From the NCBI GenBank assembly GCA_032249735.1, contig JAVVHA010000012.1, positions 6,346 through 70,345 of the forward strand: 64,000 nucleotides of DNA, in the 5' to 3' direction. The notes under the pieces were generated by a model. That model had not been told where the DNA came from and did no database searches. It worked only from the letters and a program-made list of their open reading frames with translations. Shown piece after piece: positions 1 to 64,000 of this stretch. The position numbers and the translations under genes were made by a program. The DNA is from Dehalococcoidia bacterium (GTDB lineage: Bacteria > Chloroflexota > Dehalococcoidia > SM23-28-2 > HRBIN24). Position 1 is the stretch's first letter. Each line of letters opens with the position of its first letter.

Positions 1-4
1 AAAG

Positions 5-340
5 GTGACCCGTGCCGACAGCGGCGAGCCGGTGACGGGCGCGGAGGGCACCCTGAAGGTGGAGCTGACCACCATGGACGGGAGAGAGCGGCGGGAGGTG
101 CTCCTTCTGCCCGTGCCCGATAGGCCAGGCATCTACACCAGCGAGCCCTTCATCATTAGCCAGCCCAAGGCATATGCCTGGCACATCTTCGGGCAGATAA
201 GGGGGGAGTCAGTGGAGACAGTCCTGCACACAGACCCGGTGGAGGACCCATCCTCTCTCCAGTTCCCATCTGGCGGCGGGCCCTTTGGCAGCGAGGGCCC
301 GGGCCTAGTACTTCCCCTCAGCGCCGTGGCCCTCGCCTAG
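5..340 (+). CDS. Hypothetical protein, probably the 3' part of a gene that begins upstream of the window
   Basis: The frame is open from base 2 with no upstream stop inside the window, and the first start is a GTG at 5. No recognisable family. A Gly/Pro-rich C-terminus. Confidence 0.3.
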   Translation: MTRADSGEPVTGAEGTLKVELTTMDGRERREVLLLPVPDRPGIYTSEPFIISQPKAYAWHIFGQIRGESVETVLHTDPVEDPSSLQFPSGGGPFGSEGPGLVLPLSAVALA

Positions 341-426
341 GGCCTCCTGGGCGCTGGCAGCGGCATCTATGCTCTCCTTTCCAGGAGACGAGGCGCCTGA
401 GGGAGCGAGGCCAGGGGGAAGGGCTT

Positions 427-455
427 TTGACCGGCGCAGGAGCCCATGCTAAAAT
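427..455 (+). promoter_or_regulatory. Sigma70-like promoter for the pur operon (TTGACC, 17 nt spacer, TAAAAT)
   Basis: TTGACC at 427-432 and TAAAAT at 450-455 with an exact 17-nt spacer, about 75 nt upstream of the purF start. Confidence 0.4.
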
Positions 456-528
456 GAGGACGCCTGGGAGAGGGCGAGGCTTGAGGGCGCCTGGGGAGGT
501 ATTTGGCCGGCCTTAGGGGGTCTTCTCC

Positions 529-2010
529 GTGTCCTCCCACGGTTCGCGCATGAAGGAGTCTGGCTTAAGGGAAAAGTGCGGGGTATTCGGCATCTACGCC
601 CCTGGTGAGGACGTGGCCAGGCTCACCTTTTATGGCATCTATGCCCTGCAGCACCGAGGCCAGGAGTCGGCGGGCATTGCCACTGGCGACGGGCAGCGCA
701 TCCACGTGCGCACAGGCATGGGCCTCGTATCCCAGGTATTCGATGAGGAGGACTTGCGCCACCTGCGGGGGCATGTGGCCATCGGACACACCAGGTATTC
801 CACCACTGGCTCTTCCCTGCCGCAGAACGCCCAGCCCATCTTGGTGGAAGGCCCCAACGGGCCGGTAGCCGTAGCCCATAATGGCAACCTGGTGAACGCG
901 GAGGCCCTACGTTACTCCCTGGAGGAGATGGGGGTACAGTTCCGCACCTCTACCGACACGGAGGTGATAGCCCATCTGCTGGCCAGCGCCCCAGGCCCCA
1001 CCTGGCGGGAGCGCATCGCTGCCGTCATGCGCGTCCTCAAGGGGGCCTACTCCTTGGCCGTCCTCACCCCCACCAGCCTCATAGCCATGCGCGACCCATG
1101 GGGCATCCGGCCCCTCTGCCTGGGTCGTCTCAATGGCGGATATGTGGTGGCCTCCGAGACCTGCGCCCTCGATCACTTGGGGGCGGAGCTCATACGGGAG
1201 TTGGGGCCCGGCGAGGCCATGGTGGTGGACGAGGAAGGCATGGAGGTGTTCCAGGCCGCCCCCATCGAGCGCCCCTCCCTGTGCGTATTCGAGTTCATCT
1301 ACTTTGCCCGCCCCGACTCGGTCCTCAGGGGCCAGCTGCTTTACCCGGTGCGCATGGCCATGGGGCGCGAGCTGGCGCGGGAACATCCGGTGGAGGCCGA
1401 TCTGGTCATTGGCGTGCCCGACTCGGCCATCCCCGCTGCCATCGGCTACTCCCATGAGTCGGGCATCCCCTATGCCGAGGGTCTGGTGAAGAACCGCTAT
1501 GTGGGCCGCACCTTCATCCAGCCCCACCAGCGTCTACGGGAGATGGGCGTGTACCTCAAGTTCAATCCCCTACGGGAGGTCATCGCTGGCAAACGGCTGG
1601 TGGTAGTGGACGACTCCATAGTGCGGGGTACCACCACCCCCAAGGTGGTGGAGATGTTGCGCCGGGCGGGGGCCAGGGAGGTCCACATGCGCATCTGCTC
1701 CCCACCCATCCGCCACCCTTGTCCCTTCGGCATTGATATGGCCACCCGGTGGGAGCTTATCGCCAACGAGAAGACGGTGGAGGAGATACGCCGCCACATC
1801 GGCGCCGACTCTCTGGGCTACCTGTCCATCGATGGCCTTATGCGGGCCATAGGCCAAAGCCGGGACACCTTCTGCACGGCCTGCTTCACCGGCGATTATC
1901 CCCTGCCCGTGCAGCTACAGATGGACAAGCTGGTCTTTGAGCGTCCCAGCCCTGGAGGCCGGCACCAGCCCGCGCTGACCGCCTGGAGCTGGGAGCGGGA
2001 CCGTCGCTAG
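529..2010 (+). CDS. purF: Amidophosphoribosyltransferase (glutamine PRPP amidotransferase)
   Basis: N-terminal CGVFGIY catalytic Cys motif, GIYALQHRGQESAGIA, and a PRTase fold with full-length similarity to PurF. Confidence 0.95.
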   Translation: MSSHGSRMKESGLREKCGVFGIYAPGEDVARLTFYGIYALQHRGQESAGIATGDGQRIHVRTGMGLVSQVFDEEDLRHLRGHVAIGHTRYSTTGSSLPQNAQPILVEGPNGPVAVAHNGNLVNAEALRYSLEEMGVQFRTSTDTEVIAHLLASAPGPTWRERIAAVMRVLKGAYSLAVLTPTSLIAMRDPWGIRPLCLGRLNGGYVVASETCALDHLGAELIRELGPGEAMVVDEEGMEVFQAAPIERPSLCVFEFIYFARPDSVLRGQLLYPVRMAMGRELAREHPVEADLVIGVPDSAIPAAIGYSHESGIPYAEGLVKNRYVGRTFIQPHQRLREMGVYLKFNPLREVIAGKRLVVVDDSIVRGTTTPKVVEMLRRAGAREVHMRICSPPIRHPCPFGIDMATRWELIANEKTVEEIRRHIGADSLGYLSIDGLMRAIGQSRDTFCTACFTGDYPLPVQLQMDKLVFERPSPGGRHQPALTAWSWERDRR

Positions 2011-2013
2011 GCC

Positions 2014-3024
2014 ATGCCAGAGGAGATGACCTACGCCCGCGCCGGGGTGGACCTGGACGCTGCCCAGCGCCTCAAGTCGCGGTTGGCCGAGCTAGTGCGC
2101 TTCACCCGCACCCCTCAGGTCCTGGCTGATGTGGGACCCTTCGCCGGCCTCTTCCGTGTGGACGGTTTCCAAGAGCCGGTGCTGGTGGCCACCTGCGATG
2201 GCGTGGGCACCAAGGCGCGCATCGCCTCCCTCCTGGGGGCATACCAGGCCATAGGCCGCGACCTAGTGGCCCTCAACGTCAACGACCTCCTCACCAGCGG
2301 CGCCCGTCCTTTGTTCTTTCTGGACTACATCGCCTCCCACCGCCTGGGGGAGGAGGCCATACTGGCCCTGGTGGAGGGGATGGTCCAGATGTGCCAGGAG
2401 GTGGGCTGCGCCCTGCTGGGAGGGGAGACGGCCGAGATGCCCGACATCTACCGTCCTGGCGACTTCGACCTGGCCGGCTTTGCCGTGGGAGTGGTGGAGC
2501 GGCAGGAGTTGATAGATGGCTCCCGCATCGCCCCTGGCGATGTGCTCTTGGGACTCCCCTCCGAGGGCCTCCACACCAACGGCTACTCCCTGGTGCGACG
2601 CGTCTTCCGAGTGGGCATGGGCGAGGACCCAGCGGCCGAGAGGGGCCGCCTAGAGGAGTACGTGCCTGAGCTGGGACGCACCCTGGGCGAGGAGCTGCTG
2701 CGCCCCCATCGCTGCTACTACCGGGAGGTGATGGCGGTACGGGGCCTGGTGAAGGGCATCGCCCACATCACGGGCGGAGGCATCGAGGCCAACGTGGCGC
2801 GGGTGCTACCGCCAGGGGTGCGGGCGGAGATCCATTGGGGGTCATGGGAGGTGCCTCCCATCTTCCATCTGCTGCAAGCGCGGGGCCACATCCCCCCCGA
2901 GGAGATGCGCCGCGTCTTCAACATGGGCATCGGCATGGTGCTGGTGGTGAGCGAAGCGAAAGCACAGCAGGTGTTATCCTCTATCCAGGCCATCGAGCAC
3001 ATGGGATATGTTGTGGCCGAGTGA
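2014..3024 (+). CDS. purM: Phosphoribosylformylglycinamidine cyclo-ligase (AIR synthetase)
   Basis: PurM-type AIRS N- and C-domains (DAGVDLDA, GGETAEMP), starting 4 nt after the purF stop. Confidence 0.95.
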   Translation: MPEEMTYARAGVDLDAAQRLKSRLAELVRFTRTPQVLADVGPFAGLFRVDGFQEPVLVATCDGVGTKARIASLLGAYQAIGRDLVALNVNDLLTSGARPLFFLDYIASHRLGEEAILALVEGMVQMCQEVGCALLGGETAEMPDIYRPGDFDLAGFAVGVVERQELIDGSRIAPGDVLLGLPSEGLHTNGYSLVRRVFRVGMGEDPAAERGRLEEYVPELGRTLGEELLRPHRCYYREVMAVRGLVKGIAHITGGGIEANVARVLPPGVRAEIHWGSWEVPPIFHLLQARGHIPPEEMRRVFNMGIGMVLVVSEAKAQQVLSSIQAIEHMGYVVAE

Positions 3025-3101
3025 GACAGGGATGAAACCCAGCGGAAGATTGACACCTACACGGAAACGTGTAAGCTTGGGGACAAAAAGAAATAAGGCC
3101 C

Positions 3102-3581
3102 ATGGCAGTACAGGTCGTTCATGAGAGAAGGCGTCTGGGGGTCACAAGCAATCATCCTGTGCAGGCGGTATGCCAGGCTTATCGGGGGCACCCGGTTAGG
3201 AGACGCCCCATCGTCATCGACCTCTATCTCAAATCTCACAACGGAGACGAATGGTTCTTTGAGATGAAAAGCCCGAAGCGAAATGAGGATCAGGCAGTCG
3301 GGGCAGTCAGGAAGATGCTCATGGTTCATGGGGTTAGGGGTGCTGGTCCGCCTGCTGTGCAGACATATTACGCAATGGCTTACAACCCTTACGGAGACGA
3401 CCGTAGCGCCTACGCCGAGAGCATAGCGAAGAAATGCCTCGACTGCGACACCATGGTGCTCATGGGTAAAAAGTTCTGGGACCTAATAGGTGGCCCAGGC
3501 ACATACGAGGAGGTGTTGGGGCTTTACAGACAAGTCGGGCGGGAATTCAAAGATGAAGTCCGGGTGAGGTTAGTCTCATGA
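3102..3581 (+). CDS. Hypothetical protein with a PD-(D/E)xK-like motif, compositionally atypical (GC about 52-54% against about 66% in the flanks)
   Basis: 159-aa ORF. The motif VIDLY...WFFEMK fits a hydrophobic strand followed by D...ExK. The stop overlaps the purH start (ATGA). A possible own promoter at 3048-3076 (TTGACA, 16 nt, TAAGCT). Confidence 0.55.
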   Translation: MAVQVVHERRRLGVTSNHPVQAVCQAYRGHPVRRRPIVIDLYLKSHNGDEWFFEMKSPKRNEDQAVGAVRKMLMVHGVRGAGPPAVQTYYAMAYNPYGDDRSAYAESIAKKCLDCDTMVLMGKKFWDLIGGPGTYEEVLGLYRQVGREFKDEVRVRLVS

Positions 3582-5122
3582 TCGCCCTCATATCTGTGTC
3601 TGATAAGAGGGGGGTGAAGGAGCTGGCCTTGGGGCTGGCGGAGCTGGGCTTCGATATCTACTCCACCGGGGGCACCCAGCGTTACCTCCTGGAAACGGGC
3701 CTCCCCGTCCACTCCATCTCCTCCCTCACAGGGTTCCCGGAGATCCTGGATGGGCGGGTCAAGACCCTCCACCCCTTCGTGCATGCCGGCATCCTGGCCC
3801 GCCGCGAACGCCCAGAGCATATGGAGGAGCTGCAACGCAGCCAGATCCCCACCATTGACCTCGTCTGCGTCAACCTCTACCCCTTTGCTGAGACAGTGGC
3901 CCGTCCACACCGCCTGGAGGAGGCCCTGGAGCAGATAGACATTGGCGGCCCTACCCTTCTGCGGGCAGCGGCCAAAAACTTCCCCTCGGTCATCGTCCTT
4001 TCGGACCCCGACGACTATGAGCCGGTGCTGGAGATGTTGCGGGAGGGGGAGGTGCCCATGGCCGTGCGCCGCCGTCTGGCGGCCAAAGCCTTCCAGCACG
4101 TGGCCGCCTACGACTCCATCATCGCCCAGTACCTGCGCGAGGAGGAAGAGCTCTTCCCCCTCCAGCTCACCGTGGCCCTGGAGAAGGTGCAGGACCTGCG
4201 CTACGGCGAGAACCCCCACCAGAGGGCCGCCCTCTACCGCCTGCTGACCCCGGGCCCTGGCACGGGGATGGCCACGGCCCGCCAGCTCCACGGTCGGGAG
4301 CTATCCTATAACAACATCATGGATGCCGATGCCGCCTGGCAGGCGGTGTGCGATTTCCAAGAGCCCACGGTGGTCATCGTGAAGCACGCCAACCCCTGCG
4401 GCCTCGCCTCCCGTCCCCACTTGGCGGAGGCCTTCCAGCTGGCCTTCCAGGGCGACCCCATCTCCGCCTTCGGAGGCATCGTGGCCGTAAATCGCCCTGT
4501 AGACCTGGCCCTGGCCCAGGCCATAAGGGAGGCCCGCCACCCCACCAGCGGCCAGAGGCTCTTCCTGGAGGTCATTATCGCCCCCGAGTATGAGGCGGAG
4601 GCCCTGCTCCTCCTAAAGAAGAGCCCTAACCTGCGCATCCTCCAGGTGAGCTCGCCCCCTGCCGATCACCTGACCTATCGCCACGTCTCGGGGGGCCTTT
4701 TAGTCCAGGAGCCCGACCGCTACCCGGACCATCAGCTGGAGATGAAGGTGGTCACCAAAAGGGCCCCCTCACCCCAGGAGATGGAAGATCTCCTCTTCGC
4801 CTGGAAGGCCTGCAAACACGTCAAGTCCAACGCCATCGTGGTGGCCAAGGACAAGGCCCTTTTGGGCATGGGAGCTGGCCAGCCCAACCGCGTCCAGAGC
4901 GTGCGCCTGGCTACCGAGGGAGCGGGGCCGCGAGCCCAAGGGGCGGTCCTGGCATCCGACGCCTTCTTCCCCTTCCCCGACTCGGTGGAGGAGGCGGCCA
5001 GGGCAGGCATCACCGCCATCGTGCAGCCCGGGGGATCGGTGCGGGACGAGGAGGTGATCAGGGCCGCCGACCACCATGGCCTGGCCATGGTCTTCACCGG
5101 GGTCCGCCACTTCCGTCACTAG
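3578..5122 (+). CDS. purH: Bifunctional AICAR transformylase / IMP cyclohydrolase
   Basis: MGS-like N-domain (ISVSDKRG...STGGT) plus an AICARFT domain, at full length. Confidence 0.95.
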   Translation: MIALISVSDKRGVKELALGLAELGFDIYSTGGTQRYLLETGLPVHSISSLTGFPEILDGRVKTLHPFVHAGILARRERPEHMEELQRSQIPTIDLVCVNLYPFAETVARPHRLEEALEQIDIGGPTLLRAAAKNFPSVIVLSDPDDYEPVLEMLREGEVPMAVRRRLAAKAFQHVAAYDSIIAQYLREEEELFPLQLTVALEKVQDLRYGENPHQRAALYRLLTPGPGTGMATARQLHGRELSYNNIMDADAAWQAVCDFQEPTVVIVKHANPCGLASRPHLAEAFQLAFQGDPISAFGGIVAVNRPVDLALAQAIREARHPTSGQRLFLEVIIAPEYEAEALLLLKKSPNLRILQVSSPPADHLTYRHVSGGLLVQEPDRYPDHQLEMKVVTKRAPSPQEMEDLLFAWKACKHVKSNAIVVAKDKALLGMGAGQPNRVQSVRLATEGAGPRAQGAVLASDAFFPFPDSVEEAARAGITAIVQPGGSVRDEEVIRAADHHGLAMVFTGVRHFRH

Positions 5123-5132
5123 GGGGCAGGAC

Positions 5133-5885
5133 ATGGTCTCCGTGGATGTAGTCGTCCCTGTCTACAACGAGGAGCAGGACCTGCCCCGCAACATCCCTAT
5201 TCTACACTCCTTCCTTTCGTCGCCTGTCTTTCCCTATGCCTGGCGCATCGTTATCGCCGACAACGCCAGCACCGACGCCACCCCCCAGGTGGCCCAGGAG
5301 CTGGCGCAAAGCCTCTCCGGCGTTGAGTACCTGCGCATCGAGCAGAAGGGCCGAGGCATCGCCCTGCGCACCGCCTGGGGCCGCTCCCAGGCCGACATCG
5401 TGAGCTATATGGACGTAGACCTGTCCACCGACCTCTCGGCCTTCCCCTCTCTGATAAAGGCGGTGGCCGAAGAGGGCTATCATCTGGCCATCGGCACCCG
5501 GCTGGCCCGCGGCGCCCAGGTGAAGCGCTCCTTACGTCGCACCTTCCTCTCCCGCGCCTATATGCTCATCCTCAAGGCTACCCTTCACGTCCACTTCAGC
5601 GATGCTCAATGTGGGTTCAAGGCCCTGCAGCGCCTGGTGGCCCAACGTCTTCTCCCCCTTACCAAGGACGTGGGCTGGTTCTTCGACACCGAGCTTCTGG
5701 TGCTGGCCGAGCGGGCCGGTTACCGCATCGCCCAGATCCCCGTGCGCTGGCACGAGGACCCCGACTCCCGTGTGCGCATCCTGCCCACGGTGGCCCAGGA
5801 CCTGCGGGGCATCTGGCGCCTGCTGCGAGAGCGCCCCTGGCAAGCCCTAGCTGTCGAGGGGTCCCGGCCGCCCGCAGTCAGGTAG
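5133..5885 (+). CDS. Family 2 glycosyltransferase (dolichol-phosphate mannosyltransferase-like)
   Basis: VSVDVVVPVYNEE, ADNASTDAT, and a DxD-type GT2 fold. The ATG at 5133 follows a GGGGG RBS right after the purH stop. The gene sits inside the pur operon. Confidence 0.85.
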   Translation: MVSVDVVVPVYNEEQDLPRNIPILHSFLSSPVFPYAWRIVIADNASTDATPQVAQELAQSLSGVEYLRIEQKGRGIALRTAWGRSQADIVSYMDVDLSTDLSAFPSLIKAVAEEGYHLAIGTRLARGAQVKRSLRRTFLSRAYMLILKATLHVHFSDAQCGFKALQRLVAQRLLPLTKDVGWFFDTELLVLAERAGYRIAQIPVRWHEDPDSRVRILPTVAQDLRGIWRLLRERPWQALAVEGSRPPAVR

Positions 5886-5928
5886 GGCTTCTCCCCTCTG
5901 CCTTCTTCCTCTATCATCAAGTGGGGGC

Positions 5929-7221
5929 ATGATCGAGCGTTATACACGGCCCCAGATGGGCCGCATCTGGTCGCAGGAGAACAAGCTCCGCAAGTGGCTA
6001 CAGGTGGAGGTGGCCGTGGCTGAGGCGTGGGCGGAGCTAGGGCGCATACCGCCCGCCGCTTTGGAGGCCATACGCCGGGCCACCTACGACCTGGAGCGTT
6101 GGCGCCTCTACGAGCAGGAGATGCACCACGACTTCAACGCCTTCCTACGCACCGTGGCCGATTCCCTCCCACCAGAGGCGGCCAGCTACCTCCACCTGGG
6201 CCTCACCTCCTACGACGTGGAGGATACGGCCCTCAGCCTCATGATCCAGGAGGCAGCCCAACTCCTGGTGGAGGACGTGGACCAACTGCGAGAGGCCATC
6301 GCCCAAAGGGCACGGGAACACAAATACACAGTGATGGCCGGGCGCACCCACGGGGTGCACGCCGAACCCACCACCTTCGGCCTCAAGCTAGCCCTTTGGT
6401 GGGACGACCTGGGACGCCACCGCCAGCGCCTCCTGCAAGCCAAGGAGGAGATGGCGGTGGGCAAGATATCGGGGCCCGTGGGCACCCACGCCACCGTCCC
6501 CCCGGAGGTGGAGGAGAAGGTGTGCGCCCGCCTAGGCCTCCGCCCCGCCCCCACCTCGGACCAGGTTCTCTCCCGCGACCGCCACGCCTACTTCTTGGCC
6601 ACCATCGCCCTCACAGGCGCCAGCCTCGAGCGCTTCGCCACCGAGGTGCGACACCTGCAGCGCACAGAGGTGCGGGAAGTGGAGGAGCCCTTCGTCTCGG
6701 GGCAGACGGGCTCCAGCGCCATGCCCCACAAGCGCAACCCCGAGAAGTGCGAGCGCATCTGCGGCCTGGCCCGCCTCCTGCGTGGCTACGCCTTGGCCGT
6801 CACGGAGAACATCGCCCTCTGGCACGAGAGGGACATCTCCCACTCCTCCGTGGAACGGGTGGCCCTGCCCGACGCCTGCATTGTGCTAGACTATATGCTG
6901 GACCTCTTCACCCAGGTGGTACAAGGGATGCGCGTCTATCCGGAGCGGATGAAGGCCAACCTGGACATCACCTGCGGCCTCATCTTCTCCCAGCGTGTCC
7001 TCCTGGCTCTCATGGAGAAGGGTCTCCCCCGCCCCATGGCCTACGAGGTCGTCCAGCGCAACGCCATGCGGGCTTGGGAACAAGGCCTTTCCTTCCGCCA
7101 GCTCCTGGGCCAAGACCCGCAGGTCTCCTCCCTCCTGAGCCCCCAGCAGCTGGATGCCCTCTTCGACCTCCAGTACTATTTGCGCTATGTGGACCAAGTC
7201 TTCACGAGGGTGGGCCTGTGA
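5929..7221 (+). CDS. purB: Adenylosuccinate lyase
   Basis: MIERYTRPQMGRIW N-terminus and the fumarate-lyase signature (GSSAMPHKRNP). Confidence 0.95.
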   Translation: MIERYTRPQMGRIWSQENKLRKWLQVEVAVAEAWAELGRIPPAALEAIRRATYDLERWRLYEQEMHHDFNAFLRTVADSLPPEAASYLHLGLTSYDVEDTALSLMIQEAAQLLVEDVDQLREAIAQRAREHKYTVMAGRTHGVHAEPTTFGLKLALWWDDLGRHRQRLLQAKEEMAVGKISGPVGTHATVPPEVEEKVCARLGLRPAPTSDQVLSRDRHAYFLATIALTGASLERFATEVRHLQRTEVREVEEPFVSGQTGSSAMPHKRNPEKCERICGLARLLRGYALAVTENIALWHERDISHSSVERVALPDACIVLDYMLDLFTQVVQGMRVYPERMKANLDITCGLIFSQRVLLALMEKGLPRPMAYEVVQRNAMRAWEQGLSFRQLLGQDPQVSSLLSPQQLDALFDLQYYLRYVDQVFTRVGL

Positions 7222-8117
7222 AAGAGGTGTTACTGGAGAGCCACCTAAACTTGCCCCTCTACCGGCGGGGCAAGGTGCGCGATACCTACGACTTAGGGGA
7301 TCGCCTGCTGATGGTGACCACAGACCGTATCTCCGCCTATGATGTGGTGCTGCCTACAGGCATCCCTGGTCGAGGCCTTGTCCTCACCCAGCTCTCTGCC
7401 TTCTGGTTCCAGCTCACGGGGGACGTGGTCCCCAACCACTTCCTGTACCTGGTGGAGGGGCCCGAGGCCGAGGCTCTGGGCCTTCCCAGGGAGATGGTCG
7501 GGCGGGCCATGGTGGTGCGCAAGGCCCGGCGGCTGGACGTGGAGTGCATCGTGCGCGGCTATCTCACGGGCTCCGCGTGGCAGGAGTATCGCGAGCGGGG
7601 TACTGTCTGGGGCCACAAGCTCCCAGAGGGTCTGGTGGAGTCCCAGGAGCTGCCTGAGCCCCTCTTCACCCCCACCACCAAGGCGGAGACAGATCACGAC
7701 CGCCCCTTGACCTTTCGGGAGATGGCCAACATGGTGGGTGAGGAGGCAGCTCACATCATGCGTGTGCGCAGCCTCGCCCTCTACGGCTACGCTCGCCAAT
7801 ACGCTCGGGAGCGGGGCATCATCATCGCCGACACCAAATTCGAGTTTGGGTGGGTGGACGACGAGCTGGTGGTGATAGATGAGCTCCTCACCCCTGATTC
7901 CAGCCGTTTCTGGCTGGTGGAGGATTATCGCCCAGGCGGCCCCCAGCACAGCTACGACAAACAGCTGGTGCGCGACTACCTGGACAGCATGGGCTGGGAC
8001 CGCCGCCCTCCGGCCCCTCCCCTGCCGCCAGAGGTGGTGGCCGAGACGGCCCATAGGTACTTGGAGGTGTTCCAGCGGCTCACCGGGCAGGAGCTGCTGA
8101 TACCAGCATCGGAGTGA
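7218..8117 (+). CDS. purC: Phosphoribosylaminoimidazole-succinocarboxamide synthase (SAICAR synthetase)
   Basis: GTG at 7218 overlaps the purB stop (GTGA). LYRGKVRDTYDL, MVTTDRISAYDV, and IIADTKFEFG. The longer annotated frame upstream, from 6027, is a GC-frame artefact. Confidence 0.9.
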   Translation: MKEVLLESHLNLPLYRRGKVRDTYDLGDRLLMVTTDRISAYDVVLPTGIPGRGLVLTQLSAFWFQLTGDVVPNHFLYLVEGPEAEALGLPREMVGRAMVVRKARRLDVECIVRGYLTGSAWQEYRERGTVWGHKLPEGLVESQELPEPLFTPTTKAETDHDRPLTFREMANMVGEEAAHIMRVRSLALYGYARQYARERGIIIADTKFEFGWVDDELVVIDELLTPDSSRFWLVEDYRPGGPQHSYDKQLVRDYLDSMGWDRRPPAPPLPPEVVAETAHRYLEVFQRLTGQELLIPASE

Positions 8118-8374
8118 TGCCTAGGTTCCTAGCCCGCGTCTACATCACCCTCAAGCCAGGGGTGAACGACCCCCAAGGGCTCACCATACGCCACGCCCTT
8201 CACCAGCTTGGGTACACCGCCGTGGCCTCTGTGCGGGCCGGCAAGTATCTGGAGATCTGGATGGAGGCGGCTGACCATCAGGAGGCCACCAAACAGGTGG
8301 AGGAGATGTGCCACCGCCTCCTGGCCAACCCCGTCATCGAGACCTTTCGCCTCCAAGTGGAGGAGACCTCATAG
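8114..8374 (+). CDS. purS: FGAM synthase PurS subunit
   Basis: 86 aa, with ARVYITLKPGVNDPQG. The ATGA overlaps purC. Confidence 0.9.
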   Translation: MMPRFLARVYITLKPGVNDPQGLTIRHALHQLGYTAVASVRAGKYLEIWMEAADHQEATKQVEEMCHRLLANPVIETFRLQVEETS

Positions 8375-9070
8375 CGCCTCCTTGAAGAGGCGCAACACGC
8401 GGGTCCAGGCGTCCTGGGCGGCGCGGGGGTTGTAGACGTCGGGACGGGTGTCGTTGAAGAAGGCGTGCTGGGTCCCGGGGTATACGTGGATCTCGAACTG
8501 CTTGCCGTACCTCTCTAGGGCAGCCCTCAGCTCCTCCGCCCGCCGCGCCGGCTCCACCCACGGGTCGTTCTCGGCGTAGATGGCCAAGACAGGCCCCCTT
8601 ATGTTCTGCACCCGGTCGATGGGCTCGGGGTTGACACCGTAGAAGGGGGCCACAGCGCGGATATGGGGGCTCTCGCAAGCCAGCTCCAGGGCCAGCCCAC
8701 CCCCCATGCAGAAGCCGATGGCCCCAATGCCCCGGCCCTGAATATAAGGCTGAGAGGCCAAGAAGGCGGCGGCGGCCACCAGCTCCCTTACCGCCTTCCT
8801 CATGTCCAGGGAGGTCATGAGGCGCTCCGCCTCCCCAGGGTCGGCGGTCACCCGGCCGTGGTAGAGGTCCGGGGCCAGGGCGGCGAACCCCTCAGAAGCG
8901 AAACGGCGACATACATCTTTGATGTGCTCATCCAGGCCCCACCACTCCTGCACGACGATGACGCCCGGCAGGGGGCCAGGGCCCTCCGGACGCGCCAGAA
9001 AGCCCGTGGCTCTCTCCCCATCGACAGGGAAGCTGACCATCTCCGTCACCACCTGAGTCATAGGCTCCAC
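8369..9070 (-). CDS. Dienelactone hydrolase family protein (carboxymethylenebutenolidase-like)
   Basis: An alpha/beta hydrolase with VIVVQEWWGLDEHIKD and GFCMGG (nucleophile elbow). Confidence 0.85.
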   Translation of the reverse strand: MEPMTQVVTEMVSFPVDGERATGFLARPEGPGPLPGVIVVQEWWGLDEHIKDVCRRFASEGFAALAPDLYHGRVTADPGEAERLMTSLDMRKAVRELVAAAAFLASQPYIQGRGIGAIGFCMGGGLALELACESPHIRAVAPFYGVNPEPIDRVQNIRGPVLAIYAENDPWVEPARRAEELRAALERYGKQFEIHVYPGTQHAFFNDTRPDVYNPRAAQDAWTRVLRLFKEAL

Positions 9071-9076
9071 CTCCTT

Positions 9077-9667
9077 TCACAGGGTTCCTTTGGTAGTGGG
9101 TATCTCGCCTCCTAAGCGGGGTTCGGGACGGGTGGCCTGACGCAGCGCCAGGGCCAGGGCCTTGAAGATGGCCTCGGCACGATGATGGTCGTTCTCGCCC
9201 GAGAGGAGGCGCGCGTGTAAGTTGAGACGTCCGCCCTGGGCCAGGGCCTGCAGGAGGTGACCTATGAGCTCCGTGGGCAAGGAGCCCAACATATCCCTCC
9301 TGAAGGCGGCCTCCACGTGAGCCCAAGGCCTCCCTCCCAGGTCCACCGCCACCAGGGCTAGGGCATCGTCCATGGGGACCAACGCATGTCCGAAGCGGAC
9401 GATACCCCGCCTCTCCCCCAGAGCCTCATCGAGAGCGTGGCCCAAGGCCAGCCCCACGTCTTCCACCAGGTGATGCGCCTCCCGCTCTAGGTCGCCGCTC
9501 GCCTCCACGACCAAATCAAATAGCGCGTGGCGGGCCAGCTGCTCCAGCAGATGGTCCAGCATGCCGATGCCCGTGCGCACCTGATAACGCCCCTGCCCGT
9601 CCAGGTCCACCTCCACCGCCACCTGCGTCTCTGAGGTCTGGCGCTGGTAGCGACCGCGCCTCTCCAT
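9077..9667 (-). CDS. hisB: Imidazoleglycerol-phosphate dehydratase
   Basis: RQTSETQVAVEVDLDG, IGMLDHLLEQLARH, and the HHLVEDVG motifs. The ATG at 9667 has a GGAG RBS. The ORF-track start at 9814 is upstream read-through inside the hisC 3' end. Confidence 0.9.
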   Translation of the reverse strand: MERRGRYQRQTSETQVAVEVDLDGQGRYQVRTGIGMLDHLLEQLARHALFDLVVEASGDLEREAHHLVEDVGLALGHALDEALGERRGIVRFGHALVPMDDALALVAVDLGGRPWAHVEAAFRRDMLGSLPTELIGHLLQALAQGGRLNLHARLLSGENDHHRAEAIFKALALALRQATRPEPRLGGEIPTTKGTL

Positions 9668-9678
9668 TCCACCACTCC

Positions 9679-10782
9679 TTAACTCAGGCGCTGAACAGCA
9701 GCCAGCAGCCTTTCGGTGTCCATGGGGCGGCCGGCGGAGATGCGCAGGTGGTGACGCAACGAAGGATGCGCGTAGCAGCGTACCAGCACCCCCGTACGTC
9801 GCAACTCCTGCCACACCTCCCGCGCATCCCTCCCCATCACCCGACAGAGGAGGAAGTTGGCCTGGGAAGGGTACACTTCTAGCCAGGGGATGGAGGAGAG
9901 GCCTTGGGCCATCCTCTCCCTCTCGGCCACGATGGCCCTTATGCGCTCCTGTAGCACCCCCAAGTCCTCCAAGGAAGCAAGGGCGGCTACCTGGGCGGCT
10001 ACATTGACGTTATATGGCATCTTGGCCTTCAGCACAAGGGCGGCCATCTCCTTGGCCATGATGCCGTAGCCGATGCGCAGCCCGGCCAGGCCGGCCCATT
10101 TGCTAAAGGTACGCAGCACCACCAGGTTCTCCCTCTCCACGGCCAAGGGGTAGAAGGTGTGGCGGCGGCCTGGCCACTCCTGCTCGGCGAACTCCACATA
10201 GGCCTCGTCCACCACTACCAGGGCGCCGGTGGCCAGCAAGGCCTCCAGCTCTTCCCTCTGCACCAGGTTGCCCGTGGGGTTGTTAGGGGAGGCCAAGAAG
10301 CATACCGCCTCCGCCCCACGAAGAGCGCGGGCCATGGCTTCCACATCTAGGGAGAAGTCAGGGCGACGGGCCACCTCCACCACCTCCCCGCCATACAGAC
10401 GGGCCAAGAACCCGTACATGCCAAAGGTAGGCTGGGCCACCACCACCCGCCGCCCCGGCCCCACCCACAGCCGGCAGATGACGTCTAAGAGGTCATCGGA
10501 CCCCGCGCCACAGACGATGTGCCCTTCGTCCACCCCCAGGCCATGGGCCAAGGCCCGCCTCAGCTCCCGCTGCCAAGGGTCGGGGTAAAGGTGGGCCGTG
10601 GACAGGCCAATTAGGGCTGCCATGGCCTTAGGGGATGGGCCGTACGGGTTCTCGTTGCCGTCCAGTTTGGCCAGCATGTCTGGGGCAATGCCCAGCTCCC
10701 TGGCCACCACCTCTGGAGGGTCGATGGGCTCGTATCCCTCCATCTCGGCGATGTAAGGGCGGGCCAAGGGGAAGGAGGCCAT
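9679..10782 (-). CDS. hisC: Histidinol-phosphate aminotransferase
   Basis: A class II aminotransferase with LDGNENPYGPSP and a PLP-Lys region (FSKWAGLAGLRIGY). Confidence 0.9.
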   Translation of the reverse strand: MASFPLARPYIAEMEGYEPIDPPEVVARELGIAPDMLAKLDGNENPYGPSPKAMAALIGLSTAHLYPDPWQRELRRALAHGLGVDEGHIVCGAGSDDLLDVICRLWVGPGRRVVVAQPTFGMYGFLARLYGGEVVEVARRPDFSLDVEAMARALRGAEAVCFLASPNNPTGNLVQREELEALLATGALVVVDEAYVEFAEQEWPGRRHTFYPLAVERENLVVLRTFSKWAGLAGLRIGYGIMAKEMAALVLKAKMPYNVNVAAQVAALASLEDLGVLQERIRAIVAERERMAQGLSSIPWLEVYPSQANFLLCRVMGRDAREVWQELRRTGVLVRCYAHPSLRHHLRISAGRPMDTERLLAAVQRLS

Positions 10783-10783
10783 C

Positions 10784-12112
10784 TCAAGCCTTCCTCACCC
10801 TGCGGGCCTCCACGGCCGCGGCATGGCCCGTGAGGCCCTCGGCCCTGGCGATGGCCGCAGCCAGGGGGGCCAGCTCCCCCGCCTCCTCCCGCGTTATGTC
10901 GACATATGTGATGACCTTCAGAAAGTCCCAGACCCCCAAGGGAGAGGAGAAGCGAGCGCTGCCCCCGGTGGGCAGGACGTGGCTGGGCCCTACCACATAG
11001 TCGCCCAGGGACTCAGCAGCCGCCGGCCCGAGGAAAACACATCCCACGTTCCGCACCAGGGGTAGGAGGGCTCGTGGCTCCCGCACATGCAGGCAGAGGT
11101 GCTCCGGGGCCAGGGCGTTGGCCAACTCCATAGCCTCCCGCAGATCCGACAGCGCCACCATGGCCCCCCTGGCAGCCAGGGCCCGCTGGGCCACCTCCCG
11201 GCGGGCCAGACGCGGCAGGCCCCATTCCAGATGCTTTTGCACCGCATCCAGCAGCCCCTCCTGGGTGACTATGAGGACCACCGTGGCCAGCTCGTCGTGC
11301 TCGGCGCCGGCCAGCATGTCGACGGCCAACAGGGCGGGGTCAGCCCCATCATCGGCCACTATCACCGTCTCCGAGGGCCCGAAGATGCCATCGATGCCCA
11401 CTTGGCCGAAGAGGAGCCGCTTGGCAGTGGCCACGAAGATGTTGCCAGGGCCACAGATCTTGTCCACCGGTGGTACGGTGGCGGTGCCATAGGCCAGGGC
11501 GGCGATGCCCTGCACGCCACCGGCGCGGAAGACGCGGGACACCCCAGCTAGGCGGGCCGCCACCAGCTTCTCGGGCGCCACTCGCCCGTCGGGGCGGGCG
11601 GGGGTGGCCATCACCACCTCCCCCACCCCGGCCACGCGGGCGGGGATGGCCGTCATGAGCACAGTAGACGGATAGGAGACGACGCTGCCCGGCACATAGA
11701 TGCCCACCCTCTCCAACGGCCGCACCACCTGGCCTGCTCCATCGCCTTGGAAAGCCCGCTGGGCGTTCTCCAACTGGCGACGGTGGAAGGCCTCCACCCG
11801 ACGCGCCGCCTCCTGCAAGGCCTCCCGCAGAGGGATGGGCACTTCCTCCCACGCCCGGAGGATCTCCTCCTCCGTCACTACCAGAGGGGCATCGAGGGGT
11901 AGGCCGTCCAACAGGTGGTTATAGCGGGCCACGGCCTCGTCGCCTTGGGCCCGCACATCGGCCAGGATATATGCCACCACCTCCTGCACCGATAGGTCTG
12001 CCCCGAAGACCTCCCGCACTTTCTCCCGCACGTGGGGAGGCAGCTCCTCCTCGGGCGGAGGACGGCCCAGGAGCCAACGACGCGCTTCCTCCAGTCCTTT
12101 GAGCACTAGCAC
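10784..12112 (-). CDS. hisD: Histidinol dehydrogenase
   Basis: ICGPGNIFVATAKR, GPSETVIVADDGADPA, and AEHDELA, at full length. Confidence 0.95.
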   Translation of the reverse strand: MLVLKGLEEARRWLLGRPPPEEELPPHVREKVREVFGADLSVQEVVAYILADVRAQGDEAVARYNHLLDGLPLDAPLVVTEEEILRAWEEVPIPLREALQEAARRVEAFHRRQLENAQRAFQGDGAGQVVRPLERVGIYVPGSVVSYPSTVLMTAIPARVAGVGEVVMATPARPDGRVAPEKLVAARLAGVSRVFRAGGVQGIAALAYGTATVPPVDKICGPGNIFVATAKRLLFGQVGIDGIFGPSETVIVADDGADPALLAVDMLAGAEHDELATVVLIVTQEGLLDAVQKHLEWGLPRLARREVAQRALAARGAMVALSDLREAMELANALAPEHLCLHVREPRALLPLVRNVGCVFLGPAAAESLGDYVVGPSHVLPTGGSARFSSPLGVWDFLKVITYVDITREEAGELAPLAAAIARAEGLTGHAAAVEARRVRKA

Positions 12113-12858
12113 AGGTAAGCCCTCACTGCCTCCATCCCTTTCTCCACCGATGTCTCCAGGAAGAAGCGTATGCGTTCAGGGGTGAGATAGCGCACCGCCT
12201 CCTCCACCAGTTGGGGCAGGGTCTTGACGAACTGGGCGAAGGCCTCGGGTGTCTCGATGCCCGCCTCCTCCAGATAGCGACTGGCGATGAAGCGAAAACG
12301 TTCCCATTCCGGCGGCCTGCTGGCTACCCGCAGGGTGATCTCCCGCCAGCGGGACATGGTCTCGGCGTCCACAAAACCCAGGTCGATGCCCATGTCTGCC
12401 CGGGCCAGCTCTGATACGATATGGGCTACCAGCTCTGGGTCCCGCCTCCCCTCCCGGTCCATAGAGAACTGGACGGCCCGGTCTAGGATGTTGGCCCAGC
12501 AGTCGCCGCCTAGGGGCGAGCGCTCGCCGAAAAAGGGCCTGTATATCTGAGTTATCCATATCTCGTCCATGACCAAGTGAGTTATATAGCCAGCTACAAA
12601 GGCTGCCATATGAGGCGGGATGGCGTGGGCGTCCGCCAGATGGGGCTGGGCGCGCAAGAACTCGGCCACCCCGTCCTGATGGCCGAAGTTGGTCAGATCG
12701 AAGAAATGGGTCACCTTCCGGTCCCACCGAGTGAGGACCCGTATATCGGGGGTAGTGGAGCCCAGGTAGAGGGCACCGCGGTGACCATCCAGAATGGGAT
12801 GTCGCAGCCTATCACCTATCTCCTTGGCCACTACTGTGTGCAGGCCCAGGGGAGGCAC
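12106..12858 (-). CDS. Uncharacterised metal-dependent hydrolase-like protein (resembles the Zn-dependent PLC / S1-P1 nuclease superfamily)
   Basis: 250 aa with no signal peptide. The N-terminus GLHTVVAKEIGDRL is like the GxHxxVA start of P1/PLC-type enzymes, with several His/Asp pairs (ITHLVMDE). It overlaps the hisD start by 7 nt and sits inside the his operon. Confidence 0.5.
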   Translation of the reverse strand: MPPLGLHTVVAKEIGDRLRHPILDGHRGALYLGSTTPDIRVLTRWDRKVTHFFDLTNFGHQDGVAEFLRAQPHLADAHAIPPHMAAFVAGYITHLVMDEIWITQIYRPFFGERSPLGGDCWANILDRAVQFSMDREGRRDPELVAHIVSELARADMGIDLGFVDAETMSRWREITLRVASRPPEWERFRFIASRYLEEAGIETPEAFAQFVKTLPQLVEEAVRYLTPERIRFFLETSVEKGMEAVRAYLC

Positions 12859-12872
12859 CCTATCACCTCACG

Positions 12873-14279
12873 TTAGATTGTAGCAGAGCCTGCCACGGCC
12901 ACCGGCCGCAGCGAGTCCAGGAGCAAGCGCAAAAGCTCGCCGCGCCTCCCTGTGGGGGTGTGCCGCCCCACCACCACACAGGTGGTGGAGCGGAAGAGCA
13001 CGTCGATGGCCTTCAAACGGTTCTCGGCTAGGGTGCGGCCTGTCTCCGTCCCCTCGATGAGGAGATCGGCGTCCTCCGGCACAAACCCCTCTGAGGCACC
13101 CGCCGTGGGTATGACCCTGTACCGCCAGAGATGGCGACTCCGGGCATAATGGTCAGCGATGGCCACGAACTCGGAAGCGATGCGCACCAGTGGCCGCCCC
13201 TCCCGACGCCAAAAGGATATGGCTTCCTCCATGGTCTCCACTGGCAAGTCCACGCTCACTACAGCGCTCATGTTAAAGGCCCCTTTGCCCAGGTCCAGGG
13301 CCACGGCCACCGGGCTGGACGGGAACCGATAGATATGCTCAAGGAAGCAGTCGCGCCCAGTGAAGGCCAGATCGAAGGCACCCAGGGCCACCATCTGGGG
13401 CATATCCTGCGGGCGGATGACCTTGGCCTCGATGCCGTCCCATGGCCCAAGGGGTCTCCTTTCCCCCTCAGCATACCCGGGGAAAGAGAGCCCCGCCTCG
13501 GCTAGGGCCCCCAGGACATGAGGCTTTTGGTGGCCATCGGGGAGGGCCACCCGCAACACCTCCCGCTCCCGAGCAGGGGGACGCGGCCTCAGACCTAGCC
13601 CTCCCAGGGAAGCCGGTAACCTCATCCCTGGCACGGACGAAAGCCCCAAAGAGGCCAGGGCCGACAGCACCCAGCCCATGTCCAAGGCCTTGATCGCCTG
13701 ACGATGGGCGATGACCACAGGCGGCCCCTCCAGCACAGCTAGCAGGGGCACAAGCCCCCTCTTGACTACCTCTTCCTCGTGGCTGGCCAAGGCCAGGGCC
13801 AGGTCGGCGTCCTCAGGTGGGTAGGCCTCGGCGCTCCCCCAGACGGGGATGATGCGGTATCGGGGCAAGCGCAGGGCCAAGGCCAAGGCCTCCGCCAGAT
13901 GGGGGAACTCGGTGACGATGCGGGGCTCTGCCAAGCGGGAGAGGTCCGCCAGCGTCTGGGCCGTTGAGGGGGCGGCCATCAGAAAGAGGGTGGGGCCCGC
14001 CAAGGGAAGGGACCCCAGCTTCACCACCCCCTGCCGAGGGTTGCGGGCCAAGAACTCTTCCACCCACGCCGCCCCGCAGATACCCACATGGTACTGCCCT
14101 AAAGCGATCTGGACGGGTATATCCCGCTCTCGAAAGACCCTCACCCGGGCCCGCCCGTCCAGGGACAGACGATATGACCGCGAGCCTTCGCCGTAGCCAG
14201 GTACATCCAGGCCCACCTGGGACAGGAGCTGGGAGATGGGACGGCGCAGCTCCCCCGCTGGCAAGGCTATCTTTATCAC
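12873..14279 (-). CDS. hisG: ATP phosphoribosyltransferase, short-form type with an internal tandem duplication (two HisG catalytic-type repeats)
   Basis: Residues 1-215 and 250-468 are clear repeats (IKIALPAG/LRVALPDG; LLSQVGLDVPGY/ALAEAGLSFPGY; VFRERDIPVQIALG/VIRPQDMPQMVALG). The second repeat keeps the HisG motifs (AFDLAFTGRDCFLE). The first is degenerate. Confidence 0.85.
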   Translation of the reverse strand: MIKIALPAGELRRPISQLLSQVGLDVPGYGEGSRSYRLSLDGRARVRVFRERDIPVQIALGQYHVGICGAAWVEEFLARNPRQGVVKLGSLPLAGPTLFLMAAPSTAQTLADLSRLAEPRIVTEFPHLAEALALALRLPRYRIIPVWGSAEAYPPEDADLALALASHEEEVVKRGLVPLLAVLEGPPVVIAHRQAIKALDMGWVLSALASLGLSSVPGMRLPASLGGLGLRPRPPAREREVLRVALPDGHQKPHVLGALAEAGLSFPGYAEGERRPLGPWDGIEAKVIRPQDMPQMVALGAFDLAFTGRDCFLEHIYRFPSSPVAVALDLGKGAFNMSAVVSVDLPVETMEEAISFWRREGRPLVRIASEFVAIADHYARSRHLWRYRVIPTAGASEGFVPEDADLLIEGTETGRTLAENRLKAIDVLFRSTTCVVVGRHTPTGRRGELLRLLLDSLRPVAVAGSATI

Positions 14280-15505
14280 TTCTCGGCGCCTCCCGACAAA
14301 ACGGTCAAGGCCTCATCCACGCTCCCCACCTGCTGACCGGCCGACGCCCCAGCGCCAAAGGCCACCATGCCCTGGGGTCCCACCAGCAGACGGGGCCCTC
14401 CCCAAGAGACGCCGCGGGCCAGGGCCACCTGGGCAGGCAAACCTCTCTCCCGTAGGGCGGAGGCGGCTTGAAAGGCCGCAGCTACGGTAGTTGCTGCCCC
14501 ATCGGCCGGTTCCACCCAAACCGTGGCTGCTGCCACAGGAGGCCTGGTGACCAACGGCAGAAGGCGCCCCATGTACAGGGCGAAGCCGGAGGCGGGGACC
14601 TGGCGGCCACACAGCACCTCCACCAGGGCGTCGTAGCGACCGCCTCCCCCCACCACCACATCCCCCACCAAGAGCTGGAACACGGGGCCCGTATAGTACT
14701 CGAAATTGCGGACCATGGCCCCCGTCACCGTCGGCACCAGGCCCAGAGCCTCCAGGGTCTCAGCCAAGGCCTCCAGCTCGTCTAGGGGACGGGCGACCTC
14801 CGGTAAGGCCTGGGCGAAGGCTGCCCGCAGGTTGCGCACGTAGTTGGCCCCTTGCCCCTCCTCCCTCAGCAAGAGGTCCACCGCGGGCCCCAAGTCAGGG
14901 ATGCGACCTCGCAGTTGGGCCAGGGCCTCCTGCTCCCCGTCCAGTATGGCGTCGTATAGACGGAGCTGCTCCCCGGCGCTGAGGCCTGTCCTTTCCAGGA
15001 CCGCCCGCACAAGGCCCGGATGGGAGAGGCGCACCCCCAGGGCGCCCAGCCCCAGCCGGGCTAGCACCTCCCGGCCCAGAAGCACCAGCTCCACGTCCCC
15101 CAGGGGCTGCGTATCGCCCAGCAGCTCCACCCCACACTGCCACTCCTCCCTCTCCCCCTCCGTGAAGCGGAAGACGTTCTGTACGTAGAAGAGCTTGGCC
15201 AGCGGCGCTCCCATCATATGCTCGATGTAAAGACGGGCCACGGGTATGGTGCTATCGGGGCGCAGTACAACCCTCTCCCCGCTCCAGCCGTCCCAGTCCA
15301 GGAAGGAGTAGACTCGGCCCAACATCTGGGCGGAGAGGGTGCCGGCGGCGGTGAACAGAAAGAGGTGTTCAATGGTGGGGGTCCGCACCTCCTGGTAACC
15401 CCACTCACGACAGGTGAGGCGAAACACCTCCTCTACTTGCCGGAAGCGCTCCATCTCCTCCGGCAAGAGGTCGTGCATGCCTGGGCAGCGCAACGGCTCT
15501 TCCAT
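14276..15505 (-). CDS. hisZ: ATP phosphoribosyltransferase regulatory subunit (HisRS paralogue)
   Basis: Class II aaRS-like core (PGMHDLLPEEMERF, TPTIEHLFLF). The start is set at Met23 (15505) to leave about 90 nt for the divergent promoter region. The ORF track extends to 15571. Confidence 0.8.
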   Translation of the reverse strand: MEEPLRCPGMHDLLPEEMERFRQVEEVFRLTCREWGYQEVRTPTIEHLFLFTAAGTLSAQMLGRVYSFLDWDGWSGERVVLRPDSTIPVARLYIEHMMGAPLAKLFYVQNVFRFTEGEREEWQCGVELLGDTQPLGDVELVLLGREVLARLGLGALGVRLSHPGLVRAVLERTGLSAGEQLRLYDAILDGEQEALAQLRGRIPDLGPAVDLLLREEGQGANYVRNLRAAFAQALPEVARPLDELEALAETLEALGLVPTVTGAMVRNFEYYTGPVFQLLVGDVVVGGGGRYDALVEVLCGRQVPASGFALYMGRLLPLVTRPPVAAATVWVEPADGAATTVAAAFQAASALRERGLPAQVALARGVSWGGPRLLVGPQGMVAFGAGASAGQQVGSVDEALTVLSGGAEK

Positions 15506-15597
15506 AGGGCTGCAGACGAGGGACAAGAACATTCTAATGCCCTCGCCCATTAGGGGCAAAAGGGAGGCCATATAATGGAGGCTGAGGCCATCTCTTC

Positions 15598-16944
15598 ATG
15601 CGCTGGGCGTTGGCATACGGGCGTCCCCGGGGGGTTTACCTCTGGCCCATCCTTCTGGCCCTCCTTTTGGCCGCCTGCGCCGGGCCTGATGCCCCTCCCG
15701 GGGCCGTGCACGTCCTTCAAGCGCAGGGGCAGGTGGGGCCAGTGATGGCCCGCTACATCGGTCGCGGCCTTGGCCATGCCGAGGCCAAGGGGGCCGGGGC
15801 AGCAGTGATCCTCCTGGACACCCCCGGAGGCCTCTCCTCCTCCATGGACGACATCGTCAAACGCATCATGGGAGCCAAGGTGCCAGTGGTGGTATACGTG
15901 TGGCCGCCAGGGGGCCGAGCCGCTTCCGCTGGCACCTTCATCGTCATGGCCAGCCACGTGGCGGCCATGGCCCCGGGCACCAGCATCGGTGCCGCCACCC
16001 CTGTGGCCATAGGGGGCGAGGACCTAGGCGAGACCCTCCAGGACAAGGCCACCAACGACGCCGCCGCCCGCATCCGGGACATCGCCCGCCTCAGGGGCCG
16101 CAACGCCAACTGGGCGGAGGCGGCGGTGCGTCAGGCGGCCTCCGCTGGCGCCCAGGACGCCCTGCAGCTAGGGGTGGTGGAACATGTGGCCCCCGACCTG
16201 GCTACCCTACTGAAGGAGGTGGATGGCAAGCGCGTCACCTTGCAGGACGGTCGGGTGGTGGAGCTGCGCACCGCCTCCGCGCCCATAACCTTCAATAGAA
16301 TAAGCCCCGTAGAGCGCTTCCTAGACCTCATCGGCGATCCCAACATCTCCCTGCTCCTTTTGAGCTTAGGGGCGTTGGCCCTCCTTTATGAGATAGTCAA
16401 TCCAGGGGCCATATTTCCAGGAGTCTTCGGCCTTATCGCCATTATCCTGGGGTTCTTCGCCCTTAGCGTCATCCCCTTCAGCTGGGCGGGGCTGGCCCTC
16501 GTCCTGGTGGGCATCGCCCTTCTGGTGTTGGAGGTGTTCGTCACTAGCCACGGCATCTTGGGGGTGGGAGGAGTGGTGGCCCTCATCTTGGGGGCCATGT
16601 TCCTCACCCCTGGCAACCCCCGCTTCGCCGGCCCCAGCTTGGAGGTGAACCGCTGGCTGGCCTATGGCCTGGCTGCTGGGATGGGGCTATTTTTTGCCAC
16701 CATCGTGGTAAACGTGGTGCGCGCCCGGCGTCGTCCCGCCCTGATGGGCCCGGACACCATAATAGGGGAGAAGGGGGTGGCCAGGTCGCCCCTCAACCCC
16801 AGAGGGTTCGTGATGATAAAGGGGGAGTACTGGCAGGCAGAGACGGAGGAAGGGGAGGTGCAGCCGGGAGAGGAGGTCATCGTCGTGGGGCGTGAAGGGT
16901 TGCGTCTGAAGGTGAGGAAGCGACAAGGAGGTGAGGAAAAATGA
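15598..16944 (+). CDS. NfeD-like membrane-bound ClpP-class serine protease with a C-terminal OB-fold domain
   Basis: Signal/TM N-terminus, ClpP-like core ([20 protein letters not shown]), multiple TM helices, and a C-terminal OB domain. An ATGA overlap with the SPFH gene. Confidence 0.85.
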
Positions 16945-17747
16945 CCCAACGAGAGGCCGGGGCCCGCATAGCCGATTGGCTAGCCCGTGTGCTGACCATC
17001 CTGGGCTATGTCCTGGCCATCCCCCTTTTCTGGATGGCCATCCGCATCGTGCAGGAGTACGAGAGGGGGGTTATATTCCGCCTGGGTCGCTTGGTAGGGG
17101 CCAGGGGCCCAGGCCTATTCTTCATCCTCCCCTTCGTCGAGAGGATGGTGAAAGTGGACCTGCGGGTGGTGACCATGGACGTTCCCCGCCAGGAGGCCAT
17201 CACCCGCGACAACGTCACCGTCAAGGTAGATGCCGTCATCTACTTCCGCGTAGTGAACCCCGAGGACGCGGTGGTGAAGGTGGCCGATTACATCCGGGCC
17301 ACCTCGCTTATCTCCCAGACCACCCTGCGTAACGTCATCGGCCAGTCGGAGCTGGACGAGCTCCTATCGCGGCGGGAGCAGGTGAACATGCGGCTGCAGC
17401 AGATCATCGACGAGGCCACCGAACCTTGGGGAGTGAAGGTGACGGCGGTGGAGGTGCGGGACGTCATCCTCGCTCCCGAGATGGTGCGGGCCATCGCCCG
17501 CCAGGCGGAGGCGGAGCGAGAGCGACGGGCCAAGGTCATCAACGCTGAGGGCGAGTTCCAGGCCGCCCAACGCCTGGCCGAGGCCGCCCAGGTCATGGCC
17601 CAGAACCCCATCACCGTGCAGCTCCGCTTCCTGCAAACCCTCTCGGAGATCTCCACCGAGCGCAACAGCACCATAGTCTTTCCCATCCCCATCGACCTCA
17701 TCCAGGCCTTTGTCGACCGGACACGGGGAGGGCCAAGGGGCAGCTAG
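16941..17747 (+). CDS. SPFH / band 7 (stomatin-like) protein
   Basis: [34 protein letters not shown], a coiled-coil [10 protein letters not shown] region, and a TM anchor. A classic partner of NfeD. Confidence 0.9.
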
Positions 17748-18517
17748 CCACGCAGGGTGACATCACCGGCTTCGACGGCCACCAGGGTGCCGTCGGGGCG
17801 GCGCACCAGCAGGTGGCCTTGGGTATCCACGTCCTCGGCCAGCCCCTCTATCACTTCCTGGCCCCGGGAAACCCGCACCTGCTGCCCTAGGGTGATGAGC
17901 CGCTCCCGCCACCGCCGCCACACCTCCTCTGGCGATGCGCCCTCCAAGAGGGCCTCCAGATGGTTAAGGATGGCAGCGAGAACCTCCTCCCTGGCCACCT
18001 CCCGCCCCAGCTCGTGCCGCAGACTGGTGGCCACCTCGGCCAGCTCGGGGAAGCTGGCTATATCCATGTTCACGTTGACCCCGATGCCCACCAAGGAGTA
18101 GAGCACCTCATCACCCCTTATCTCCGTCTCGATGAGGACGCCGGCCACCTTCCGCCTCCCGAGCCAGACATCGTTGGGCCACTTTATGCCCGCCCGCAGG
18201 GGGGTTGTCTCCTCCAACGCCCGGGCCACGGCCAGGGGGGCCGCCATGGCCAGCTGGGCCACTTGGGTCCTTGGGGGGCGGAGCACCACCGTCAGATAGA
18301 GGTTCTGGCCGGGCGGCGAGACCCACGACCGGCCCAAGCGCCCCCGGCCGGCTGTCTGCTCGTCGGCCACCACTACCGTGCCGGGAGGGGCACCAGCCTC
18401 CGCCTCCCGTCGGGCCGCGTCCTGCGTGGAGGAGGTGATGGTGCAGTATATGAGGGAGCGACCAAGCCAGCGGGTGGTGAGGCGCTCCTGCAAATGGGGC
18501 AAATGGAGCCAGGTCAT
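17744..18517 (-). CDS. birA: Biotin--[acetyl-CoA-carboxylase] ligase (group I, no HTH domain)
   Basis: [43 protein letters not shown] (the BirA GRGRxGR motif). Confidence 0.85.
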
Positions 18518-18518
18518 A

Positions 18519-20033
18519 TCATACCCCCTTCATGCGACGCAGGAAGGCGCGGGCCACCTCCCGGTCGTCACACGGGTAGGAAGAGGAGCCAGCGTAGACA
18601 TGGGTCTCGTGCCCTTTGCCCGCCAGAACCACCACATCCCCCTCCCCAGCCATGCTCAGGGCATGGGCAATGGCCTGGCGGCGGTCCGGCACCACCAGGT
18701 AGTCGCGCCCCTCCTCCCGCCCCGCCTCCTGCAGGCCAGCCACTATCTCCTGGAATATGGACTCTCGCTCCTCATCGTAAGGGTTGTCGTCGGTGACGAT
18801 GACGTAGTCCGCCATCTGGCCAGCGATGCGCCCCATAGGCCGGCGGCGATGGCGGTCTCGCCCCCCAATACAGCCGAACACGAGGACGACCCTGCCCCGC
18901 GCGCTCTGGCGGGCCAAGGCGAGCAGGCGGGCCAGGGCCTGGGGGGCGTGAGCATAATCCACCACCACCGGGAAAGGCTGCCCTTCGTCCACCAGCTCCA
19001 GACGCCCGGGAGCTCCCCGCCAAGAAGCCAGGCCCTGTGCCACCACCGGCAGGGGAAGGCCCATGGCCAGGGCGGTGGCCGTCCCCGCCAGGGCCCCCAT
19101 CACCCCCGCTTCCCCCGGGACGGCCACCTCTACCTCCGTTTCCCCCCAAGGTGTGCGGAGATGGAAGGCCACCCCCCAACCCCGAGGTCGCACGTCCAGA
19201 GCCCGCACCTGGGCCCCTGGGCCCAGGCCATAGGTCAGCACCTCGGCTTGGGTGAGGGAGCGGAAGTAGGACCAACTGGGGTCATCGGCGTTGAGGATGG
19301 CCCACTTCCCCACGCCCTTGCTGGGGGCCTCGTCCAGCAGGGAGAAGAGACGGCCCTTGGCGGCGCGATAAGCTTCCCAGGAGCCATGGAAGTCCAAGTG
19401 ATCCTCCCCCAGATGGGTCATGACCGCCACGTCGAAGTAGGCGTCCTCCACACGGCGGAGGGCTAGCCCATGGGATGTGCACTCTACCACAGCATATCGG
19501 CACCCATGAGCCACCATGGCTGCTAGGGCCGCCTGCAGCTCGGGGGCCTCAGGGGTGGTACGGCCCTCCCAACCCTCCAGGCCAAGGCCCACATCCATCC
19601 CTGCCGTGCCCATGAGCCCCACCTGGTGGCCGTCATATCGTAAGAGGTGAGCAATAAGGTGAACCAGGCTCGTCTTCCCATCGGTTCCCGTCACGCCGAT
19701 GACGGTAAGCCTCATAGCGGGGAAGCCGTGGAAGGCGGCCGCCAACCGGGAGAGAGCTGCGCGGGCATCCTCCACCACTAAGGTGGGCACCCCGTCCTCG
19801 CGCAGCCCCTCCACCCACTGAGGGTGGTCGGCCTGGACCGCCACAGCGGCCGCCCCCCTCTCCAAGGCCTGGGGGATGAAGAGGTGGCCGTCCCACCGCA
19901 GGCCGGGGACGGCCACGAACAACTCCCCTGCCCTTATGCGCCGGGAATCGTAAGCGATGCCTGTGACCGTCACATCGGGGCCCTGGAAACGGGCGCCGGG
20001 GACATGGGCAGCTAGGGAGCGCAAGGAGAGCAT
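18519..20033 (-). CDS. murE: UDP-N-acetylmuramoyl-L-alanyl-D-glutamate--2,6-diaminopimelate ligase
   Basis: Mur ligase (VIGVTGTDGKTS P-loop, DYAHAP, C-terminal domain). The GGAGG RBS lies directly after the rnpB 3' end. Confidence 0.95.
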   Translation of the reverse strand: MLSLRSLAAHVPGARFQGPDVTVTGIAYDSRRIRAGELFVAVPGLRWDGHLFIPQALERGAAAVAVQADHPQWVEGLREDGVPTLVVEDARAALSRLAAAFHGFPAMRLTVIGVTGTDGKTSLVHLIAHLLRYDGHQVGLMGTAGMDVGLGLEGWEGRTTPEAPELQAALAAMVAHGCRYAVVECTSHGLALRRVEDAYFDVAVMTHLGEDHLDFHGSWEAYRAAKGRLFSLLDEAPSKGVGKWAILNADDPSWSYFRSLTQAEVLTYGLGPGAQVRALDVRPRGWGVAFHLRTPWGETEVEVAVPGEAGVMGALAGTATALAMGLPLPVVAQGLASWRGAPGRLELVDEGQPFPVVVDYAHAPQALARLLALARQSARGRVVLVFGCIGGRDRHRRRPMGRIAGQMADYVIVTDDNPYDEERESIFQEIVAGLQEAGREEGRDYLVVPDRRQAIAHALSMAGEGDVVVLAGKGHETHVYAGSSSYPCDDREVARAFLRRMKGV

Positions 20034-20054
20034 GTCCCAAGGCCTCCAAGTGGG

Positions 20055-20440
20055 GGGGCAGTGGGCCTATAAGCCGGGTTCTGTAGTCGCCCCCTAAGGG
20101 GCGACCGGTGGTCATCAATCTGGGCCTCCCCTTACGGAGAGGCTCAAGCGGCCTACCCGAGGGCATCGGGCCGGGCATCCCTAGGCCCCAAAAGGGGCTC
20201 GCCCTCCTATTTGGCCTTGCTCCGCGTGGGGTTTGGCCAGCCGGCAGGTCGCCCTGCCGCTGGTGGGCTCTTACCCCACCTTTTCACCCTTACCGCCGGA
20301 ATCCCGGCGGCGGTATGGTTTCTGTGCCACTTTCCGCGGGTCGCCCCGCCTGGGCGTTACCCAGCACGCTGCCCGGTGGAGCCCGGACTTTCCTCCCCCC
20401 GCTCACAGGCGGGGGGCGACCACCCGGCCCACTGTGCCCC
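20055..20440 (-). ncRNA. rnpB: RNase P RNA, bacterial type A
   Basis: Reverse complement contains GGAGGAAAGUCCGGGCUCC (P4 5' strand), AGGGUGAAAAGGUGGGGUAAGAGCCCACC, GUGGCACAGAAACCAUACC, and ACAGAACCCGGCUUAUAGG (P4 3' strand). P1 pairs CAGUGGGCC with GGCCCACUG, for a length of about 386 nt. An extended -10 TGTAAAAT at 20455-20462. Confidence 0.9.
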
Positions 20441-20506
20441 CGCCACCTATCATCATTTTACAGCGCCAGCGTTGCCCGAAGACGCGCCCCAAACCCAAGG
20501 CCATTA

Positions 20507-20920
20507 TCAGGGGACACTCGTGCCGGCCTGAGAGCTAGTGGCCACTAGCTCTTGGAAGAAACGGACGATGTCGCCCTCGGGGCTTCCTGCCCTAAACACC
20601 CCCTTCACACCCATGGCCCGTAGCCAGGCCTCGTCCTCCTCGCTGAGCACACCTCCACCCACCACCACCGGGATGGCCAGGCCCTCCTCCTCTAGCCTCC
20701 TCAAGAGCTGGGGCACATAGGTGCGGAACTCCCAGGAATAACAGCTGATGCCTATGGCCTGCACGCCTTCCTCCAAGGCCGCCCTCACGATGGAATCGGG
20801 GGTCTGAAAGCGTCCCAGATAGACCACCTCGAAGCCGGCATCGCGAAGGACGCGGGACACGGTGAGGGCGCCCACCTCATGCTGGTCCATGCCCAGGAGC
20901 GATATGAGGACCTTGGCCAT
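20507..20920 (-). CDS. Methylmalonyl-CoA mutase small (cobalamin-binding) subunit
   Basis: A B12-binding Rossmann domain (LGMDQHEVGALTVSRVLRDAGFEVVYLG). Confidence 0.85.
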   Translation of the reverse strand: MAKVLISLLGMDQHEVGALTVSRVLRDAGFEVVYLGRFQTPDSIVRAALEEGVQAIGISCYSWEFRTYVPQLLRRLEEEGLAIPVVVGGGVLSEEDEAWLRAMGVKGVFRAGSPEGDIVRFFQELVATSSQAGTSVP

Positions 20921-20929
20921 GGCCTCCTC

Positions 20930-22537
20930 CTAGAGCGCCAAGAGCCTCTCCTCCAGAGGGCTGTAGGGCGCCTGATACGCCGTTCGCACCGCCCCAGCGA
21001 TCTCCCCCATGGTGGCCCCTACCTTAAGGGCCTCCATGATGGGGAAGACCAGGTTGGCCGAGGGCTCACGCGCCGTGGAGGCGACATGGGCCAGGGCGGC
21101 GCGCACCTTCGCCTGGTCGCGTCGACGGCGTAGCTCCCGCACCTTCTCTATCTGTTCCTGCGCCACCTCGAACCTCGTCTCCGCCAGGTCGCGCAACAAG
21201 GTATCCTCCTCGGGAGGCATCACCAGGACGTTCACACCCACCACCTTCTTAATGCCGGTCCGGAGGGCCTCATGGCGGCGAGAAATGGCCCTGTGGAATA
21301 CGCTGGCGAAGTAGCCCGTCCGGGCCAGCTCCAGCACGTCCCCCTTGGCCTCAATGTCTCTCACCAGCGCTAGCACCCGCTCCTCCAGTTCGTTAGTAAG
21401 GGTTTCCACGTAGTACGACCCCCCCAAGGGGTCTGCCACTCGCGTCACCCCCGTCTCGTAGGCGATGATCTGGAGGGTCCTGAGGGCCACGGTGGCCGCC
21501 TCCAAGGTGGGGACGCGGAAGGGCTCATCGAAGGCGCATACCTCCACCGCCTGGCAGCCACCCAGCACGGCCGCCAGGGCCTCATAGGCGCCCCGCACGA
21601 TGTTGTTGGGGAGCTGGCTGGCTGTGAGGGATATGCCCGAGGTGTGCACCGTTATGGTCAGGCGCCACGACCGGGGGTCCTGGGCACCGAACTCGTCTCG
21701 CATCATGCGGGCCCAGATGCGGCGCAGGGCACGGTACTTGGCGATCTCCTCGAAGAAGTCCATGCGCGCCGTCAGGAGGAAGGCTATGCGATGCCCAAAG
21801 CTGTCGATGGGCACCCCTCTTGATAGGAGGGCCCGTATGATGGCTCGGGCCTCCACCAGCGCTAGGGCCAGCTCCTCCACAGCGTTCAGCCCCACCTCGC
21901 TTATGTAATAGGCGTCCTCCACGAAGGCATGGAAGTTGGGCAGTCGCTGGGCTGAGAACTCGATGGCGTCCACCGCCAGGCGCATCCTCATCTCCACAGG
22001 GTGGCCGGTGGCATAGGAGCAGTCCTCACAGTAGAGGGGCACCACGATGGTAGAGCCCCGCACAGCATCGGTAGGCGTCCCCCTCTCCTCCGCCAGGCAG
22101 GTCAGGGCCGCCACCACGAAGGGAGCGGGCGCCGACCAGGAGAGGGAGACAGCGTCCAGAGGTATCCCCTCCAGCAGCTCGCGGTAATCGTCCAGGCAGC
22201 AGAGGGGCACGCCCTGCGTCCCCACGCTGGCAGCGGCCAGGGGATGGTCGGAGTCCAGCCAGCTCATGGTGGGGCTATCGCCGATGACGTCGATGCCCGT
22301 CTGCCCCGCCGCCAGGAGTTTGCGCAGACGCACATTGGTCTGCCGCGGCGTCCCCTCTCCAGCCAGCACGCGCATGATCCAAGGCCGGCGGCGAAACATC
22401 TCGGGATGAATGCCGCGGGTGTAGGGATAACTGCCGCTGTCACCCAAGTGAACATCGTAATCCAGGGACGCCACATCCTCCGGTCTGTATATGCGCTTGA
22501 GGGGAATGCCAGAGTCCGTAGTCACCTCATCAGACAT
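20930..22537 (-). CDS. Methylmalonyl-CoA mutase large (catalytic TIM-barrel) subunit
   Basis: YRPEDVASLDYDVHLGDSGSYPYTRGIHPEMFRRRPWIMR and further MCM N-domain motifs. The ATG at 22537 has a GGAGG RBS. The ORF-track start at 22696 is read-through. Confidence 0.9.
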   Translation of the reverse strand: MSDEVTTDSGIPLKRIYRPEDVASLDYDVHLGDSGSYPYTRGIHPEMFRRRPWIMRVLAGEGTPRQTNVRLRKLLAAGQTGIDVIGDSPTMSWLDSDHPLAAASVGTQGVPLCCLDDYRELLEGIPLDAVSLSWSAPAPFVVAALTCLAEERGTPTDAVRGSTIVVPLYCEDCSYATGHPVEMRMRLAVDAIEFSAQRLPNFHAFVEDAYYISEVGLNAVEELALALVEARAIIRALLSRGVPIDSFGHRIAFLLTARMDFFEEIAKYRALRRIWARMMRDEFGAQDPRSWRLTITVHTSGISLTASQLPNNIVRGAYEALAAVLGGCQAVEVCAFDEPFRVPTLEAATVALRTLQIIAYETGVTRVADPLGGSYYVETLTNELEERVLALVRDIEAKGDVLELARTGYFASVFHRAISRRHEALRTGIKKVVGVNVLVMPPEEDTLLRDLAETRFEVAQEQIEKVRELRRRRDQAKVRAALAHVASTAREPSANLVFPIMEALKVGATMGEIAGAVRTAYQAPYSPLEERLLAL

Positions 22538-22823
22538 GGCGCAAGCCTCCTCTGCCCTTTCCCCCTTGGGAGCCTTACACAGTCGGAATGCCGCTGCCCT
22601 TCCATAGGGGCGTCCCTGAGCCTGGCGCGTCAAGAGGGGAAAGCACCACAAGTGGGGAAAAGCACCATGGACCGCGAAGGAGATAACCCATACCAAATAT
22701 GGGAAGAACGACTTTAGTAGGCGTTTTTGACATCTTATTGACAGGCCGGGCCGTCTTGTGGGAGTCTAAAAGTAGGAGAGGCCTCTTCGATTAGTAGGGG
22801 GGCGGGCTGCGAGGAGGAGTGTC

Positions 22824-23909
22824 ATGGGTAAAGGTAAGGGTCAGGGTAAGGTGGAACGGGCAGCAGCAGCATCGGCAAGCGTAAGGCCTCCCCGGGTGAT
22901 ACGACCTCCGGAGAACCCCATCATCGCTCCCAGGACCGATAACCCTTGGGAGTGGTACGCCACCTTCAACCCGGCGGCCCTGTACGATGAAGGCCGTGTC
23001 CACCTGTTGTACCGCGCCATCGGCGCCGGAAACGTATCCGTCCTCGGCTACGCCAGCTCCACCGACGGCATCCACATCGAGGAGCGTCTGGACGACCCAG
23101 CCTATGTGCCGACCCAGCCCTTCGAGATCACCCCTCCTGCTCCTCACACGGAGCGCCAGCGGTGGTACCGCCGGGCCTACATATCGGGCGGCGGCTGGGG
23201 CGGGGCCGAGGACCCCCGTCTGACCATGATTGGCGACCGCATCTACATGACCTACGTGGCCTTCAACGGCTTCGACCCGCCACGGGTGGCCCTCACTTCC
23301 ATATGCCGCCAGGACTTCCTGGCCCGGCGGTGGAACTGGGCCCCTTCCCGCGTCATCTCCCCCCCTGGGGTGGTGGACAAGAACGCCTGCATCCTCCCCG
23401 AAAAGATAGGGGGTAAGTATGTCATCTTCCATCGCATCTTCCCGGACATCCTCATCGACTTCGTGGACAGCCTGGAGTTCGCCGAGGGCCAATATCTGCG
23501 AGGGCAGTATGCCATAAGCCCTCGGCCGGGGCGGTGGGACAGCCGCAAGGTAGGAGCTGGCGCGCCACCCATCAGAACGCCCGAAGGGTGGCTCCTCATC
23601 TACCATGCGGTGGACGACAGGGATGACTCCTGTTATCTCGTAGGGGCCATGCTCCTAGAGCTGGATGACCCCACCAAGGTTATCAGCCGGACCGACGAGC
23701 CCATCATGCGGCCTCAATACTCCTACGAGAACGAAGGACACAAATCCGGAGTGGTCTACCCGTGTGGGGCTGTGCTCATGGGCCGAGACCTGCTAATATA
23801 CTACGGAGGAGCAGACAAGTTCGTTTGCGTGGCCCGAGTGGATGTGCAGGCCTTGCTGGACTACTTACGGGCCTGTCGGCCACGCAGAAGTATAGCTAGC
23901 GCAGCGTAG
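22824..23909 (+). CDS. GH130-family glycoside phosphorylase-like protein (beta-mannoside phosphorylase family, PF04041-like)
   Basis: NPIIAPRTDNPWEWYATFNPAAL, RVHLLYRAIG, and SVLGYASSTDGIHIE are typical of the GH130 5-bladed propeller. A Lys/Gly-rich N-terminus. Confidence 0.8.
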   Translation: MGKGKGQGKVERAAAASASVRPPRVIRPPENPIIAPRTDNPWEWYATFNPAALYDEGRVHLLYRAIGAGNVSVLGYASSTDGIHIEERLDDPAYVPTQPFEITPPAPHTERQRWYRRAYISGGGWGGAEDPRLTMIGDRIYMTYVAFNGFDPPRVALTSICRQDFLARRWNWAPSRVISPPGVVDKNACILPEKIGGKYVIFHRIFPDILIDFVDSLEFAEGQYLRGQYAISPRPGRWDSRKVGAGAPPIRTPEGWLLIYHAVDDRDDSCYLVGAMLLELDDPTKVISRTDEPIMRPQYSYENEGHKSGVVYPCGAVLMGRDLLIYYGGADKFVCVARVDVQALLDYLRACRPRRSIASAA

Positions 23910-25855
23910 TGAGGGTCGAGCGGCTCGCCGGCAACCCGGTGCTGAAGCCAGTCCCTGAGCAAGAGTGGGAGGGGCTTGCCACCTTCAATGGCTGCGTTGT
24001 CCGGGATGGGAACCTGTTCCGCATGGTCTATCGGGCCATGTCCCATCCCAAGGAGCACCTGGGCCACCATCTGCCCATCTCCACCATTGGCTACGCCGAG
24101 AGCGAGGACGGGGTCCACTTCTATGGACGCCGGCAGCTCATCCGCCCTGAGTACGAGTGGGAGTGCTTCGGGTGTGAGGACCCTCGGGCTACCCGCCTCG
24201 AGGGCAAGTATTACATCTTCTATACTGCCCTCTCGGCCTACCCCTTCCGCCCCCAGGGGATCCGCGTAGGGCTGGCCATCACCAGGGACTTTGTCCAACT
24301 GGAGGAGAAGCACCTGGTGACACCCTTCAACGCCAAGGCCATGGCCCTGTTCCCAGAGCGCATAGGTGGCAAGCTGGCAGCGGTGCTCACCGCTAATACC
24401 GATATGCCCCCTGCCAAGATCTCCCTGGCCTTCTTCGACGAGGAATCGGACATTTGGGACCAAGAACGGTGGGCCCGCTGGTACGAGTCCCTGGACGACC
24501 ACGTGTTGCCTCTCATGCGCTCCCACCTGGACCAGGTGGAGGTAGGGGCACCGCCGCTAGCACTGGAAGAAGGCTGGCTTTTGATTTTCAGCTACATCAA
24601 GGACTACCAGTTGGGAAGCAGCCGTGTCTTCGGCATTGAGGCGGTGCTGCTGGACCGGGCGGATCCTTTCCGCATACTGGGCCGCACGCGGGAGCCCATC
24701 CTAGTGCCTGAGGCCTATTATGAGCGCATCGGCCATGTGATGGATGTGGTGTTCCCCAGTGGGGCAGTGGTGGTGGACGACCACCTGCTCATCTACTACG
24801 GGGCCGCCGATACCACGGTGGCCGTGGCCAGGGTGGAGCTCCAGGAGCTCCTAGACGCCATGAAGCCACCCTCCTTCTTCATCCCCCACCGTCCCACCCA
24901 TGAGAGGCACAAGCTCTACCGGTACGAGGGAAACCCCATCCTCTACCCCCGCCCCGAGCTGGGGTGGGAGGCCAAGGCCGTCTTCAACCCGGGCGTAGTG
25001 GTGGCCAACGGGCGGGTGCACATGCTCTACCGCGCCCTCTCCCATGACAACACCTCCGTCCTGGGCTATGCCTCCAGCGCCGATGGCGTCCACTTCGACG
25101 ACCGGCCCAACAGGCCTGCCTACGTGCCCCGGGAGGATTTTGAGAAGAAAGCCTCGCCCGACGTCCCCTCAGGGTGTGAGGACCCCCGCCTCACCCTGAT
25201 GGATGGCATGGTACATATGACGTATACCGCCTTCAACGGCTACGACGCCCAAGTGGCCTACACCCGCATCAGCCTTGAGGACTTCCTCGCCAAACGGTGG
25301 AACTGGTCCAAGCCGATAGTGATCTCGGCCCCCAAGATATGGGACAAGAACGCCGCCCTGCTGCCCGCCCGTATCGGTGGGAAGCTCTTTGTCTTCCACC
25401 GCCTCAGCCTGGGCATCTGGGTAGACTGGCTGGACGCCATGGAGGAGGCGCAGGAGCGGTGGCTCGGAGGCAAGGTCATCATCACCCCGCGACCGGGCAT
25501 GTGGGACAACGCCAAGGTGGGCATCGCCGCTCCCCCCGTGGAGACAGAACACGGCTGGCTTATGCTCTACCACGGCATCCAAGAGCCAGGGACCATCTAT
25601 CGGGTGGGGGCCGCACTGCTGGACAGGGATGACCCCACACGGGTCCTGGTGCGGAGCCGGGACCCCATCCTTGAGCCGGAGATGGAGTGGGAGCGCCGCG
25701 GCCTGGTGCCCAACGTGGTCTTCCCCTGCGGCGTAGCCCTGTTGGGTGAGGACCTGTATGTGTACTATGGTGGGGCCGACAGGGTGATAGGCGTTGCTGC
25801 CGTCAAGCTCCAGGATCTCCTGGACGAGCTGCTACGCCAGGCGCGCCAAGTGTAG
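23909..25855 (+). CDS. Protein with two tandem GH130-like domains
   Basis: Repeat 1 is NPVLKPVPEQEWEGLATFNGCVV...MVYRAMS. Repeat 2 is NPILYPRPELGWEAKAVFNPGVV...MLYRALSHDNTSVLGYASSADGVHFD. A GTG start overlaps the previous stop (TAGTG). Confidence 0.8.
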   Translation: MRVERLAGNPVLKPVPEQEWEGLATFNGCVVRDGNLFRMVYRAMSHPKEHLGHHLPISTIGYAESEDGVHFYGRRQLIRPEYEWECFGCEDPRATRLEGKYYIFYTALSAYPFRPQGIRVGLAITRDFVQLEEKHLVTPFNAKAMALFPERIGGKLAAVLTANTDMPPAKISLAFFDEESDIWDQERWARWYESLDDHVLPLMRSHLDQVEVGAPPLALEEGWLLIFSYIKDYQLGSSRVFGIEAVLLDRADPFRILGRTREPILVPEAYYERIGHVMDVVFPSGAVVVDDHLLIYYGAADTTVAVARVELQELLDAMKPPSFFIPHRPTHERHKLYRYEGNPILYPRPELGWEAKAVFNPGVVVANGRVHMLYRALSHDNTSVLGYASSADGVHFDDRPNRPAYVPREDFEKKASPDVPSGCEDPRLTLMDGMVHMTYTAFNGYDAQVAYTRISLEDFLAKRWNWSKPIVISAPKIWDKNAALLPARIGGKLFVFHRLSLGIWVDWLDAMEEAQERWLGGKVIITPRPGMWDNAKVGIAAPPVETEHGWLMLYHGIQEPGTIYRVGAALLDRDDPTRVLVRSRDPILEPEMEWERRGLVPNVVFPCGVALLGEDLYVYYGGADRVIGVAAVKLQDLLDELLRQARQV

Positions 25856-25902
25856 TTCCCTTTCCCCCAGCAGGGACCAGGCCACCGATATAACGTGAGG
25901 CT

Positions 25903-26658
25903 TTAGCGGAAGAGGTCGCGCTCGGCCGGGCGCACCATGTCAGTAGCCCGGCCGGGGCCCGGGAGGTAGCGAAAGCCACGGATAAGGGCCACCGGCACCC
26001 TCTCCAGCTTACCCATCACCAGCTCAGCAGCCGCTGCCAGCTCATCCGCCACGGCCATGTTGGTCACCCGCAGCACATATCCATAGGGGTCCGTCTGCCC
26101 CACGTAGTTTTGGAACGGTGACATGCCGGCCACCCCCACGGCCACGTTGACATGCCCCTCCCGCCAGGGACGGCCGAAGGTGTCACTTATGATGACCGCC
26201 ACCTCTACCCCTGCCACCTCCCGGAGGCGACGGCGGATGGTCTCCGCCGAGGCGTCAGGGTCCAAGGGCAGGAGGGAGACATACCCCTCGCCGGCCACGT
26301 TGGAGGTATCGATGCCAGCATTGGCGCATACGAACCCATGCCTCGTCTCGGTGATGAGGACGCCCCGCTCCGCCCGCACGATACGCCGGCTCTCCCGCAA
26401 CACCAGCTCCACCAACCGAGGGTCCTTGTCCAGGCGAGCGGCCAGCTGGCGCGCCTCAGGCGATGGCTCCACCTGGGCCAAGGCCACCACCCGACCCTCG
26501 GCCTTGGAGACCACCTTCTGGGTCACCACCACTACGTCCCCGTCCTGAAGCTCTGTCCCCTGGGCATGGGCGGCCTGGGCGATGAGAAGGCCCAAGTCGT
26601 CCCCCTCCCTTATCTCCCCCATACCGGCGATGCCGATGATGCGCACTTCGGGAGCCAT
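25903..26658 (-). CDS. cofE: Coenzyme F420-0:L-glutamate ligase
   Basis: About 250 aa with VCANAGIDTSNV and the characteristic CofE/FbiB N-domain layout. Confidence 0.85.
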   Translation of the reverse strand: MAPEVRIIGIAGMGEIREGDDLGLLIAQAAHAQGTELQDGDVVVVTQKVVSKAEGRVVALAQVEPSPEARQLAARLDKDPRLVELVLRESRRIVRAERGVLITETRHGFVCANAGIDTSNVAGEGYVSLLPLDPDASAETIRRRLREVAGVEVAVIISDTFGRPWREGHVNVAVGVAGMSPFQNYVGQTDPYGYVLRVTNMAVADELAAAAELVMGKLERVPVALIRGFRYLPGPGRATDMVRPAERDLFR

Positions 26659-26659
26659 G

Positions 26660-27310
26660 TTAGATGCCTACGATGCGCACGCCCGTGCGGGCCTTATAGA
26701 TGCGGTTGAGGTTCAGCAAGAGAGCTGTCCACTCCTCCAAGTAGCGGGAGTTGGCCAGGATGCCAGCATCTACGGCCCTCACATACTCGATCTTCTCCGC
26801 CAGCTCCATCACCTGCCTCTTGGCCGAGCGGTCGTCGGAACAGATGAGGATATCCCCTTGCATGGGCTTCTCCACCGTCTGAAGGAGGTGGGCATCCAGG
26901 TGATGGAAGCCGCTCACCACCCGCGATTTGGGCAAAAGCTTCTGGGCCTGCTGAGCCGCCGAACCTTCAGGCACATCTATGGCCCGCACCCCTCTCTTGC
27001 TGAACTCCAAAGGAACCACTACATCCACCACTATCTTGTCCTCCAGGAGGGAGGCCAGGGATGCTACCGTGTCCCGGTGTCCCTCATATGGCACCGTGAT
27101 GAACACTATCTCCCCCTCCCTTGCCGCCTCAGCGTTGAGGAGGCCACGCACCTTGGCCTGAGGGACCTTCTCCCGCACCGTCTCCGCCGCCTGCAGAGCC
27201 CTTTCCTCGGAGCGGGAGCCGATGATCACCTCCTCCCCGGCCTTGGCAAAGCGCATAGCCAGCCCCAAACCCTCGGGTCCCGTCCCTCCTATGAAAGCGA
27301 TGACGGCCAT
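26660..27310 (-). CDS. F420-dependent NADP(H) oxidoreductase (Fno/Npd family)
   Basis: MAVIAFIGGTGPEGLGLAMRFAKAGEEVIIGSRS, a classic Fno N-terminus. The ATG at 27310 has a GGAGG RBS. Confidence 0.85.
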   Translation of the reverse strand: MAVIAFIGGTGPEGLGLAMRFAKAGEEVIIGSRSEERALQAAETVREKVPQAKVRGLLNAEAAREGEIVFITVPYEGHRDTVASLASLLEDKIVVDVVVPLEFSKRGVRAIDVPEGSAAQQAQKLLPKSRVVSGFHHLDAHLLQTVEKPMQGDILICSDDRSAKRQVMELAEKIEYVRAVDAGILANSRYLEEWTALLLNLNRIYKARTGVRIVGI

Positions 27311-27361
27311 CCACACTCCTCCTTCGGCGTTAGAGTCCTCAAGCCGTATTATGGCACTGAG

Positions 27362-28543
27362 ATGGCACTGCCCACCAGGATAAGCAGAAGGGGCCTCGCT
27401 GCCCTGGCCCATGCCCTCCTGCTGGTCTCCCTGGCCACCCTAGCGGCCTGGGGCGGCCTGGTGCTAGAGAAGCGCCTTCGCTCCTCTGACCCCATAGAGC
27501 GCATCGCATCCCCCTTCCGCCACGACACGGTGTCGTGGGAGGTGCACGCCTTTCTGACCAAGGCGGCGGCCAAGTTGGGGCGGATCCTGCCCAACCAAGA
27601 AGACCATGAGGAGCTTTTACGCCGGTTCTACACCCTCTCAGCCCGCCTCGCCCGCTCCAACGACCCCTCCCTCCTGCAGGAGCACCAACGCCTCCGCAAC
27701 CGAGTGGAGACCATCCTGGAGGGGCGCATCACCCGTCTTCTAAAGGAGGAGGGTATCACCTTCCGCCCTCCCCTGTTCGACCACTGGGAGCTGGTATTCC
27801 CCCCGGTGGCTGTTGACCTGGCCTCGCCCCCTACAGTGCTGGTGGTCTCCCCGAGGGAGGCCATAAGGCTGGAGCGGGCCATCCTCCTAGCTCCAGGCAT
27901 GGACATACCCCTTAGAGAGGCTATGGAAAGGGATGTGGACGCCACGGGCGTCTCCTCACTAGTGGTGAGCGTCGGGGGGATGGCCACCTACCCCAGCACA
28001 GTGGCCCCCCTCACCTCCTACTCTGCTACGGTGGAGACGGCCATCCACGAATGGGTCCACCACTACCTGGCCCTCTTCCCTCTGGGCCGCCACTACTTCC
28101 ATAGCCCTGAGATGCGAACCATCAACGAGACTGTGGCCGACATGGTGGCCAAGGAGCTGACAGCCAAGTTCACTCAGAGATGGCCTGCCCCCATCCAGGA
28201 GGTACCGCCTTCACCTCCCCCAGCGCAGCTGATCCACCGACTCCGCGCCCTGCGCCAGCAGGTGGAGGCCCTGCTGGCCAGGGGCGATGTGCCGAGGGCG
28301 GAACGGTTGATGGAGGAAGAGCGGGAGAGGTTGGCAAAGGAGGGGTTTTACTTTCGCAAGATCAACCAGGCCTTCTTCGCCTTCTATGGCCTATATGCTG
28401 AGAGCCCCGCATCCATCAGTCCCATCGGCGACAAGCTTAAGGCCTTGCGCAGGAGGGCTGGCTCCCTCCGGAGCTTCCTGGAGCTGGTGTCGGGGATCAC
28501 TAGCGAGGCGGAGCTGGACATGATGCTGGCCTCATCAAACTAG
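27362..28543 (+). CDS. Membrane-anchored hypothetical protein with an HExxH motif (putative zinc metallopeptidase-like)
   Basis: N-terminal TM helix (LAALAHALLLVSLATLAAW), AIHEWVHHYL (HExxH), and a C-terminal coiled coil. The real start is the second copy of a direct ATGGCACTGA repeat. Confidence 0.55.
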   Translation: MALPTRISRRGLAALAHALLLVSLATLAAWGGLVLEKRLRSSDPIERIASPFRHDTVSWEVHAFLTKAAAKLGRILPNQEDHEELLRRFYTLSARLARSNDPSLLQEHQRLRNRVETILEGRITRLLKEEGITFRPPLFDHWELVFPPVAVDLASPPTVLVVSPREAIRLERAILLAPGMDIPLREAMERDVDATGVSSLVVSVGGMATYPSTVAPLTSYSATVETAIHEWVHHYLALFPLGRHYFHSPEMRTINETVADMVAKELTAKFTQRWPAPIQEVPPSPPPAQLIHRLRALRQQVEALLARGDVPRAERLMEEERERLAKEGFYFRKINQAFFAFYGLYAESPASISPIGDKLKALRRRAGSLRSFLELVSGITSEAELDMMLASSN

Positions 28544-30729
28544 CGGCGGGCCTCCCCGAGGGAGACAGGCACCTCCACCACCTGTACGCGCAGCTGCTTC
28601 TCCAGATAGGGGCGCAGGCGGAGGGCGGTCTGGTTATGCAGGAGGCCCTCCCACCAGTGCCGGATGCGCAGCCTGGGCAGGAGCACCACCACCTGGCCAC
28701 CGTCCCGGCACATGTACTCCAGGCAGGCCAGCATGGGCGTCACAAAGGCCCTATAGGGGGACTCGATGATGACTAGAGGGATATCAGGTAGCAGCCTCTC
28801 CCACCGCTGGCGCAGGCGCTGGGCCTCCTCGGGCTGGTCGGTGACGTGGACAGCGGTGATCCGCCCTCCCCACTCCCTGGCCAAGCGCACCGCCGCCAGG
28901 GCCACCCGGTTTATATCTTCCACAGGGATGACGAAGTGTCGCACCACACCCCCAGGCGAGAGGGGCACGCTGGCAGGGGCCCCTAGGGCCGCCACCTCCT
29001 CGTCCGTAACCTTCACCTGCTCCTCAAACCACTGATAATGACGCCGGATGAGCTGGAAGAGGACGATGAGGATCCCCATGAGGAGCAAGCTGATCCACGC
29101 CCCATGAACAAGCTTGGAGACCACCACGATGACCGCCACCACGCCCGTGGTAGCCGCTCCCACCCCATTTATGAGCATACTGAAGCGCCAGCCTGGTTCC
29201 CGCAGCCGCCACCACCTGCGCACCATCCCCGTCTGGGAAAGGGTGAAGGACACAAAGACGCCCACAGCATAGAGGGGGATGAGGCGGGTGACGCGCGCAT
29301 CGAAGACCACCAGCAACAGGGACGCCGCAACGGCCAGGGCTACGATGCCGTTGGTGAAGGCCAGACGGTCCCCCTTGAAGGTGAACTGACGTGGCATGTG
29401 GCCATCGCCGGCCAGTATGGCCGAGACACGGGGGAAGTCGGCGAAGGAGGTGTTGGCGGCCATGAACAACACCGTGGCCGTGGCCGCCTGGTAAATGTAG
29501 TACAGGGGGTTATCCCCCAAAACCTCTCGCCCCAGCTGGGATACCAGCGTATCCTCCTCGCGAGGCACCAGGCCGTAGCGGCTGGCCAGGAAAGTGATGC
29601 CAAAGAAAAGATAGGCCAGGATCACACCCATCCACGCCGCGGTGGTACGGGCATTCTCGGCCTCGGGCGGCTTGAACGCCGGCACGCCATCGGCCATGGC
29701 CTCAATGCCTGTGAGGGCGGTGCTGCCCGAGGAGAAGGCCCTTAGCACAAGTAGCACCCCCAGCGCTTCATGAGCCGTAACGGGCTCCCGTAGGGGCGCC
29801 GCCTCCCATAGGGTGCCAGGTGCCATGCCCAGGGCCACCTTCGCCAGCCCCATAGCCACCACACCACCCATGGACAAGATGAAGAAATAGGTGGGAATAG
29901 AGAAGATGGTCCCCGATTCCCTTACGCCCCGCAGATGGCCCCAGGCGAAAAGGACCACCACAGCCACGGACATGGGCACGCGCCACGTCAGAAGGCCAGG
30001 GACAGCCGAGGTGATGGCCGCCACCCCCGCCGCCACGCTCACCGCCACCGTCAGGGTATAGTCCACCAGGAGGGCGGCCGCCGCCACCAGGCCTGGCAAC
30101 TTCCCCAGGTTCTCCTTCGCTACTCTGTAAGCTCCACCACCCTGGGGATAGGCTTTGATGGTCTGACGGTACGATGTAACCACTACGGCCATAAGGGCCA
30201 CGATGGCGGCGGCGATGGGCAGGGACAAACGCATGGCGCCCGCCCCCGCTGCCGCCAAGACGATGAGGATCTCCTCCGTGGCATATGCCGAGCTGGAGAG
30301 TGCATCGGACGAGAAGACGGCCAGGGCCTTTATCTTGCTCAGCCGCTCGTGGATGGCCTGGGAGGTGGCGAAGGGGCTGCCGATGAGGACCCGCCTTAGG
30401 CCTGCCCAGTATCGGCCCAGGGCGTCCCTGGGCAGGCTCCCTAGGGGAGTGGCCGCCAAGTGGCGAGGACCTACCTTGGTGAGCATCTGGCGGCGGGGCA
30501 CGATGCGAAGGTAGGGCGTGCGGGAGGTGGTGCCATAGCGGACCTCTCGCACCTCGATGTCCGCCTCCGGGCTCAATGCCCCTCTCTCCTGACGAGGCAC
30601 CACTATCCGCGTGTGGACCTCAGATGGTGGCGCCGGCGGCGCCTTGGGCTCCTGGGGCTCCTCCCTAACGCCCGGTCTTCTCACCCGAACGAAGGAAGGG
30701 CCGCGATCCCTCCGCTGCGACGTGGACAT
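28540..30729 (-). CDS. APC-superfamily transporter (KimA-like) with a C-terminal USP-like cytoplasmic domain
   Basis: RLSKIKALAVFSSDALSSSAYATEEIL and 12 TM segments typical of the APC/KimA family. The C-terminal roughly 150 aa are a USP-like alpha/beta domain. A roughly 100-aa Arg/Pro-rich N-terminal extension means the start is uncertain. Confidence 0.75.
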   Translation of the reverse strand: MSTSQRRDRGPSFVRVRRPGVREEPQEPKAPPAPPSEVHTRIVVPRQERGALSPEADIEVREVRYGTTSRTPYLRIVPRRQMLTKVGPRHLAATPLGSLPRDALGRYWAGLRRVLIGSPFATSQAIHERLSKIKALAVFSSDALSSSAYATEEILIVLAAAGAGAMRLSLPIAAAIVALMAVVVTSYRQTIKAYPQGGGAYRVAKENLGKLPGLVAAAALLVDYTLTVAVSVAAGVAAITSAVPGLLTWRVPMSVAVVVLFAWGHLRGVRESGTIFSIPTYFFILSMGGVVAMGLAKVALGMAPGTLWEAAPLREPVTAHEALGVLLVLRAFSSGSTALTGIEAMADGVPAFKPPEAENARTTAAWMGVILAYLFFGITFLASRYGLVPREEDTLVSQLGREVLGDNPLYYIYQAATATVLFMAANTSFADFPRVSAILAGDGHMPRQFTFKGDRLAFTNGIVALAVAASLLLVVFDARVTRLIPLYAVGVFVSFTLSQTGMVRRWWRLREPGWRFSMLINGVGAATTGVVAVIVVVSKLVHGAWISLLLMGILIVLFQLIRRHYQWFEEQVKVTDEEVAALGAPASVPLSPGGVVRHFVIPVEDINRVALAAVRLAREWGGRITAVHVTDQPEEAQRLRQRWERLLPDIPLVIIESPYRAFVTPMLACLEYMCRDGGQVVVLLPRLRIRHWWEGLLHNQTALRLRPYLEKQLRVQVVEVPVSLGEARR

Positions 30730-30789
30730 GGACGCGAAGCCTTCATCCCCAAAGATAAAAGCTTAGCATCCCACCGTAACCCATGCCAC

Positions 30790-33174
30790 TCAGCCAGGGG
30801 TGGGCGTGGGAGTGGGGGTGGGCGTGGGCGTAAGTGTGGGAGTGGCCGTGGGCGTGGGTGTGCGTGTGGGTGTGGGAGTGGGTGTGGGCGTGGGGCTGGG
30901 AAGGGGTGAAGGGCTGGGCATGGGAGTGGGGGTGGGGGTCACCTCGGGCGGCGCCCCTCCAGTGGGGGATGGACATATCCCCCCCTTGCTCACAGGGACC
31001 CTGGCGGCAAATACCTCCTGCCTGCCCTGACACTCGGCGAAAACGACATCGCCCGGCACGCGGAAGGAACGGGGCGGCAGGCCTAGGTAGTTGTGCGCCT
31101 TCTCCATGAAAGCCCGCCAGATGGGCCCCGCCCCCGCGAAGCTGAAAGCCCCTTGGGCCATGGGTGTGCCATCGGCGTTGCCCATCCATACCCCCACCGC
31201 CAGGTCAGGGGTGTAACCCATCACCACGTTGTCCTGGAAACGGTCCTGGGTGCCCGTCTTGCTGGCTGCCGGCCGGTCGATGGTGAGCCCCGACCAATGG
31301 ATGGCGTCCTTATAGAGGATGTCGGTGATCATGTAGGCGAAGGCAGGCCGTATCACCTGCTCGCTGCGCGGCTCGTGGGTGTATAGCACCCTCCCCTCCC
31401 CGTCCTCGATGCGCAGGACGGCCGCTGGATCCAAGGTGCGGAACCCACTGGGCAGATTCTCCACAGTGGGCATCCCCACCATGAGGCCGTTATTGGCCAG
31501 GGTGGCAAAGGCGAAGGTCATGTCCAGAAGCTTCACCTCGCAAGCTCCCAGGGTGACCACCGGCCCGCAGTTCTCGTTCACCCTCTCCTTGGTGAGGCCC
31601 CGACACTGCTCATAGCCCAGGCAAGTGAGGCCCATAGTGATGGCAGTGCGGACGACGGCTTCGTCGCCCATGGCCAGGACCGTGCGCACAGCCGCCGTGT
31701 TCACCGACTCCGCCAAGGCCTTGCGCACCGTGATGCGCCCCTGATACTTGAAGTCCCAGTTCTGGACAGTGTGGCCGCCGATGGTAAGGGGGGCATCTTC
31801 GACGACGGTAGAGGGGACCCATCCCCGTGAGAAGGCAGTAAGATATGTGAAGACTTTCATGGCCGAGCCGTGGGACCTGGGGGAGACGGCGATGTTCACG
31901 TTGCCATCGATGTCATCCCGGAAGTAGTCGCGGGAGCCCACCATGGCCAATATCTCCCCCGTCTGAGGGACGATGGCCACCACAGCAGCGTTGTGCCCGC
32001 CGTAGCACTCCTCCCGGGAGGCCCTGCGCCCCAGGCGCGTACACCATACTTCGGCCGCCAGCTCCTCGTTGACCACCCGCTCACCGAGACGCTGTAGCCC
32101 CAGGTCCAGGGTGGTGACGATGCGCAGCCCCCCCTTGTAGACCACCTCATCGCAGCTGATGCCCTTGGGGGGCTTGAACATCCCCTTCTTGCACATCTTC
32201 ACCACCTGCTCCTGAGCGAAGAAAACGAAGTGGGGGGCCTCGATGGGGAACTGGCCGGGCTTTATCTGCACCGACTGACGCTTGGCGGCCTCGATCTCCT
32301 GAGGGGTGATGACCACACCCCTTTGCTGAAGGGGCGGGAGCTGATTGACCTCGTCCAGGTGCTTCAGCATGAGATCTAGGACCTGCTGGCGGCGGGCCTC
32401 GGCTCGCTCCCGGTTCTCGGCATTCGTGGGGGAATAGAGGGCAGGCGACTGGGGTATGCCGGCCAAAAGGGCCGCCTCGGCCAGGGTGAGGTCGCGGGCC
32501 GACTTGCCAAAATAGCGCTGGGCGGCCGCCTCCACCCCATAGGCGTTGTTGCCGTAGAAGACCTGGTTCAGGTACCACTCTAGGATCTGGTCATCGTCGT
32601 AGAGGCGCTTCATCTCCAGGGCCAGCACTATCTCCTTTAGCTTGCGTTGAACCTTCCTCTCAAACCTCTCCTCCTCGCTGATGTAGAGATTACGCACTAG
32701 CTGCTGAGTAAGGGAGCTGCCGCCACTCCCTTTGAGGAACCCTGGCCCGAAGGGGGTAAAGTTCTCCAGGAAGGCCCTGGCCAGGCCGCGGAAGTTGACC
32801 CCAGGATTGTGGTAGAAGCTGGCGTCCTCCACAGCGATGGTGGCAGCGATCATGTAGGGCGAGATGTCCGAGAGAGGCACCGGGTCGTGGAGGCCTAGCA
32901 GGGGGTCCACCGCTTGGTACAAGAACTGGCCGTTGCGGTCGTAGAAGGTGCTGCCCTGCCACGACCTCTGGGCGATAATGGCCGTGGGAGGCACCAGATC
33001 ATCGGCATAGAGCTGGTATATGGCATAGGCTGCCCCCGCCCCTCCGGCGGCCATGAGGACCCCCACCAGCAGGAGCAAAGCCAAAACCGCCCCTAGCTTG
33101 GCCTTGCTAGCCCCCTGGCGATGGCCCACCGCCCGCCGCTGCCGCCACCGCCGTACCTGCACTCCCCGCCTCAT
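30790..33174 (-). CDS. Class A penicillin-binding protein (bifunctional transglycosylase/transpeptidase) with a C-terminal Pro/Thr-rich repeat
   Basis: GT51 motifs (EDASFYHNPGVNFRGL, GGSSLTQQL), a transpeptidase domain, a TM anchor, and a C-terminal (TP)n tail. Confidence 0.9.
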   Translation of the reverse strand: MRRGVQVRRWRQRRAVGHRQGASKAKLGAVLALLLLVGVLMAAGGAGAAYAIYQLYADDLVPPTAIIAQRSWQGSTFYDRNGQFLYQAVDPLLGLHDPVPLSDISPYMIAATIAVEDASFYHNPGVNFRGLARAFLENFTPFGPGFLKGSGGSSLTQQLVRNLYISEEERFERKVQRKLKEIVLALEMKRLYDDDQILEWYLNQVFYGNNAYGVEAAAQRYFGKSARDLTLAEAALLAGIPQSPALYSPTNAENRERAEARRQQVLDLMLKHLDEVNQLPPLQQRGVVITPQEIEAAKRQSVQIKPGQFPIEAPHFVFFAQEQVVKMCKKGMFKPPKGISCDEVVYKGGLRIVTTLDLGLQRLGERVVNEELAAEVWCTRLGRRASREECYGGHNAAVVAIVPQTGEILAMVGSRDYFRDDIDGNVNIAVSPRSHGSAMKVFTYLTAFSRGWVPSTVVEDAPLTIGGHTVQNWDFKYQGRITVRKALAESVNTAAVRTVLAMGDEAVVRTAITMGLTCLGYEQCRGLTKERVNENCGPVVTLGACEVKLLDMTFAFATLANNGLMVGMPTVENLPSGFRTLDPAAVLRIEDGEGRVLYTHEPRSEQVIRPAFAYMITDILYKDAIHWSGLTIDRPAASKTGTQDRFQDNVVMGYTPDLAVGVWMGNADGTPMAQGAFSFAGAGPIWRAFMEKAHNYLGLPPRSFRVPGDVVFAECQGRQEVFAARVPVSKGGICPSPTGGAPPEVTPTPTPMPSPSPLPSPTPTPTPTPTRTPTPTATPTLTPTPTPTPTPTPG
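30795..30945. repeat. Degenerate GTGGGN hexanucleotide tandem repeat encoding the PBP (Thr-Pro)n linker
   Basis: Plus-strand gggtgggcgtgggagtggg... runs on for about 150 bp. Confidence 0.7.
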
Positions 33175-33920
33175 GCCGTCCTCTTAAGGATAACGAAGTG
33201 GGAGAGCCCCAAGATGCGCAGGGGGGTGGCCTCTAGGGCCTGCAGGCGCCGCAACGCCCTCCCCACAACCCCCCACCGGGCGATAGCGTGGTCGAAGCCG
33301 GGGAACACCTGGGTATGCACCACCACCTGCACATTGAGGTCGCGCCACAGGCGTCTCAAGGAGCTGGTGGTATAGGCCCGGGCGTGAGGGACCAGGTGGC
33401 GCCGCAACCCGTCGGGCAGATAATTCACCAGAGGTATGTTGCCAAAGATATAGCGCCGCCCTAAATAGACGCCGTGCGTCTCAAAGGGATATAACCGGTT
33501 GGGGGTGAAGATGACGATGTGCCCTCCGGGCACCACCACCCGCCAACACTCCCGCAGGGTGGCGGCATCGTCCTGGACGTGCTCCAGCACCTCGTGCAAA
33601 AGGACCACATGGAAGACCTCGTCCTTGAAGGGGAGGTGCTCACCCACGGCCAGCGCCAGCCCGTCCACCTTCTTGGCCCCCGCTCGCACCCGCTGGGCAT
33701 CCACGTCCACTCCCCAGACGTAGGGGGAGAGGAGGCGCAGACGCCGCACAAAGGCGCCGATGCCACACCCCACGTCCAGGATGCGCCTGCCAGCCAGGGG
33801 CACATAACGCAGCACCATCCGCAGGCGGCGCTCCAGCCCTGCCGTCCATATGTAGCTGGGGTGCCCAAGGGAGGTGCACCACATCTCCTGGCCCCAAGCT
33901 CCTCTCGCTCTAGCCTTCAT
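33171..33920 (-). CDS. Class I SAM-dependent methyltransferase (type 11)
   Basis: ILDVGCGIGAF (motif I), VLLHEVLEHV, and PGGHIVIF. An ATGA overlap with the PBP gene. Confidence 0.8.
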   Translation of the reverse strand: MKARARGAWGQEMWCTSLGHPSYIWTAGLERRLRMVLRYVPLAGRRILDVGCGIGAFVRRLRLLSPYVWGVDVDAQRVRAGAKKVDGLALAVGEHLPFKDEVFHVVLLHEVLEHVQDDAATLRECWRVVVPGGHIVIFTPNRLYPFETHGVYLGRRYIFGNIPLVNYLPDGLRRHLVPHARAYTTSSLRRLWRDLNVQVVVHTQVFPGFDHAIARWGVVGRALRRLQALEATPLRILGLSHFVILKRTA

Positions 33921-33977
33921 GGGGTCTGCACCCTATAATAGACCCCGCCTACCCTATCGTCAGCCAAGGGGGGAGCC

Positions 33978-34268
33978 ATGCCCCTGAGCCGTGAGGAAGT
34001 GCAGCATCTGGCCCTCCTGGTACGCCTGGGCCTTAGTGAGGAGGAGGTGGAGACCTTCCGTCATCAGCTGTCGCAGGTGCTGGATCACTTCCGCATCCTT
34101 CAGGAGCTGGACACCACGGACGTGCCGCCCACAGCCCACGTCCTGCCCCTCACCAACGTCATGCGCGACGATGTCCCTGCCCCTTCCCTGCCGGTGGAGG
34201 AGGTACTGGCCAACGCCCCCCAACGGGAGGGGGATTATTTCCGCGTGCGGGCCGTCCTCGAGGAGTGA
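33978..34268 (+). CDS. gatC: Asp-tRNA(Asn)/Glu-tRNA(Gln) amidotransferase subunit C
   Basis: 96 aa, with [21 protein letters not shown]. Confidence 0.9.
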
Positions 34269-34271
34269 GGC

Positions 34272-35735
34272 GTGAGCGAGCCCCTCTACGCCCTCACCAT
34301 CCATGAGGCTGCTGAGCTATTGCGCCGCCGAGAGATCACCTCCCTGGAGCTCACTGAATCTGTTTTGCACCGTATCCAGGAGACGGAGCCCCATCTCAAT
34401 GCTTTTATCACTATCACCGCCGACCTAGCCCTGGCCCAGGCACGCCAAGCTGATGAGCGGCTAGAGCGGGGCGAGGCCCATCCCCTGACAGGGGTGCCAG
34501 CGGCCATCAAGGACATCATCTGCACTAAGGGCGTCCGCACCACCTGCGGCTCCCATATGCTGGAGAACTACATCCCCCCATATGACGCCACAGCCATAGA
34601 GAGGCTGCGCCGGGTGGGTATGGTCATGGTGGGCAAGACCAACATGGACGAGTTCGCCATGGGCTCCTCGGGGGAGAACTCGGCCTTCGGGCCCACCCAT
34701 AACCCCTGGGACCTGGAGCGGGTCCCCGGCGGCTCTTCCTCCGGCTCGGCGGCGGCGGTGGCCGCCCAGCAGTGCATCTACTCCCTAGGCAGCGATACAG
34801 GCGGCAGCATCCGCCAACCGGCGGCCCTGTGCGGCGTGGTGGGGTTCAAGCCCACCTACGGACGTGTCTCCCGTTATGGGCTGGTGGCCTTCGCCTCCTC
34901 CCTAGACCAGATCGGCCCCATCACGAAAGATGTGCGGGACGCCGCCCTGGTCCTAGGGGTCATCGCTGGCCATGACCCCCTCGACTCCACCTCCGCCCCC
35001 GTGGCAGTCCCTGACTACACCGCGGCCCTGGTCCCTGACCTTAAGGGGGTCCGTGTGGGAGTGCCCAAGGAGTACCTGGGTGAGGGACTAGATAAAGGAT
35101 CGCGGGAGGCCGTCATGGCGGCCATAGGCGTCTTGCAGGAGCTGGGGGCGGAGGTAGACTGGGAGGTCTCCCTTCCTACCACCCCTTATGCCCTGGCCTG
35201 CTACTATATCATCGCCCCCAGCGAGGCCTCGGCCAACCTGGCCCGATACGACGGGGTCAAGTACGGTTTCTCTTACACCGAGGGCGCCTCCATGTGGGAG
35301 AATATGGAAAAGACACGTCAGTACGGGTTCGGCATGGAGGTGAAGCGGCGCATCATGCTGGGGGCCTATGCCCTCTCCGCCGGCTACTACGATGCCTACT
35401 ATCTGAAGGCCCTCAGGGTGCGGACCCTCATCTGCCGTGAATTTGAGGCCGCCTTCCAAAGCCATGACGTGCTGGTGACCCCCGTCTCCCCCACCCCAGC
35501 CTTCCGCCTGGGGGAGAAGGTTCACGACCCCCTGCAGATGTATCTGAGCGATATCTTCACCATCCCCATCAACATCGCCGGGCTGCCGGCCATCTCTGTG
35601 CCCTGTGGGTTCAGCCAGGGCCTGCCTGTGGGGCTGCAGATCATCGGCCGCCCCTTTGAGGAGGCCACCGTCCTGCGGGTAGCCTACGCCTACGAGCAGG
35701 CCACCCCCTGGCACAACAGGAGGCCTCCCCTATGA
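34272..35735 (+). CDS. gatA: Asp-tRNA(Asn)/Glu-tRNA(Gln) amidotransferase subunit A
   Basis: Amidase signature ([22 protein letters not shown]). Confidence 0.95.
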
Positions 35736-36220
35736 GCGCATCGGGCCTGGGCAAGGTGGTGGCCGTCTGCCTGAGCCCCCACCCGGGCATACCCAAATAC
35801 CCACAGGAGCGGGTGACGGTGGGGCCCTGGGGCATCGTGGGCGATTATCACGCCCGTCCCCACACCGTACACCCGCGCTGGGACGGAACGCGTCCCAACC
35901 GACGGCAGGTCAGCATCGTCGCTCGGGAAGTATACGCGGAGCTGGAGAGGGCCCTGGGCATAAAGGTGCCTCCTGGGGGTTTCGCCGAAAACGTATTGGT
36001 GCAAGGCCTGGGCGACCTCTCCCACCTCCAGCCCGGCCAGCGCTTGCTCTTTTCCTCCGGTGTCGTGCTGGAGGTCACAGCCCAGAACATCCCCTGCAAG
36101 AACCTCGCCGTCTACCATCCCCAGGTCCCCAAGCTAGTCTACGGCCGGCGGGGGGTGGTGGCGGTGGTCGTGACCACGGGCACCATCTCCCCTGGCGACC
36201 TGGTGAGGATAGGGCCATGA
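35732..36220 (+). CDS. MOSC domain-containing protein
   Basis: A YiiM-like beta-barrel with a conserved Cys (NIPCKNL). ATGA-coupled to gatA. Confidence 0.75.
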
Positions 36221-36453
36221 GGGGGGAGCAGGTAAAGGTGGAGGCCTACGCCGGTGCCTTCTACCCCGAGGAGCCACGACGCGTCCGCTGGCAAGGACGT
36301 TGGCACCAGGTGCGGGAGATACTCCGCCGCTGGCAGGAACCCGGAGGCCGGTGCTTCGTTGTCGTCCTGGAGGGTGACATTAGGGCCCTCCTTTGCTACT
36401 ATCGAGACATCGATGGATGGGAGATAGCTCTTCCCGCAGGAGGAAGGAGTTGA
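36217..36453 (+). CDS. Small hypothetical protein
   Basis: 78 aa, ATGA-coupled to the MOSC gene. No recognisable family. Confidence 0.35.
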   Translation: MRGEQVKVEAYAGAFYPEEPRRVRWQGRWHQVREILRRWQEPGGRCFVVVLEGDIRALLCYYRDIDGWEIALPAGGRS

Positions 36454-37631
36454 GCGAGGGAGCGGTAGCATCGGGGCGTGACTTCATATCCCACCGGGTG
36501 CGATCCATCCCCGCCTCGGGCATCCGCCGCTTCTTCGACCTCATCGCCAGCATGGATGGCGTCATCTCCCTGGGAGTGGGGGAGCCGGACTTTGTCACTC
36601 CTGCCCCTTTCGCCCAGGCCGCCTTTCGAGCAGTACAGGCTGGCCATACCCACTACACGTCCAACTACGGGCTCTTGGCCCTGCGCCAGGCGGTGGCCCG
36701 GCACCTGGAGCGGCTATACGGCGTGCGCTATGACCCTGAGACGGAGATCATCATCACGGTGGGGGTCAGCGAGGGGCTCCTGCTGGCAGCCCACGCTGTG
36801 CTAGACCCAGGCGACGAGCTCCTGTGCCCCGACCCTTACTACGTGGCCTATCGCCCCATCTGTCTGCTGACGGGGTCCACCTTCGTGCCCGTGCCCACCA
36901 CCCCTGAGCTGGAGTTCCGCTTACAGCCCCAGGAACTGGAGGCGCGCATCACCCCTCGCTCCAAGGCTCTGCTTCTGGGCTACCCCGCCAACCCTACCGG
37001 CGCCCAGATGACCAGGGCAGACCTGGAGGCCATCGCTGCGGTGGTGGCCCGCCACGACCTGCTAGTCATCTCCGACGAGATCTACGACCGCCTGAGCTAC
37101 GATATCCCCCACACCTGCTTTGCTTCCCTGCCAGGGATGAAGGAGCGCACCATCCTTCTGGGAGGATTCTCCAAGGCCTATGCCCTCACCGGCTGGCGGG
37201 TGGGATGGGCCTGCGCCCCCGCTCCCATCCTGGAGGCCATGATGAAGGTGCACCAGCACATCATCATGTCCGCCCCCACTCCTAGCCAGTACGCCGCCCT
37301 GGCCGCCCTGGAGGAGGGAGAGGAGGAGTGCCGGCGCATGGTGGAGGACTTCGACCGGCGACGCCAACTGGTGATACAGGGGTTACAGGACCTGGGTCTC
37401 CCCTTCTCCCCTCCCAGGGGGGCCTTCTATGTCTTCCCCAGCGTGCGGTCGACGGGCCTGGACGACCTGGAGTTCGCTGAGCGGCTCCTGAGGGAGGAGA
37501 AAGTGGCCGTGATACCTGGCTCCGCCTTTGGGGAAGGGGGGCGGGGCCACGTGCGCATCTGCTATGCCGCACCCAGGCACCACATAGAAGAGGCCTTGGA
37601 GCGCATAAGGCGCTTTCTAAGCCGTATTTAG
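36450..37631 (+). CDS. Class I/II PLP-dependent aminotransferase (aspartate aminotransferase-like)
   Basis: IPASGIRRFFDL, GVGEPDFVTP, and a PLP-Lys region (GGFSKAYALTGWRVGWA). A TTG at 36450 with a GGAGG RBS is preferred over the ATG at 36414. Confidence 0.8.
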   Translation: MSEGAVASGRDFISHRVRSIPASGIRRFFDLIASMDGVISLGVGEPDFVTPAPFAQAAFRAVQAGHTHYTSNYGLLALRQAVARHLERLYGVRYDPETEIIITVGVSEGLLLAAHAVLDPGDELLCPDPYYVAYRPICLLTGSTFVPVPTTPELEFRLQPQELEARITPRSKALLLGYPANPTGAQMTRADLEAIAAVVARHDLLVISDEIYDRLSYDIPHTCFASLPGMKERTILLGGFSKAYALTGWRVGWACAPAPILEAMMKVHQHIIMSAPTPSQYAALAALEEGEEECRRMVEDFDRRRQLVIQGLQDLGLPFSPPRGAFYVFPSVRSTGLDDLEFAERLLREEKVAVIPGSAFGEGGRGHVRICYAAPRHHIEEALERIRRFLSRI

Positions 37632-38446
37632 AGCCCTTGCCCTTGGGCATGCTCGAGGAAGTCGTGCACCGCCTGGGGCGCCCCAGCCACCACCCTATTG
37701 GTGGCCAAGGTAGCAGGCCTCCCATCCCAGTCCACCACCAGCCCTCCAGCCTCCTCCACTAGGAGGATACCCGCTGCCACATCCCACGGCTTCAGGTTAC
37801 AGTGCACGTATAGGTCCAGCCTTCCGCAGGCAGCATAGGCCAGCCCCAGGGCCGCCGAGCCCAAAAGGCGAATGCCCAACATGTGAGGCCACATGGCCAC
37901 CACCCGCCGCAAGAGGCGGCCCGCCAACTCATCGTCGTAGCCCAGGTCAAGGCCCACCAGCGACCGCGCCACGGAGGGGGCATCGCTGACCCTTAGGGAC
38001 CCGCCGTTGAGCATGGCCCCTCCCCCGCGCAAGGCCACGAACTCCTCCCCCAAAAGGGGGTCAAAGGTGAGGGCCAGAACAGGCTCTCCCTGCCGGCAGA
38101 GGGCCAGGCTAAAGCAGAAGTGGGGAATGGCGCGAGAGAAGTTGTGGGTGCCGTCCAAAGGGTCCACCACCCAGGACCACGCATCGTCCTGCTGGGGGGG
38201 CGATGCTGCCGTCTCCTCCGAGATGACCCGGTGATGAGGGAACTCGGCGCGAAGGATCGCCACCACTTCCCGCTCCACATCCACATCGGCCTGGGTGACG
38301 AAGTCGCGGCGCCCCTTGGCCTGCACCTGGTGCCGGCCCCCGAACCTCTGACGGAGGAGCTCGCCGGCGCAACGAGCACATGCCCTAGCCACCGCCAGGG
38401 CATCCTGGCCGCTCTCGCCCCTGGGGAGGTCTATGTGGGGAGCCAT
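37628..38446 (-). CDS. Inositol monophosphatase family protein (possible histidinol-phosphatase or SuhB)
   Basis: WVVDPLDGTHNF and further IMPase motifs. Confidence 0.85.
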   Translation of the reverse strand: MAPHIDLPRGESGQDALAVARACARCAGELLRQRFGGRHQVQAKGRRDFVTQADVDVEREVVAILRAEFPHHRVISEETAASPPQQDDAWSWVVDPLDGTHNFSRAIPHFCFSLALCRQGEPVLALTFDPLLGEEFVALRGGGAMLNGGSLRVSDAPSVARSLVGLDLGYDDELAGRLLRRVVAMWPHMLGIRLLGSAALGLAYAACGRLDLYVHCNLKPWDVAAGILLVEEAGGLVVDWDGRPATLATNRVVAGAPQAVHDFLEHAQGQGL

Positions 38447-38447
38447 C

Positions 38448-40148
38448 TCACATGCGGTCAGGGGCGGACATGCCCATAAGGCGGAGAGTGCGGGCCAGCA
38501 CCACCTTGGCCGCCTTCACCAGCTTGAGGCGCGCCAGGGACAAGGCTACATCCTCCGAGACCACGCGGCACCGCTCGTAGAAATCGTGGAAGGCCGTGGC
38601 CAGGTCCAGGGCATAGTAGGGCAGGACATGGGGCTCCAGCTTGCGAGCCACGTATTCCACCGTCTCCGGCAGGCGCACCAGCTGCCGGATGAGGGCCAGC
38701 TCCGCCTCCTCCCTCAACAGGCCCACATCGCCGTGGGAGCCGTCCAGGCCTCGCTCAGCGGCATGGGCCAGAATGCCAGCCATACGGGCATGGGCATATT
38801 GCACATAGTATACGGGGTTATCCATCGATTGCCTCTTGGCCAGCTCCAGATCGAATTCCACGTGGGACTGGGGGGCGCGGGAGAGGAAGAAGAACCGCGC
38901 AGCATCGGCCCCCACCTCCTCCACCACCTCCCGCAGGGTGATGACCTCCCCGGCACGCTTGGACACCCGCACCTCTTGTCCGCCGCGCTTCAGGGTCACC
39001 AGCTGATGGATGATAATGATAAGGCGGTCGGGGTCGATGCCCAGGGCGGCCACCGCCGCCTTCATGCGGGGCACGTGCCCCTGGTGGTCTGCCCCCCAGA
39101 CGTCCACCACCCGCTTAAACCCCCGCTCCAAGAACTTGTGGTAGTGATAGGCGATGTCGGAGGCGAAGTAGGTGGGCTTGCCGTTGGAGCGTACCAAAAC
39201 GTTGTCCTTGTCCTCCCCCAGGGCAGAGGAGACGAACCAGATGGCGCCCTCCTTCTCGGCCACAAATCCCTGCTGGCGTAGTATCTCCATGGCCTTCTGA
39301 AAGGTCTCCGGGTAGAGGCTGCGCTCGCTGAACCAGGAGTCGTACTCCACGCCCATGAGGGCCAGGTCGTCACGGATGCGAGCCAGCATCTTCCGGATGC
39401 CTATCTCGTGAATCTCTGGGGGGTAGGGCCCCTCGGCGCCCAGAAAGCGGTCGCCCCACTCCTGCCTTATCTCCTCAGCCAACTCCCAGACGTAGGAGGC
39501 GGTGTAGGCACCCGGAGGCACCTCCACCTCCTCCCCGAAGAGCTGACGGTAACGGGCGTAGAGGGTGGTGGCGAAGCTCTCCGTCTGGGTGCCGGCATCG
39601 TTGATATAGTACTCCTTCTCCACTTGGTAGCCGGCGGTCGCCAGCACGCGAGCCAGGGCATCACCGATGGCCAGGCCACGGCCTGCGCCCACCGTCAAGG
39701 GGCCCGTAGGGTTGGCGGAGACGAACTCCACCTGCACCTTCTCCCCACACCCCATGGCCACGGACCCGAATCCCTCCCCCTCGGCCAATATCTGATCCAC
39801 CTGGGAGGCCAGCCATTCAGGGGCCAGGGAGAAGTTGATGAACCCAGGGGGGGCCACCTCCACCATCCCTACCATGGTGCTGGGAGGCAAGTGTTCGGCG
39901 ATGACTTGGGCCACCTCCATGGGGGGCATGCGCACTGCCCGCGCCAGACGCAGGGCTATGTTGGAAGCGTAGTCGCCGTGCTCCTGGCGCTGGGGACGCT
40001 CCACTGTGGCCTGGGGGAGGGCCACTGGCGGTATGCGCCCCACCTCCTGGGCCCGCCGCACCGCCTCCTGCACCAAGGACTCGATCTCCCACCTGACCAC
40101 GAGGGACATCGCTCCATCAATTTTAAGGCGGCCAAGCCCATATGGCAT
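38448..40148 (-). CDS. argS: Arginine--tRNA ligase
   Basis: Class I aaRS HIGH-type region and a DALR anticodon-binding domain, at full length. Confidence 0.9.
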   Translation of the reverse strand: MPYGLGRLKIDGAMSLVVRWEIESLVQEAVRRAQEVGRIPPVALPQATVERPQRQEHGDYASNIALRLARAVRMPPMEVAQVIAEHLPPSTMVGMVEVAPPGFINFSLAPEWLASQVDQILAEGEGFGSVAMGCGEKVQVEFVSANPTGPLTVGAGRGLAIGDALARVLATAGYQVEKEYYINDAGTQTESFATTLYARYRQLFGEEVEVPPGAYTASYVWELAEEIRQEWGDRFLGAEGPYPPEIHEIGIRKMLARIRDDLALMGVEYDSWFSERSLYPETFQKAMEILRQQGFVAEKEGAIWFVSSALGEDKDNVLVRSNGKPTYFASDIAYHYHKFLERGFKRVVDVWGADHQGHVPRMKAAVAALGIDPDRLIIIIHQLVTLKRGGQEVRVSKRAGEVITLREVVEEVGADAARFFFLSRAPQSHVEFDLELAKRQSMDNPVYYVQYAHARMAGILAHAAERGLDGSHGDVGLLREEAELALIRQLVRLPETVEYVARKLEPHVLPYYALDLATAFHDFYERCRVVSEDVALSLARLKLVKAAKVVLARTLRLMGMSAPDRM

Positions 40149-40152
40149 CCGT

Positions 40153-42645
40153 TTAGCTTACCTCGGCCGTCACCCGCTCCTGCAGGGCCCGCAGCCGCTG
40201 GGCCAACACCTGATGCTGGGGGGCCTTGAGCTCCGGATCCTCCTCCAGGATGCGCCACGCCTCCTGCCTGGCCAGCTCGATGAGCTCGACATCGGTGATG
40301 TTGGCCACTTTCAGGTCTGGGAAGCCCGACTGGCGCACCCCGAAGTACTCGCCGGGCCCGCGCAGGCGCAGGTCCTCCTCCGCCAGCCGGAAGCCATCGT
40401 GCACCGTCTCCACGATGCGCAGCCGCTCCTGCGCCTCCTCGGAGGGGTTCTCGGAGAGAAGGAGGCAATAGGGCTGATAGTGGGACCGGCGAACGCGCCC
40501 CCGTAGCTGATGGAGCTGGGCTAGCCCGAACCGGTCGGCCCCCTCGATGAGGATGACGGTGGCGTTGGGCACGTCCACCCCTACCTCCACCACGGTGGTA
40601 GTCACCAGGATGTCCAGCTCACCGTCCCGGAAGCGGCGCATAGCCTCGTCCCGTTCCCTGGCCGACATACGCCCGTGCATGAGGCCAAGGCGTAGGTCGG
40701 GGAAGACGTCCCGGGACAGCCGCTCGTACTCTGCCTCTGCTGCCCGTGCCGCCACCACCTCCGACTCCTCGATGAGAGGACACACGATATAGGCTTGTCG
40801 CCCCTGGCCCACCTGGCGGCGGATGAAGTCGTAGGCCAGGTGCCGCTGATGGGGGCGCAGGACGTAGGTCTTGACGGGGGGCCGCCCGGGGGGCATCTCG
40901 TCCAGGACAGTAACGTCCAAATCGCCATATATGGTGAGGGCCAGGGTGCGGGGGATGGGGGTGGCGGTCATGACCAGGACGTGGGGCGCCCGCCCCTTCT
41001 CCCTCAAGGCGGCCCGTTGCACCACTCCGAACCGGTGCTGCTCATCGATGACAGCTATGCCCAGTCGAGGGAACCGCACCCCCTCCTGGATGAGGGCATG
41101 GGTGCCCACCACTATGTCCACCTCGCCATGGGCGATGGCCCTCTGCACCGCCGCCTTCTCCGCGGGGCGTAGGCTGCCCATGAGAAGGGCCATGCGCAGA
41201 GGGCGCCCCAGGAAGGGAGGTTCCATCACCACATAGCCCGGCCCCTCCAGGGAGAACCAGGGCCCCTCCCCTGCCTGGTCCCCTAGGAGGCGGCGCAGGG
41301 TGCGGAAATGCTGTTCAGCCAGGATCTCCGTGGGGGCCATGATGGCCCCCTGCCAGCCCGACCAGGCGGCAGCCAGGAGGGCGGTGGCCGCCACCACCGT
41401 CTTGCCGCTGCCCACATCCCCCTCCAAGAGGCGGCTCATGGGCACATCCCGCGAAAGGTCCTGCAGCACCTGGGCTATGGCCCGCCGCTGCGCGCCAGTG
41501 AGGGTGAAGGGGAGGGACGCTATAAACCCTTCCAATACCTCTTGAGGCAGGACCAGGGCAGGGGCCTTGGCTCCCTCCTGCCATGCCTTCTTACGCCTCA
41601 CCACCCCTAGCTCGATGACCAGCAGCTCCTCCAGGGCAAAGCGGCGGCGGGCCCTTTGGGCCATCTCCCGCGTATCGGGGAAGTGGATCTGGCGCAGGGC
41701 TTCGGCCACCGGCGGCAGGCCCAAGCGCTGACGCAGCTCGGGGGGCAAGGCCTCGGGCATCTGGTGGGCAGAGAGCTCCAGGGCCTGCCACACCAGCCGG
41801 CGCAACAGCCGCTGGGGCAGACCCTCGGTGCTGGGGTAAACAGGCACCAGGCGACGGGTGTTGAGAGACTCGGCGTCCAGGGGCTCCCACTCCGGGTTCT
41901 CCATCTGGCGCCGTCCACGGAAGACGGACACCCGGCCGGAGAAGGCCACCCGCATGCCCGTCCGCAGCTGGCGGGCCACGTGTGTCTGGCCCCACCAGAT
42001 GAGCCGCATGGTCCCTGTCTCGTCCCCCACGATGGCCTCGGTGGCCTTGCGTCGGCCTATGGCGGTCTCGCCGGCGCTCCAAACAGTAGCGATGACCGTC
42101 TGCTCCTCCCCCGTCACCAGCTGGCTTATGGGACGCACAGCCGCATAGTCATGGTAGCGGTGAGGGAAGTGGTAGAGGAGGTCGCCCACCGTTACGATGC
42201 CCAGCCGCCCCAGCTTGTGCGCATGGCCCCTGTTCACCCCGCGCAGCTGTGTCACAGGCGACGATGGGACGACGGCCCTGGCTTCCTCACGTTGGCGGCG
42301 GTGACGTTGCGGCTGAGGGGAACGGAGTGCTTGCAGGAGGGCCTCCACCACCCTGCGCCTCTGAATGGGGTGTAAGGCCGCGTAGCCGCCGGGGGGTAGG
42401 GAGCCCACCACCTGTAACAGCCGGTGGCCATCGGGCAGGGGGTTCTGCAGGAGAAAACGGCGCAGATAGGCGTCCAGGCCGCCCACCACGGCGGTATCCA
42501 AAAACCCCTTGGCCTTCTCCAGCTCCAGGACCCGCCGCAGCTGACCTATGGCCTCTTGCAAGGCCCTACTCTTCCCCCTCCAGACAGCCCACCCCGATGA
42601 CACCAGGGCCGGCATGAGTCCCCACCACAGGGCCGATGCGGACAA
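40153..42645 (-). CDS. recG: ATP-dependent DNA helicase RecG
   Basis: Wedge domain, helicase motifs (GDVGSGKT, DEQHRFG), and a TRG motif. The N-terminal roughly 80 nt overlap the degV 3' end, so the true start is probably downstream of 42645. Confidence 0.9.
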   Translation of the reverse strand: MSASALWWGLMPALVSSGWAVWRGKSRALQEAIGQLRRVLELEKAKGFLDTAVVGGLDAYLRRFLLQNPLPDGHRLLQVVGSLPPGGYAALHPIQRRRVVEALLQALRSPQPQRHRRQREEARAVVPSSPVTQLRGVNRGHAHKLGRLGIVTVGDLLYHFPHRYHDYAAVRPISQLVTGEEQTVIATVWSAGETAIGRRKATEAIVGDETGTMRLIWWGQTHVARQLRTGMRVAFSGRVSVFRGRRQMENPEWEPLDAESLNTRRLVPVYPSTEGLPQRLLRRLVWQALELSAHQMPEALPPELRQRLGLPPVAEALRQIHFPDTREMAQRARRRFALEELLVIELGVVRRKKAWQEGAKAPALVLPQEVLEGFIASLPFTLTGAQRRAIAQVLQDLSRDVPMSRLLEGDVGSGKTVVAATALLAAAWSGWQGAIMAPTEILAEQHFRTLRRLLGDQAGEGPWFSLEGPGYVVMEPPFLGRPLRMALLMGSLRPAEKAAVQRAIAHGEVDIVVGTHALIQEGVRFPRLGIAVIDEQHRFGVVQRAALREKGRAPHVLVMTATPIPRTLALTIYGDLDVTVLDEMPPGRPPVKTYVLRPHQRHLAYDFIRRQVGQGRQAYIVCPLIEESEVVAARAAEAEYERLSRDVFPDLRLGLMHGRMSARERDEAMRRFRDGELDILVTTTVVEVGVDVPNATVILIEGADRFGLAQLHQLRGRVRRSHYQPYCLLLSENPSEEAQERLRIVETVHDGFRLAEEDLRLRGPGEYFGVRQSGFPDLKVANITDVELIELARQEAWRILEEDPELKAPQHQVLAQRLRALQERVTAEVS

Positions 42646-43411
42646 GGTATGTGCGGGCGTGGGGCACGGCAGCCCGCATCCGCTCTAGCAAGGCCTCCGC
42701 CTCCTCCCGCTCTGTGGAGTAGCCCACCCCCATCTCCTGGATACGGGGCGAGGCCAAGATGAGTTGCAGCATGCGCTCCAAGGCCTGGGAGCGCGTCCGC
42801 ACCCTGGCCTCGGGGTGTAGCTCCCCATCCCGCACGCTCAGGATGGGCTTCACCTGCAACAGGGCCCCTAGAAGGGCCCTGGCCCTGCCGATGCGCCCGC
42901 CACGCCTGAGGTACTCCAAGGTGTCCAGCATGACCAAGATGCGTACCCGCTCCACGCACCGGCGGGCGATGGCCACCACCTGCTCCAGCCCTGCCCCCGC
43001 CTGCGCTGCCCGCGCCGCTGCCAACACGATGAAACCCATGCCCATGGAGACGTTGAGGGAGTCCACCACCTCGATGCGTGCCCCCTTCGCCTGCAGGGCA
43101 GCCGCCGCCTGGCAGGCGTTATTGTAGGTGGCCGATAGCTTGGAAGAGATGTGGATGGATACCACCTCATCCGTCTCCCTCAGGACCTCCTCATAGGCGC
43201 GGAGGAAATCCCCCACCGAGGGCGCAGAGGTGGTGGGCAGCTCCCTGCCCTCCTTCAGCAGCCGGTAGAAGGTGTCGTGGTCCATGTCCACCCCCTCGCG
43301 ATAGGCACGGTCGCCGAAGATGACGCTCAGAGGCACCACGGTGATCCCCAGCTCCTGTGCCAGCTCGCGGGGAATGTCGGCTGTGCTGTCCGTGACCACC
43401 TTGACCGCCAA
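42566..43411 (-). CDS. DegV family fatty-acid-binding protein
   Basis: KVVTDSTADIP, followed by the EDD-fold motifs. Confidence 0.85.
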   Translation of the reverse strand: MAVKVVTDSTADIPRELAQELGITVVPLSVIFGDRAYREGVDMDHDTFYRLLKEGRELPTTSAPSVGDFLRAYEEVLRETDEVVSIHISSKLSATYNNACQAAAALQAKGARIEVVDSLNVSMGMGFIVLAAARAAQAGAGLEQVVAIARRCVERVRILVMLDTLEYLRRGGRIGRARALLGALLQVKPILSVRDGELHPEARVRTRSQALERMLQLILASPRIQEMGVGYSTEREEAEALLERMRAAVPHARTYLVRIGPVVGTHAGPGVIGVGCLEGEE

Positions 43412-43497
43412 GGCACACCCCCTACAGAAGGCACCGGTGGCCTAATGGCCTTGTGGCCAGTATATCACGCCCTTCCTGGGGGCCACCAAGGGGGTGC

Positions 43498-44448
43498 TTA
43501 CCACCATACCTTCCCCTCCACCTCCTCCGGCTGCAGGGCCTCCTGCCCTTTGGTCCAGAGGCCGGTGGAGAGGTACTTCCAGCCGCCGTCAGCGAACAAG
43601 CAGACGATATTGCCCCGTTGCAGCCTCTCCGCCACCCGCAGGGCGGTGCGCAGGACGGCACCGGAGGAGATGCCGGCAAATATCCCCTCCCGGTCCATCA
43701 GCTCCTTGGTCATGGCAAAGGAAGTGCGGGAGTCCACCACGATGCGTCCGTCCAGCACCGACTCGTCCAACACTGGCGGGATAAACCCTTCCTCCAGGCT
43801 GCGCAGCCCCTGCACGAGGTCGCCAGGATGGGGCACGGTGGCGATGACCTTCACCTTAGGGTTGTGCTCCTTGAGCCGCCGCCCCACACCCGTGAGGGTG
43901 CCGCCGGTCCCCAGCCCCGCCACAAACACGTCCACCTCCGGCAGGTCGCGGATGATCTCCACGGCGGTGGTCTCGTAATGGGCGCGGGGGTTGTTGGGGT
44001 TGCCGTATTGGTAGGGCATGTAGTAGCGCTGGGGGTCCTCCTCCACCATGCGCTGGGCAAGGGCGATGGCGTCGTTGGTGGAGCGGGCCCCCCGGGCATA
44101 CACCACCTCGGCGCCGAAGGAGCGGATGAGCTGTTCCCTCTCAGGGGTCACGTTATCGGGCAGGACGCACACCACCCGATAGCCCTTGACGCGGCCCACC
44201 ATGGCCAGGCTTATGCCCGTATTGCCACTGGTGGGCTCCAGAATGATCTTCTCCGGCGTCAGCGCGCCCGACTCCTCGGCAGCCCGGATCATGTAGAGAG
44301 CGATGCGGTCCTTAAGGCTGCCGCTGGGGTTCTGCCCCTCCAACTTGGCGAAGATGCGCACCCCAGGCTTGGGCTGGAACCGCCGCAGCTCCACCAGGGG
44401 AGTGTTACCGATGCACTCCAAGATGTTGGCATAGACCCTCCCCCCCAT
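43498..44448 (-). CDS. cysM: Cysteine synthase B-type PLP enzyme (CysM-like sulfhydrylase)
   Basis: IGNTPLVEL, SGSLKDR (PLP Lys), and TSGNTGISLA. The ATG at 44448 is preferred. The longer ORF-track start at 44496 would overlap the CysO-like stop. Confidence 0.85.
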   Translation of the reverse strand: MGGRVYANILECIGNTPLVELRRFQPKPGVRIFAKLEGQNPSGSLKDRIALYMIRAAEESGALTPEKIILEPTSGNTGISLAMVGRVKGYRVVCVLPDNVTPEREQLIRSFGAEVVYARGARSTNDAIALAQRMVEEDPQRYYMPYQYGNPNNPRAHYETTAVEIIRDLPEVDVFVAGLGTGGTLTGVGRRLKEHNPKVKVIATVPHPGDLVQGLRSLEEGFIPPVLDESVLDGRIVVDSRTSFAMTKELMDREGIFAGISSGAVLRTALRVAERLQRGNIVCLFADGGWKYLSTGLWTKGQEALQPEEVEGKVWW

Positions 44449-44482
44449 GGCCCGCCTCTTCCCGCTTACGGGCTGCGGCCTC

Positions 44483-44767
44483 TTAACCCCCAACATCTCC
44501 TCCTGCCAGGGCAGGGAGGATGGAGATCACGTCCCCATCCTGCACCGGCGTGTCCAGCTGCTGGAGAAAACGCACGTCTTCATCATTGAGATAGATGTTC
44601 ACGAACCGGTGCAGGCGGCCATTGTCCAAGACGCTGGCCTTGATGCCGGGGAACATCTCGTCCAGGCGGTCCAAGACCTCGCCGATGGTGGCTCCCTCCA
44701 CCTGCACGGAGCGCCTTCCCCCGGCCAGCCTTTGCAGGTTCGCCGTGAGCCTCACCTCTATCGCCAT
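44483..44767 (-). CDS. CysO/MoaD/ThiS-type sulfur-carrier protein with a C-terminal GG followed by a 4-residue extension (…ILPALAGG-DVGG)
   Basis: 94 aa. A beta-grasp pattern like M. tuberculosis CysO (RLAGG..., FVNIYLNDEDVRFLQ, ILPALAGG). The ATG at 44767 has a GGGG RBS. Confidence 0.8.
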   Translation of the reverse strand: MAIEVRLTANLQRLAGGRRSVQVEGATIGEVLDRLDEMFPGIKASVLDNGRLHRFVNIYLNDEDVRFLQQLDTPVQDGDVISILPALAGGDVGG

Positions 44768-44814
44768 TGCCAGCCCCTTTCCATTATATTGCGCAGTCCT
44801 TTCTGCGCATATCT

Positions 44815-45903
44815 TCACTCGTGCCTCCCTGGGAAGGGGGCACCGCAAAAGCCTTCGTAATCGATGAGCTGAGTGATGGTGGGCTCATCGCCACACAGGG
44901 GGCATGCGGGATCCCGCCGCAGCTTGACTACCCGGAACTCGCCCGCCAGGGCATCGTAGAGGAGGAGGCGCCCCACCATGGGCTCGCCGATGCCCAGGAT
45001 GAGCTTTATGGTCTCCACCGCCTGTAGGGAGCCGATGACACCTGTGAGGGCGCCCAGGACGCCCGCCTCAGCACAGCTGGGCACCGCCCCTGGCGGGGGA
45101 GGTGAGGGGAAGAGGCAACGGTAGCAGCCCCGGCCGGGCATGAACACCGTCATCTGGGCGTCGAACATGAGGATGGAGGCGTCCACCAGGGGCTTGCCGG
45201 CGAAGTAACAGGCATCGTTGACCAGGTAGCGGGTGGTGAAGTTGTCGGCCCCGTTCACCACCACGTCATACTGGGGGATGATGTCCATGGCGTTGTCGGA
45301 GGTGAGGGGGCCATCGTGGATGACCACGTTGACGTCCGGATTGTAGGAGAGGATGGTCTCCCTGGCCGACTCCGTCTTGGGGCGCCCTACGTCGTCGTTC
45401 TGATGGAGGATCTGGCGCTGGAGGTTGGAGAGGTCCACCACATCGAAGTCCACGATGCCGATGGTGCCCACGCCGGCCAGGGCCAAGTAGAGGGCGGCGG
45501 GGGAGCCCAGGCCTCCCGCTCCTACCACCAGCACCTTAGCCGCCAGGAGCTTGCGCTGGCCCACCGGGCCCACCTGGGGCATGATGATGTGGCGCGAGTA
45601 GCGCAGCACCTGCTCTGGGGTCAGCACCTGGCCACCGGCGATGGCCGGGATGATGGCCACCTCGTCGCCGTCCTGCACCGGTGTCTCCGGCCCCTGCAGG
45701 GTGTGGATCTCTTGATTGTTGAGGTAGACGTTGATGTGGGCGGGGATATGCCGCTGCTGGTCGAAGATCATGTTGGCCAGGGCGGGGAAGTGACGTGCCA
45801 GGTCCTCTAGGATCTCCCGCACCGTCCTGCCTTGGGCCTGCACATAGACCTGGTTGCCCGTAAGCCTTCGGAAGGGCGTCGGTATGTAGACGGTCACGCT
45901 CAC
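44815..45903 (-). CDS. E1-like adenylyltransferase (MoeB/ThiF/MoeZ family) with an N-terminal fused CysO-like beta-grasp domain; no rhodanese domain
   Basis: The N-terminal 91 aa (VTVYIPTPFRRLTGNQ...VAIIPAIAGG) are a CysO paralogue, followed directly by the E1 Rossmann fold (VLVVGAGGLGSPAALYLALAGVG, crossover-loop Cys in SCAEAGVLG) and a C-terminal CPLCG Zn motif. A GTG start with an AGGAGGAGG RBS. Confidence 0.85.
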   Translation of the reverse strand: MSVTVYIPTPFRRLTGNQVYVQAQGRTVREILEDLARHFPALANMIFDQQRHIPAHINVYLNNQEIHTLQGPETPVQDGDEVAIIPAIAGGQVLTPEQVLRYSRHIIMPQVGPVGQRKLLAAKVLVVGAGGLGSPAALYLALAGVGTIGIVDFDVVDLSNLQRQILHQNDDVGRPKTESARETILSYNPDVNVVIHDGPLTSDNAMDIIPQYDVVVNGADNFTTRYLVNDACYFAGKPLVDASILMFDAQMTVFMPGRGCYRCLFPSPPPPGAVPSCAEAGVLGALTGVIGSLQAVETIKLILGIGEPMVGRLLLYDALAGEFRVVKLRRDPACPLCGDEPTITQLIDYEGFCGAPFPGRHE

Positions 45904-45918
45904 GCTTTTCCTCCTCCT

Positions 45919-46839
45919 TTACTCCAAGAAGCTGTAACGCTCGCCGGTGTCCGGCAGGATGGTCACCACCCGCTTGCCCCGGCCCATCCGCTTGGCCACT
46001 TTGATGGCTGCCACCACATTGGCCCCCGATGATATGCCCACCAGGAGCCCCTCCTCACGGGCCAGACGGCGGGCCATGGCCATGGCCTCTTCGTCCCCCA
46101 CGCCGATGACCTCGTCGATGATGCGCCGGTTGAGGACGCCAGGGACGAAGCTGGCGCCTATGCCCTGGATGGCATGGGGGCCTGGTCTGCCCCCTTGCAA
46201 GACGGGCGAGCGGGAGGGCTCCACTGCCACCACCAAGATGTTGGGGTTGTGCTGCTTTAGGACCTCGCCAACGCCGGTGATGGTGCCGCCCGTGCCCACC
46301 CCAGCCACGAAGGCGTCCAGCCGCCCCTCCGTGGCCTCCAAGATCTCCTGGGCGGTGGTGCGACGGTGGATCTCGGGGTTGGCGGGGTTCTCGAACTGCT
46401 GGGGCATGAAGTAGTCGGGGTTGTTGCGCACCAGCTCCTCAGCGGCGTAGACCGCCCCCGTCATCCCCTCTAGGGCCGGGGTGAGGACCACCTCCGCCCC
46501 GAATCGGGCCAGGAGGTCGCGACGGGCCAGGCTCATGTCTTCGGGCATGGTGACGATGAGGCGGTACCCCTTCACAGCCGCCACCATGGCCAGGCCGATG
46601 CCCGTGTTACCGCTGGTGGGTTCCACGATGGTAGCCCCTGGCTTGAGGATGCCCCGTCGCTCGGCGTCCTCGATCATGGAGAGGGCGATGCGATCCTTGA
46701 CGGAGCCAGCGGGGTTGAGGGACTCCAGCTTAGCCACGATCTCTGCCGCCCCATTGGGCACCACGCGGTTGAGGCGCACCATGGGCGTGTCGCCTATAAG
46801 GTCGAGGACGCTGTCCACGATCCTAGCGCGCCTGGCCAT
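45919..46839 (-). CDS. cysK: Cysteine synthase A (O-acetylserine sulfhydrylase)
   Basis: [26 protein letters not shown], and [10 protein letters not shown]. Confidence 0.9.
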
Positions 46840-46847
46840 GCTCGCCC

Positions 46848-47291
46848 CTAGATAACGTACCTATCGGCCCGCACCGCCCGCTGCCGGTCCTTGGCGGCCA
46901 GCTCGGCTATGGTCACCCGGTCCAGCACTTGCATAATGGCTCGCTGGACCTCCTCCCACATCTCCCGCTGGGCACAGCCGCCGGCGCGGCTGCACTCGGA
47001 GGCCTCCTCCAGACACTCCACCGGTATGAGCTCTCCCTCGAGGGCCCTTATGACGTCGCTCACCCTTATCTCGTTGGGGTGGCGGGCCAGGGCATGCCCC
47101 CCCTGCGGGCCCCGCACGCTGCGCACCAGCCCAGCCCGCCGCAGCATGGCCAAAAGCTGCTCCAGATAAGACTCAGGGATGTTCTGGCGAGCGGCGATCT
47201 CAGCGCTCTGGGTGAGCCGTCCTTCCCCATACCGGTGGGCCAGCTCGATGAGGGCGCGGATGCCGTAGTCCCCCTTGCTCGATATGCGCAT
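46848..47291 (-). CDS. Rrf2-family transcriptional regulator (CymR/IscR-like)
   Basis: [18 protein letters not shown], wHTH, and C-terminal Cys residues (CSRAGGC). The ATG is at 47291. Confidence 0.85.
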
Positions 47292-47363
47292 GCATCCCAC
47301 CAAGAAAGTGGAGTGGTTTCATCAACAATACTAGCATGGGCCATGTGTGGGGGCAAGGGGCCG

Positions 47364-47627
47364 CTAAGGCGCCGGGCGGGTGGGTGGCAGACCTAGGCGA
47401 GCGGCCAGCTCCCCGTTGGTGGGCTCCACTAGATAGTCTCCTTCGGGGAACACCACCACCGGTATGATGAAGCGGCCCCCATTGACCTGAAGGACGTACT
47501 GCCTGGCCTCCTGGTCGGCCTCCACGTCCAGCCAGCGGAAGGGTACGCCCCAGTCGGTGAGGAACTGCTTGGCGCGACGGCAGTCGGGGCACCAGTTGGC
47601 CCCATAGACGTATACGATGCCAGTCAC
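47364..47627 (-). CDS. Glutaredoxin-like small redox protein (CPDC motif)
   Basis: [20 protein letters not shown], a thioredoxin-fold N-terminus. The GTG start overlaps the upstream stop (GTGA). Confidence 0.7.
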
Positions 47628-47905
47628 GCCCCGCCTCCCGCCACAGCGGGCACGATGCTTACCTCATCACCTGGCTTGAGGACGGTATCCAGACCTTGGA
47701 GGAAGCGCACGTCCTCGCCGTTGACGTATACGTTGACGAAGCGGCGCAACTGGCCCGCCTCGTCCACAAGCCGCTCCTTGAGGCCCGGGAACCGGGCCTC
47801 AAGGGCCTCGATGCAGTCCTTGAGGCGGGAGCCCTCGGCGGTCACCACCTCCTGGCCACCGGTGAGGCGGCGCAAGGGGGCTGGGATGCGTACCTTCACG
47901 CTCAT
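47624..47905 (-). CDS. CysO/MoaD/ThiS-type sulfur-carrier protein, C-terminus …[10 protein letters not shown]
   Basis: [31 protein letters not shown], and IVPAVAGG closely mirror M. tuberculosis CysO. Two extra residues follow the Gly-Gly. Confidence 0.85.
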
Positions 47906-47917
47906 GTTCGCGGCACC

Positions 47918-48160
47918 TCAACCCTCCATGATGTCACCGGGCACGGGGTCCACCCTCACCCCCTGCTCCTCCACCCACCTTATCCCACGCTCGATCTCCT
48001 CCATATCCCCCTCCAGCTCGAGGACGACCCATCCCTGGGTCTCGGTGACGTCGGCGCGGCGGATGTTGGTTACCACGTTGAAGTTCTTACCCAGGCGCCA
48101 AATGATGGGCTCCTGCACTAGCTGAGGGGGGAAGGTGAATTTGACCCGCTGTTTGGCCAC
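47918..48160 (-). CDS. Stand-alone NIL-domain protein (MetN C-terminal-like substrate-binding domain)
   Basis: An 80-aa beta-alpha-beta-beta-alpha-beta pattern (VKFTFPPQLVQEPIIWRLGKNFNVVTNIRRADVTETQGWVVLELEGDMEEIERGIRWVEEQGVRVD). The GTG at 48160 lies 11 nt after the thrC-like stop. The ORF-track TTG at 48223 would overlap upstream. Confidence 0.6.
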   Translation of the reverse strand: MAKQRVKFTFPPQLVQEPIIWRLGKNFNVVTNIRRADVTETQGWVVLELEGDMEEIERGIRWVEEQGVRVDPVPGDIMEG

Positions 48161-48170
48161 GTTACCACCC

Positions 48171-49421
48171 CTACCCTTTGCTGGCCATGAGGGCTTCCTG
48201 ACGACGGGCCATAGCCTCCTCAAAGGAGGCGATGGTGGGCATTACCACCACGGGCTCAGGCAGGACGCCCTCTACGGCCTCCCGCGTCTTAAGGCCGGCC
48301 CCTGTGATGAATGCTACCACCGTCTCGTCCGGGGCGAAAGAGCCTGCCTGGGCCAGACGCTTGAGGGCAGCCACCACCACCCCCCCAGCCGTCTCAGCGA
48401 ATATCCCTTCTGTCTCGGCCAGGAGCCGCATCCCCTCCACGATCTCATCGTCGGACACGGCCACCCCATAGCCACCGCTCTCGTTGAGGACGCGCAGGGC
48501 GTAATAGCCGTCGGCGGGGTTGCCAATGGCCAACGATTTGGCGATGGTGTTGGGGCGCTGGGGTCGGATATCGTAGCTCTTGCGCTCCCAGGCCTCCACC
48601 ACCGGTGAGCAGCCCAAGGCCTGAGCGGCCGTCATGCGCGGTGGCCGCCACTCCACCAGGCCCAGCCAGGCCAGCTCCTTCATGCCCTTGTAGATCTTGG
48701 TGAACAGGGAGCCGCTGGCCACCGGCACCACGCAGTGATGGGGGATGCGCCAGCCCAGCTGCTCGCACACCTCGTAGCCCAGGGTCTTGGAGCCTTCAGC
48801 GTAATAGGGGCGGACGTTGATGTTAACGAAGGCCCATGGGTACCTCTCGGCCAGCTCGCTGCACAGGCGGTTGACATCATCATAGGACCCCTTCACGGCC
48901 ACCAGGGTGGGGCCATAGATGGCCGAGCCCACCACCTTGCCCACCTCCAGGTCGGCGGGGATGAAGACTAGAGCCCGCAGCCCAGCGCGGGCGGCATGAG
49001 CGGCTACGGAGTTAGCCAGGTTGCCAGTGGAGGCACAGGCCAAGGTATCGAAGCCGAACTCCCGGGCCTTGGTGGCCGCCACCGATACCACCCGGTCTTT
49101 GAAGGACCAGGTGGGGTTTACGCAATCGTTCTTAATATAGAGGTGGCGCAGCCCCAGGGCCTTGCCCAGACGGGGAGCAGGCAACAGAGGGGTGAAGCCA
49201 GCGCCGATGTCCACCGGCTCCCCTTCCACCGGCAATAGTTCGCGATAGCGCCAGATGGTGTAAGGCCCCCCCTCGATGCGGCGACGAGATATGTGCCTGC
49301 GTAGGGCCTCGTAATCGTAAGTCACTTCCAGGGGTCCGAAGCAGAACTCGCACACATATATGGGCTCCAGCGGGTACAGGCGCCCACACTCGCGACACCT
49401 CAGACTTTTGGCGAAGGACAT
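48171..49421 (-). CDS. Threonine-synthase-family PLP enzyme with an N-terminal Zn-ribbon (candidate homocysteine-forming MetM-like enzyme)
   Basis: CRECG...CEFC ribbon, SFKDR (PLP Lys), and ASTGNLANSVAAHAARAG. The ATG at 49421 has a GGAGGG RBS and lies 20 nt downstream of the riboswitch terminator. Confidence 0.85.
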   Translation of the reverse strand: MSFAKSLRCRECGRLYPLEPIYVCEFCFGPLEVTYDYEALRRHISRRRIEGGPYTIWRYRELLPVEGEPVDIGAGFTPLLPAPRLGKALGLRHLYIKNDCVNPTWSFKDRVVSVAATKAREFGFDTLACASTGNLANSVAAHAARAGLRALVFIPADLEVGKVVGSAIYGPTLVAVKGSYDDVNRLCSELAERYPWAFVNINVRPYYAEGSKTLGYEVCEQLGWRIPHHCVVPVASGSLFTKIYKGMKELAWLGLVEWRPPRMTAAQALGCSPVVEAWERKSYDIRPQRPNTIAKSLAIGNPADGYYALRVLNESGGYGVAVSDDEIVEGMRLLAETEGIFAETAGGVVVAALKRLAQAGSFAPDETVVAFITGAGLKTREAVEGVLPEPVVVMPTIASFEEAMARRQEALMASKG

Positions 49422-49442
49422 GCCCAGCCCTCCTGCTCTCCC

Positions 49443-49476
49443 AAAATACAACTTATGCGGCCCCCCCCGGGGCCGC
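49443..49476 (-). terminator. Intrinsic terminator forming the riboswitch expression platform
   Basis: Minus-strand GCGGCCCC-GGGG-GGGGCCGC hairpin followed by AUAAGUUGUAUUUUGG. Confidence 0.6.
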
Positions 49477-49571
49477 CTCGCCTTCGGTCCCCCGCCACAT
49501 CCCGCGCGCCGGCGCCCATTGCAATAAAGGAGGCCCCTTCCACTAGAGGGAAGAGGCCATATCCAGGCCAG

Positions 49572-49716
49572 CTCCCCCTTATCGTCCCCCACCTCAAGGC
49601 GGGGACGGCGTTGGCACCGCTGCACGGGCTCGGCTCAGGACCTGAAGCCCTGGCCTGACCCCGGCCGGTTGCCGGGCTTCACAGGGCCGTTCCCTCCACC
49701 TCTCTGGATAAGAGGG
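49572..49716 (-). promoter_or_regulatory. SAM-I (S-box) riboswitch aptamer
   Basis: Minus-strand CUCUUAUCCAGAGAGGUGGAGGGAACGGCCCUGUGAAGCCCGGCAACC...GGUGCCAACGCCGUCC...GAUAAGGGGGAG matches the S-box consensus (UCUUAUCnAGAG.GGnGGAGGGAnnGGCCC.AUGAAnCCCnGCAACC...GGUGCnAA...GAUAAG), with P1 closed by CUCUUAUC/GAUAAGGG. Confidence 0.85.
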
Positions 49717-49743
49717 GCCGTATTCGGTTGTCAGGGCTTTATC

Positions 49744-51060
49744 CTAGCATGCCCCCCACTGTGTGTCAACGGGCCGCGGGGCCCCCTCGCGCCCCCTTGG
49801 CAGAACTACCACGAAGGTGGCACCCCGCCCCAGCTGGCTCTCTGCCCAGATGCGGCCGCCGTGGGCCTCCACTATGGCCTTAGCGATGGCCAGCCCCAGC
49901 CCCGCCCCTCCATCCTCATCGCGGCGGCGGGCGCGGTCGGCCCGATAGAAGCGGTCGAAGATGCGGGGCAGGTCCTGGGGGTCGATGCCCACCCCTGTAT
50001 CGGCCACCTCCAGACGGGCCCTATCGCCATCGGCGGCGGCCCTCACCTCCACCCTGCCTCCCGCGGGGGTGAATTTGATGGCGTTGTCCAACAGGATGAA
50101 CAGAAGCTCCCGCAGGCGGGTGGCATCGCCCCACAGGGGGACGGCGCCCGGGGCCACCACCTCTCCTTGCAGGCCCTTCTCCTGAAGGCGGGGCGAGAGC
50201 TGACGCACGGCGTCCCGAGCCAACTGGGCCAAGTCCACCTCCTCCCTGTGCAGGGGAAGACGGCCAGCGTCGGCCCGAGCCAGGGTCAGCAGCTGGGACA
50301 CGAGGCGGGCCAGTCGCTCGCTCTCGCCGATGATATCCTCCACCTCCTGCCGGTGAGCCGAGATAGGCTCCTCGGGGTGACGTTGGAGGATCTCGGCGCT
50401 GGCCCTGATGAGGGAGAGGGGGGTCCGGAGTTCATGGGAGGCATCGGCCATGAAGGTCCGCTGGCGCTCCATAGCCTCTTTGATGGGACGGAGGGCCCGC
50501 CCGGCCAAGAAATAGCCCCCGCCTACCGACAGGAGGATGGCACCTACCCCTCCTGCCAGCAGAATCACCAGGAGGTTGTGCAGGGCAGATAGCTCAGGCT
50601 CGAGGCTCCGTCCCACCAGTAGCACCAGCCCAGGGCCCATCCCCACGGGCCGCAGATAGATACGCACCTCCTCCCCATCGTGCGACTGGACGGTCAGGAG
50701 CTTGGGCCCCCTTGCTAACACCTCCTGCGTATCCTGGGACGGGGGGAGAATGGTGGGGTCCAAGTTGCGGCTGGCGGCCAGGAGCTGCCCATGGGGCCCT
50801 AACAGGGCATACATATATGCGTAGGACCCCTCCTCTGGCCCCACCTGAACATCCCCTATGGCCTGCTGCCTCTCCAGGAGGCGTAGACGGGCATTGAGGA
50901 GGGGCAGCTCCCGTTCCGCCCGCGTGCGCAGCTCGTCGTCCACGTTCCCCAGCACCATGTGACGGACCGTGAGGTACACGGCTAGGCCCAATAGGGTCAG
51001 GGCCACCGCCAGGACTGCCGCAAACCAAAGGGCGAGGCGCCAGCGAGCGGACGCGAACAC
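49744..51060 (-). CDS. Two-component sensor histidine kinase (TM, HAMP, HisKA, HATPase)
   Basis: Two TM helices, ASHELRTPLSLI (H-box), and N, G1 and G2 boxes. Confidence 0.9.
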   Translation of the reverse strand: MFASARWRLALWFAAVLAVALTLLGLAVYLTVRHMVLGNVDDELRTRAERELPLLNARLRLLERQQAIGDVQVGPEEGSYAYMYALLGPHGQLLAASRNLDPTILPPSQDTQEVLARGPKLLTVQSHDGEEVRIYLRPVGMGPGLVLLVGRSLEPELSALHNLLVILLAGGVGAILLSVGGGYFLAGRALRPIKEAMERQRTFMADASHELRTPLSLIRASAEILQRHPEEPISAHRQEVEDIIGESERLARLVSQLLTLARADAGRLPLHREEVDLAQLARDAVRQLSPRLQEKGLQGEVVAPGAVPLWGDATRLRELLFILLDNAIKFTPAGGRVEVRAAADGDRARLEVADTGVGIDPQDLPRIFDRFYRADRARRRDEDGGAGLGLAIAKAIVEAHGGRIWAESQLGRGATFVVVLPRGREGAPRPVDTQWGAC

Positions 51061-51063
51061 TTC

Positions 51064-51735
51064 CTACTCCGATATCATGTAGCCATGGCCCCGCACAGTA
51101 TGGATGAGGGGCCTCTGGTGACCCTTGTCCACCTTGCGCCGTAGGTAGGCGATGTATACATCCACCAAGTTGGAGTCGGGGGCGAAATCGTATCCCCACA
51201 CGTGATCCAGGATCTGGGTGCGGGTGAGGACGCGGCCTGCGTTACGCATAAGCAGCTCCAAGAGGGCAAACTCCTTAGGGGAGAGCTCGATCTCGCGGCC
51301 CCCACGCCAGGCCCGGCGCCGCTGCAGGTCCAGCACCAAGTCCCCCACCTGGAGCCGATGGGGCTCCCGCGGCTGGACGCGACGGCGGGAGAGAGCCCGC
51401 AGACGGGCCAGCAGCTCCTGGAATGCAAAAGGCTTGGCAAGGTAGTCGTCGGCGCCGGCGTCCAGGCCCCGCACCTTGTCCTCCACGCTGTCCAGGGCGG
51501 TGAGCATGAGGACAGGGGTGTCCACCTTGGCCCGACGCAAGGCCTGGCACACCTCCACCCCGTTCATCTCCGGAAGCAATATGTCCAGCACGATGACATC
51601 GAAATCCCCTTCCAAGGCCAGGCGGAGGCCTTCCAGGCCATCGTAAGCTACCTCCACCCGGTGCCCCTCCTCCTCCAGGACACGGCGCACCAGCTGGACC
51701 AGGCGCCGCTCGTCCTCTACCAAGAGGACCTTCAC
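51064..51735 (-). CDS. OmpR-family response regulator
   Basis: REC domain (VLLVEDE...DVIVLDILLP) and a winged-helix output domain. Confidence 0.9.
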   Translation of the reverse strand: MKVLLVEDERRLVQLVRRVLEEEGHRVEVAYDGLEGLRLALEGDFDVIVLDILLPEMNGVEVCQALRRAKVDTPVLMLTALDSVEDKVRGLDAGADDYLAKPFAFQELLARLRALSRRRVQPREPHRLQVGDLVLDLQRRRAWRGGREIELSPKEFALLELLMRNAGRVLTRTQILDHVWGYDFAPDSNLVDVYIAYLRRKVDKGHQRPLIHTVRGHGYMISE

Positions 51736-51879
51736 GACTTCATTGTACGTCTATCACATTAAAGCTCCATGAGAGGTCTCGGGCATGGATATTGGGGGAC
51801 TCTGAGGGGCCATTAATCCTCTTTTAATGTGGAGCCCCTAACATAGGAGCTGGAAGGAAAACTGCAAGGAGGTGGAGAC

Positions 51880-52524
51880 ATGAGGAGATGGCTGCTCATC
51901 ATAGCCTTGGTGGTGGGGCTGGCTTTAGGCACCCTGGGTGGGGCCTTGGTGGCCACGGCCCAGGACCAGGGGAATGCCTCCCCCTTCAGCTTCGCCGAGA
52001 GCTTCCTGGACAAGCTGGCCCAGCGGCTGGGCATCGGCCGTGACCAACTGGAGCAAGCCATGAGGGACGCAGCCAACGATACGGTGAACGAGGCCCTGAG
52101 CCGTGGGGTCATAACCGAGGACCAGGCCCAACGGCTGCGACAGCGCATCCAGGAGACGGCCCCCCGCTTCCCCTGGGGCCCCAAGGGCTGGCATAAGGGT
52201 CCCTGGGGACACAAGTGGGGCGCCGGCCTCATCGTCCAGGCGGCTGCCGATGTCCTAGGGATGACCCCTGAGGACGTGGTGGCCCAGCTGCGGGACGGCA
52301 AGAGCCTGGCCCAGGTGGCCCAGGAGAAGGGGATGTCGGTGGAGAGCTTCAGGGCCCAACTCCTGGAGAAGGTGGGCCAGCTCATCGCCCAGCGGGCCGA
52401 CCAGCTGCGCCAGCAGATCGAGCAGAACATCGACGACATCATCAACGCCCAGGGCTTCCCACCGTGCCCTTGGCAGCCTGTTAAGCCCAGTGGGGGGAGC
52501 CAGTCCACTGCCACCCAGGCATAG
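51880..52524 (+). CDS. Secreted hypothetical protein
   Basis: A signal peptide, then an Ala/Gln-rich helical protein with KGWHKGPWGHKWG. Divergent from the two-component system. Confidence 0.5.
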   Translation: MRRWLLIIALVVGLALGTLGGALVATAQDQGNASPFSFAESFLDKLAQRLGIGRDQLEQAMRDAANDTVNEALSRGVITEDQAQRLRQRIQETAPRFPWGPKGWHKGPWGHKWGAGLIVQAAADVLGMTPEDVVAQLRDGKSLAQVAQEKGMSVESFRAQLLEKVGQLIAQRADQLRQQIEQNIDDIINAQGFPPCPWQPVKPSGGSQSTATQA

Positions 52525-52602
52525 CGGCCCGAGGCCCTATACTAAGGGGGAGAGCAGGGTGTGCCCTCCCCCTGTTTACTATCGTCAAGGGGGTCTTGAG
52601 AG

Positions 52603-53310
52603 ATGAGAAGGCTAGTAGTGGCTCTAGGAATAGCTGTGCTGGTGGTGGGCGGGGCCGTGGGTGGGGGCATCGCCTATTTCGTATCCCGCAGCGACGAGCC
52701 CGAGCTGGTGACGGAGGCCCCACCCCTTCCTAGCCCCGTGGCCACAGTGGCGCCAAGGGGCGAGGTCCTCCACCTGGTGGTGGTGCCAGAGGAGTCGGAG
52801 GCCAGTTATATAGCGCGGGAGAAACTGGCCCGCCTGCCCGTATCCACAGAGGCAGTGGGCAAGACCAAGGCCATAACGGGCGACATCTACCTCACCCGCC
52901 AGGGGCTGGCACCCCAGCCGCCATCAGTGCTGAGGGTGGACCTGCGCACCCTACAGAGCGATGAGCCCCGAAGGGACAATTACGTGCGCAATAACACCTT
53001 GGAGGCCGATAGGTACCCCTATGCTGAGTTCATCATAGAGGAGATCGTCGGCTTCCCTCTCGACTACCGAGAGGGGGAAGAGGCGGCAGTGACCCTCAAA
53101 GGCACCATGACCATCCACGGCGTCTCCCGACCCTTCAGCTTCGATGTGCGGGCCCGCTATGGAGGCGGCGTCCTCACAGGGGTAGCCCACGCCACCTTCC
53201 GGCTTACCGACTTCGGGCTCTCTCCTCCCAACATCGCAGGCATAGTCACGGTGGAGGACGAGATGCGACTACAGGTGGTGCTGACGGCCCGCCTACAGAC
53301 AGGGTCTTAG
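52603..53310 (+). CDS. YceI-like family protein (membrane-anchored)
   Basis: N-terminal TM and a YceI-like core (LRTLQSDEPRRDNYVRNNTLEADRYPYAEF). Confidence 0.7.
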   Translation: MRRLVVALGIAVLVVGGAVGGGIAYFVSRSDEPELVTEAPPLPSPVATVAPRGEVLHLVVVPEESEASYIAREKLARLPVSTEAVGKTKAITGDIYLTRQGLAPQPPSVLRVDLRTLQSDEPRRDNYVRNNTLEADRYPYAEFIIEEIVGFPLDYREGEEAAVTLKGTMTIHGVSRPFSFDVRARYGGGVLTGVAHATFRLTDFGLSPPNIAGIVTVEDEMRLQVVLTARLQTGS

Positions 53311-53978
53311 TACTTGGAGACGTTCATCTCCTCGATGCGGCCCTCCACCAGGTAGACCACACGCTCGCATATGTTGGTGGCCCGGTCGGCGATGCGCTCC
53401 AGGTTGTGGGCCACCCAGGTGAGCCACGTGGCCCGCTGGATGGTGCGGGGGTCCTGGAGCATAAAGGTCAGGAGCTCCCGGTATACCTGGTCGTATAGGG
53501 CGTCCACCTCGTCGTCGCGGTCGCAGATGGCACGGGCAGCCTGTGGGTCGCGGCGGCGGAAGGAGTCCACCGCGTCCCGCAGCATCCCCGTGGCCACCTG
53601 GGCCATACGCGGGATGTCGATATAAGGCTTGAGGGGGGGCTCATCGGCCAGGAGGATGGCCAGTTTGGCGATGCCCTCAGCATGGTCCCCCATGCGCTCC
53701 AGATCGACGATGATGTAGAGGACGGAGATGATGGTGCGTAGGTCACTGGCCATGGGCTGCTGCGTGGCGATGATCTCCAAGCACCGCTCCTCAATGGCGT
53801 ACCGCTTCTGGTTGACCTTCAGGTCATCCATGATGATTTGGTGGGCCAGCTCCTTGTCCCTCTGGATGAGAGCGCGGATGGCCCCCTCTATGGCCCCAGC
53901 CACCATCTCCGCCAGAACCACCATCTCCTCCTGGATCTCTAAAAGCTCTTGCTCGAGAAGCTTGCGTGTCATGGCCAT
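53307..53978 (-). CDS. phoU: Phosphate signalling complex protein PhoU
   Basis: Two PhoU repeats (DLERMGDHAEGIAK, LERIADRATNICE). The ATG at 53978 has a GGGGGG RBS. Confidence 0.85.
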   Translation of the reverse strand: MAMTRKLLEQELLEIQEEMVVLAEMVAGAIEGAIRALIQRDKELAHQIIMDDLKVNQKRYAIEERCLEIIATQQPMASDLRTIISVLYIIVDLERMGDHAEGIAKLAILLADEPPLKPYIDIPRMAQVATGMLRDAVDSFRRRDPQAARAICDRDDEVDALYDQVYRELLTFMLQDPRTIQRATWLTWVAHNLERIADRATNICERVVYLVEGRIEEMNVSKY

Positions 53979-54082
53979 TCCCCCCTTTTCCCAACCACAG
54001 TCCTGTAACGGAGTAGTAATATTGTCAAGTTTTCCGCCCCGCCTGTCAAGGCCCTCCGGGGAGGGGGCGATGGCAGGCTCCT

Positions 54083-55039
54083 TCACCCTAAGGAGCTAGC
54101 CCTCATCTCCCGCAAGCGGGGGGCCACCTCTGTGGCCAGCAACCGCAGATGGTCCCACAGCTCCTCCGGCCGGCAGATGGGGGAGAGCACCAGGTGCTCC
54201 GCCCCCGCTTCCAGGAAGCGGCCCAGCATGGCCGCACACTCCTCGGGGGGGCCGCAAGGGACACAGTGGCGAATGGCCTCTCGTAAGGGACGGTTGTAAA
54301 ACCCCTCCAGGTAGGTGGTAGCCAAGGCCTCCCCTTCCTCCCGTGTGCGGGCCAGCGCGATGAACACGAACAGGGCGGGGACGATGGCCTCCGCGTCCCG
54401 GCCAGCCTCCATGGCGTGGCGACGCACCTGTAAAAGGGCCTCCCGGTACCGTTGCGGGGAGAACATCCAGGGCAAAAACCCGTCCCCCATATGACCAGCG
54501 CGGCGCATGGCTGCTGGGGCGCGGCCCCCCACCCAGATGGGCGGCCCGCCGGGTCGGGCCGGCGACGGCTGGAGACGGAATGACTCCAGCCTGTACCCTG
54601 GGCCCGCATGTGTCACTTCCTCCCCTCGCCACAGACGGCGCAGCACCGTGATGGCGTCGTCTGCCCTTTTACCCCTCTCCCTGAGGGGGACGCCACAGGC
54701 TGCCAGTTCCCAGGGGAACTCGCCCCCCACGCCCACCCCCAGGATGAGCCTTCCCTCAGAGAGAAGGTCCACCGTGGCAGCCTCTTTGGCCACCATGGCC
54801 GGCGGCCTCAGGGGCAGGATGACGACGCCCGCCCCCAGGAGGACCCGTCGGGTGACAGCCGCCAGGGCAGCCAACACCGTGAAGGCATCGAAGACGGCCC
54901 CATAACGGGGGACGTACAGATGGTCGCCCGTCCACAAGGAATCGAACCCCAACTCCTCCAGCTGGGGCAGACGCTCCCGCTCCCGCAAGAGCCGATCGAG
55001 GAAGAAGAAGAGGTTGACACCCACCTGCACGCCAGGCAC
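54083..55039 (-). CDS. LLM-class (luciferase-like) flavin/F420-dependent oxidoreductase
   Basis: A TIM-barrel LLM signature (GFDSLWTGDHL, RLILGVGVGG). Confidence 0.8.
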   Translation of the reverse strand: MPGVQVGVNLFFFLDRLLRERERLPQLEELGFDSLWTGDHLYVPRYGAVFDAFTVLAALAAVTRRVLLGAGVVILPLRPPAMVAKEAATVDLLSEGRLILGVGVGGEFPWELAACGVPLRERGKRADDAITVLRRLWRGEEVTHAGPGYRLESFRLQPSPARPGGPPIWVGGRAPAAMRRAGHMGDGFLPWMFSPQRYREALLQVRRHAMEAGRDAEAIVPALFVFIALARTREEGEALATTYLEGFYNRPLREAIRHCVPCGPPEECAAMLGRFLEAGAEHLVLSPICRPEELWDHLRLLATEVAPRLREMRASSLG

Positions 55040-55045
55040 ACTGCC

Positions 55046-55927
55046 CTACCCATTGCCCTCTTGGGACCCTTGCAGGGCCCGTCGCCATGCCTCCACCTCT
55101 GCCCGCCGGATACGCCAGAACTGGGGCCGCCTCTTCTCCAGGAAGGCCTGGGGGCCTTCCCGCGCCTCCCCTCGCTCGAAGAAGTCGTGGTGGAGCCAGT
55201 TGACGATGGTGCCCAACTGAGGCATGGTGTCCAGCTCCCAGTCGAAGGAGGCCTTAAGCACCTCCAGACAGCTGGGGGAGAGGGAGAGGAGCTCCTCGCA
55301 CCAACGGTCCACCTCCTCCTCCAGCCTCTCCAGGGGGACGACGCGGTTCACCAGCCCCATGGCCAGGGCCTGGCTGGCGTCGTAACGGCGGCAGAGCATC
55401 CACATCTCGCGGGCCCGCTTGGCCCCCACCACCCGTACCAGATAGGGCATGATATAGCCATCGGCGGGGCTGGCCACGCGGGGGCCGTTCTGGCCGAAGA
55501 TGGCGTTGTCGGCAGCGATGGTAAAGTCGCAACAATAGGCCAAATGGTTGCTGCCGCCGATGCAGTACCCTTTGACCATGGCGATGACCGGCTTGCGGCA
55601 CATGCGCACCAGCCGGTTGGGAGCATAGCGCCAGTAGAACTGTTCCCTCAGACCCCACTGCTCCCACTCCACGTCCCCGCCCACGCCGAAGTGGTCACCA
55701 ACGCCACTCAGCACCACCACGCCGATCATGGGGTCGTGGCTGGCGTCGTAGAAGGCGCGGAACATCTCATCCATGGTGTGGGCGGTGAAGGCGTTGAGGC
55801 GGTGGGGGCGGTTTACCAGGACCCTGGCTACTCCCCCCTCCAACTCGGTGTGGAACTTCTTTTCATAGATGATGTCGGTGAAGTCCATCCCCTCACCGGT
55901 CACCCTTTGCCATTCCGTCCAGCCCAT
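55046..55927 (-). CDS. Crotonase-fold enzyme of the MenB (1,4-dihydroxy-2-naphthoyl-CoA synthase) / BadI subfamily
   Basis: VLVNRPHRLNAF and GYCIGGSNHLAYCCDFTIAADNAIFGQNGPRVASPADG resemble the MenB active-site region. Confidence 0.7.
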   Translation of the reverse strand: MGWTEWQRVTGEGMDFTDIIYEKKFHTELEGGVARVLVNRPHRLNAFTAHTMDEMFRAFYDASHDPMIGVVVLSGVGDHFGVGGDVEWEQWGLREQFYWRYAPNRLVRMCRKPVIAMVKGYCIGGSNHLAYCCDFTIAADNAIFGQNGPRVASPADGYIMPYLVRVVGAKRAREMWMLCRRYDASQALAMGLVNRVVPLERLEEEVDRWCEELLSLSPSCLEVLKASFDWELDTMPQLGTIVNWLHHDFFERGEAREGPQAFLEKRRPQFWRIRRAEVEAWRRALQGSQEGNG

Positions 55928-55940
55928 GCTCGCACCTCCA

Positions 55941-56363
55941 TCAAAGGCTTCCTATGATACGCGTGGGCCCCTGTAGCCAGCCGAGAAGCATCTCCTCCGT
56001 GGCCAACTCAAGCCCCCTCATCTCCGGCATCCCCAGCAGGCGGCTCCAGATGGGACAGGCGTAGAGGGCCACCCCCTCTTGCTGAGCCTGTTGCAGGAGG
56101 GACCGCACGTCCACCTGGCGCCCTTCCCCCCTGCCCATGATGGGCAGGCCCAAATCGCGGGCAGCATCGGCCAGGCGCCACCTGGTCTCCTGGCCCTGTA
56201 GCTCCACGGGCCAGCGGAAGAAGCCATCGGCCACTGCCTTTAACGCCTCCTGGGTGAAGAGAACCCCCACCTTCTGGCCGGAGCGCCTAGCGGCCATGGC
56301 CGCTAGGAGAGTCCCCATTAGTGAGCTGGCCACGGCATCGCGACATATGAACAACAGGTCCAT
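55941..56363 (-). CDS. Hypothetical protein, possibly DsrE/DsrF-like
   Basis: 140 aa with an MDLLFICRD N-terminus. A weak resemblance only. Confidence 0.4.
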   Translation of the reverse strand: MDLLFICRDAVASSLMGTLLAAMAARRSGQKVGVLFTQEALKAVADGFFRWPVELQGQETRWRLADAARDLGLPIMGRGEGRQVDVRSLLQQAQQEGVALYACPIWSRLLGMPEMRGLELATEEMLLGWLQGPTRIIGSL

Positions 56364-56373
56364 AGCTCCCTCC

Positions 56374-57552
56374 TCAGTAGGAACGTGGTAGGCCTAAGTG
56401 GTGCTCAGCGATATAGTTCAGGATCATCTCCCGCGATACAGGGGCGGTGCGGAAGAGACGAACCAGGGGCCAGATGGTGATGACATCGGCCTCGCCTGTG
56501 AAGCCTGCGCCACCATGTACTTGGATGGCCGTGTCCACTGCCCGGATGGCCGCCTCGGCCGCTGCATATTTGGCCATATTGGCATATATGCCCACCGTGC
56601 GGCGGTCCACGCCGGCGTCGAAGAGGCGGGCAGCGTGACGGGCCATAAGCCCTGCCAGCTCCAGCTCGGTGGCGACCATGGCCAGGGGATGGGCCAGCCC
56701 CTGGTGGGCACCGATGGGGACGTTGAACACCACGCGGCGGCGGGCATAATCCACGGCCTTGGCCAGCGCATATCGACCGAGCCCCACAGCCATGGCCGCC
56801 ACCGTGATCCGCTCTGGGTTGAGGGCATCGAAGAGCACGTCCAGGCCCTTGCTCTCCTCCCCCACCAGGGCGGAGGCCGGCACCGTGACCCTGTCCAGGA
56901 ACACCTGGAACTGGCGCTCCGTGATGAGGATGCGGGTATCCATGGCCACCGCCTGCAGACCCTCGGCCTTGGTCCCGACGATGAACATCCCCATCCCCTG
57001 CCTCTTGTCCGCCACCTCCTCACGGGGGGAGGTCCTGGCCACCACGAGCATGTGGTCGGCATGGTCTACCCCGCTGATGAAGACCTTCTGGCCGCTGATG
57101 ACGAAGGAATCGCCTTCCCGCCGCGCTAGGGTGCGGATGTTGAAGGAGTTGCTGCCGGCATCGGGCTCGGTGATGGCAAAGCAGAAGCGGGACTCCCCCC
57201 GCAGGAGGGCAGGGAAGTGGGTGGCCTTCTGCTGCGGCGTGCCATGGCGGGCCAACACGAGATGGGCCATGGCCGTGCTGAGCACCAGCATGAACAGAGG
57301 TAGCCCATCTGCGCTCAGCTCCTCGATGAGGGCAGCCAAAAGCTCCAGATGGCAGCCAGCGCCCCCATACTCCTCAGGTATGGTGAGGCCCAGGTAGCCC
57401 CCCTGGGCCAAGTCCTGCCACAGCTCCTCCGGCGCCTCCCCATGCTGGGCCTTCTCCAGCCAGTAGGCGCGCCCATAACGACGGGCCAGGGCCCGGGCCG
57501 CCGCCCGCACCTGTGCCACCTCTTCCCGCTCATCGGGCCTCTGCATCTTCAT
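56374..57552 (-). CDS. Acyl-CoA dehydrogenase
   Basis: ACAD N-terminal, middle and C-terminal domains (FCFAITEPDAGSN, catalytic region IYEGT-like). The ATG is at 57552. Confidence 0.85.
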   Translation of the reverse strand: MKMQRPDEREEVAQVRAAARALARRYGRAYWLEKAQHGEAPEELWQDLAQGGYLGLTIPEEYGGAGCHLELLAALIEELSADGLPLFMLVLSTAMAHLVLARHGTPQQKATHFPALLRGESRFCFAITEPDAGSNSFNIRTLARREGDSFVISGQKVFISGVDHADHMLVVARTSPREEVADKRQGMGMFIVGTKAEGLQAVAMDTRILITERQFQVFLDRVTVPASALVGEESKGLDVLFDALNPERITVAAMAVGLGRYALAKAVDYARRRVVFNVPIGAHQGLAHPLAMVATELELAGLMARHAARLFDAGVDRRTVGIYANMAKYAAAEAAIRAVDTAIQVHGGAGFTGEADVITIWPLVRLFRTAPVSREMILNYIAEHHLGLPRSY

Positions 57553-57958
57553 CCCCGTTATCGATAGGTGTGAACTGTGGGACGGACACCTCGCCTCGCC
57601 TCTCAAAGGTCACCTGAACGGCCATGTCGATGTGGACGCGCGCTGGCTCCACCCCCACTATGTTGGCCATGAGGCGAGGGCCCTCTTCTAGCTCCACAAT
57701 GGCCAGGGCGTAAGGCGCCCGCCTTTGGAAGAAGTGCGAAGGGGCCTGATGGACCACGGTGAAGCTATAGACCCGTCCCCGCCCGGAGCATGCGATCCAT
57801 TCCAGCTGGCTGGCCCAACACCTTGGGCACCATCGACGGGGGGGCAGGAAGATGTAGCCACACCCTTGACACCGCTGGGCCACCAGACGCCCCCGGCGCG
57901 CCGCCTCCCAAAAGGGGCCCGCTACCCCTTCCTGGTTAGGTACCGGCGCCCCTGTCAC
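57530..57958 (-). CDS. Zn-ribbon/OB-fold protein (DUF35 family), thiolase partner
   Basis: CQGCGYIFLPPRRWCPRC plus an OB fold. Confidence 0.75.
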   Translation of the reverse strand: MTGAPVPNQEGVAGPFWEAARRGRLVAQRCQGCGYIFLPPRRWCPRCWASQLEWIACSGRGRVYSFTVVHQAPSHFFQRRAPYALAIVELEEGPRLMANIVGVEPARVHIDMAVQVTFERRGEVSVPQFTPIDNGDEDAEAR

Positions 57959-59127
57959 CGCCTCCTCCCTAGGATGAGGGTGCTGTGTTCAGCCATCATG
58001 CCGCCATAGGTATGCACCAGCACCACCTCGGCCTCCGGCACTTGCCTTGCCCCAGCCCTCCCCATCACCTGTAATGCGCCTTCTACGATCATGGAGAGGC
58101 CTGAGGCGTCCCCCGTATGGCCGTAGGAGAGGAGGCCACCATACGTGTTGACAGGCAAAGGGCCGCCGGGCGAGCAGTGGCCTTGGGCGAAGAGCCTGCC
58201 CCCCTCCCCACGCCGCGCCAGCCCTGCCTCCTCCAGCAGGATAATGGGGCAAATGGTGAAGGCGTCGTAAAGCTCGGCCACCCTTATGTCACTAGGCCCC
58301 AGCCCCGCACGGGCATAGGCCTGCTCTATCGACCACCGAGCGCCCGCGGTGGCCAGCTCGGGGGCCCAGGTGACGTAGCCGTGGCTATGGAACTCCCCCC
58401 ACCCGAGGATATGGGCCGGCCTGGGGTTTATCTCCATCGCCACGTCGTCGCGCGCCACCACTAATGCCCCGCCTCCCTCGCACGGGACAGAGCAGTCCAG
58501 GAGGTGGAAGGGCTCAGCTATGGGCCGGGAAGCGAGGACGTCGTCCACGCTCAAGGGGCCGGCCCCTCGCATGAGGGCATGGGGATGAAGCATGGCCCAC
58601 TGGCGGGCAGCCACAGCCACCGCGGCCATCTCCTGAGGGGTAGTGCCCCGCTCATGCATGAACCTGCGCGCGATTAACGCATAGAGAGGCACGATGTACG
58701 CCCCATAAATGTACTCGAAGTGAGGATGGCTCACCATGCGCGCCATGGCATCGGCCCCGCCTCGGCTCACGCTGGGGAACTTGCCAGCCCCCAGGCAAAG
58801 CACCGCCGATGCCACCCCTTCCTCTATGGCCCAGCAGGCCCTTTGCACCATTATCGCATAGGTGGCCCCACCGGCATTGACCGTCTCGGCGAAGGTGGGA
58901 CGCAATCCCAGGGCGTGGGCCAGCCGCTCGTGGGTGAAGATGTCTGTCTCCTCCCCCCTTGCCATGCCCGCCGGGGCGCACAAGAGGCCATCTATCATGC
59001 GGGGACTGAGGTGCCATTCTCGCAAGAGGAGGGATACCGCTTCCTCATACAGGTCCAACACCGTCATATGGGGATACCGCCCCGGCGGGAGTTCGCTGGC
59101 GGCGGCGATGGCCACCCCCCTGGGCAT
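57955..59127 (-). CDS. Thiolase-like protein (SCP-x / lipid-transfer type acyl-CoA C-acyltransferase)
   Basis: A thiolase fold with the N-terminal Cys region and a C-terminal GHTGDASG-like motif. Confidence 0.85.
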   Translation of the reverse strand: MPRGVAIAAASELPPGRYPHMTVLDLYEEAVSLLLREWHLSPRMIDGLLCAPAGMARGEETDIFTHERLAHALGLRPTFAETVNAGGATYAIMVQRACWAIEEGVASAVLCLGAGKFPSVSRGGADAMARMVSHPHFEYIYGAYIVPLYALIARRFMHERGTTPQEMAAVAVAARQWAMLHPHALMRGAGPLSVDDVLASRPIAEPFHLLDCSVPCEGGGALVVARDDVAMEINPRPAHILGWGEFHSHGYVTWAPELATAGARWSIEQAYARAGLGPSDIRVAELYDAFTICPIILLEEAGLARRGEGGRLFAQGHCSPGGPLPVNTYGGLLSYGHTGDASGLSMIVEGALQVMGRAGARQVPEAEVVLVHTYGGMMAEHSTLILGRRR

Positions 59128-59133
59128 GGGCCC

Positions 59134-59403
59134 TCACTCCTCGATGCCCTTGAGAAAGCGCTGGGTGAAGGTGGGGCGCCTGAGCTGGTAGTTGTATAAG
59201 CATTTGGAGCAGGGCTTGTAGCCCTCCGCCATGGCCTGCTGCAGCTTATCGGGCTGGAAGCCCACCGCCCGCCCCGAGCGCACCAGCTCCCAGATGCCAC
59301 ACCCCTCGGGGGTGGGGTCCTCATGAAACACATCGTGCACTGTCATAGTAGTAGGGTCGCCGATGTAGTGGCGGCCCCGCACCGACTCGATAGGCACAGC
59401 CAT
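59134..59403 (-). CDS. Small hypothetical Cys-containing protein
   Basis: 89 aa with CGIW...CSKC. No recognisable family. Confidence 0.35.
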   Translation of the reverse strand: MAVPIESVRGRHYIGDPTTMTVHDVFHEDPTPEGCGIWELVRSGRAVGFQPDKLQQAMAEGYKPCSKCLYNYQLRRPTFTQRFLKGIEE

Positions 59404-59406
59404 GGC

Positions 59407-60507
59407 CTAAGACACCCCCCTGTGGGCCTCATGGAACACAGGCACCACCTCTTTCCCGAAGAGCTCGATGGAGCGCCGCACCTCGGGCAGGGGTATGCCC
59501 CGCACCTGCATCAGGCACAGCATCCTGTCCACCCCTAGCGCCTCGTAACGCTTGAGGGCGTCGATGCACCTATCAGGGCTCCCCACCACGATGGAGTTGT
59601 GCTCCCGCAGGTAGTCGAAAACCTCACGCGTGCGCCCCTCCAGGGCAGCAAGGAAGGCCCGCTCCTTCTCCCGCAGCACTTGCCAGCCCGCCCCCTTGGT
59701 GTGGGCCAGGAACAGCTTGTAACTGGAGAGGATGTACCAGCCGAAGGCCTCCAGGGCCGCCTCCTCTGCCTCCTGGTCGCTGGGGGCGCAGAAGACCATG
59801 GTGAAGGCCCCCACCTGGTCATTGATGAACTCCCCCACCGGCCGCGCCTGGGCCAGATGCTCGCGGTAGGCCCGCATGTTGGTGGCGAACTCCTCCATCT
59901 CCATGACGAAGGAGAAGCCCAAAGCCCCGATGCCGTTGAGACCAGCCAGACGCCATGACTCGGGGCTGGTGCAGGCCAGCCAGATGGGCGGGTGAGGCTG
60001 CTGGATAGGCTTAGGGATCACATGCCGCTCGGGGATGCGGAAGAAGCGCCCTTCGTATGAGAAGGGCTCGTCCCGCCACATCTTGGGGATGATGGACAGG
60101 GCCTCCTGCCACATGGCCCGCGACTCCTCTGGGGCGATATCGAACCCCAGCTGCTCATAGGCCGAAGAGCGCCCCGTGCCGAACTCCACCCTGCCCCCCG
60201 ACAGGATGTCGAGGGTGGCGATGCGTTCGGCCACCCTTATGGGATGGTTGAAGGGGTATGGCAAAAGCACCACCCCGTGGCCCAGGCGGATCCGCTCGGT
60301 GCGCTGGGAGAGGGCCCCCAGGATCACCTCTGGTGCCGAGGAGTGGGCGAACTCCACCAGGAAGTGGTGCTCCACAAACCAGGCCGTGTGGTAGCCCAAC
60401 TGGTCGGCCAGCTCCACCTGCCTGAGCACCTCCTCAAACAGCTCCCGTTGATGGAGCCGGTCGAAGGGACGGTCCGTCTCCACCTCGTAGAGCAAGTCTA
60501 TCTTCAT
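59407..60507 (-). CDS. LLM-class flavin/F420-dependent oxidoreductase
   Basis: GYHTAWFVEHHF, VEFGTGRSS, and the LLM TIM-barrel. Confidence 0.8.
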   Translation of the reverse strand: MKIDLLYEVETDRPFDRLHQRELFEEVLRQVELADQLGYHTAWFVEHHFLVEFAHSSAPEVILGALSQRTERIRLGHGVVLLPYPFNHPIRVAERIATLDILSGGRVEFGTGRSSAYEQLGFDIAPEESRAMWQEALSIIPKMWRDEPFSYEGRFFRIPERHVIPKPIQQPHPPIWLACTSPESWRLAGLNGIGALGFSFVMEMEEFATNMRAYREHLAQARPVGEFINDQVGAFTMVFCAPSDQEAEEAALEAFGWYILSSYKLFLAHTKGAGWQVLREKERAFLAALEGRTREVFDYLREHNSIVVGSPDRCIDALKRYEALGVDRMLCLMQVRGIPLPEVRRSIELFGKEVVPVFHEAHRGVS

Positions 60508-60724
60508 ACCGCTCCTCCATCCGCTAATTATGGGGCTCCTTCTAGATCACAGCCAGTATAGCAGATCGCGTTCACCGGTCAAGGACACCCCTATGGCAAG
60601 CCGTCGGCAGCAGGCCCGTCCATCGCCAGGGCCGCGCACATACGGGCCGAAATGGCCCGACTCGCGTGGGAGCCTCACCCCTCCCCGTGAGGTTGTTTGA
60701 AGAGTTGGGGTTGGCGGCGATAGA

Positions 60725-61560
60725 TTGATATCGTCAAGAGGCACTGGTGGGGCAGGTGGTAGGGTCATGGGCCGGTCCGAGCTGCCCTTGGCCAGGCTGG
60801 TGGAGGTAGGAGAAGCCTTCTGTGCCCAGCGCCCACAGCCCCGTGGGCGGGGCCGTCGCCCCACGTATAGCGAGGGGCTGGTGCTGGCCCTGTGGACGCT
60901 GGGGCAGCTGCATGGCCTCTCCTGGCGCAAGCTTTAGTCCATCTCCCGCCGGCTCCTGCCCCAGGCGCCCGAACCAGCACCATCCACTGCCGGGTGCGGC
61001 GCATACCCCAAAAGAGGTAGCAGGAGCTGGGCCACCTGCTGGCCCAGCAAGCCTTGGGCGGGGAGCGCCTGGAGCTGGTGCTGGCTGATGGCACCGGCTT
61101 TGGCTTCGGGCTGCCCTACTGGGCCTGCTGGCGGCGTGGGGAGGAGCTGAGGCGGCTGCCCTCCCACGTGAAGGGGGTAGTGGTGGTAGGGGGAGCTTCT
61201 AGGCAAGCGGGTGCTCCTGGGCCCCTCCCTGGGCCCTCCCTACAGCGACGAGCGGCGGCTGGCGGAGCGGTGGCCGCAGTGGCAAGGGAGCAAGGGTTGG
61301 GGTGAGGGCCTCTGGTTCGTGGCCGATGCCCTCTACGGCATGGGCAGGGAGGTGCTCTCCCAGGTGCGCCGCCTGGGCTGGCGGGCGGTGGTGGCGGTGG
61401 GGGAAGGGGTGTGGCGAGGGGTGAAGAGGGAGGAGAAGCAGTGGGCCCAGAGGCCCTGGCAGAAGCACCGGGACATCTACCGGCGCCGCTACCTGGTGGA
61501 GTCGTGGCTGCACAGCGCTCTCTTTTCGACCGAGTGTGATGCCCTGTTGGGCGAACCGGT
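60725..61560 (+). mobile_element. Frameshifted IS4/IS5-type DDE transposase pseudogene
   Basis: N-terminal HTH-like RGRGRRPTYSEGLVLALWTLGQLHGLSWRKL, LVLADGTGFG (first D), FVADALYGMG (second D), and YRRRYLVESWLHSALF (E region) are spread across three reading frames. Confidence 0.5.
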
Positions 61561-61606
61561 GCCCATTTCCCCTTTGCTGCTCCTAAAGGCAAGGACAGCG
61601 AGAGGT

Positions 61607-61879
61607 CTATCGGCCCATCATGCGGCCCTCCATCATGCCATCACCCATCATGCTTGCCATCATTCCTGCCATCATGTCGCGCATCATCTGGTCCATCACC
61701 GGCTGCATTTCCTTCATGTGCTCTGCGCAGAGCCAGAGCAATTCGTCCAGGGCTGCCCCTTGCGCCCTATTCAGCGAACCCGGTTGTAGAGACGGTTGAG
61801 AAGCGAGCTTCACCTGCTGAGTCGGAGATATCGTGTCTCTGGCAGCTGTTGCACGAGAGGAGCCACCGTCATCTGCCAA
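61607..61879 (-). CDS. Met-rich small protein (MxxMM repeats), possible Cu(I)-binding
   Basis: C-terminus MDQMMRDMMAGMMASMMGDGMMEGRMMGR. The same DNA on the plus strand encodes HHxxxHH repeats as a read-through tail of the transposase frame, so the coding strand is ambiguous. Confidence 0.35.
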   Translation of the reverse strand: MADDGGSSRATAARDTISPTQQVKLASQPSLQPGSLNRAQGAALDELLWLCAEHMKEMQPVMDQMMRDMMAGMMASMMGDGMMEGRMMGR

Positions 61880-61957
61880 GAAAGCCCAGGCGCCGTACGC
61901 GGCTAGCAGTAAAAGAACTACGGCCCCCTGTAACAGCCACGGCTCTTAGGGTGAATC

Positions 61958-62356
61958 TTATGTCTGGTCCTCCTCTGATGACCGCGCAGCGACTATGAGC
62001 GGCTCTTTTTCAGAACTCACGCGCACATCCGTCGGGACGCTCCCGTCGGCACTAGCCTGGACCTGTGCTCTGAGAGCCTGAAGCTCTCGCTCCAAGCGAG
62101 CCACTTTCTCCCTCAGCTTGCCCTCTTCAGCTTGGGCTACTGGCTGCTGGTGCTGCTCCGCGTGGCCGCCCATGCAGCTCATCGAAAGCCCTTTCTTCTT
62201 GCCGGTGGCGCGAGCCCATAGCCAGACGCCGACACCCATGCTGGCCATCATCAGCGGGCACGCGAGAACCGACAGCGCTAGGGGTATAAACGGCAGCAGG
62301 TTGTCCATGGCGTCCTCCACCATTGATGGGCCGAAAAGGATCTTACTCCGATACAA
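61958..62356 (-). CDS. Small membrane protein with a CPLMM...MGGH motif (resembles the DUF2933-like proteins of metal-resistance loci)
   Basis: TM helix LLPFIPLALSVLACPLMMASMGVGVWLW, then SCMGGHAEQH and a coiled coil. The family assignment is from memory only. Confidence 0.4.
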   Translation of the reverse strand: MYRSKILFGPSMVEDAMDNLLPFIPLALSVLACPLMMASMGVGVWLWARATGKKKGLSMSCMGGHAEQHQQPVAQAEEGKLREKVARLERELQALRAQVQASADGSVPTDVRVSSEKEPLIVAARSSEEDQT

Positions 62357-62393
62357 CGTGTACCGTCAACTCGTCGGGGGCTTGTCTTGCAAA

Positions 62394-63330
62394 TCAGTAG
62401 CTGCAGCGGGCGGGTGGAGGGCTAAAGGGCCAGGGTCGTAACAAGCCCATTAAAAGGCGCAGCAGCGGCAAGACCCCTGACCACGGCCTCCAGGTAGGCC
62501 CGCTTCTGGGCCATGGAGGGGAGCATCTCCTGGAGGTAGCCACCGGCGAGCCTGGTCTTAATGGCCCCGGAGACGCCCGCCACCACCCCCCGCAACTGGT
62601 AGAGGGAGGGATGGAAGTGCCTCCTGCCCAAGAGCCGCCTCTCCTCCCTCGGCCCCCCTTGAGGGGGATGTGCGCCACAAGCCCCTTCTGGGCCGCCAGT
62701 CGCCGCAGGGAGATGGCATCGAAGCCGGCGTCGGCAAGGAGTTGGCCTCGGGCCCTTACTCCTGCCAGAGCCAGGAGCCTCAGGCGGACATCCGAGGCGT
62801 AGGCAGGGCCCACCGCCACCCCCTCCAGGACCAGGAGCCTCCCTCGCCGGTAATAGCGCACCAGGCAGAGGAGGCGGCTGTGGCCCCGCACCTGCCTCTG
62901 CTCACACCCCCGCCGCCACCTGAGCCGCTGCCCCTTGCTACGGTGGGCCAGCCCCGTGTTGTCCATGAGCAGCAGCGCCTCCTCCCGGGTGAGGAGGGGC
63001 TGGAGCCGCTCCCTGAGCCTCTCCAAAAGGCCCCAAAGCTCCTCCCCTACCCCCTTGGCCAAGCGGTGGAGGGACTTTCAAGCAGGGGCAAGGACCGGTC
63101 AGGGAAGAGCTCCCGGTAAAGCGCCACGGTGTGGCGGTAAGAGGAGGGCCCGATACAGGTCCCAGCCGTAGACCCAGGGGTGGCCCCGCTGGCGCTGTGG
63201 CCCCCGCCCCCGGTAATGGGCCTCGGCCAGCTGGAGACAGGCCAGAAACGCCTGCCGTAGCCTACCACTACCTTTCGCCATGGCATACGAAGCCTATCTC
63301 CAGCCCTTTTACAAGGCAAGCCCAGCTGGT
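62394..63330 (-). mobile_element. Second DDE transposase remnant, in inverted orientation relative to the 60.7 kb copy
   Basis: LLLMDNTGLAH and LLADAGFDAISL (DDE D1 and D2). The C-terminus is truncated, and the upstream portion is broken across frames. Confidence 0.45.
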
Positions 63331-63370
63331 GTTGGCTTACATCGCTGCTTGGCGTTATAATGTAAGCGCC

Positions 63371-63607
63371 ATGGGCAGGACCCAGATAATACTCACCGAC
63401 GAGCAGCTGGCGGCGCTGCGTCGCCTGGCAGCCGAGCAAGGGGTCTCTCTCGCTGAGATGGTGCGGCGGGCGGTGGCCCGCTACCTCGAGTGTGGGCAGG
63501 GTGGCAAGGGTCGGGCGCGGCAGCGCGCCCTATCGGTGGTCGGTCGCTTCGCCTCCGGCTGCGGCGACGTCGCCGCCGAGCACGACCGTTATCTGGCCGA
63601 GGGCTGA
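63371..63607 (+). CDS. Ribbon-helix-helix (CopG/VapB-like) antitoxin
   Basis: QIILTDEQLAALRRLAAEQGVSLAEMVRRAV. A TATAAT at 63356-63361 sits inside the near-palindrome GGCGTTATAATGTAAGCGCC. Confidence 0.75.
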   Translation: MGRTQIILTDEQLAALRRLAAEQGVSLAEMVRRAVARYLECGQGGKGRARQRALSVVGRFASGCGDVAAEHDRYLAEG

Positions 63608-63608
63608 G

Positions 63609-64000
63609 TTGGCCATCTTCGTGGACACCTCCGGCCTCTACGCCGTTCTCGACCGGGACGACCACTGGCATACAGCCGCAGCCGCGACCTGGCGGCAGCT
63701 CATGGAGGGGGAGGAGCCGCTGGTCACCCACAACTACGTGCTGGTGGAGACGCTGGCGCTGACGCAGCGGCGGCTGGGCATGGCGGCCGTGCGAGCGGTA
63801 GTGGAGGAGGTCATCCCCGTGCTGGAGGTGGCCTTCGTCGACGAGCGCCTGCATGAGCTGGCGCTGGCCTCTCTCGTGGCCGCTGGGCAGAGGCAGCTGA
63901 GCCTGGTGGACTGGACCAGCTTCCTGTTCATGCGGCGGGAGGGCATCGAGGTGGCCTTTGCTGTGGACCAGGACTTCGTGGCCCAGGGCTTCAGAGTGAC
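63609..64000 (+). CDS. PIN-domain toxin (VapC-like), truncated by the window end
   Basis: A TTG start 1 nt after the antitoxin stop, with IFVDTSGLYAVLDRDD and downstream acidic residues. No stop before the window end. Confidence 0.7.
   Translation, partial: MAIFVDTSGLYAVLDRDDHWHTAAAATWRQLMEGEEPLVTHNYVLVETLALTQRRLGMAAVRAVVEEVIPVLEVAFVDERLHELALASLVAAGQRQLSLVDWTSFLFMRREGIEVAFAVDQDFVAQGFRV

Follow-up and report, generated by a model that had tools for sequence, protein, structure and literature searches.

The window analysed here, a stretch of 64,000 nt from a Dehalococcoidia bacterium (GTDB lineage Chloroflexota; Dehalococcoidia; SM23-28-2; HRBIN24; GCA_032249735.1, contig JAVVHA010000012.1, forward-strand positions 6,346-70,345), probably encodes a Chloroflexota sulfur-assimilation supercluster for the synthesis of homocysteine and cysteine by way of protein thiocarboxylates, in which a carrier fused to its own activating enzyme would be released by cleavage. 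It brings together, in one gene cluster for cysteine and homocysteine, three carriers whose reactive Gly-Gly is blocked, in one case by the carrier's own E1. The three CysO-type ThiS/MoaD beta-grasp domains all match Pfam PF02597 on the minus strand, as a first-pass annotation had reported, and are 39-50% identical in pairwise comparisons; together they cover 3.4 kb, however, and not the 4.5 kb given there (Table 1; coordinates are window positions, and all cluster genes are on the minus strand). The Gly-Gly is followed by GA in carrier 1 (...VPAVAGG-GA), by DVGG in carrier 2 (...LPALAGG-DVGG) and by a MoeB/ThiF E1 domain in the fusion (...IPAIAGG-QV-LTPEQVLRYSRH). In all three domains it aligns with the Gly-Gly that terminates CysO in the crystal structures 3DWG_C and 4N6E_B, so the residues beyond it are true extensions, which confirms both the tails and the in-frame E1 fusion described earlier.

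The cluster genes form two modules, one of the methionine (homocysteine) type and one of the cysteine type. The first, which resembles the MetM/MetO homocysteine route, consists of a SAM riboswitch, a ThrC-like enzyme, a NIL protein and carrier 1. The terminator-like hairpin is likely the expression platform of the riboswitch, which is also present 5' of the orthologous ThrC-like gene in six of seven relatives. The ThrC-like enzyme scores just above the NCBIfam threonine synthase cutoff (317 bits against 303), but its gene context makes it a candidate MetM-like homocysteine synthase dependent on a thiocarboxylate carrier: in related loci, a NIL gene and a carrier gene invariably come next, the NIL gene sitting between the ThrC-like gene and the carrier gene wherever these are present. 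Carrier 1 is 56% identical to M. tuberculosis CysO and had been named CysO-1, but its place in an operon under SAM-riboswitch control, together with the ThrC-like gene, makes a MetO-like carrier of the homocysteine pathway the better reading. Its stop codon is overlapped by 4 nt by the start of a glutaredoxin-like gene found, among related loci, only in the window, L001 and L002. The second module resembles the mycobacterial CysO/CysM route and is a conserved block, headed by an Rrf2 regulator and followed by CysK, the Ubl-E1 fusion, carrier 2 and CysM, that recurs in about 80 related loci where the sequence suffices, except in L010 and in a few assemblies that are rearranged or broken. The CysK gene is directly 5' of the fusion gene in every locus with upstream sequence, and the CysM-type enzyme is the presumed acceptor for carrier 2.

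Table 1. Features of the cluster in descending window position.
Feature	Position	Strand	Basis and details
Promoter-like site ahead of the methionine-module leader	49741..49769	minus	TTGACA-17-TAGGAT with TG; consensus match only
SAM-I riboswitch aptamer (RF00162)	49576..49714	minus	74.1 bits against gathering score 44.4; full model
Terminator-like hairpin with U-rich tail	49532..49558	minus	10-bp stem, 7 G-C pairs
ThrC-like PLP enzyme with N-terminal zinc ribbon	48171..49421	minus	PALP E=1e-74; Zn-ribbon (NinF) match
Small NIL-domain protein	47918..48160	minus	About 80 aa; PF09383 E=6.5e-16
Carrier 1 ("CysO-1", MetO-like)	47624..47905	minus	93 aa; PF02597 E=2.4e-22, whole model, match ends at residue 91; Gly-Gly 90-91
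Glutaredoxin/mycoredoxin-like protein	47364..47627	minus	CPDC motif; PF00462 E=1e-13; mycoredoxin model E=4e-20, below cutoff
Rrf2-family regulator, CymR/IscR-like	46848..47303	minus	PF02082 E=6e-44; CymR model 130 bits, below cutoff 195
CysK-type cysteine synthase	45919..46839	minus	TIGR01139, 457 bits against cutoff 351
Ubl-E1 fusion gene	44815..45903	minus	362 aa; ThiS PF02597 residues 5-91 (E=6e-15), ThiF PF00899 residues 102-335 (E=8e-84)
Fusion, N-terminal CysO-like beta-grasp domain	45631..45903	minus	Residues 1-91; Gly-Gly codons GGT GGC at 45636-45631
Fusion, two-residue linker Gln-Val between Gly-Gly and first E1 helix	45625..45630	minus	Junction sequence
Fusion, MoeB/ThiF/UbaA-type E1 adenylyltransferase domain without rhodanese	44815..45624	minus	Residues 94-362
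Carrier 2 ("CysO-2")	44483..44767	minus	94 aa; PF02597 E=3.8e-18; Gly-Gly 89-90
CysM-type cysteine synthase	43498..44448	minus	PALP E=1e-72; TIGR01136 cysKM, 348 bits against cutoff 344

The fusion gene starts at a GTG preceded by a strong Shine-Dalgarno sequence (AGGAGGAGG), and neither an internal Shine-Dalgarno sequence nor a start codon was found at the junction. Its E1 domain contains GxGxxG (residues 128-133), RYSRH, Asp220, the CxxC pairs 260/263 and 334/337, the crossover-loop Cys277 and a C-terminal LIDYEGFCGAPFPG tail with an invariant Cys353. Pfam and NCBIfam profile searches found no rhodanese domain in it, in agreement with the earlier statement that the C-terminal rhodanese of MoeZ is missing. 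The same two-domain architecture was found in more than 120 homologues of at least 77% identity and in 82 ORFs of different species-level genomes, and it is conserved across the Chloroflexota. The fused domain carries the conserved surface motif AHINxYxNNQEIHxL in place of the HRFVNIYxNDEDVRF of the CysO family, which sets it apart from CysO, MetO and carrier 2.

In all three carriers the Gly-Gly carboxylate is blocked, either by a tail or by the E1, so the natural reading is that a peptidase matures them, and this part of the first-pass annotation stands. Tails of 1-26 residues were found on about 48 of 73 CysO2-type and about 10 of 35 MetO-type carriers. The carrier 2 orthologues end in DVGG, RGGR, EGGH, QSGP, ADSSHLPTRSS or no tail at all, and most carrier 1 orthologues are tail-less. 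The tails are ruled out as conserved signals by 98% related orthologues that have LT instead of GA and by the many carrier orthologues that terminate precisely at GG. As reported before, the window holds no JAMM protease: no JAMM/JAB, rhodanese or cysteine desulfurase was found in the 64 kb by motif scan, by tblastn with the JAB and rhodanese proteins of relatives, by Pfam searches of nearly all large ORFs or in the precomputed Pfam matches of the syntenic locus L001, and no JAMM gene was found in the examined flanks of the closest relatives (L001, L005, L007, L041 and the Tepidiforma clade). At the level of the lineage, however, the missing JAMM is no puzzle. In 35 of the 54 related loci with enough flanking sequence, the E1 gene is followed at a distance of 1.1-6.6 kb by a Prok-JAB gene whose E...HSHx7SxxD motif is intact. 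This gene comes after CysM with or without a rhodanese gene, and at least 11 loci retain it where both free carriers already end in GG. The best matches of these JABs are the HvJAMM1 "desampylase" model (below cutoff) and PDB JAMM1 5LDA, and some are annotated by JGI as CysO-S-L-cysteine hydrolase. Some relatives encode the single polypeptides JAB-ThiS-Rhodanese-ThiF and JAB-Ubl-ThiF-Rhodanese. In the window's own clade, the JAMM gene would be unlinked to the cluster and lie elsewhere in the genome. Likewise, the earlier view that the sulfur donor could not be assigned holds for the window but not for its relatives, 28 of which (of 54) have a tandem-rhodanese (3-mercaptopyruvate sulfurtransferase-like) gene within the cluster that is probably the persulfide donor in many of them.

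From this gene content, we infer how the carriers would pair with their enzymes, receive sulfur and be cleaved. In module 1, the chemistry would be that of MetM/MetO, with O-phosphohomoserine and carrier-COSH giving homocysteine, while module 2 would operate like the mycobacterial CysO/CysM/MoeZ/Mec route. A single rhodanese-less E1 would adenylate the Gly-Gly carboxylate of the carriers, and a separate persulfide donor would turn the adenylate into a thiocarboxylate. In the CysO/CysM cycle, carrier-GlyGly-Cys has to be hydrolysed by a Mec-type JAMM peptidase at each turnover, and the same activity, of the Mec/HvJAMM1 type, would remove residues appended past the Gly-Gly and free the fused carrier. 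If such an activity strips anything past the Gly-Gly, the short tails GA and DVGG would be pro-sequences that drift neutrally. As the extreme case, the E1 fusion would be a precursor cut after Gly91, from which a third carrier is set free and the E1 emerges active. As its surface motif is unlike those of both free carriers, the fused domain probably serves a different acceptor. The CysO/CysM cycle and tail trimming already account for the conservation of a JAMM gene beside the cluster, so that its presence does not argue specifically for cleavage of the fusion; our literature search found no experimental paper on a Ubl-E1 fusion and no reported cleavage of one.

We consider it unlikely, though deserving of serious attention, that the fused domain is never released and is instead a built-in module of the E1, with only the two free carriers carrying sulfur. 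Like the ubiquitin-fold domain of eukaryotic E1s, such a module might serve as an adaptor to bring in acceptor enzymes or free carriers. Alternatively, it might be a pseudo-substrate whose Gly-Gly tail sits in the partner subunit's active site and thereby gates adenylation, and docking of this kind could explain the conservation of the Gly-Gly. Nearly all loci have free-carrier genes next to the fusion, from which Iyer et al. likewise argued for a distinct role (PMC1779556). The domain's own surface motif and the absence of a JAMM gene from the window and the flanks of its closest relatives point the same way, and since the linker in the window has only 2 residues, the domain is set beside the E1 N-terminal helix that bears the RYSR arginine. 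However, the motif P[AS]x[AS]GG (P-x-x-x-G-G) is retained in 82/82 intact fusions, and 12 of 13 distant homologues, with identities as low as 42% and other architectures among them, still have the Gly-Gly. To our knowledge, the ubiquitin-fold domain of eukaryotic E1s, a permanently fused Ubl, has no Gly-Gly. The linkers of relatives also argue against a fixed geometry; they are hypervariable, of low complexity and 2-32 residues long (median, 6). In the AlphaFold2 model, residues 87-110 have a pLDDT of <50, and the junction has no confident predicted packing. In L063, the fusion is interrupted by an in-frame TAG within the linker, the E1 has its own Shine-Dalgarno sequence and ATG, and this natural split yields an intact, conserved free Ubl that retains a 10-residue tail. 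The fusion of JAB in cis in some relatives and the lack of a carrier-2 gene beside both the fusion and CysM in L010 also speak against a built-in module. The invariant Gly-Gly, the variable linker, the unconserved tails, the L063 split, the JAMM linkage and the cis JAMM fusions favour release, and of the two roles offered by the first-pass annotation, proteolytic release is thus preferred over permanent docking or regulation.

It is improbable that a set of Ubl, E1 and JAMM proteins serves here mainly in protein conjugation of the SAMP/TtuB type, modifying and regulating the neighbouring cysteine and methionine enzymes instead of or besides carrying sulfur. All three domains exceed the NCBIfam SAMP1 cutoff of 60 bits (75.7, 64.9 and 60.9 bits), there are matches of the E1 to UbaA (E=8e-101) and of the JABs to desampylase, and SAMP1 itself has a dual role in conjugation and sulfur carriage in Haloferax (PMC4443979). 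Neither UbaA nor desampylase is matched above its cutoff, however, and the closest structures are of CysO proteins (E=1e-23), one solved together with CysM (3DWG) and the other with the thiosugar synthase BexX (4N6E). Each free carrier gene is beside or near a gene for a PLP sulfhydrylase-type enzyme, the fusion gene comes directly after CysK, and both the SAM riboswitch and the regulator of the Rrf2/CymR-like type speak for a biosynthetic role.

We give very little weight to the idea that the tails need no peptidase of this kind because the E1 activates an extended C terminus directly or an unrelated carboxypeptidase trims it. The tail of carrier 2 does end again in GG (GGDVGG) in the window and L001, and no JAMM gene lies within the window, but this terminal GG is not conserved in close orthologues (RGGR, EGGH and QSGP), carrier 1 ends in GA or LT, and the tail makes the C-terminal arm of carrier 2 four residues longer than in the CysO structures. 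Sequencing or assembly errors (frameshifts or lost stop codons), which had been named as a possible refutation of the fusion and the extensions, are practically dismissed by the exact 362-aa fusion protein called on 22 contigs of independent assemblies, by an architecture kept in more than 80 species-level genomes and thousands of database proteins and by an in-frame junction with conserved residues on either side.

Carriers with residues past the Gly-Gly are also found in the QbsE/QbsD (quinolobactin) and HcyS/HcyD (Wolinella) systems, where one or two residues are removed before adenylation by a JAMM/metalloprotease encoded in the cluster. In contrast to these short tails and adjacent protease genes, the extensions here measure 0-26 residues in different orthologues and, at the extreme, comprise a whole enzyme. 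In Thermus (TtuB/TtuC) and Haloferax (SAMP/UbaA), one stand-alone rhodanese-less E1 serves several Ubl carriers and persulfide comes from separate rhodanese or desulfurase proteins, but these E1s are not known to be fused to a carrier.

The cysteine module has its closest parallel in the M. tuberculosis CysO/CysM/MoeZ(R)/Mec+ pathway (3DWG; MoeZR, PMC3227635), to whose CysO the two free carriers are 48-56% and the fused domain 37% identical. The Gly-Gly aligned to the CysO terminus, the adjacent CysM-type PLP gene, the MoeZ/UbaA-type E1 and, in most relatives of the window locus, the Mec-like JAMM gene after CysM are shared with that pathway. Unlike in M. tuberculosis, the E1 here has an N-terminal carrier domain and no rhodanese, there are three paralogous carriers with encoded tails, no JAMM gene is linked to the cluster, and a CysK gene and an Rrf2 regulator lie within the block. 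The methionine module recalls the homocysteine pathway of Streptomyces albulus (Hasebe et al. 2024), which, as cited in 10.1101/2024.10.14.618325 and PMC12172450, comprises MetM and MetO and also requires Mec and a MoeZ-type E1, with a SAM riboswitch preceding metM according to the latter. In both cases, a ThrC-homologous PLP gene adjoins a MoaD-like carrier gene downstream of a SAM riboswitch, but here a NIL gene always intervenes and the enzyme has an N-terminal zinc ribbon; the likeness is one of gene context, and the activity here is predicted.

Sulfur-carrier domains joined through their Gly-Gly to a partner protein are known from SAMP1-MoaE and MoaX, and both need cleavage exactly after the Gly-Gly for activity. 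HvJAMM1 cuts the linear SAMP1-MoaE fusion there in Haloferax, and the fusion is inactive without it (PMC4443979), while MoaX of M. tuberculosis (MoaD-MoaE) becomes active only once it is cut after Gly82 (PMC4326299). The partner here is the activating E1 and not the acceptor MoaE, and cleavage would follow by analogy. Since N-terminal Ubl-ThiF fusions were already catalogued by Iyer, Burroughs and Aravind in 2006 (PMC1779556), the architecture is less unprecedented than the first-pass annotation implied. Their fusions share the Ubl-then-E1 order and the co-occurring stand-alone carrier gene, and in one case cysteine and methionine enzymes, but they were described as a Ubl family distinct from ThiS, whereas the fusion in these Chloroflexota has a clear CysO/SAMP1-type ThiS/MoaD domain, an invariant Gly-Gly and a JAMM linkage. 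As a gene for the trimming peptidase adjoins the cluster in related genomes, we regard it as an uncharacterised form of a known pathway and not as a new system.

The first-pass annotation had described three CysO-like beta-grasp domains, one of them fused to an E1 enzyme, and the Pfam and NCBIfam matches together with alignment to CysO show that this observation is real and was correctly described. The puzzle of carriers with blocked termini is largely resolved by comparative genomics, since most relatives have peptidase and sulfurtransferase genes next to the cluster and the extensions appear to behave as pro-sequences. The genes form a compact set on the minus strand of the window between 43.5 and 49.8 kb and constitute two regulatory and functional modules, a methionine module and a cysteine module.

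Genes of the sulfur-carrier cluster, listed as transcribed, with positions in the window
Feature	Position	Strand	Basis
ThrC-like PLP enzyme, N-terminal zinc ribbon	48171-49421	-	Pfam, NCBIfam
NIL-domain protein, ~80 aa	47918-48160	-	Pfam, NCBIfam
CysO-1 (carrier 1), ThiS/MoaD, 93 aa	47624-47905	-	Pfam, NCBIfam
Glutaredoxin/mycoredoxin-like protein, CPDC motif	47364-47627	-	Pfam, NCBIfam
Rrf2 regulator	46848-47303	-	Pfam, NCBIfam
CysK	45919-46839	-	Pfam, NCBIfam
Ubl-E1 fusion, 362 aa: ThiS (residues 5-91) + ThiF (102-335)	44815-45903	-	Pfam, NCBIfam
CysO-2 (carrier 2), ThiS/MoaD, 94 aa	44483-44767	-	Pfam, NCBIfam
CysM-type enzyme	43498-44448	-	Pfam, NCBIfam

A 4-nt overlap joins the glutaredoxin-like gene to the stop codon of carrier 1, an arrangement that suggests translational coupling. 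Among the related loci it was seen only in the window and the two 98% relatives L001 and L002, and its product may serve to reduce an acyl-disulfide or persulfide intermediate. Some 8 kb away from the cluster, beside an aminotransferase gene, lies a gene for a MOSC-domain protein (35732-36220, plus strand), identified via the syntenic L001; MOSC is a predicted sulfur-carrier domain family. Elsewhere, the window holds a bacterial class A RNase P RNA (20054-20435, minus strand; RF00010, 294 bits) and two large ORFs with no Pfam match at E<=1e-5, one of 653 aa (26582-28543, plus strand) and one of 449 aa (54608-55957, plus strand). The latter has a third-position GC of 0.67, lower than the genes around it, and could be a spurious ORF.

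PF02597 covers model positions 1-76 of 76 in all three beta-grasp domains (E=2e-22, 4e-18 and 6e-15), the NCBIfam SAMP1 model gives 75.7, 64.9 and 60.9 bits against a cutoff of 60, and each domain aligns end to end with the reference CysO structures of Mycobacterium tuberculosis (3DWG_C) and Amycolatopsis orientalis (4N6E_B). Identity is 39 to 50% among the three and 37 to 56% to M. tuberculosis CysO. The Gly-Gly of each domain coincides with the last two residues of the crystallised proteins, the true CysO terminus, so that GA in CysO-1, DVGG in CysO-2 and the whole E1 in the fusion are extensions past the reactive C-terminus, as had been claimed from the sequence. In none of the encoded products is this Gly-Gly the free C-terminus; it is followed by GA, DVGG or 271 E1 residues, and could be freed only by processing.

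Tails after the Gly-Gly of free carriers are common and unconserved: they are 1 to 26 residues long and occur in about 48 of 73 CysO2-type and about 10 of 35 MetO-type carriers. The GA of CysO-1 is LT in a 98% relative and absent from an 86% relative, and the DVGG of CysO-2 gives way to RGGR, EGGH, QSGP, ADSSHLPTRSS or nothing in other relatives. The idea that DVGG provides a usable new Gly-Gly terminus was rejected because this ending is not kept in orthologues. Two carrier-2 orthologues (in L030 and L031) have the tails GG-SQPALAGGSQPALA and GG-GLPALAGGAR, which repeat the C-terminal motif, as if the end of the carrier had undergone small tandem duplications. Compared across relatives, the extensions resemble disposable pro-sequences.

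The fusion gene has a strong Shine-Dalgarno sequence ahead of its GTG start, and the junction is in frame (GCC GGT GGC CAG GTG CTG ACC, with GGT GGC as the Gly-Gly codons). An internal start from which the E1 would be translated by itself was rejected, as the junction in the window has neither a Shine-Dalgarno sequence nor a start codon. Sequencing errors or a frameshift, named at the outset as what might explain the fusion, were rejected on three grounds. Twenty-two contigs of independent ENA and Logan assemblies encode the identical protein, among them contigs of ERZ27249315 and ERZ27249316, the longest being 258 kb. Both Pfam domains occur in all of the best 120 database matches (at least 76% identity) except P0003, for which ThiF alone is listed. 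Finally, when one genome was scanned for each species, 80 loci were recovered, almost all with a Chloroflexota label, including Dehalococcoidia MAGs, Tepidiforma flava, Thermoflexus hugenholtzii and bacteria HR24 and HR29.

The E1 domain (PF00899, E=8e-84) can be aligned to ThiF and MoeB structures (E=2e-60) and has the catalytic features GxGxxG, the RYSRH arginines, Asp220, two zinc CxxC pairs and the crossover-loop cysteine; G128-G133, R101/R104, D220, C260/C263 and C334/C337 are invariant. A C-terminal rhodanese domain defines the MoeZ/MOCS3/Uba4 subtype, and its reported absence here is borne out: there is no rhodanese match in Pfam or NCBIfam, and the protein stops 25 residues past the second CxxC. 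Residues 339 to 362 (window 44815-44890, minus strand) form a conserved tail, LIDYExFCGAPFPG, in which Cys353 is invariant; in MoeZ-type proteins the equivalent stretch runs into the rhodanese domain. A separate sulfurtransferase might dock on this tail or use it as a relay.

The annotation was also right that no JAMM protease is encoded in the window. Neither a JAMM nor a rhodanese or cysteine desulfurase was found within the 64 kb by a motif scan, by tblastn with JAB and rhodanese proteins from relatives, by Pfam searches of about 40 ORFs or among the Pfam matches precomputed for L001, the syntenic 98% relative, and the remaining ORFs put to Pfam are housekeeping genes, with roles such as purine and histidine synthesis and the cell wall. 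Of the 54 related loci in which the downstream sequence reaches 6 kb or more, 35 carry a Prok-JAB gene 1.1 to 6.6 kb downstream of the E1 gene, usually directly after CysM, and 28 carry a 3-mercaptopyruvate-sulfurtransferase-like tandem rhodanese. These JABs match PF14464, contain the full E...HSHx7SxxD motif (E23, H77, H79, S87 and D90 are invariant among 11 aligned diverse members) and have 2KKS and JAMM1 5LDA as top PDB matches. Their best model match is the HvJAMM1 desampylase, at 82 to 88 bits and below the cutoff of 130, and some have been named CysO-S-L-cysteine hydrolase by JGI. About 8000 JABs of Chloroflexota type came up in a profile search, as sequences without genome assignment. 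No JAB lies within 10 kb in the window's own clade (L001, L005, L007 and HR24) or in the Tepidiforma clade, and the carriers of both clades are tailed; in Tepidiforma flava (NZ_CP115149), the tail of carrier 2 is a single residue. Hence, either these genomes carry the JAMM gene at an unlinked site or the model does not hold for them.

In the M. tuberculosis CysO/CysM cycle, the carrier thiocarboxylate attacks a PLP-bound aminoacrylate, and an S-to-N acyl shift then yields carrier-GlyGly-Cys, whose amide is hydrolysed by Mec to free cysteine. Chemically, this hydrolysis is the removal of a one-residue C-terminal extension, so a lineage that depends on a JAMM should tolerate any encoded extension, and such tolerance would explain both the free drift of the tails and the appending of a whole protein. 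Two carrier fusions have been shown by experiment to lack activity until they are cut exactly after Gly-Gly: MoaX of M. tuberculosis (PMC4326299) and the linear SAMP1-MoaE fusion of Haloferax, in which HvJAMM1 makes the cut (PMC4443979). Based on the Mec-cycle chemistry and these precedents, we favour the reading that the Ubl-E1 protein is a precursor, which would be cleaved after Gly91 to give a third carrier and an E1. No experimental work on a Ubl-E1 fusion, its cleavage included, was found in the literature searched for Ubl-E1, MoaD-MoeB and CysO-MoeZ fusions.

ORFs were called in all related loci and classified by phmmer against the window proteins. P[AS]x[AS]GG is retained in 82 of 82 intact fusions, and the segment between Gly-Gly and the conserved LTPEQVxRYSRH helix is of low complexity and 2 to 32 residues long (median, 6), the Gln-Val of the window fusion being the minimum. 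The AlphaFold2 monomer is of moderate quality (pLDDT, 72.6; pTM, 0.69), and the pLDDT below 50 at residues 87 to 110 fits a flexible, accessible junction without proving one. One locus (L063, 5493-6701) has an in-frame TAG within the linker that splits the fusion and is followed by a GGAGAG Shine-Dalgarno-like sequence, an ATG and the E1; the freed Ubl retains a 10-residue tail (...ALAGG-SQPAAQAAAQ). An exhaustive HMMER search over 1.8 billion representative proteins for further architectures found ThiS-ThiF-Rhodanese proteins in distant relatives (P0122-P0124, P0133 and P0192), a ThiS-Rhodanese-ThiF protein (P0125), and single chains of JAB-ThiS-Rhodanese-ThiF (P0129, 634 aa) and JAB-Ubl-ThiF-Rhodanese (P0205, 619 aa), the last two of which combine the whole carrier-activation toolkit on one polypeptide. 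Gly-Gly closes the Ubl domain in 12 of the 13 distant homologues inspected.

The fused domain is not a redundant copy. The motif HRFVNIYxNDEDVRF, common to both free carriers and to mycobacterial and Amycolatopsis CysO, is replaced in it by AHINxYxNNQEIHxL, and the conservation of this replacement among fusions suggests a distinct partner. One may speculate that the partner is CysK, the gene of which is directly upstream of the fusion wherever upstream sequence is present. It is possible that the fused domain is a permanent adaptor or pseudo-substrate. The JAB is kept in at least 11 loci whose two free carriers both already end in Gly-Gly. The presence of a JAMM is not specific to the fusion, because the pathway cycle itself explains its conservation near the cluster. 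Another locus (L010, 11000-15600) combines the fusion with a divergent CysM-JAB pair, lacks a carrier-2 gene next to the fusion and next to CysM, and has a PP-loop ATPase-like ORF after the fusion gene; the missing carrier-2 gene is weakly consistent with the fused domain being a real carrier.

We consider it rather unlikely that Ubl-E1 is a proteolytically controlled zymogen or self-gating E1, or that its beta-grasp domain is a permanently attached ubiquitin-fold-like domain. In a gated enzyme, the uncleaved protein would form a homodimer with the beta-grasp domain docked in trans on the partner subunit and its Gly-Gly in the partner's ATP site, blocking free carriers, and JAMM cleavage or its absence would switch the sulfur flux into cysteine and methionine. 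A permanently attached domain would be a prokaryotic counterpart of the eukaryotic E1 ubiquitin-fold domain and would recruit CysK, CysM or the ThrC-like enzyme. The AlphaFold2 monomer is uninformative on the docking position of the beta-grasp domain.

To our knowledge, the organisms in which protein-thiocarboxylate routes to cysteine and methionine have been worked out are few, namely, Mycobacterium, Wolinella and Streptomyces. The present cluster suggests that both routes are run from a single locus in a large Chloroflexota lineage whose members are mostly uncultured. The carrier-E1 fusion has apparently not been studied so far. Release of the fused carrier by a JAMM would be a bacterial metabolic example of ubiquitin-style precursor processing and would explain why tails drift freely wherever a Mec-type hydrolase belongs to the catalytic cycle. 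Should the carrier stay attached, the fusion would represent a novel mode of E1 regulation. Annotations label the fusion MoeB, ThiF or "ubiquitin-like small modifier protein 1" and the ThrC-like gene threonine synthase, names that mislead pathway reconstruction in these genomes.

Within the locus, conservation is strongest in the block Rrf2-CysK-[Ubl-E1]-carrier-CysM, which recurs in the related loci with enough sequence. CysO-2 is followed by CysM after about 34 nt, and the two genes are adjacent in nearly all related loci. This cysteine module corresponds to the mycobacterial CysO/CysM route: as in the CysO/CysM/Mec pathway, a carrier gene stands beside the gene for a CysM-type PLP enzyme, but the Mec-type JAMM is absent from the 64 kb, and of 54 related loci 35 have one beside the cluster.

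The methionine module is preceded by a complete S-box leader (49532-49769, minus strand), in which a promoter-like site, a SAM-I aptamer and a terminator-like hairpin precede the ThrC-like gene. The riboswitch is full length (49576-49714, minus strand; Rfam RF00162, 74 bits) and was found ahead of the orthologous gene in six of seven relatives tested, the upstream region of the seventh being cut off. As reported for MetM/MetO of Streptomyces albulus, a ThrC homologue is encoded beside a MoaD-like carrier under a SAM riboswitch, and O-phosphohomoserine and the MetO thiocarboxylate give homocysteine with Mec and MoeZ as helpers (PMC12172450; 10.1101/2024.10.14.618325). The same combination of a ThrC-homologous gene and a MoaD-like carrier gene under SAM control is found here, and because of this arrangement CysO-1 is best read as a MetO-like carrier. 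The ThrC-like enzyme, a threonine synthase according to NCBIfam (317 bits; cutoff, 303), is by the same arrangement a candidate MetM counterpart. The NIL gene, in contrast, does not figure in the MetM/MetO accounts cited here; it lies between the ThrC-like and carrier genes in every related locus with a methionine module, and its product could act in methionine sensing or sulfur handling. In conclusion, the cluster is an uncharacterised new variant of known thiocarboxylate-dependent cysteine and homocysteine biosynthesis and not a new category.

Follow-up and report, generated by a model that had tools for sequence, protein, structure and literature searches.

The window, i.e., the entire 64-kb stretch of DNA analyzed here, contains four tightly packed genes on its minus strand behind a SAM-I aptamer. 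These genes encode a ThrC-like PLP enzyme, a NIL protein, a ThiS/MoaD-type carrier, and a glutaredoxin-like protein. In the direction of transcription, the features are:

49741..49769, minus strand: promoter-like sequence TTGACA-17-TAGGAT with a TG before the -10 hexamer (consensus scan, pattern match only)
49576..49714, minus strand: SAM-I (S-box) aptamer (Rfam RF00162, 74.1 bits)
49522..49558, minus strand: expression platform, a terminator-like hairpin with a U-rich tail (terminator scan, ViennaRNA)
48171..49421, minus strand: MetM-like PLP enzyme, a ThrC homologue with an N-terminal four-cysteine ribbon, 416 aa (Pfam PALP, 251.7 bits)
47918..48160, minus strand: stand-alone NIL-domain protein, 80 aa (PF09383, 58.4 bits)
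47624..47905, minus strand: MetO-like ThiS/MoaD beta-grasp carrier, 93 aa (PF02597, 79.7 bits)
47364..47627, minus strand: glutaredoxin/mycoredoxin-like protein with a CPDC motif, 87 aa (PF00462, 51.4 bits)

The initial annotation of this locus described the genes as tightly coupled. The GTGA overlap between the stop codon of the carrier gene and the start codon of the glutaredoxin-like gene was found as described; the intergenic gaps, given there as 11–12 nt, are 10 nt and 12 nt.

A covariance-model search with RF00162 matched the aptamer over its full length (model positions 1–108 of 108; the P3 loop carries a 40-nt insert), far over the gathering score (74.1 bits vs 44.4; E = 1.7e-15). This agrees with the canonical SAM-I aptamer that had been read upstream of the ThrC-like gene, and the terminator proposed downstream of it was likewise located: a terminator scan detected a hairpin at 49558-49532 with 10 pairs, seven of them G-C, followed by TCCTTTATTG. 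This hairpin folds alone with an energy of -18.4 kcal/mol (ViennaRNA). In an alternative helix of -21.3 kcal/mol (ViennaRNA), positions 49579-49572 pair with the 5' arm of the terminator; this helix overlaps the 3' strand of P1 by only four bases (49579-49576), plus two flanking pairs. The modelled leader architecture, in which a terminator is opposed by an antiterminator helix overlapping P1, is consistent with an off-switch. The promoter-like sequence lies 27 nt upstream of the aptamer and matches the consensus at 10 of 12 positions, with one such site found compared to 0.4 expected from shuffled sequences.

We compared the ThrC-like enzyme with solved threonine synthases and with its closest relatives. 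Its Schiff-base lysine K108, within an SFKDR motif, aligns with Thermus K61. It is 37.6–43.6% identical to the solved threonine synthases; any two members of the carrier-linked clade share at least 51% identity, compared to a maximum of 43.6% between the clade and threonine synthases. Twenty positions separate the 83 clade members from five threonine synthases, including Thermus T88, R160, and N188, which are replaced by L, Y, and S in the clade. The residues L135, R204, Y207, and S236 are present in the window enzyme and all 83 clade members, whereas T88, N157, R160, and N188 (Thermus numbering) are kept in all five threonine synthases, and the clade signature reads KVVLRYSASGKKSDG vs KGMTNRQGNAATASW in threonine synthases. 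In the Thermus structures, these four positions reportedly surround the substrate phosphate, with T88, R160, and N188 as its ligands. The enzyme thus does not fall among the solved threonine synthases, and neither this comparison nor the aptamer score gave the result that would have refuted the initial annotation.

The window enzyme is 52.8% identical to an S-box-linked orthologue from the actinomycete Nonomuraea, whose translation, read by eye, shows the same 15-residue signature. Orthology to MetM of Streptomyces albulus rests on this actinomycete proxy together with identities quoted by others: a Microcystis clade member is 51.6% identical to MetM, according to PMC12172450, and Bacillus subtilis ThrC is reported to be only 33% identical. 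From its sequence and its place in the carrier-linked clade, we predict that the window enzyme is an O-phosphohomoserine-dependent homocysteine synthase.

Gene context was compared across 83 distinct MetM loci (L001–L084 minus the duplicate L003). A ThiS-type carrier gene adjoins MetM in 76 of these loci, across at least eight phyla. The SAM-I core was found upstream of MetM in 20 of the 83 and at no other position within those loci; the pattern used to detect it agreed with Rfam on 12/12 loci tested. SAM-I precedes the MetM clade in Chloroflexota, Actinomycetota, and Kiritimatiellae, and all seven Actinomycetota loci, plus Nonomuraea, share the order SAM-I, MetM, and ThiS gene ending AGG.

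The window carrier exceeds the cut-off of the NCBIfam model SAMP1 (NF041918; 75.7 bits vs 60). It had been described as ending in GG; its C-terminus is instead ...VPAVAGGGA, i.e., the AGG of the family followed by two extra residues, with no free Gly-Gly. Related carriers end AGG, AGG-I, AGG-N, or AGG-RGI. Because the window carrier ends AGG-GA, C-terminal trimming would be needed. Neither a JAMM/Mec (JAB) gene nor a rhodanese gene was found within the 64-kb window.

Directly downstream lies a second sulfur cluster:

46848..47303, minus strand: Rrf2-family (CymR-like) regulator, first gene of the cluster (PF02082, 149.8 bits)
45919..46839, minus strand: cysteine synthase A, CysK (TIGR01139, 457.1 bits vs cut-off 350.95)
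44815..45903, minus strand: E1-like adenylyltransferase of ThiF/MoeB type with an N-terminal ThiS-like domain (PF00899, 280.9 bits; PF02597, 56 bits)
44483..44767, minus strand: second ThiS/MoaD-type carrier (CysO-like), ending AGG-DVGG (PF02597, 65.3 bits)
43498..44496, minus strand: CysM-like cysteine synthase, partner of the second carrier (TIGR01136 cysKM, 347.7 bits vs cut-off 344.15)

The regulator matches the CymR model NF047409 at 130.2 bits, below the cut-off of 195, and a conserved promoter/operator-like motif is present upstream of its gene. The E1 matches the MoeB and MoeZ models below their cut-offs and has no rhodanese domain; it also occurs next to the MetM cluster in four other loci (L001, L086, L087, and L088) and likely activates both carriers. 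For the second carrier, the start at 44767 was set to agree with the 94-aa gene of L086. In other loci, a JAB/Mec-type gene follows CysM (L001 and L010) or lies upstream of it (L077).

The fourth gene of the operon behaves differently from the rest. Its product scores 72.1 bits against TIGR02200, below the cut-off of 89.5. The gene is present in the window and in two 98%-identical relatives (L088 and L089); it is missing from relatives of 87% and 81% identity with otherwise the same gene order (L086 and L087) and was not found in the 83 loci of the comparison set. The glutaredoxin is hence a species-level or lineage-specific addition to the operon. It had been counted as a part of the module; it is better regarded as a recent passenger or, at most, an optional helper.

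The SAM-I score, the low identity to threonine synthases, and the 20 clade-specific positions make a thiocarboxylate-dependent homocysteine synthase the best reading of this locus. The operon is probably repressed by SAM and serves to convert O-phosphohomoserine to homocysteine by the MetM/MetO route, in which a protein thiocarboxylate donates the sulfur. The initial annotation had proposed a candidate system of this kind, and the aptamer, the linkage of the clade to the carrier, and the divergence from threonine synthase support it well. From the computed leader structure, we infer riboswitch regulation of the operon: at high SAM, the aptamer would close P1 and the downstream hairpin would terminate transcription before the first gene, and at low SAM the operon would be read through. 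The pathway chemistry is drawn from homology and gene context. The ThiF-type E1 encoded 1.7 kb downstream would adenylate the carrier, leading to a C-terminal thiocarboxylate; the two extra C-terminal residues would have to be removed, most likely by a JAMM protease from another part of the genome. The ThrC-like enzyme would then eliminate phosphate from O-phosphohomoserine and add the thiocarboxylate sulfur at C-gamma, and homocysteine would be released from the carrier at the end.

Two other readings of the enzyme were weighed against this model. The enzyme could act in vivo as a direct O-phosphohomoserine sulfhydrylase on free sulfide, with the carrier being dispensable, used only at low sulfide, or serving another enzyme. 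In PMC12172450, MetM activity was mimicked with O-phosphohomoserine and Na2S, and sulfide may thus be accepted in vitro. A sulfide-using CysK is encoded in the same cluster, and some loci combine SAM-I and MetM (L028, L034, and L041) or MetM and NIL (L018 and L023) without an adjacent carrier. However, the conservation of the carrier beside MetM in the great majority of loci would be hard to explain were it irrelevant, and the published system uses MetO-thiocarboxylate (GapMind 2026 preprint). We regard a sulfide-dependent enzyme as improbable.

It is more improbable still that the enzyme is an ordinary threonine synthase, with SAM control balancing the two branches from O-phosphohomoserine, to threonine and to methionine, and with the carrier and NIL genes as mere neighbours. 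The window enzyme does exceed the cut-offs of the NCBIfam threonine synthase models (PRK08197, 317.1 vs 303; TIGR00260, 288.5 vs 167.1), and its closest solved structures are threonine synthases. In addition, PMC12172450 reports that the clade member from Microcystis acted in vitro as a threonine synthase and a threonine deaminase and that it did not supply methionine in vivo. Yet MetM is often misannotated as threonine synthase (GapMind 2026 preprint). Repression at high SAM would also send more O-phosphohomoserine to methionine, the opposite of what feedback requires. In two loci, the MetM-like gene is accompanied by a genuine thrC paralogue whose product is 60–64% identical to solved threonine synthases; in L031 the paralogue immediately follows the MetM-ThiS-NIL genes, and in L019 it lies 1.5 kb upstream of MetM. 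Together with the fixed differences at the presumed phosphate ligands and the carrier linkage kept across phyla, these observations argue for the MetM/MetO route.

The NIL protein is the sole undescribed feature of the operon: in the literature searched, we found no description of a NIL gene as a conserved MetM partner. The protein scores 58.4 bits against a PF09383 gathering score of 24 and contains only the NIL domain; it lacks both cysteine residues and a ferredoxin domain. Its gene is present in 27 of the 83 MetM loci, comprising 22 of 32 from Chloroflexota together with loci from Thermodesulfovibrio, Manganitrophaceae, Methylomirabilota, and Syntrophaceae, and one unclassified locus. In all 64 NIL-centred metagenome loci, MetM is encoded directly upstream of NIL, and NIL keeps company with MetM even in the two loci noted above where the carrier gene is not adjacent. 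More cautiously than for the enzyme, we infer from this context that MetM has a conserved accessory partner in the NIL protein, within Chloroflexota and in a small number of other phyla. NIL is not needed for the chemistry, as MetM and MetO are used without it in Cyanobacteria and Actinomycetota.

Structural comparison links the protein to the methionine-binding C2 domain of MetN. An AF2 model (pLDDT 89.2) gave MetN-type NIL domains as its top 11 PDB matches, with the C2 domain aligning at a TM-score of 0.79–0.84 and an rmsd of 1.1–2.2 Å. An alignment of 36 homologues has 37 invariant columns out of 80. The counterparts of N32 and A36 in Escherichia coli MetN are N295 and A299, and N32, I33, R34, and A36 are invariant in the family across phyla. 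In MetN, N295 hydrogen-bonds L-methionine and the N295A substitution abolishes binding (PMC6233128). Our best guess is a regulatory role: as a small ACT-like subunit, the NIL protein would bind methionine or a similar compound, e.g., homocysteine, and damp MetM activity, in parallel with the action of the same domain in the MetN transporter and of IlvN on IlvB. As a tentative possibility, it may belong to MetM/MetO-type homocysteine synthases as a genuine third component, in Chloroflexota as well as in several anaerobe-rich phyla, i.e., a free-standing methionine/homocysteine sensor that switches off MetM or blocks docking of the carrier. If so, it would provide a fast protein-level brake on top of the slower SAM riboswitch. 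It would also give NIL domains a first testable role in making homocysteine, one that would extend to the unexplained NIL domain in MA1822.

Alternatively, the NIL protein could be a structural adaptor or chaperone that docks the carrier tail onto MetM or shields the thiocarboxylate, rather than a methionine sensor. The gene separates MetM from the carrier or, in L031, L051, L073, and L078, follows the carrier directly, and is tightly coupled to both; moreover, ThiS and NIL share a single reading frame in L077. This fusion is a single T away from two genes, however, and may be a homopolymer error. The adaptor role also fits poorly with a protein that lacks cysteine, whose conserved core coincides with the strand of the MetN C2 domain (NIxxA) that serves ligand binding and dimerization, and without which MetM and MetO operate in Cyanobacteria and Actinomycetota. 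We consider it rather doubtful.

Among known systems, the closest is that of S. albulus, in which a SAM riboswitch lies upstream of metM (a ThrC homologue), with metO (sulfur carrier), Mec, and MoeZ (Hasebe et al., 2024, Appl Environ Microbiol 90:e01247-24, as cited in PMC12172450 and in the GapMind 2026 preprint). The novelty claimed for the module hence does not extend to the combination of SAM riboswitch, MetM, and MetO, which that study is cited as reporting; within the literature searched, it does hold for the NIL partner. Like S. albulus, the window combines a ThrC-type PLP enzyme with an adjacent ThiS/MoaD carrier and an upstream SAM riboswitch, and of the two helpers, a MoeZ-like E1 and the JAMM protease Mec, it also has an E1. 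Unlike S. albulus, it has the 80-aa NIL gene between enzyme and carrier, an appended glutaredoxin-like gene, a two-residue C-terminal extension on the carrier, an E1 with an N-terminal ThiS domain and without a rhodanese domain, and a host from the Chloroflexota (Dehalococcoidia-class). The window riboswitch uses a terminator, whereas the Nonomuraea aptamer ends 14 nt before the start codon.

The CysO/CysM/Mec/MoeZ pathway of Mycobacterium tuberculosis is similar in that a protein thiocarboxylate supplies a fold-type II PLP enzyme acting on an O-phospho amino acid, and a module of this type (second carrier, CysM-like enzyme, and E1) lies directly downstream of the MetM operon. It differs in making cysteine from O-phosphoserine by beta-replacement, compared to the predicted gamma-replacement on O-phosphohomoserine by a ThrC-family enzyme in the window. 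A further comparison is the HcyS/MetY/HcyD/HcyF methionine pathway of Wolinella succinogenes (Krishnamoorthy and Begley, 2011, as cited in PMC5764234). In that pathway, homocysteine sulfur reportedly also comes from a ThiS-like thiocarboxylate, and a JAMM protease reportedly cuts a C-terminal extension from the newly made carrier. Its PLP enzyme is reported to be an O-acetylhomoserine sulfhydrylase of fold type I rather than a ThrC homologue, and no NIL protein is known to take part.

The NIL domain is also associated with homocysteine formation in the MA1821 (DUF39)/MA1822 (NIL-ferredoxin) route of methanogens and Desulfovibrio. That route starts from aspartate semialdehyde and depends on a DUF39 protein together with a fusion of a NIL domain and a 4Fe-4S ferredoxin, whereas the window NIL stands alone with a ThrC-like enzyme. 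Profile matches detected no DUF39 (COG1900) protein among the genes from 43.5 to 51.7 kb of the window. The view of the module as a hybrid of three routes is accordingly not upheld, and nothing beyond the shared domain connects the NIL protein to MA1821/MA1822 chemistry. [quoted passage not shown]

All on the minus strand, a SAM-I aptamer with putative regulatory elements on either side precedes four tightly packed genes:

TTGACA-17-TAGGAT, 27 bases upstream of the aptamer (minus strand), promoter-like sequence
49576-49714 (minus strand), full-length SAM-I aptamer
49558-49532 (minus strand), hairpin with a 10-pair stem, then TCCTTTATTG, starting 18 bases downstream of the aptamer
48171-49421 (minus strand), ThrC-family PLP enzyme with an N-terminal four-cysteine ribbon, 416 aa (Pfam PALP, 251.7 bits)
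47918-48160 (minus strand), NIL-domain protein, 80 aa (PF09383, 58.4 bits)
47624-47905 (minus strand), ThiS/MoaD-family carrier, 93 aa (PF02597, 79.7 bits)
47364-47627 (minus strand), glutaredoxin-like protein with a CPDC motif, 87 aa (PF00462, 51.4 bits)

The core of this arrangement has a published counterpart. In Streptomyces albulus, the ThrC homologue MetM and the sulfur carrier MetO make homocysteine from O-phosphohomoserine, metM being preceded by a SAM riboswitch (Hasebe et al., 2024, as cited in PMC12172450). A GapMind preprint (2026) gives the pathway steps as MetO, Mec, MoeZ, and MetM, and states that MetM is frequently misannotated as threonine synthase. These reports show that the core arrangement of the operon is already known in outline. 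The initial annotation had named the MetM/MetO precedent, and the SAM riboswitch, metM, and metO of S. albulus indeed explain the operon; its further proposal of a hybrid of three routes is not supported, and a SAM riboswitch with MetM and MetO is already published. The reading of the operon as one for homocysteine synthesis is well supported.

An Rfam scan of the whole window returned two matches, a bacterial RNase P RNA and the SAM-I aptamer, the latter covering model positions 1-108 and scoring 74.1 bits (gathering score 44.4; E 1.7e-15), which confirms the initial annotation's placement of a SAM-I aptamer before the ThrC-like gene. The RNase P RNA, of class A, lies at 20054-20435 on the minus strand (294 bits; gathering score 100). 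The gene content was also described correctly save for the C-terminus of the carrier, said to end in GG, which reads VPAVAGG-GA and would need trimming. As for spacing, the tight packing and the GTGA overlap of the last two genes stand, while the intergenic gaps are 10 and 12 nt rather than 11-12. Folded in isolation, the hairpin downstream of the aptamer reaches -18.4 kcal/mol; when the entire leader is folded, the minimum-energy structure instead has a helix in which 49579-49572 pair with its 5' arm. Four bases of this second helix also belong to the 3' strand of P1, the customary layout of an S-box off-switch; the shared stretch is short, and the off-switch function is a prediction.

Relatives of the window enzyme at 57% identity or above were collected from 83 distinct loci in Chloroflexota, Cyanobacteria, Actinomycetota, Nitrospirota, Nitrospinota, Aquificaceae, Kiritimatiellae, Methylomirabilota, and Syntrophaceae. 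A ThiS-type carrier gene adjoins the enzyme in 76 of the 83. Twenty of the 83 have a SAM-I core shortly before the enzyme gene, and none of the 83 has one anywhere else; the 20 are 12 of 32 Chloroflexota loci, all seven from Actinomycetota, and the Kiritimatiellae locus. These cores were scored by a core-motif pattern, which agreed with Rfam in 12/12 loci checked and took the place of a covariance model of our own, since MAFFT could not usefully align five aptamers across the variable P3 region. Membership of the window enzyme in the MetM family was tested indirectly, through a Nonomuraea proxy and comparative evidence: no Streptomyces sequence was present among the genome-scan relatives (all at least 57% identical), and a homologue search seeded with the Nonomuraea enzyme returned Streptosporangiales only. 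In Nonomuraea gerenzanensis, a SAM-I aptamer (68.7 bits, Rfam) directly precedes a 52.8%-identical enzyme and then a 91-aa carrier ending in AGG, with no NIL gene at the locus; this is the published MetM/MetO architecture. There (L085, 5825-5980), just 14 nt separate the end of the aptamer from the probable MetM start codon, which suggests translational control of MetM in actinomycetes, unlike the terminator-type platform in the window. The Nonomuraea record is listed in PLSDB as an 11.85-Mb 'plasmid I' and is probably a chromosome.

Comparison with threonine synthases sets the carrier-linked clade, hereafter the MetM clade, apart. Any two members share at least 51% identity, and no member exceeds 43.6% identity to a true threonine synthase. 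At 20 alignment positions the clade has one fixed state and five threonine synthases, of which three are solved and two are paralogues, have another; these include Thermus T88, N157, R160, and N188, which correspond to L135, R204, Y207, and S236 in the clade. In the Thermus structures, T88, R160, and N188 are ligands of the substrate phosphate, which threonine synthase keeps as catalytic base, and their loss would fit a gamma-replacement enzyme. A short residue signature (STGN-L, RPYY, ASG) combined with carrier adjacency distinguishes the MetM clade from the solved threonine synthases; in a set of 54 remoter representatives, L/V-R-Y persists to about 42% identity and no further. Genuine threonine synthase paralogues lie directly after MetM-ThiS-NIL in a Thermodesulfovibrio locus (L031, 1959-3101) and 1.5 kb upstream of MetM in a Chloroflexi MAG (L019, 2564-3694). 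Both are 60-64% identical to Aquifex or Thermus ThrC and 38-40% identical to the local MetM-like protein, and therefore both functions coexist in one genome. On the other side, NCBIfam thrC models still score the window enzyme above their cut-offs, and a Microcystis clade member, for which its authors give 51.6% identity to MetM, is reported to act as threonine synthase and as threonine deaminase in vitro and not to raise methionine in vivo (PMC12172450). Function may therefore be non-uniform across the clade. Of the proteins annotated as 'threonine synthase' in Chloroflexota, Cyanobacteria, Actinomycetota, Nitrospirota, and other phyla, thousands are probably members of the MetM clade, with consequences for predicting whether uncultured lineages are auxotrophic for methionine or threonine. 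Some distant ThrC-like representatives (38-40% identity) carry C-terminal extensions, either a PadR-type DNA-binding domain (P0305, P0354, P0384, P0386) or a LeuA allosteric (dimerisation) domain (P0326, P0335).

Highly conserved and tightly linked to MetM, the NIL mini-protein is a partner that has no counterpart in the MetM/MetO system as published. Its gene is found in 27 of the 83 MetM loci, including 22 of 32 from Chloroflexota, where it sits between enzyme and carrier. It follows the carrier in Thermodesulfovibrio, Manganitrophaceae, Methylomirabilota, and one unclassified locus, and shares a reading frame with the carrier in a Syntrophaceae locus; none of the 33 cyanobacterial or the seven actinobacterial loci has it. 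At two loci (L018, L023) the carrier gene is not adjacent and NIL still stands beside the enzyme. No ThrC-NIL fusions occurred among long ThrC-like representatives. A NIL-seeded metagenome scan yielded 80 loci, 64 with sufficient upstream sequence, and MetM lies directly upstream of NIL in all 64; the matches are at least 64% identical to the window NIL protein, so mainly one subfamily was sampled. NIL presence bears no relation to SAM-I in Chloroflexota (SAM-I in 7/22 NIL-positive and 5/10 NIL-negative loci). MetM alignment columns that track NIL presence were rejected as a signal confounded by phylogeny, since the NIL-negative loci are mostly cyanobacterial. The literature searched yielded no description of NIL as a MetM partner. 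In some metagenomic loci (L122, 805-1497; also L140 and L148), a gene for a 230-aa Pyridox_ox_2 protein (151.8 bits), of a PNPOx-like, FMN-binding family, lies between the NIL and ThiS genes.

The NIL protein, of constant length (80 aa), has 37 invariant columns across 36 homologues. It has neither a cysteine nor a conserved C-terminal Gly-Gly and is therefore not a sulfur carrier. The best structural matches of its AlphaFold model (pLDDT 89.2) are to the C2 regulatory domain of the methionine-transporter ATPase MetN (TM 0.79-0.84), with ACT domains lower in the match list. In the sequence alignment, NIL N32 and A36 align with MetN N295 and A299; N295 forms a hydrogen bond to L-methionine across the C2 dimer, and binding is abolished by the N295A substitution (PMC6233128). 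N32, I33, R34, and A36 are invariant across phyla in the mini-protein family. By analogy with IlvN and IlvB, we propose that NIL may be a small amino-acid-sensing subunit that regulates MetM; a role as an adaptor is the main alternative. The shared frame in the Syntrophaceae MAG (L077, 7279-7803), where a carrier ending in AGG runs into NIL (AGG-SF-LKRRVMLTFPP...), was rejected as strong evidence because one T fewer in a TTTTT run yields two ordinary genes, a carrier that stops after AGGSF and a NIL gene with its own ribosome-binding site. The shared frame is either an assembly error or a true fusion, which would then require cleavage by a JAB protease. With the MetM operon, the NIL domain now has three methionine-related settings, the others being the MetN transporter and MA1822, and the operon offers a simple soluble system for learning the ligand and action of the domain.

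Directly downstream of the MetM operon lies a complete CysO/CysM-type cysteine module, preceded by a conserved element:

43498-47303 (minus strand), Rrf2 (CymR-like) regulator, CysK, ThiF-type E1, second ThiS-type carrier, and CysM-like enzyme
47304-47350 (minus strand), element preceding the Rrf2 gene and reading CTTG, about 17 nt, TGCTAnnATTGTTGAtGAAA..CTCnACTTT; also in L086 (8880-8940), one of the 87%- and 81%-identical relatives, and in two further loci (L001, 9955-10010; L002, 15060-15110)

The element is probably a promoter with an Rrf2/CymR operator, and the cysteine module is thus likely under separate control of its own. The E1 begins with a ThiS-like domain that contains an internal AGG, and it lacks a rhodanese domain; the second carrier ends in AGG-DVGG. 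A JAB/Mec gene follows CysM in two other loci (L001, L010) but not here, and the window ORFs scanned include no JAB gene, no further thrC, and no other met or thr genes. Beyond the module are DegV, RecG, and ArgS; upstream of the riboswitch is a two-component system. The window also holds, with no bearing on the MetM operon, purine (purF, purM, purH, purB) and histidine (hisC, hisD, hisG, hisZ-like) clusters at 529-15571. The closest protein relatives, at 98% identity, come from Dehalococcoidia-class Chloroflexota assemblies (GCA_053492355.1, GCA_053492955.1).

The glutaredoxin, which the initial annotation counted as part of the module, is restricted to the window and these 98%-identical assemblies, and we reject it as a core component. 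It is missing from the 87%- and 81%-identical relatives, which otherwise keep the same gene order from MetM through RecG, and from every other locus collected. We treat it as a recent, species-level addition that, speculatively, would at most aid in reducing acyl-disulfide intermediates of carrier sulfuration. In a few Chloroflexota loci, the riboswitch leader of MetM is closely preceded by a different glutaredoxin-like gene, of DUF836 type and with a CGLC motif:

L002, 7360-7599, DUF836-type gene
L007, 4904-5179, DUF836-type gene
L017, 5469-5780, DUF836-type gene

Thiol-disulfide oxidoreductase genes therefore recur near MetM and are non-orthologous.

Of the other precedents first invoked for the operon, CysO/CysM matches the neighbouring module at 43498-47303, which is separate from the MetM operon. 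The MA1821/MA1822 system of methanogens shares the NIL domain alone, the ferredoxin domain, cysteine, and DUF39 partner being absent here. The fitting comparison is MetM/MetO of S. albulus, which, as published, is without the NIL mini-protein. As a phylum-level variant of that system, the window adds a conserved NIL accessory gene, a carrier that would need C-terminal trimming, a rhodanese-less E1, and a species-level glutaredoxin.

Follow-up and report, generated by a model that had tools for sequence, protein, structure and literature searches.

The window, by which we mean the whole 64-kb stretch of DNA that was analysed, carries on its minus strand a histidine-kinase gene, then a SAM-I (S-box) aptamer, then a cluster of nine genes (49421-43498) that share this strand, with short gaps or overlaps between them. 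Its products include three ThiS-like modules, an enzyme of the E1-like ThiF/MoeZ type and CysM/CysK/ThrC-fold PLP enzymes. The genes and the ribosome-binding site of the first cluster gene are as follows.

51060-49744, minus strand: histidine kinase (HisKA and HATPase_c domains), with the stop codon TAG at 49746-49744
49429-49434, minus strand: Shine-Dalgarno sequence AGGAGG, with the ATG (49421-49419) 7 nt downstream
48171-49421, minus strand: MetM-like threonine-synthase homologue, a 416-aa PLP enzyme (Pfam PALP, 1.2e-74)
47918-48160, minus strand: stand-alone NIL-domain protein, about 80 aa (Pfam NIL, 6.5e-16)
47624-47905, minus strand: ThiS/MoaD-family sulfur carrier (MetO-like), 93 aa (Pfam ThiS, 2.4e-22; MoaD/SAMP1 models)
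47364-47627, minus strand: glutaredoxin/mycoredoxin-like protein, 87 aa (Pfam Glutaredoxin, 1.2e-13)
47303-46848, minus strand: Rrf2/CymR-like regulator
46839-45919, minus strand: CysK
45903-44815, minus strand: ThiS-ThiF fusion (E1-like activating enzyme)
44848-44483, minus strand: third ThiS
44496-43498, minus strand: CysM-like enzyme

For comparison, 80 related loci were fetched with the protein encoded downstream of the aptamer (49421-48171), to which their homologues are 63-85% identical. All came from Chloroflexota/Dehalococcoidia metagenome-assembled genomes, except one from a Bacillota bin. The two loci closest to that of the window are called L001 and L002 below. SAM-I was found by Rfam upstream of the homologous gene in 10 of the 11 loci tested, and a covariance model built from the relatives' aptamers found it there in 31 of the 80. 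The homologous aptamers span 99 to 163 nt, and the length of P3 varies freely among those that look functional.

The aptamer of the window was matched by RF00162 (SAM-I, Rfam 15) at 49714-49576 on the minus strand over the full model (1-108 of 108), with 74.1 bits and an E-value of 1.7e-15. The gathering score of this family is 44.4 bits, thus the match lies 30 bits over the threshold. It has the following parts.

49576-49714, minus strand: SAM-I (S-box) aptamer, by RF00162 and covariation
49714-49707 with 49583-49576, minus strand: P1, which can be extended by 2 bp
about 49701-49675, minus strand: P2 and the k-turn region
49673-49613, minus strand: P3, with a distal stem roughly 30 nt longer than the consensus
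49612-49605, minus strand: J3/4
about 49604-49587, minus strand: P4
49690-49687 (ACGG) with 49608-49605 (CCGU), minus strand: possible pseudoknot between the P2 loop and J3-4, from complementarity read in the alignment

All core nucleotides were present, namely AGA in J1/2, GGUGGAGGGA...UGAAG in the k-turn of P2, GGCAACC...GGUGCC in P3 and AA in J3/4, and they were invariant in sets of 11 and of 32 homologues. The sole unusual feature was the distal part of P3, with 40 nt in the window versus 9 in the Rfam consensus. In the alignment of 32 homologous sequences, 93.8% of the paired cells could pair, compared with 83.0% after shuffling and 37-50% when the partners were slid, and 14 of the 30 pairs had changes on both sides. 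The covariation score was 0.293 against 0.118 in shuffles, where none of 500 reached the observed value, and 0.04-0.09 in the slid controls. Double changes were seen in all seven pairs of P4, P3 and P1 covaried in part, and P2 was uninformative because it never varies. In the possible pseudoknot, the CGG/CCG core was nearly invariant over the 32 sequences with no covariation, and the fourth pair was inconsistent.

A preliminary description, made from the letters of the window, had proposed an S-box aptamer on the minus strand and had quoted the reverse complement of 49716-49572, whose letters agree with the sequence. It had named a search against Rfam and covariation in P1-P4 as checks; the search returned a significant SAM-I match, and the 32 sequences support the four-way junction, so the proposal stands. 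At the level of sequence, the RNA is a SAM-I aptamer and is predicted to bind SAM. At gathering thresholds, the scan of the whole 64-kb window with Rfam 15 returned two matches, this one and RNase P RNA (20435-20054), thus SAM-I is the sole riboswitch match there. A permissive rescan of 49300-49850 (E<=1) for a second RNA element gave only SAM-I and one chance match, TCV_Pr (E 0.71), which sits on the hairpin at 49558-49532 that is described below as the terminator.

Upstream of the aptamer, a promoter was predicted at the very end of the kinase gene.

49741-49769, minus strand: predicted sigma-70-type promoter, TTGACA-17-TAGGAT (10 of 12 consensus positions matched; shuffles would give 0.1 sites)
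49769-49764, minus strand: -35 box TTGACA, followed by the 17-nt spacer
49749-48, minus strand: TG of an extended -10 element
49746-49741, minus strand: -10 box TAGGAT, overlapping the kinase stop TAG (49746-44)

Transcription from this promoter would start near 49734. The promoter was kept in L001 and L002, and in about 28 of 31 related loci TTGACx-17/18-TAGCAT with the TG was found 17-31 nt upstream of P1. The riboswitch evidently, as judged from these sequences, has its own promoter.

The kinase stop had been placed about 28 nt before the aptamer, which agrees with the 27-29 nt that we measured to P1, and from this closeness it had been suggested that read-through from the two-component-system operon would also be gated. 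Such read-through could physically occur, as the scan predicted no terminator in the interval from the kinase stop to P1, but the suggested gating is unsupported. A stronger version of the suggestion, in which the riboswitch mainly gates read-through from the response-regulator/histidine-kinase operon and not transcripts from its own promoter, draws on the same short distance, but it is unlikely given a promoter of 10 of 12 matches with an extended -10 whose distance to P1 is so widely kept. In addition, none of the 80 other loci had a kinase gene directly upstream of the riboswitch, where the upstream genes differ. The adjacency of kinase and riboswitch in the window looks incidental, and we keep to the reading that the leader is transcribed from its own promoter.

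Downstream of P1, a consensus terminator scan of 49000-50200 listed one strong minus-strand site, 49558-49532, which adjoins the aptamer. The parts of the expression platform are listed below.

49522-49558, minus strand: intrinsic terminator, by terminator scan, fold energy and conservation
49558-49549, minus strand: 5' arm of the terminator, GGCCUCUUCC
49548-42, minus strand: loop of the terminator
49541-49532, minus strand: 3' arm of the terminator, GGAAGGGGCC
49531-49522, minus strand: U-rich tail of the terminator, UCCUUUAUUG
49545-49579, minus strand: predicted antiterminator, by unconstrained minimum-free-energy fold

The terminator stem has 10 bp, seven of them G-C (-18.4 kcal/mol), and starts about 17 nt past P1. 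Of 31 related leaders, 29 have a CCUCUUC...GAAGAGG hairpin with a U-run that begins no more than about 35 nt past the aptamer, and the terminator was also kept in L001 and L002. The termination efficiency is uncertain because the U-tail UCCUUUAUUG is interrupted. The terminator ends near 49522, about 100 nt ahead of the ATG at 49421.

In the predicted antiterminator, AGGGGGAG (49579-49572), which shares nucleotides with the P1 3' strand, pairs with UUCCCUCU (49552-49545) in the 5' arm of the terminator, and an inner GGCC/GGCC helix is formed by 49569-66 and 49558-55. This structure appeared in the local unconstrained fold with -102.2 kcal/mol. When P1 was forced, the fold changed to a state with P1 and the terminator (-100.9 kcal/mol), and the two states are nearly isoenergetic. 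Folding of the alternative antiterminator had been named beforehand as a check, and the structure did form. Its two strands, from P1 and from the terminator 5' arm, were no more complementary than composition-matched shuffles; this shuffle test does not discriminate because a purine-rich and a pyrimidine-rich strand will pair whatever the order of their bases. The minimum-free-energy fold of the whole leader (317 nt) was uninformative, with a z-score of only -2.2. It was set aside because long-range GC pairs dominate it, and local and constrained folds were used instead. The predicted platform resembles classical S-box attenuation, in that the P1 3' strand would be common to P1 and the antiterminator and the terminator adjoins the aptamer.

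Taking these results together, we consider it highly probable that the element is a canonical SAM-I switch of the transcriptional OFF type, served by a promoter of its own and placed before a MetM-like sulfur-carrier operon, where SAM binding and switching are those predicted for the class. Transcription would begin at the promoter 49769-49741, and the nascent leader would fold into the four-way-junction aptamer 49714-49576. When SAM is abundant, P1 would be stabilised and its 3' strand withheld from the antiterminator; with the antiterminator blocked, the hairpin 49558-49532 with its U-rich tail would form, and RNA polymerase would stop near 49522. When SAM is scarce, AGGGGGAG would pair with UUCCCUCU, no terminator would form, and RNA polymerase would run about 100 nt on to the AGGAGG and ATG of the metM-like gene. 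As an RNA, the element is a textbook S-box, and the predicted regulation is of a known kind.

The attenuation model has no role for the GC-rich stretch of about 100 nt between terminator and start codon, which includes one strong hairpin.

49443-49476, minus strand: 8-bp GC hairpin with downstream AUAAGUUGUAUUUU, not terminator-like

The arms of this hairpin are GCGGCCCC (49476-49469) and GGGGCCGC (49464-49457) around a GGGG loop, with -20.6 kcal/mol. The ribosome-binding site that follows was kept in L001 and L002 as GCAGGAGG.

Leaders of a second kind were observed among the relatives. In 36 of the 80 related loci, with or without SAM-I, the exact 9-mer ATGGCGATG lies 76-132 nt upstream of the start codon, and it is followed by a GC-rich hairpin of variable, compensating sequence. 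In unconstrained folds this leader is closed by pairing of AUGGCGAUG(CCUC) with (GAGG)UAUCGCCAU, the latter comprising the Shine-Dalgarno sequence, the spacer and the start codon; the pairing of AUGGCGAUG with the ribosome-binding site beat shuffles in 24 of the 36 loci. Leaders of relatives that have no SAM-I gave no Rfam match at the gathering score (11 loci) and, for the relative L021, none at E<=10. A covariance model of the AUGGCGAUG-hairpin built from 14 sequences picked up another 11 loci, always where the 9-mer precedes the gene, and its only off-target hit was a borderline one (L013, 4748-4781, minus strand, E 0.0089). The idea that AUGGCGAUG encodes an N-terminal extension of MetM was rejected, since only about one locus in three has it in the frame of the start codon. 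The AUGGCGAUG-hairpin leader is a candidate for an undescribed translational leader of the relatives, of which the window is not demonstrably a carrier.

The window hairpin was considered as a homologue of this leader and rejected: the 9-mer has two mismatches at 49484-49476, and the covariance model gave no match at 49484-49457 (E<=10, filters off), nothing significant in the whole window (best E 0.12, filters off) and no match in L001 or L002. That the spacer with the hairpin 49476-49457 is a diverged copy of the relatives' leader is quite improbable; if true, it would mean tandem control by a transcriptional SAM switch and a translational switch for another signal. Dual control can also be conceived more broadly, as termination combined with translational repression, either through pairing of CCUCCU (49533-49528), on the 3' border of the terminator, with AGGAGG (49434-49429) or with the spacer hairpin as a second sensor. 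These two motifs are perfectly complementary and one local fold has the spacer closed by them, and the leaders with AUGGCGAUG and hairpin in 36 of the 80 relatives, which pair with the ribosome-binding site and beat shuffles in 24 cases out of 36, offer a parallel. In the window itself, however, sequestration of the ribosome-binding site by spacer segments was not above chance, as 406 and 470 of 500 shuffles were at least as good, CCUCCU is absent from L001 and L002, and the model of the relatives' hairpin gives no significant match in any of the three. Dual control is therefore decidedly improbable here.

The spacer hairpin had been taken in the preliminary description as the terminator of the switch, an 8-bp GC hairpin with a U-tract that would end an OFF switch about 20 nt short of the start codon. 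A strong hairpin does exist there and a U4 run does lie downstream, but the two are not adjacent: the stem is followed by AUAAGUUG (8 nt), and only 10 nt past it does the UUUU run (49446-49443) begin. The site is missing from the list of the terminator scan, no competing pairing with the aptamer was found for it at more than 100 nt from P1, and its sequence was not kept in L001 or L002. For these reasons we do not regard 49476-49457 as the riboswitch terminator, and its coupling to the aptamer is very improbable, all the more as a canonical terminator with a predicted antiterminator already adjoins P1, and an equivalent hairpin is conserved in 29 of 31 relatives. The proposal of a terminator-type OFF platform was thus sound in coupling an intrinsic terminator to the aptamer and mistaken in the hairpin that it named, and the end point moves from about 20 nt to about 100 nt before the ATG. 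That the aptamer is a decayed, non-functional relic is hardly credible: the P3 insertion (40 nt, against 9 in the consensus) is unusual and the U-tail is imperfect, but every conserved core position is intact in a match 30 bits above the threshold, P3 length varies just as freely in functional-looking homologues (99 to 163 nt in total), and conservation extends to promoter, terminator and ribosome-binding site.

The canonical OFF switch that we favour can be set beside several known systems. With the Bacillota S-box leaders (Bacillus subtilis yitJ/metI and Thermoanaerobacter tengcongensis metF) the window element shares the four-way junction P1-P4 and the core, the possible complementarity between the P2 loop and J3-4, the predicted use of the P1 3' strand in an antiterminator that competes with an adjoining terminator, and a predicted OFF logic upstream of methionine/sulfur genes. 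It differs from them in its host, an uncultured high-GC Chloroflexota (Dehalococcoidia-like), and in a longer distal P3, the interrupted U-tail and the GC-rich spacer of about 100 nt before the start codon. Another SAM-I aptamer before a met operon, SAM-I_Xcc of Xanthomonas campestris, works chiefly at the level of translation and responds to uncharged initiator tRNA as well, according to PMC7270179. By contrast, the window has a canonical terminator with a predicted antiterminator, and no sequestration of its ribosome-binding site above chance.

The gene that follows the riboswitch bears on its meaning. The 416-aa protein matched the NCBIfam model 'threonine synthase' with 317 bits against a cutoff of 303 bits, and it aligned to solved ThrC structures with an E-value of 7e-65 only from about residue 53, as it is extended at the N-terminus by a Cys4 zinc-ribbon of about 52 aa. 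According to the GapMind 2026 preprint, homocysteine is made in Streptomyces albulus from O-phosphohomoserine by MetM, a homologue of threonine synthase for which misannotation is common; MetM acts via the sulfur carrier MetO, together with MoeZ and Mec. A SAM riboswitch upstream of metM in this organism was reported by Hasebe et al. 2024, a paper cited in PMC12172450 and in the GapMind 2026 preprint. The element of the window fits this known regulatory pairing, because there too a SAM riboswitch precedes metM, and in both cases a threonine-synthase homologue lies beside the gene of a ThiS-type carrier (PMC12172450; GapMind 2026). The two differ in phylum, and the window has a NIL-domain gene between its metM-like and metO-like genes and then a glutaredoxin-like gene. 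The gene behind the window riboswitch is presumably orthologous to metM of S. albulus. On homology, synteny and this literature, we regard the 416-aa protein as a putative sulfur-carrier-dependent homocysteine synthase of the MetM type.

Synteny also bears on the extent of the regulated unit. The metM-like and thiS-like genes were found together in nearly all 80 loci, with the NIL gene between them in most, and the module that begins with Rrf2 and cysK was separate from this triad in many. Since the metM-NIL-thiS triad is syntenic and the Rrf2-cysK module often stands apart, we infer that riboswitch control extends over the first four genes of the cluster, and the glutaredoxin-like gene is probably the last of the controlled unit. 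Its ORF overlaps the stop codon of the thiS-like gene by 4 nt. No internal terminator was predicted within the gene cluster. The products of these four genes, MetM-like, NIL-domain, ThiS-like (MetO-like) and glutaredoxin-like, would make up a thiocarboxylate-dependent pathway to homocysteine and methionine.

Protein-thiocarboxylate sulfur transfer operates in the CysO-CysM-Mec system of Mycobacterium tuberculosis and in the HcyS-type methionine synthesis of Wolinella succinogenes. The cluster of the window resembles these systems in its ThiS-like modules, the E1-like ThiF/MoeZ enzyme and the PLP enzymes of the CysM/CysK/ThrC fold. It differs in having a ThiS-E1 fusion and carriers with extra residues past Gly-Gly; the ThiS-like carrier has two of them (...AGG-GA), and its Pfam ThiS match ends at residue 91 of 93. 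A further difference from CysO-CysM-Mec is that a crude regex motif scan for a Mec/JAMM protease (HxH...SxxD) found none in a plausible context among the ORFs of the 64-kb window. The Mec/JAMM gene could lie elsewhere in the genome.

The SAM-I context favours a MetM-like enzyme of the methionine pathway over ThrC as the identity of the 'threonine synthase' at 49421-48171, which matters when the metabolism of uncultured Dehalococcoidia is reconstructed. The association of SAM riboswitch and metM reported from Streptomyces is extended to another phylum, and a Chloroflexota methionine/sulfur operon receives a correct regulatory annotation. Potentially new biology lies only outside the window element, in the AUGGCGAUG-hairpin leader of the relatives and in the conserved stand-alone NIL-domain gene. 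In methanogens, NIL-domain proteins have been linked to homocysteine synthesis (PMC5764234). The NIL gene of the window probably starts with the GTG at 48160, and its product gave a weak hit with the MetN C-terminal domain (3dhx).

The promoter predicted for the SAM-I riboswitch overlaps the end of the upstream gene:

49741-49769, minus strand: predicted SAM-I riboswitch promoter, inside the 3' end of the histidine-kinase gene

The kinase reading frame stops at a TAG (49746-44) that is part of the -10 box of this promoter, TAGGAT, and its HATPase_c domain ends before the final 16 codons. The Shine-Dalgarno sequence AGGAGG (49429-49434, minus strand) is perfectly complementary to CCUCCU (49528-49533, minus strand) at the 3' edge of the terminator, about 95 nt upstream. 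This match is probably fortuitous, because CCUCCU is not conserved in the two closest relatives of the window locus, L001 and L002, and because the complementarity was not above chance in a comparison with shuffled sequence.

When the 80 related loci retrieved with the metM-like protein were compared, the SAM-I aptamer was missing in about 49, though the metM-like, NIL-domain and thiS-like genes were the same (for example L006, L025, L029, L048 and L055). In the 12 SAM-I-less loci that were scanned, no Rfam riboswitch of any class was detected upstream of the metM-like gene. Some of the SAM-I-less loci bear another leader, made up of an invariant AUGGCGAUG with a covarying GC hairpin 3' of it; this arrangement was seen upstream of the metM-like gene in 36 of the 80 loci. 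Examples are:

L021, 5899-6003: AUGGCGAUG-hairpin leader
L023, 246-362: the same
L018, 5906-6003: the same
L006, 5907-6003: the same

One or two extra hairpins are often present, and the leader is closed by a helix with the Shine-Dalgarno sequence and start codon of the metM-like gene and the spacer between them. It was found both with and without SAM-I; where the two co-occur, it lies in tandem, 3' of the SAM-I terminator. It was not detected in the window. An Rfam search of the L021 leader gave no match at E<=10. The element is a candidate for an undescribed translational leader or riboswitch.

The genes behind these leaders include a small additional one, followed in the window by more sulfur genes:

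47918-48160, minus strand: stand-alone NIL-domain protein, about 80 aa
43498-47303, minus strand: second sulfur module, directly downstream

In most of the 80 loci a conserved NIL-domain gene separates the metM-like gene from the thiS-like one. The S. albulus MetM/MetO system, as described in the GapMind 2026 preprint, apparently comprises two genes without it. The sole solved relative of the protein is the MetN C-terminal domain (3dhx).

The second module encodes an Rrf2/CymR-like regulator, CysK, a ThiS-ThiF/MoeZ-like E1 fusion, a further ThiS and a CysM-like enzyme, a gene content predicting cysteine synthesis of the CysO/CysM type. All three ThiS modules carry residues past the Gly-Gly motif (GG-GA, GG-DVGG or the E1 fusion), which implies that they would need proteolytic maturation. 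Despite this apparent need, a crude motif scan covering all 64 kb of the window turned up no ORF with a JAMM motif. The Rfam scan also detected a full-length bacterial class A RNase P RNA in the window (20054-20435, minus strand, 294 bits).
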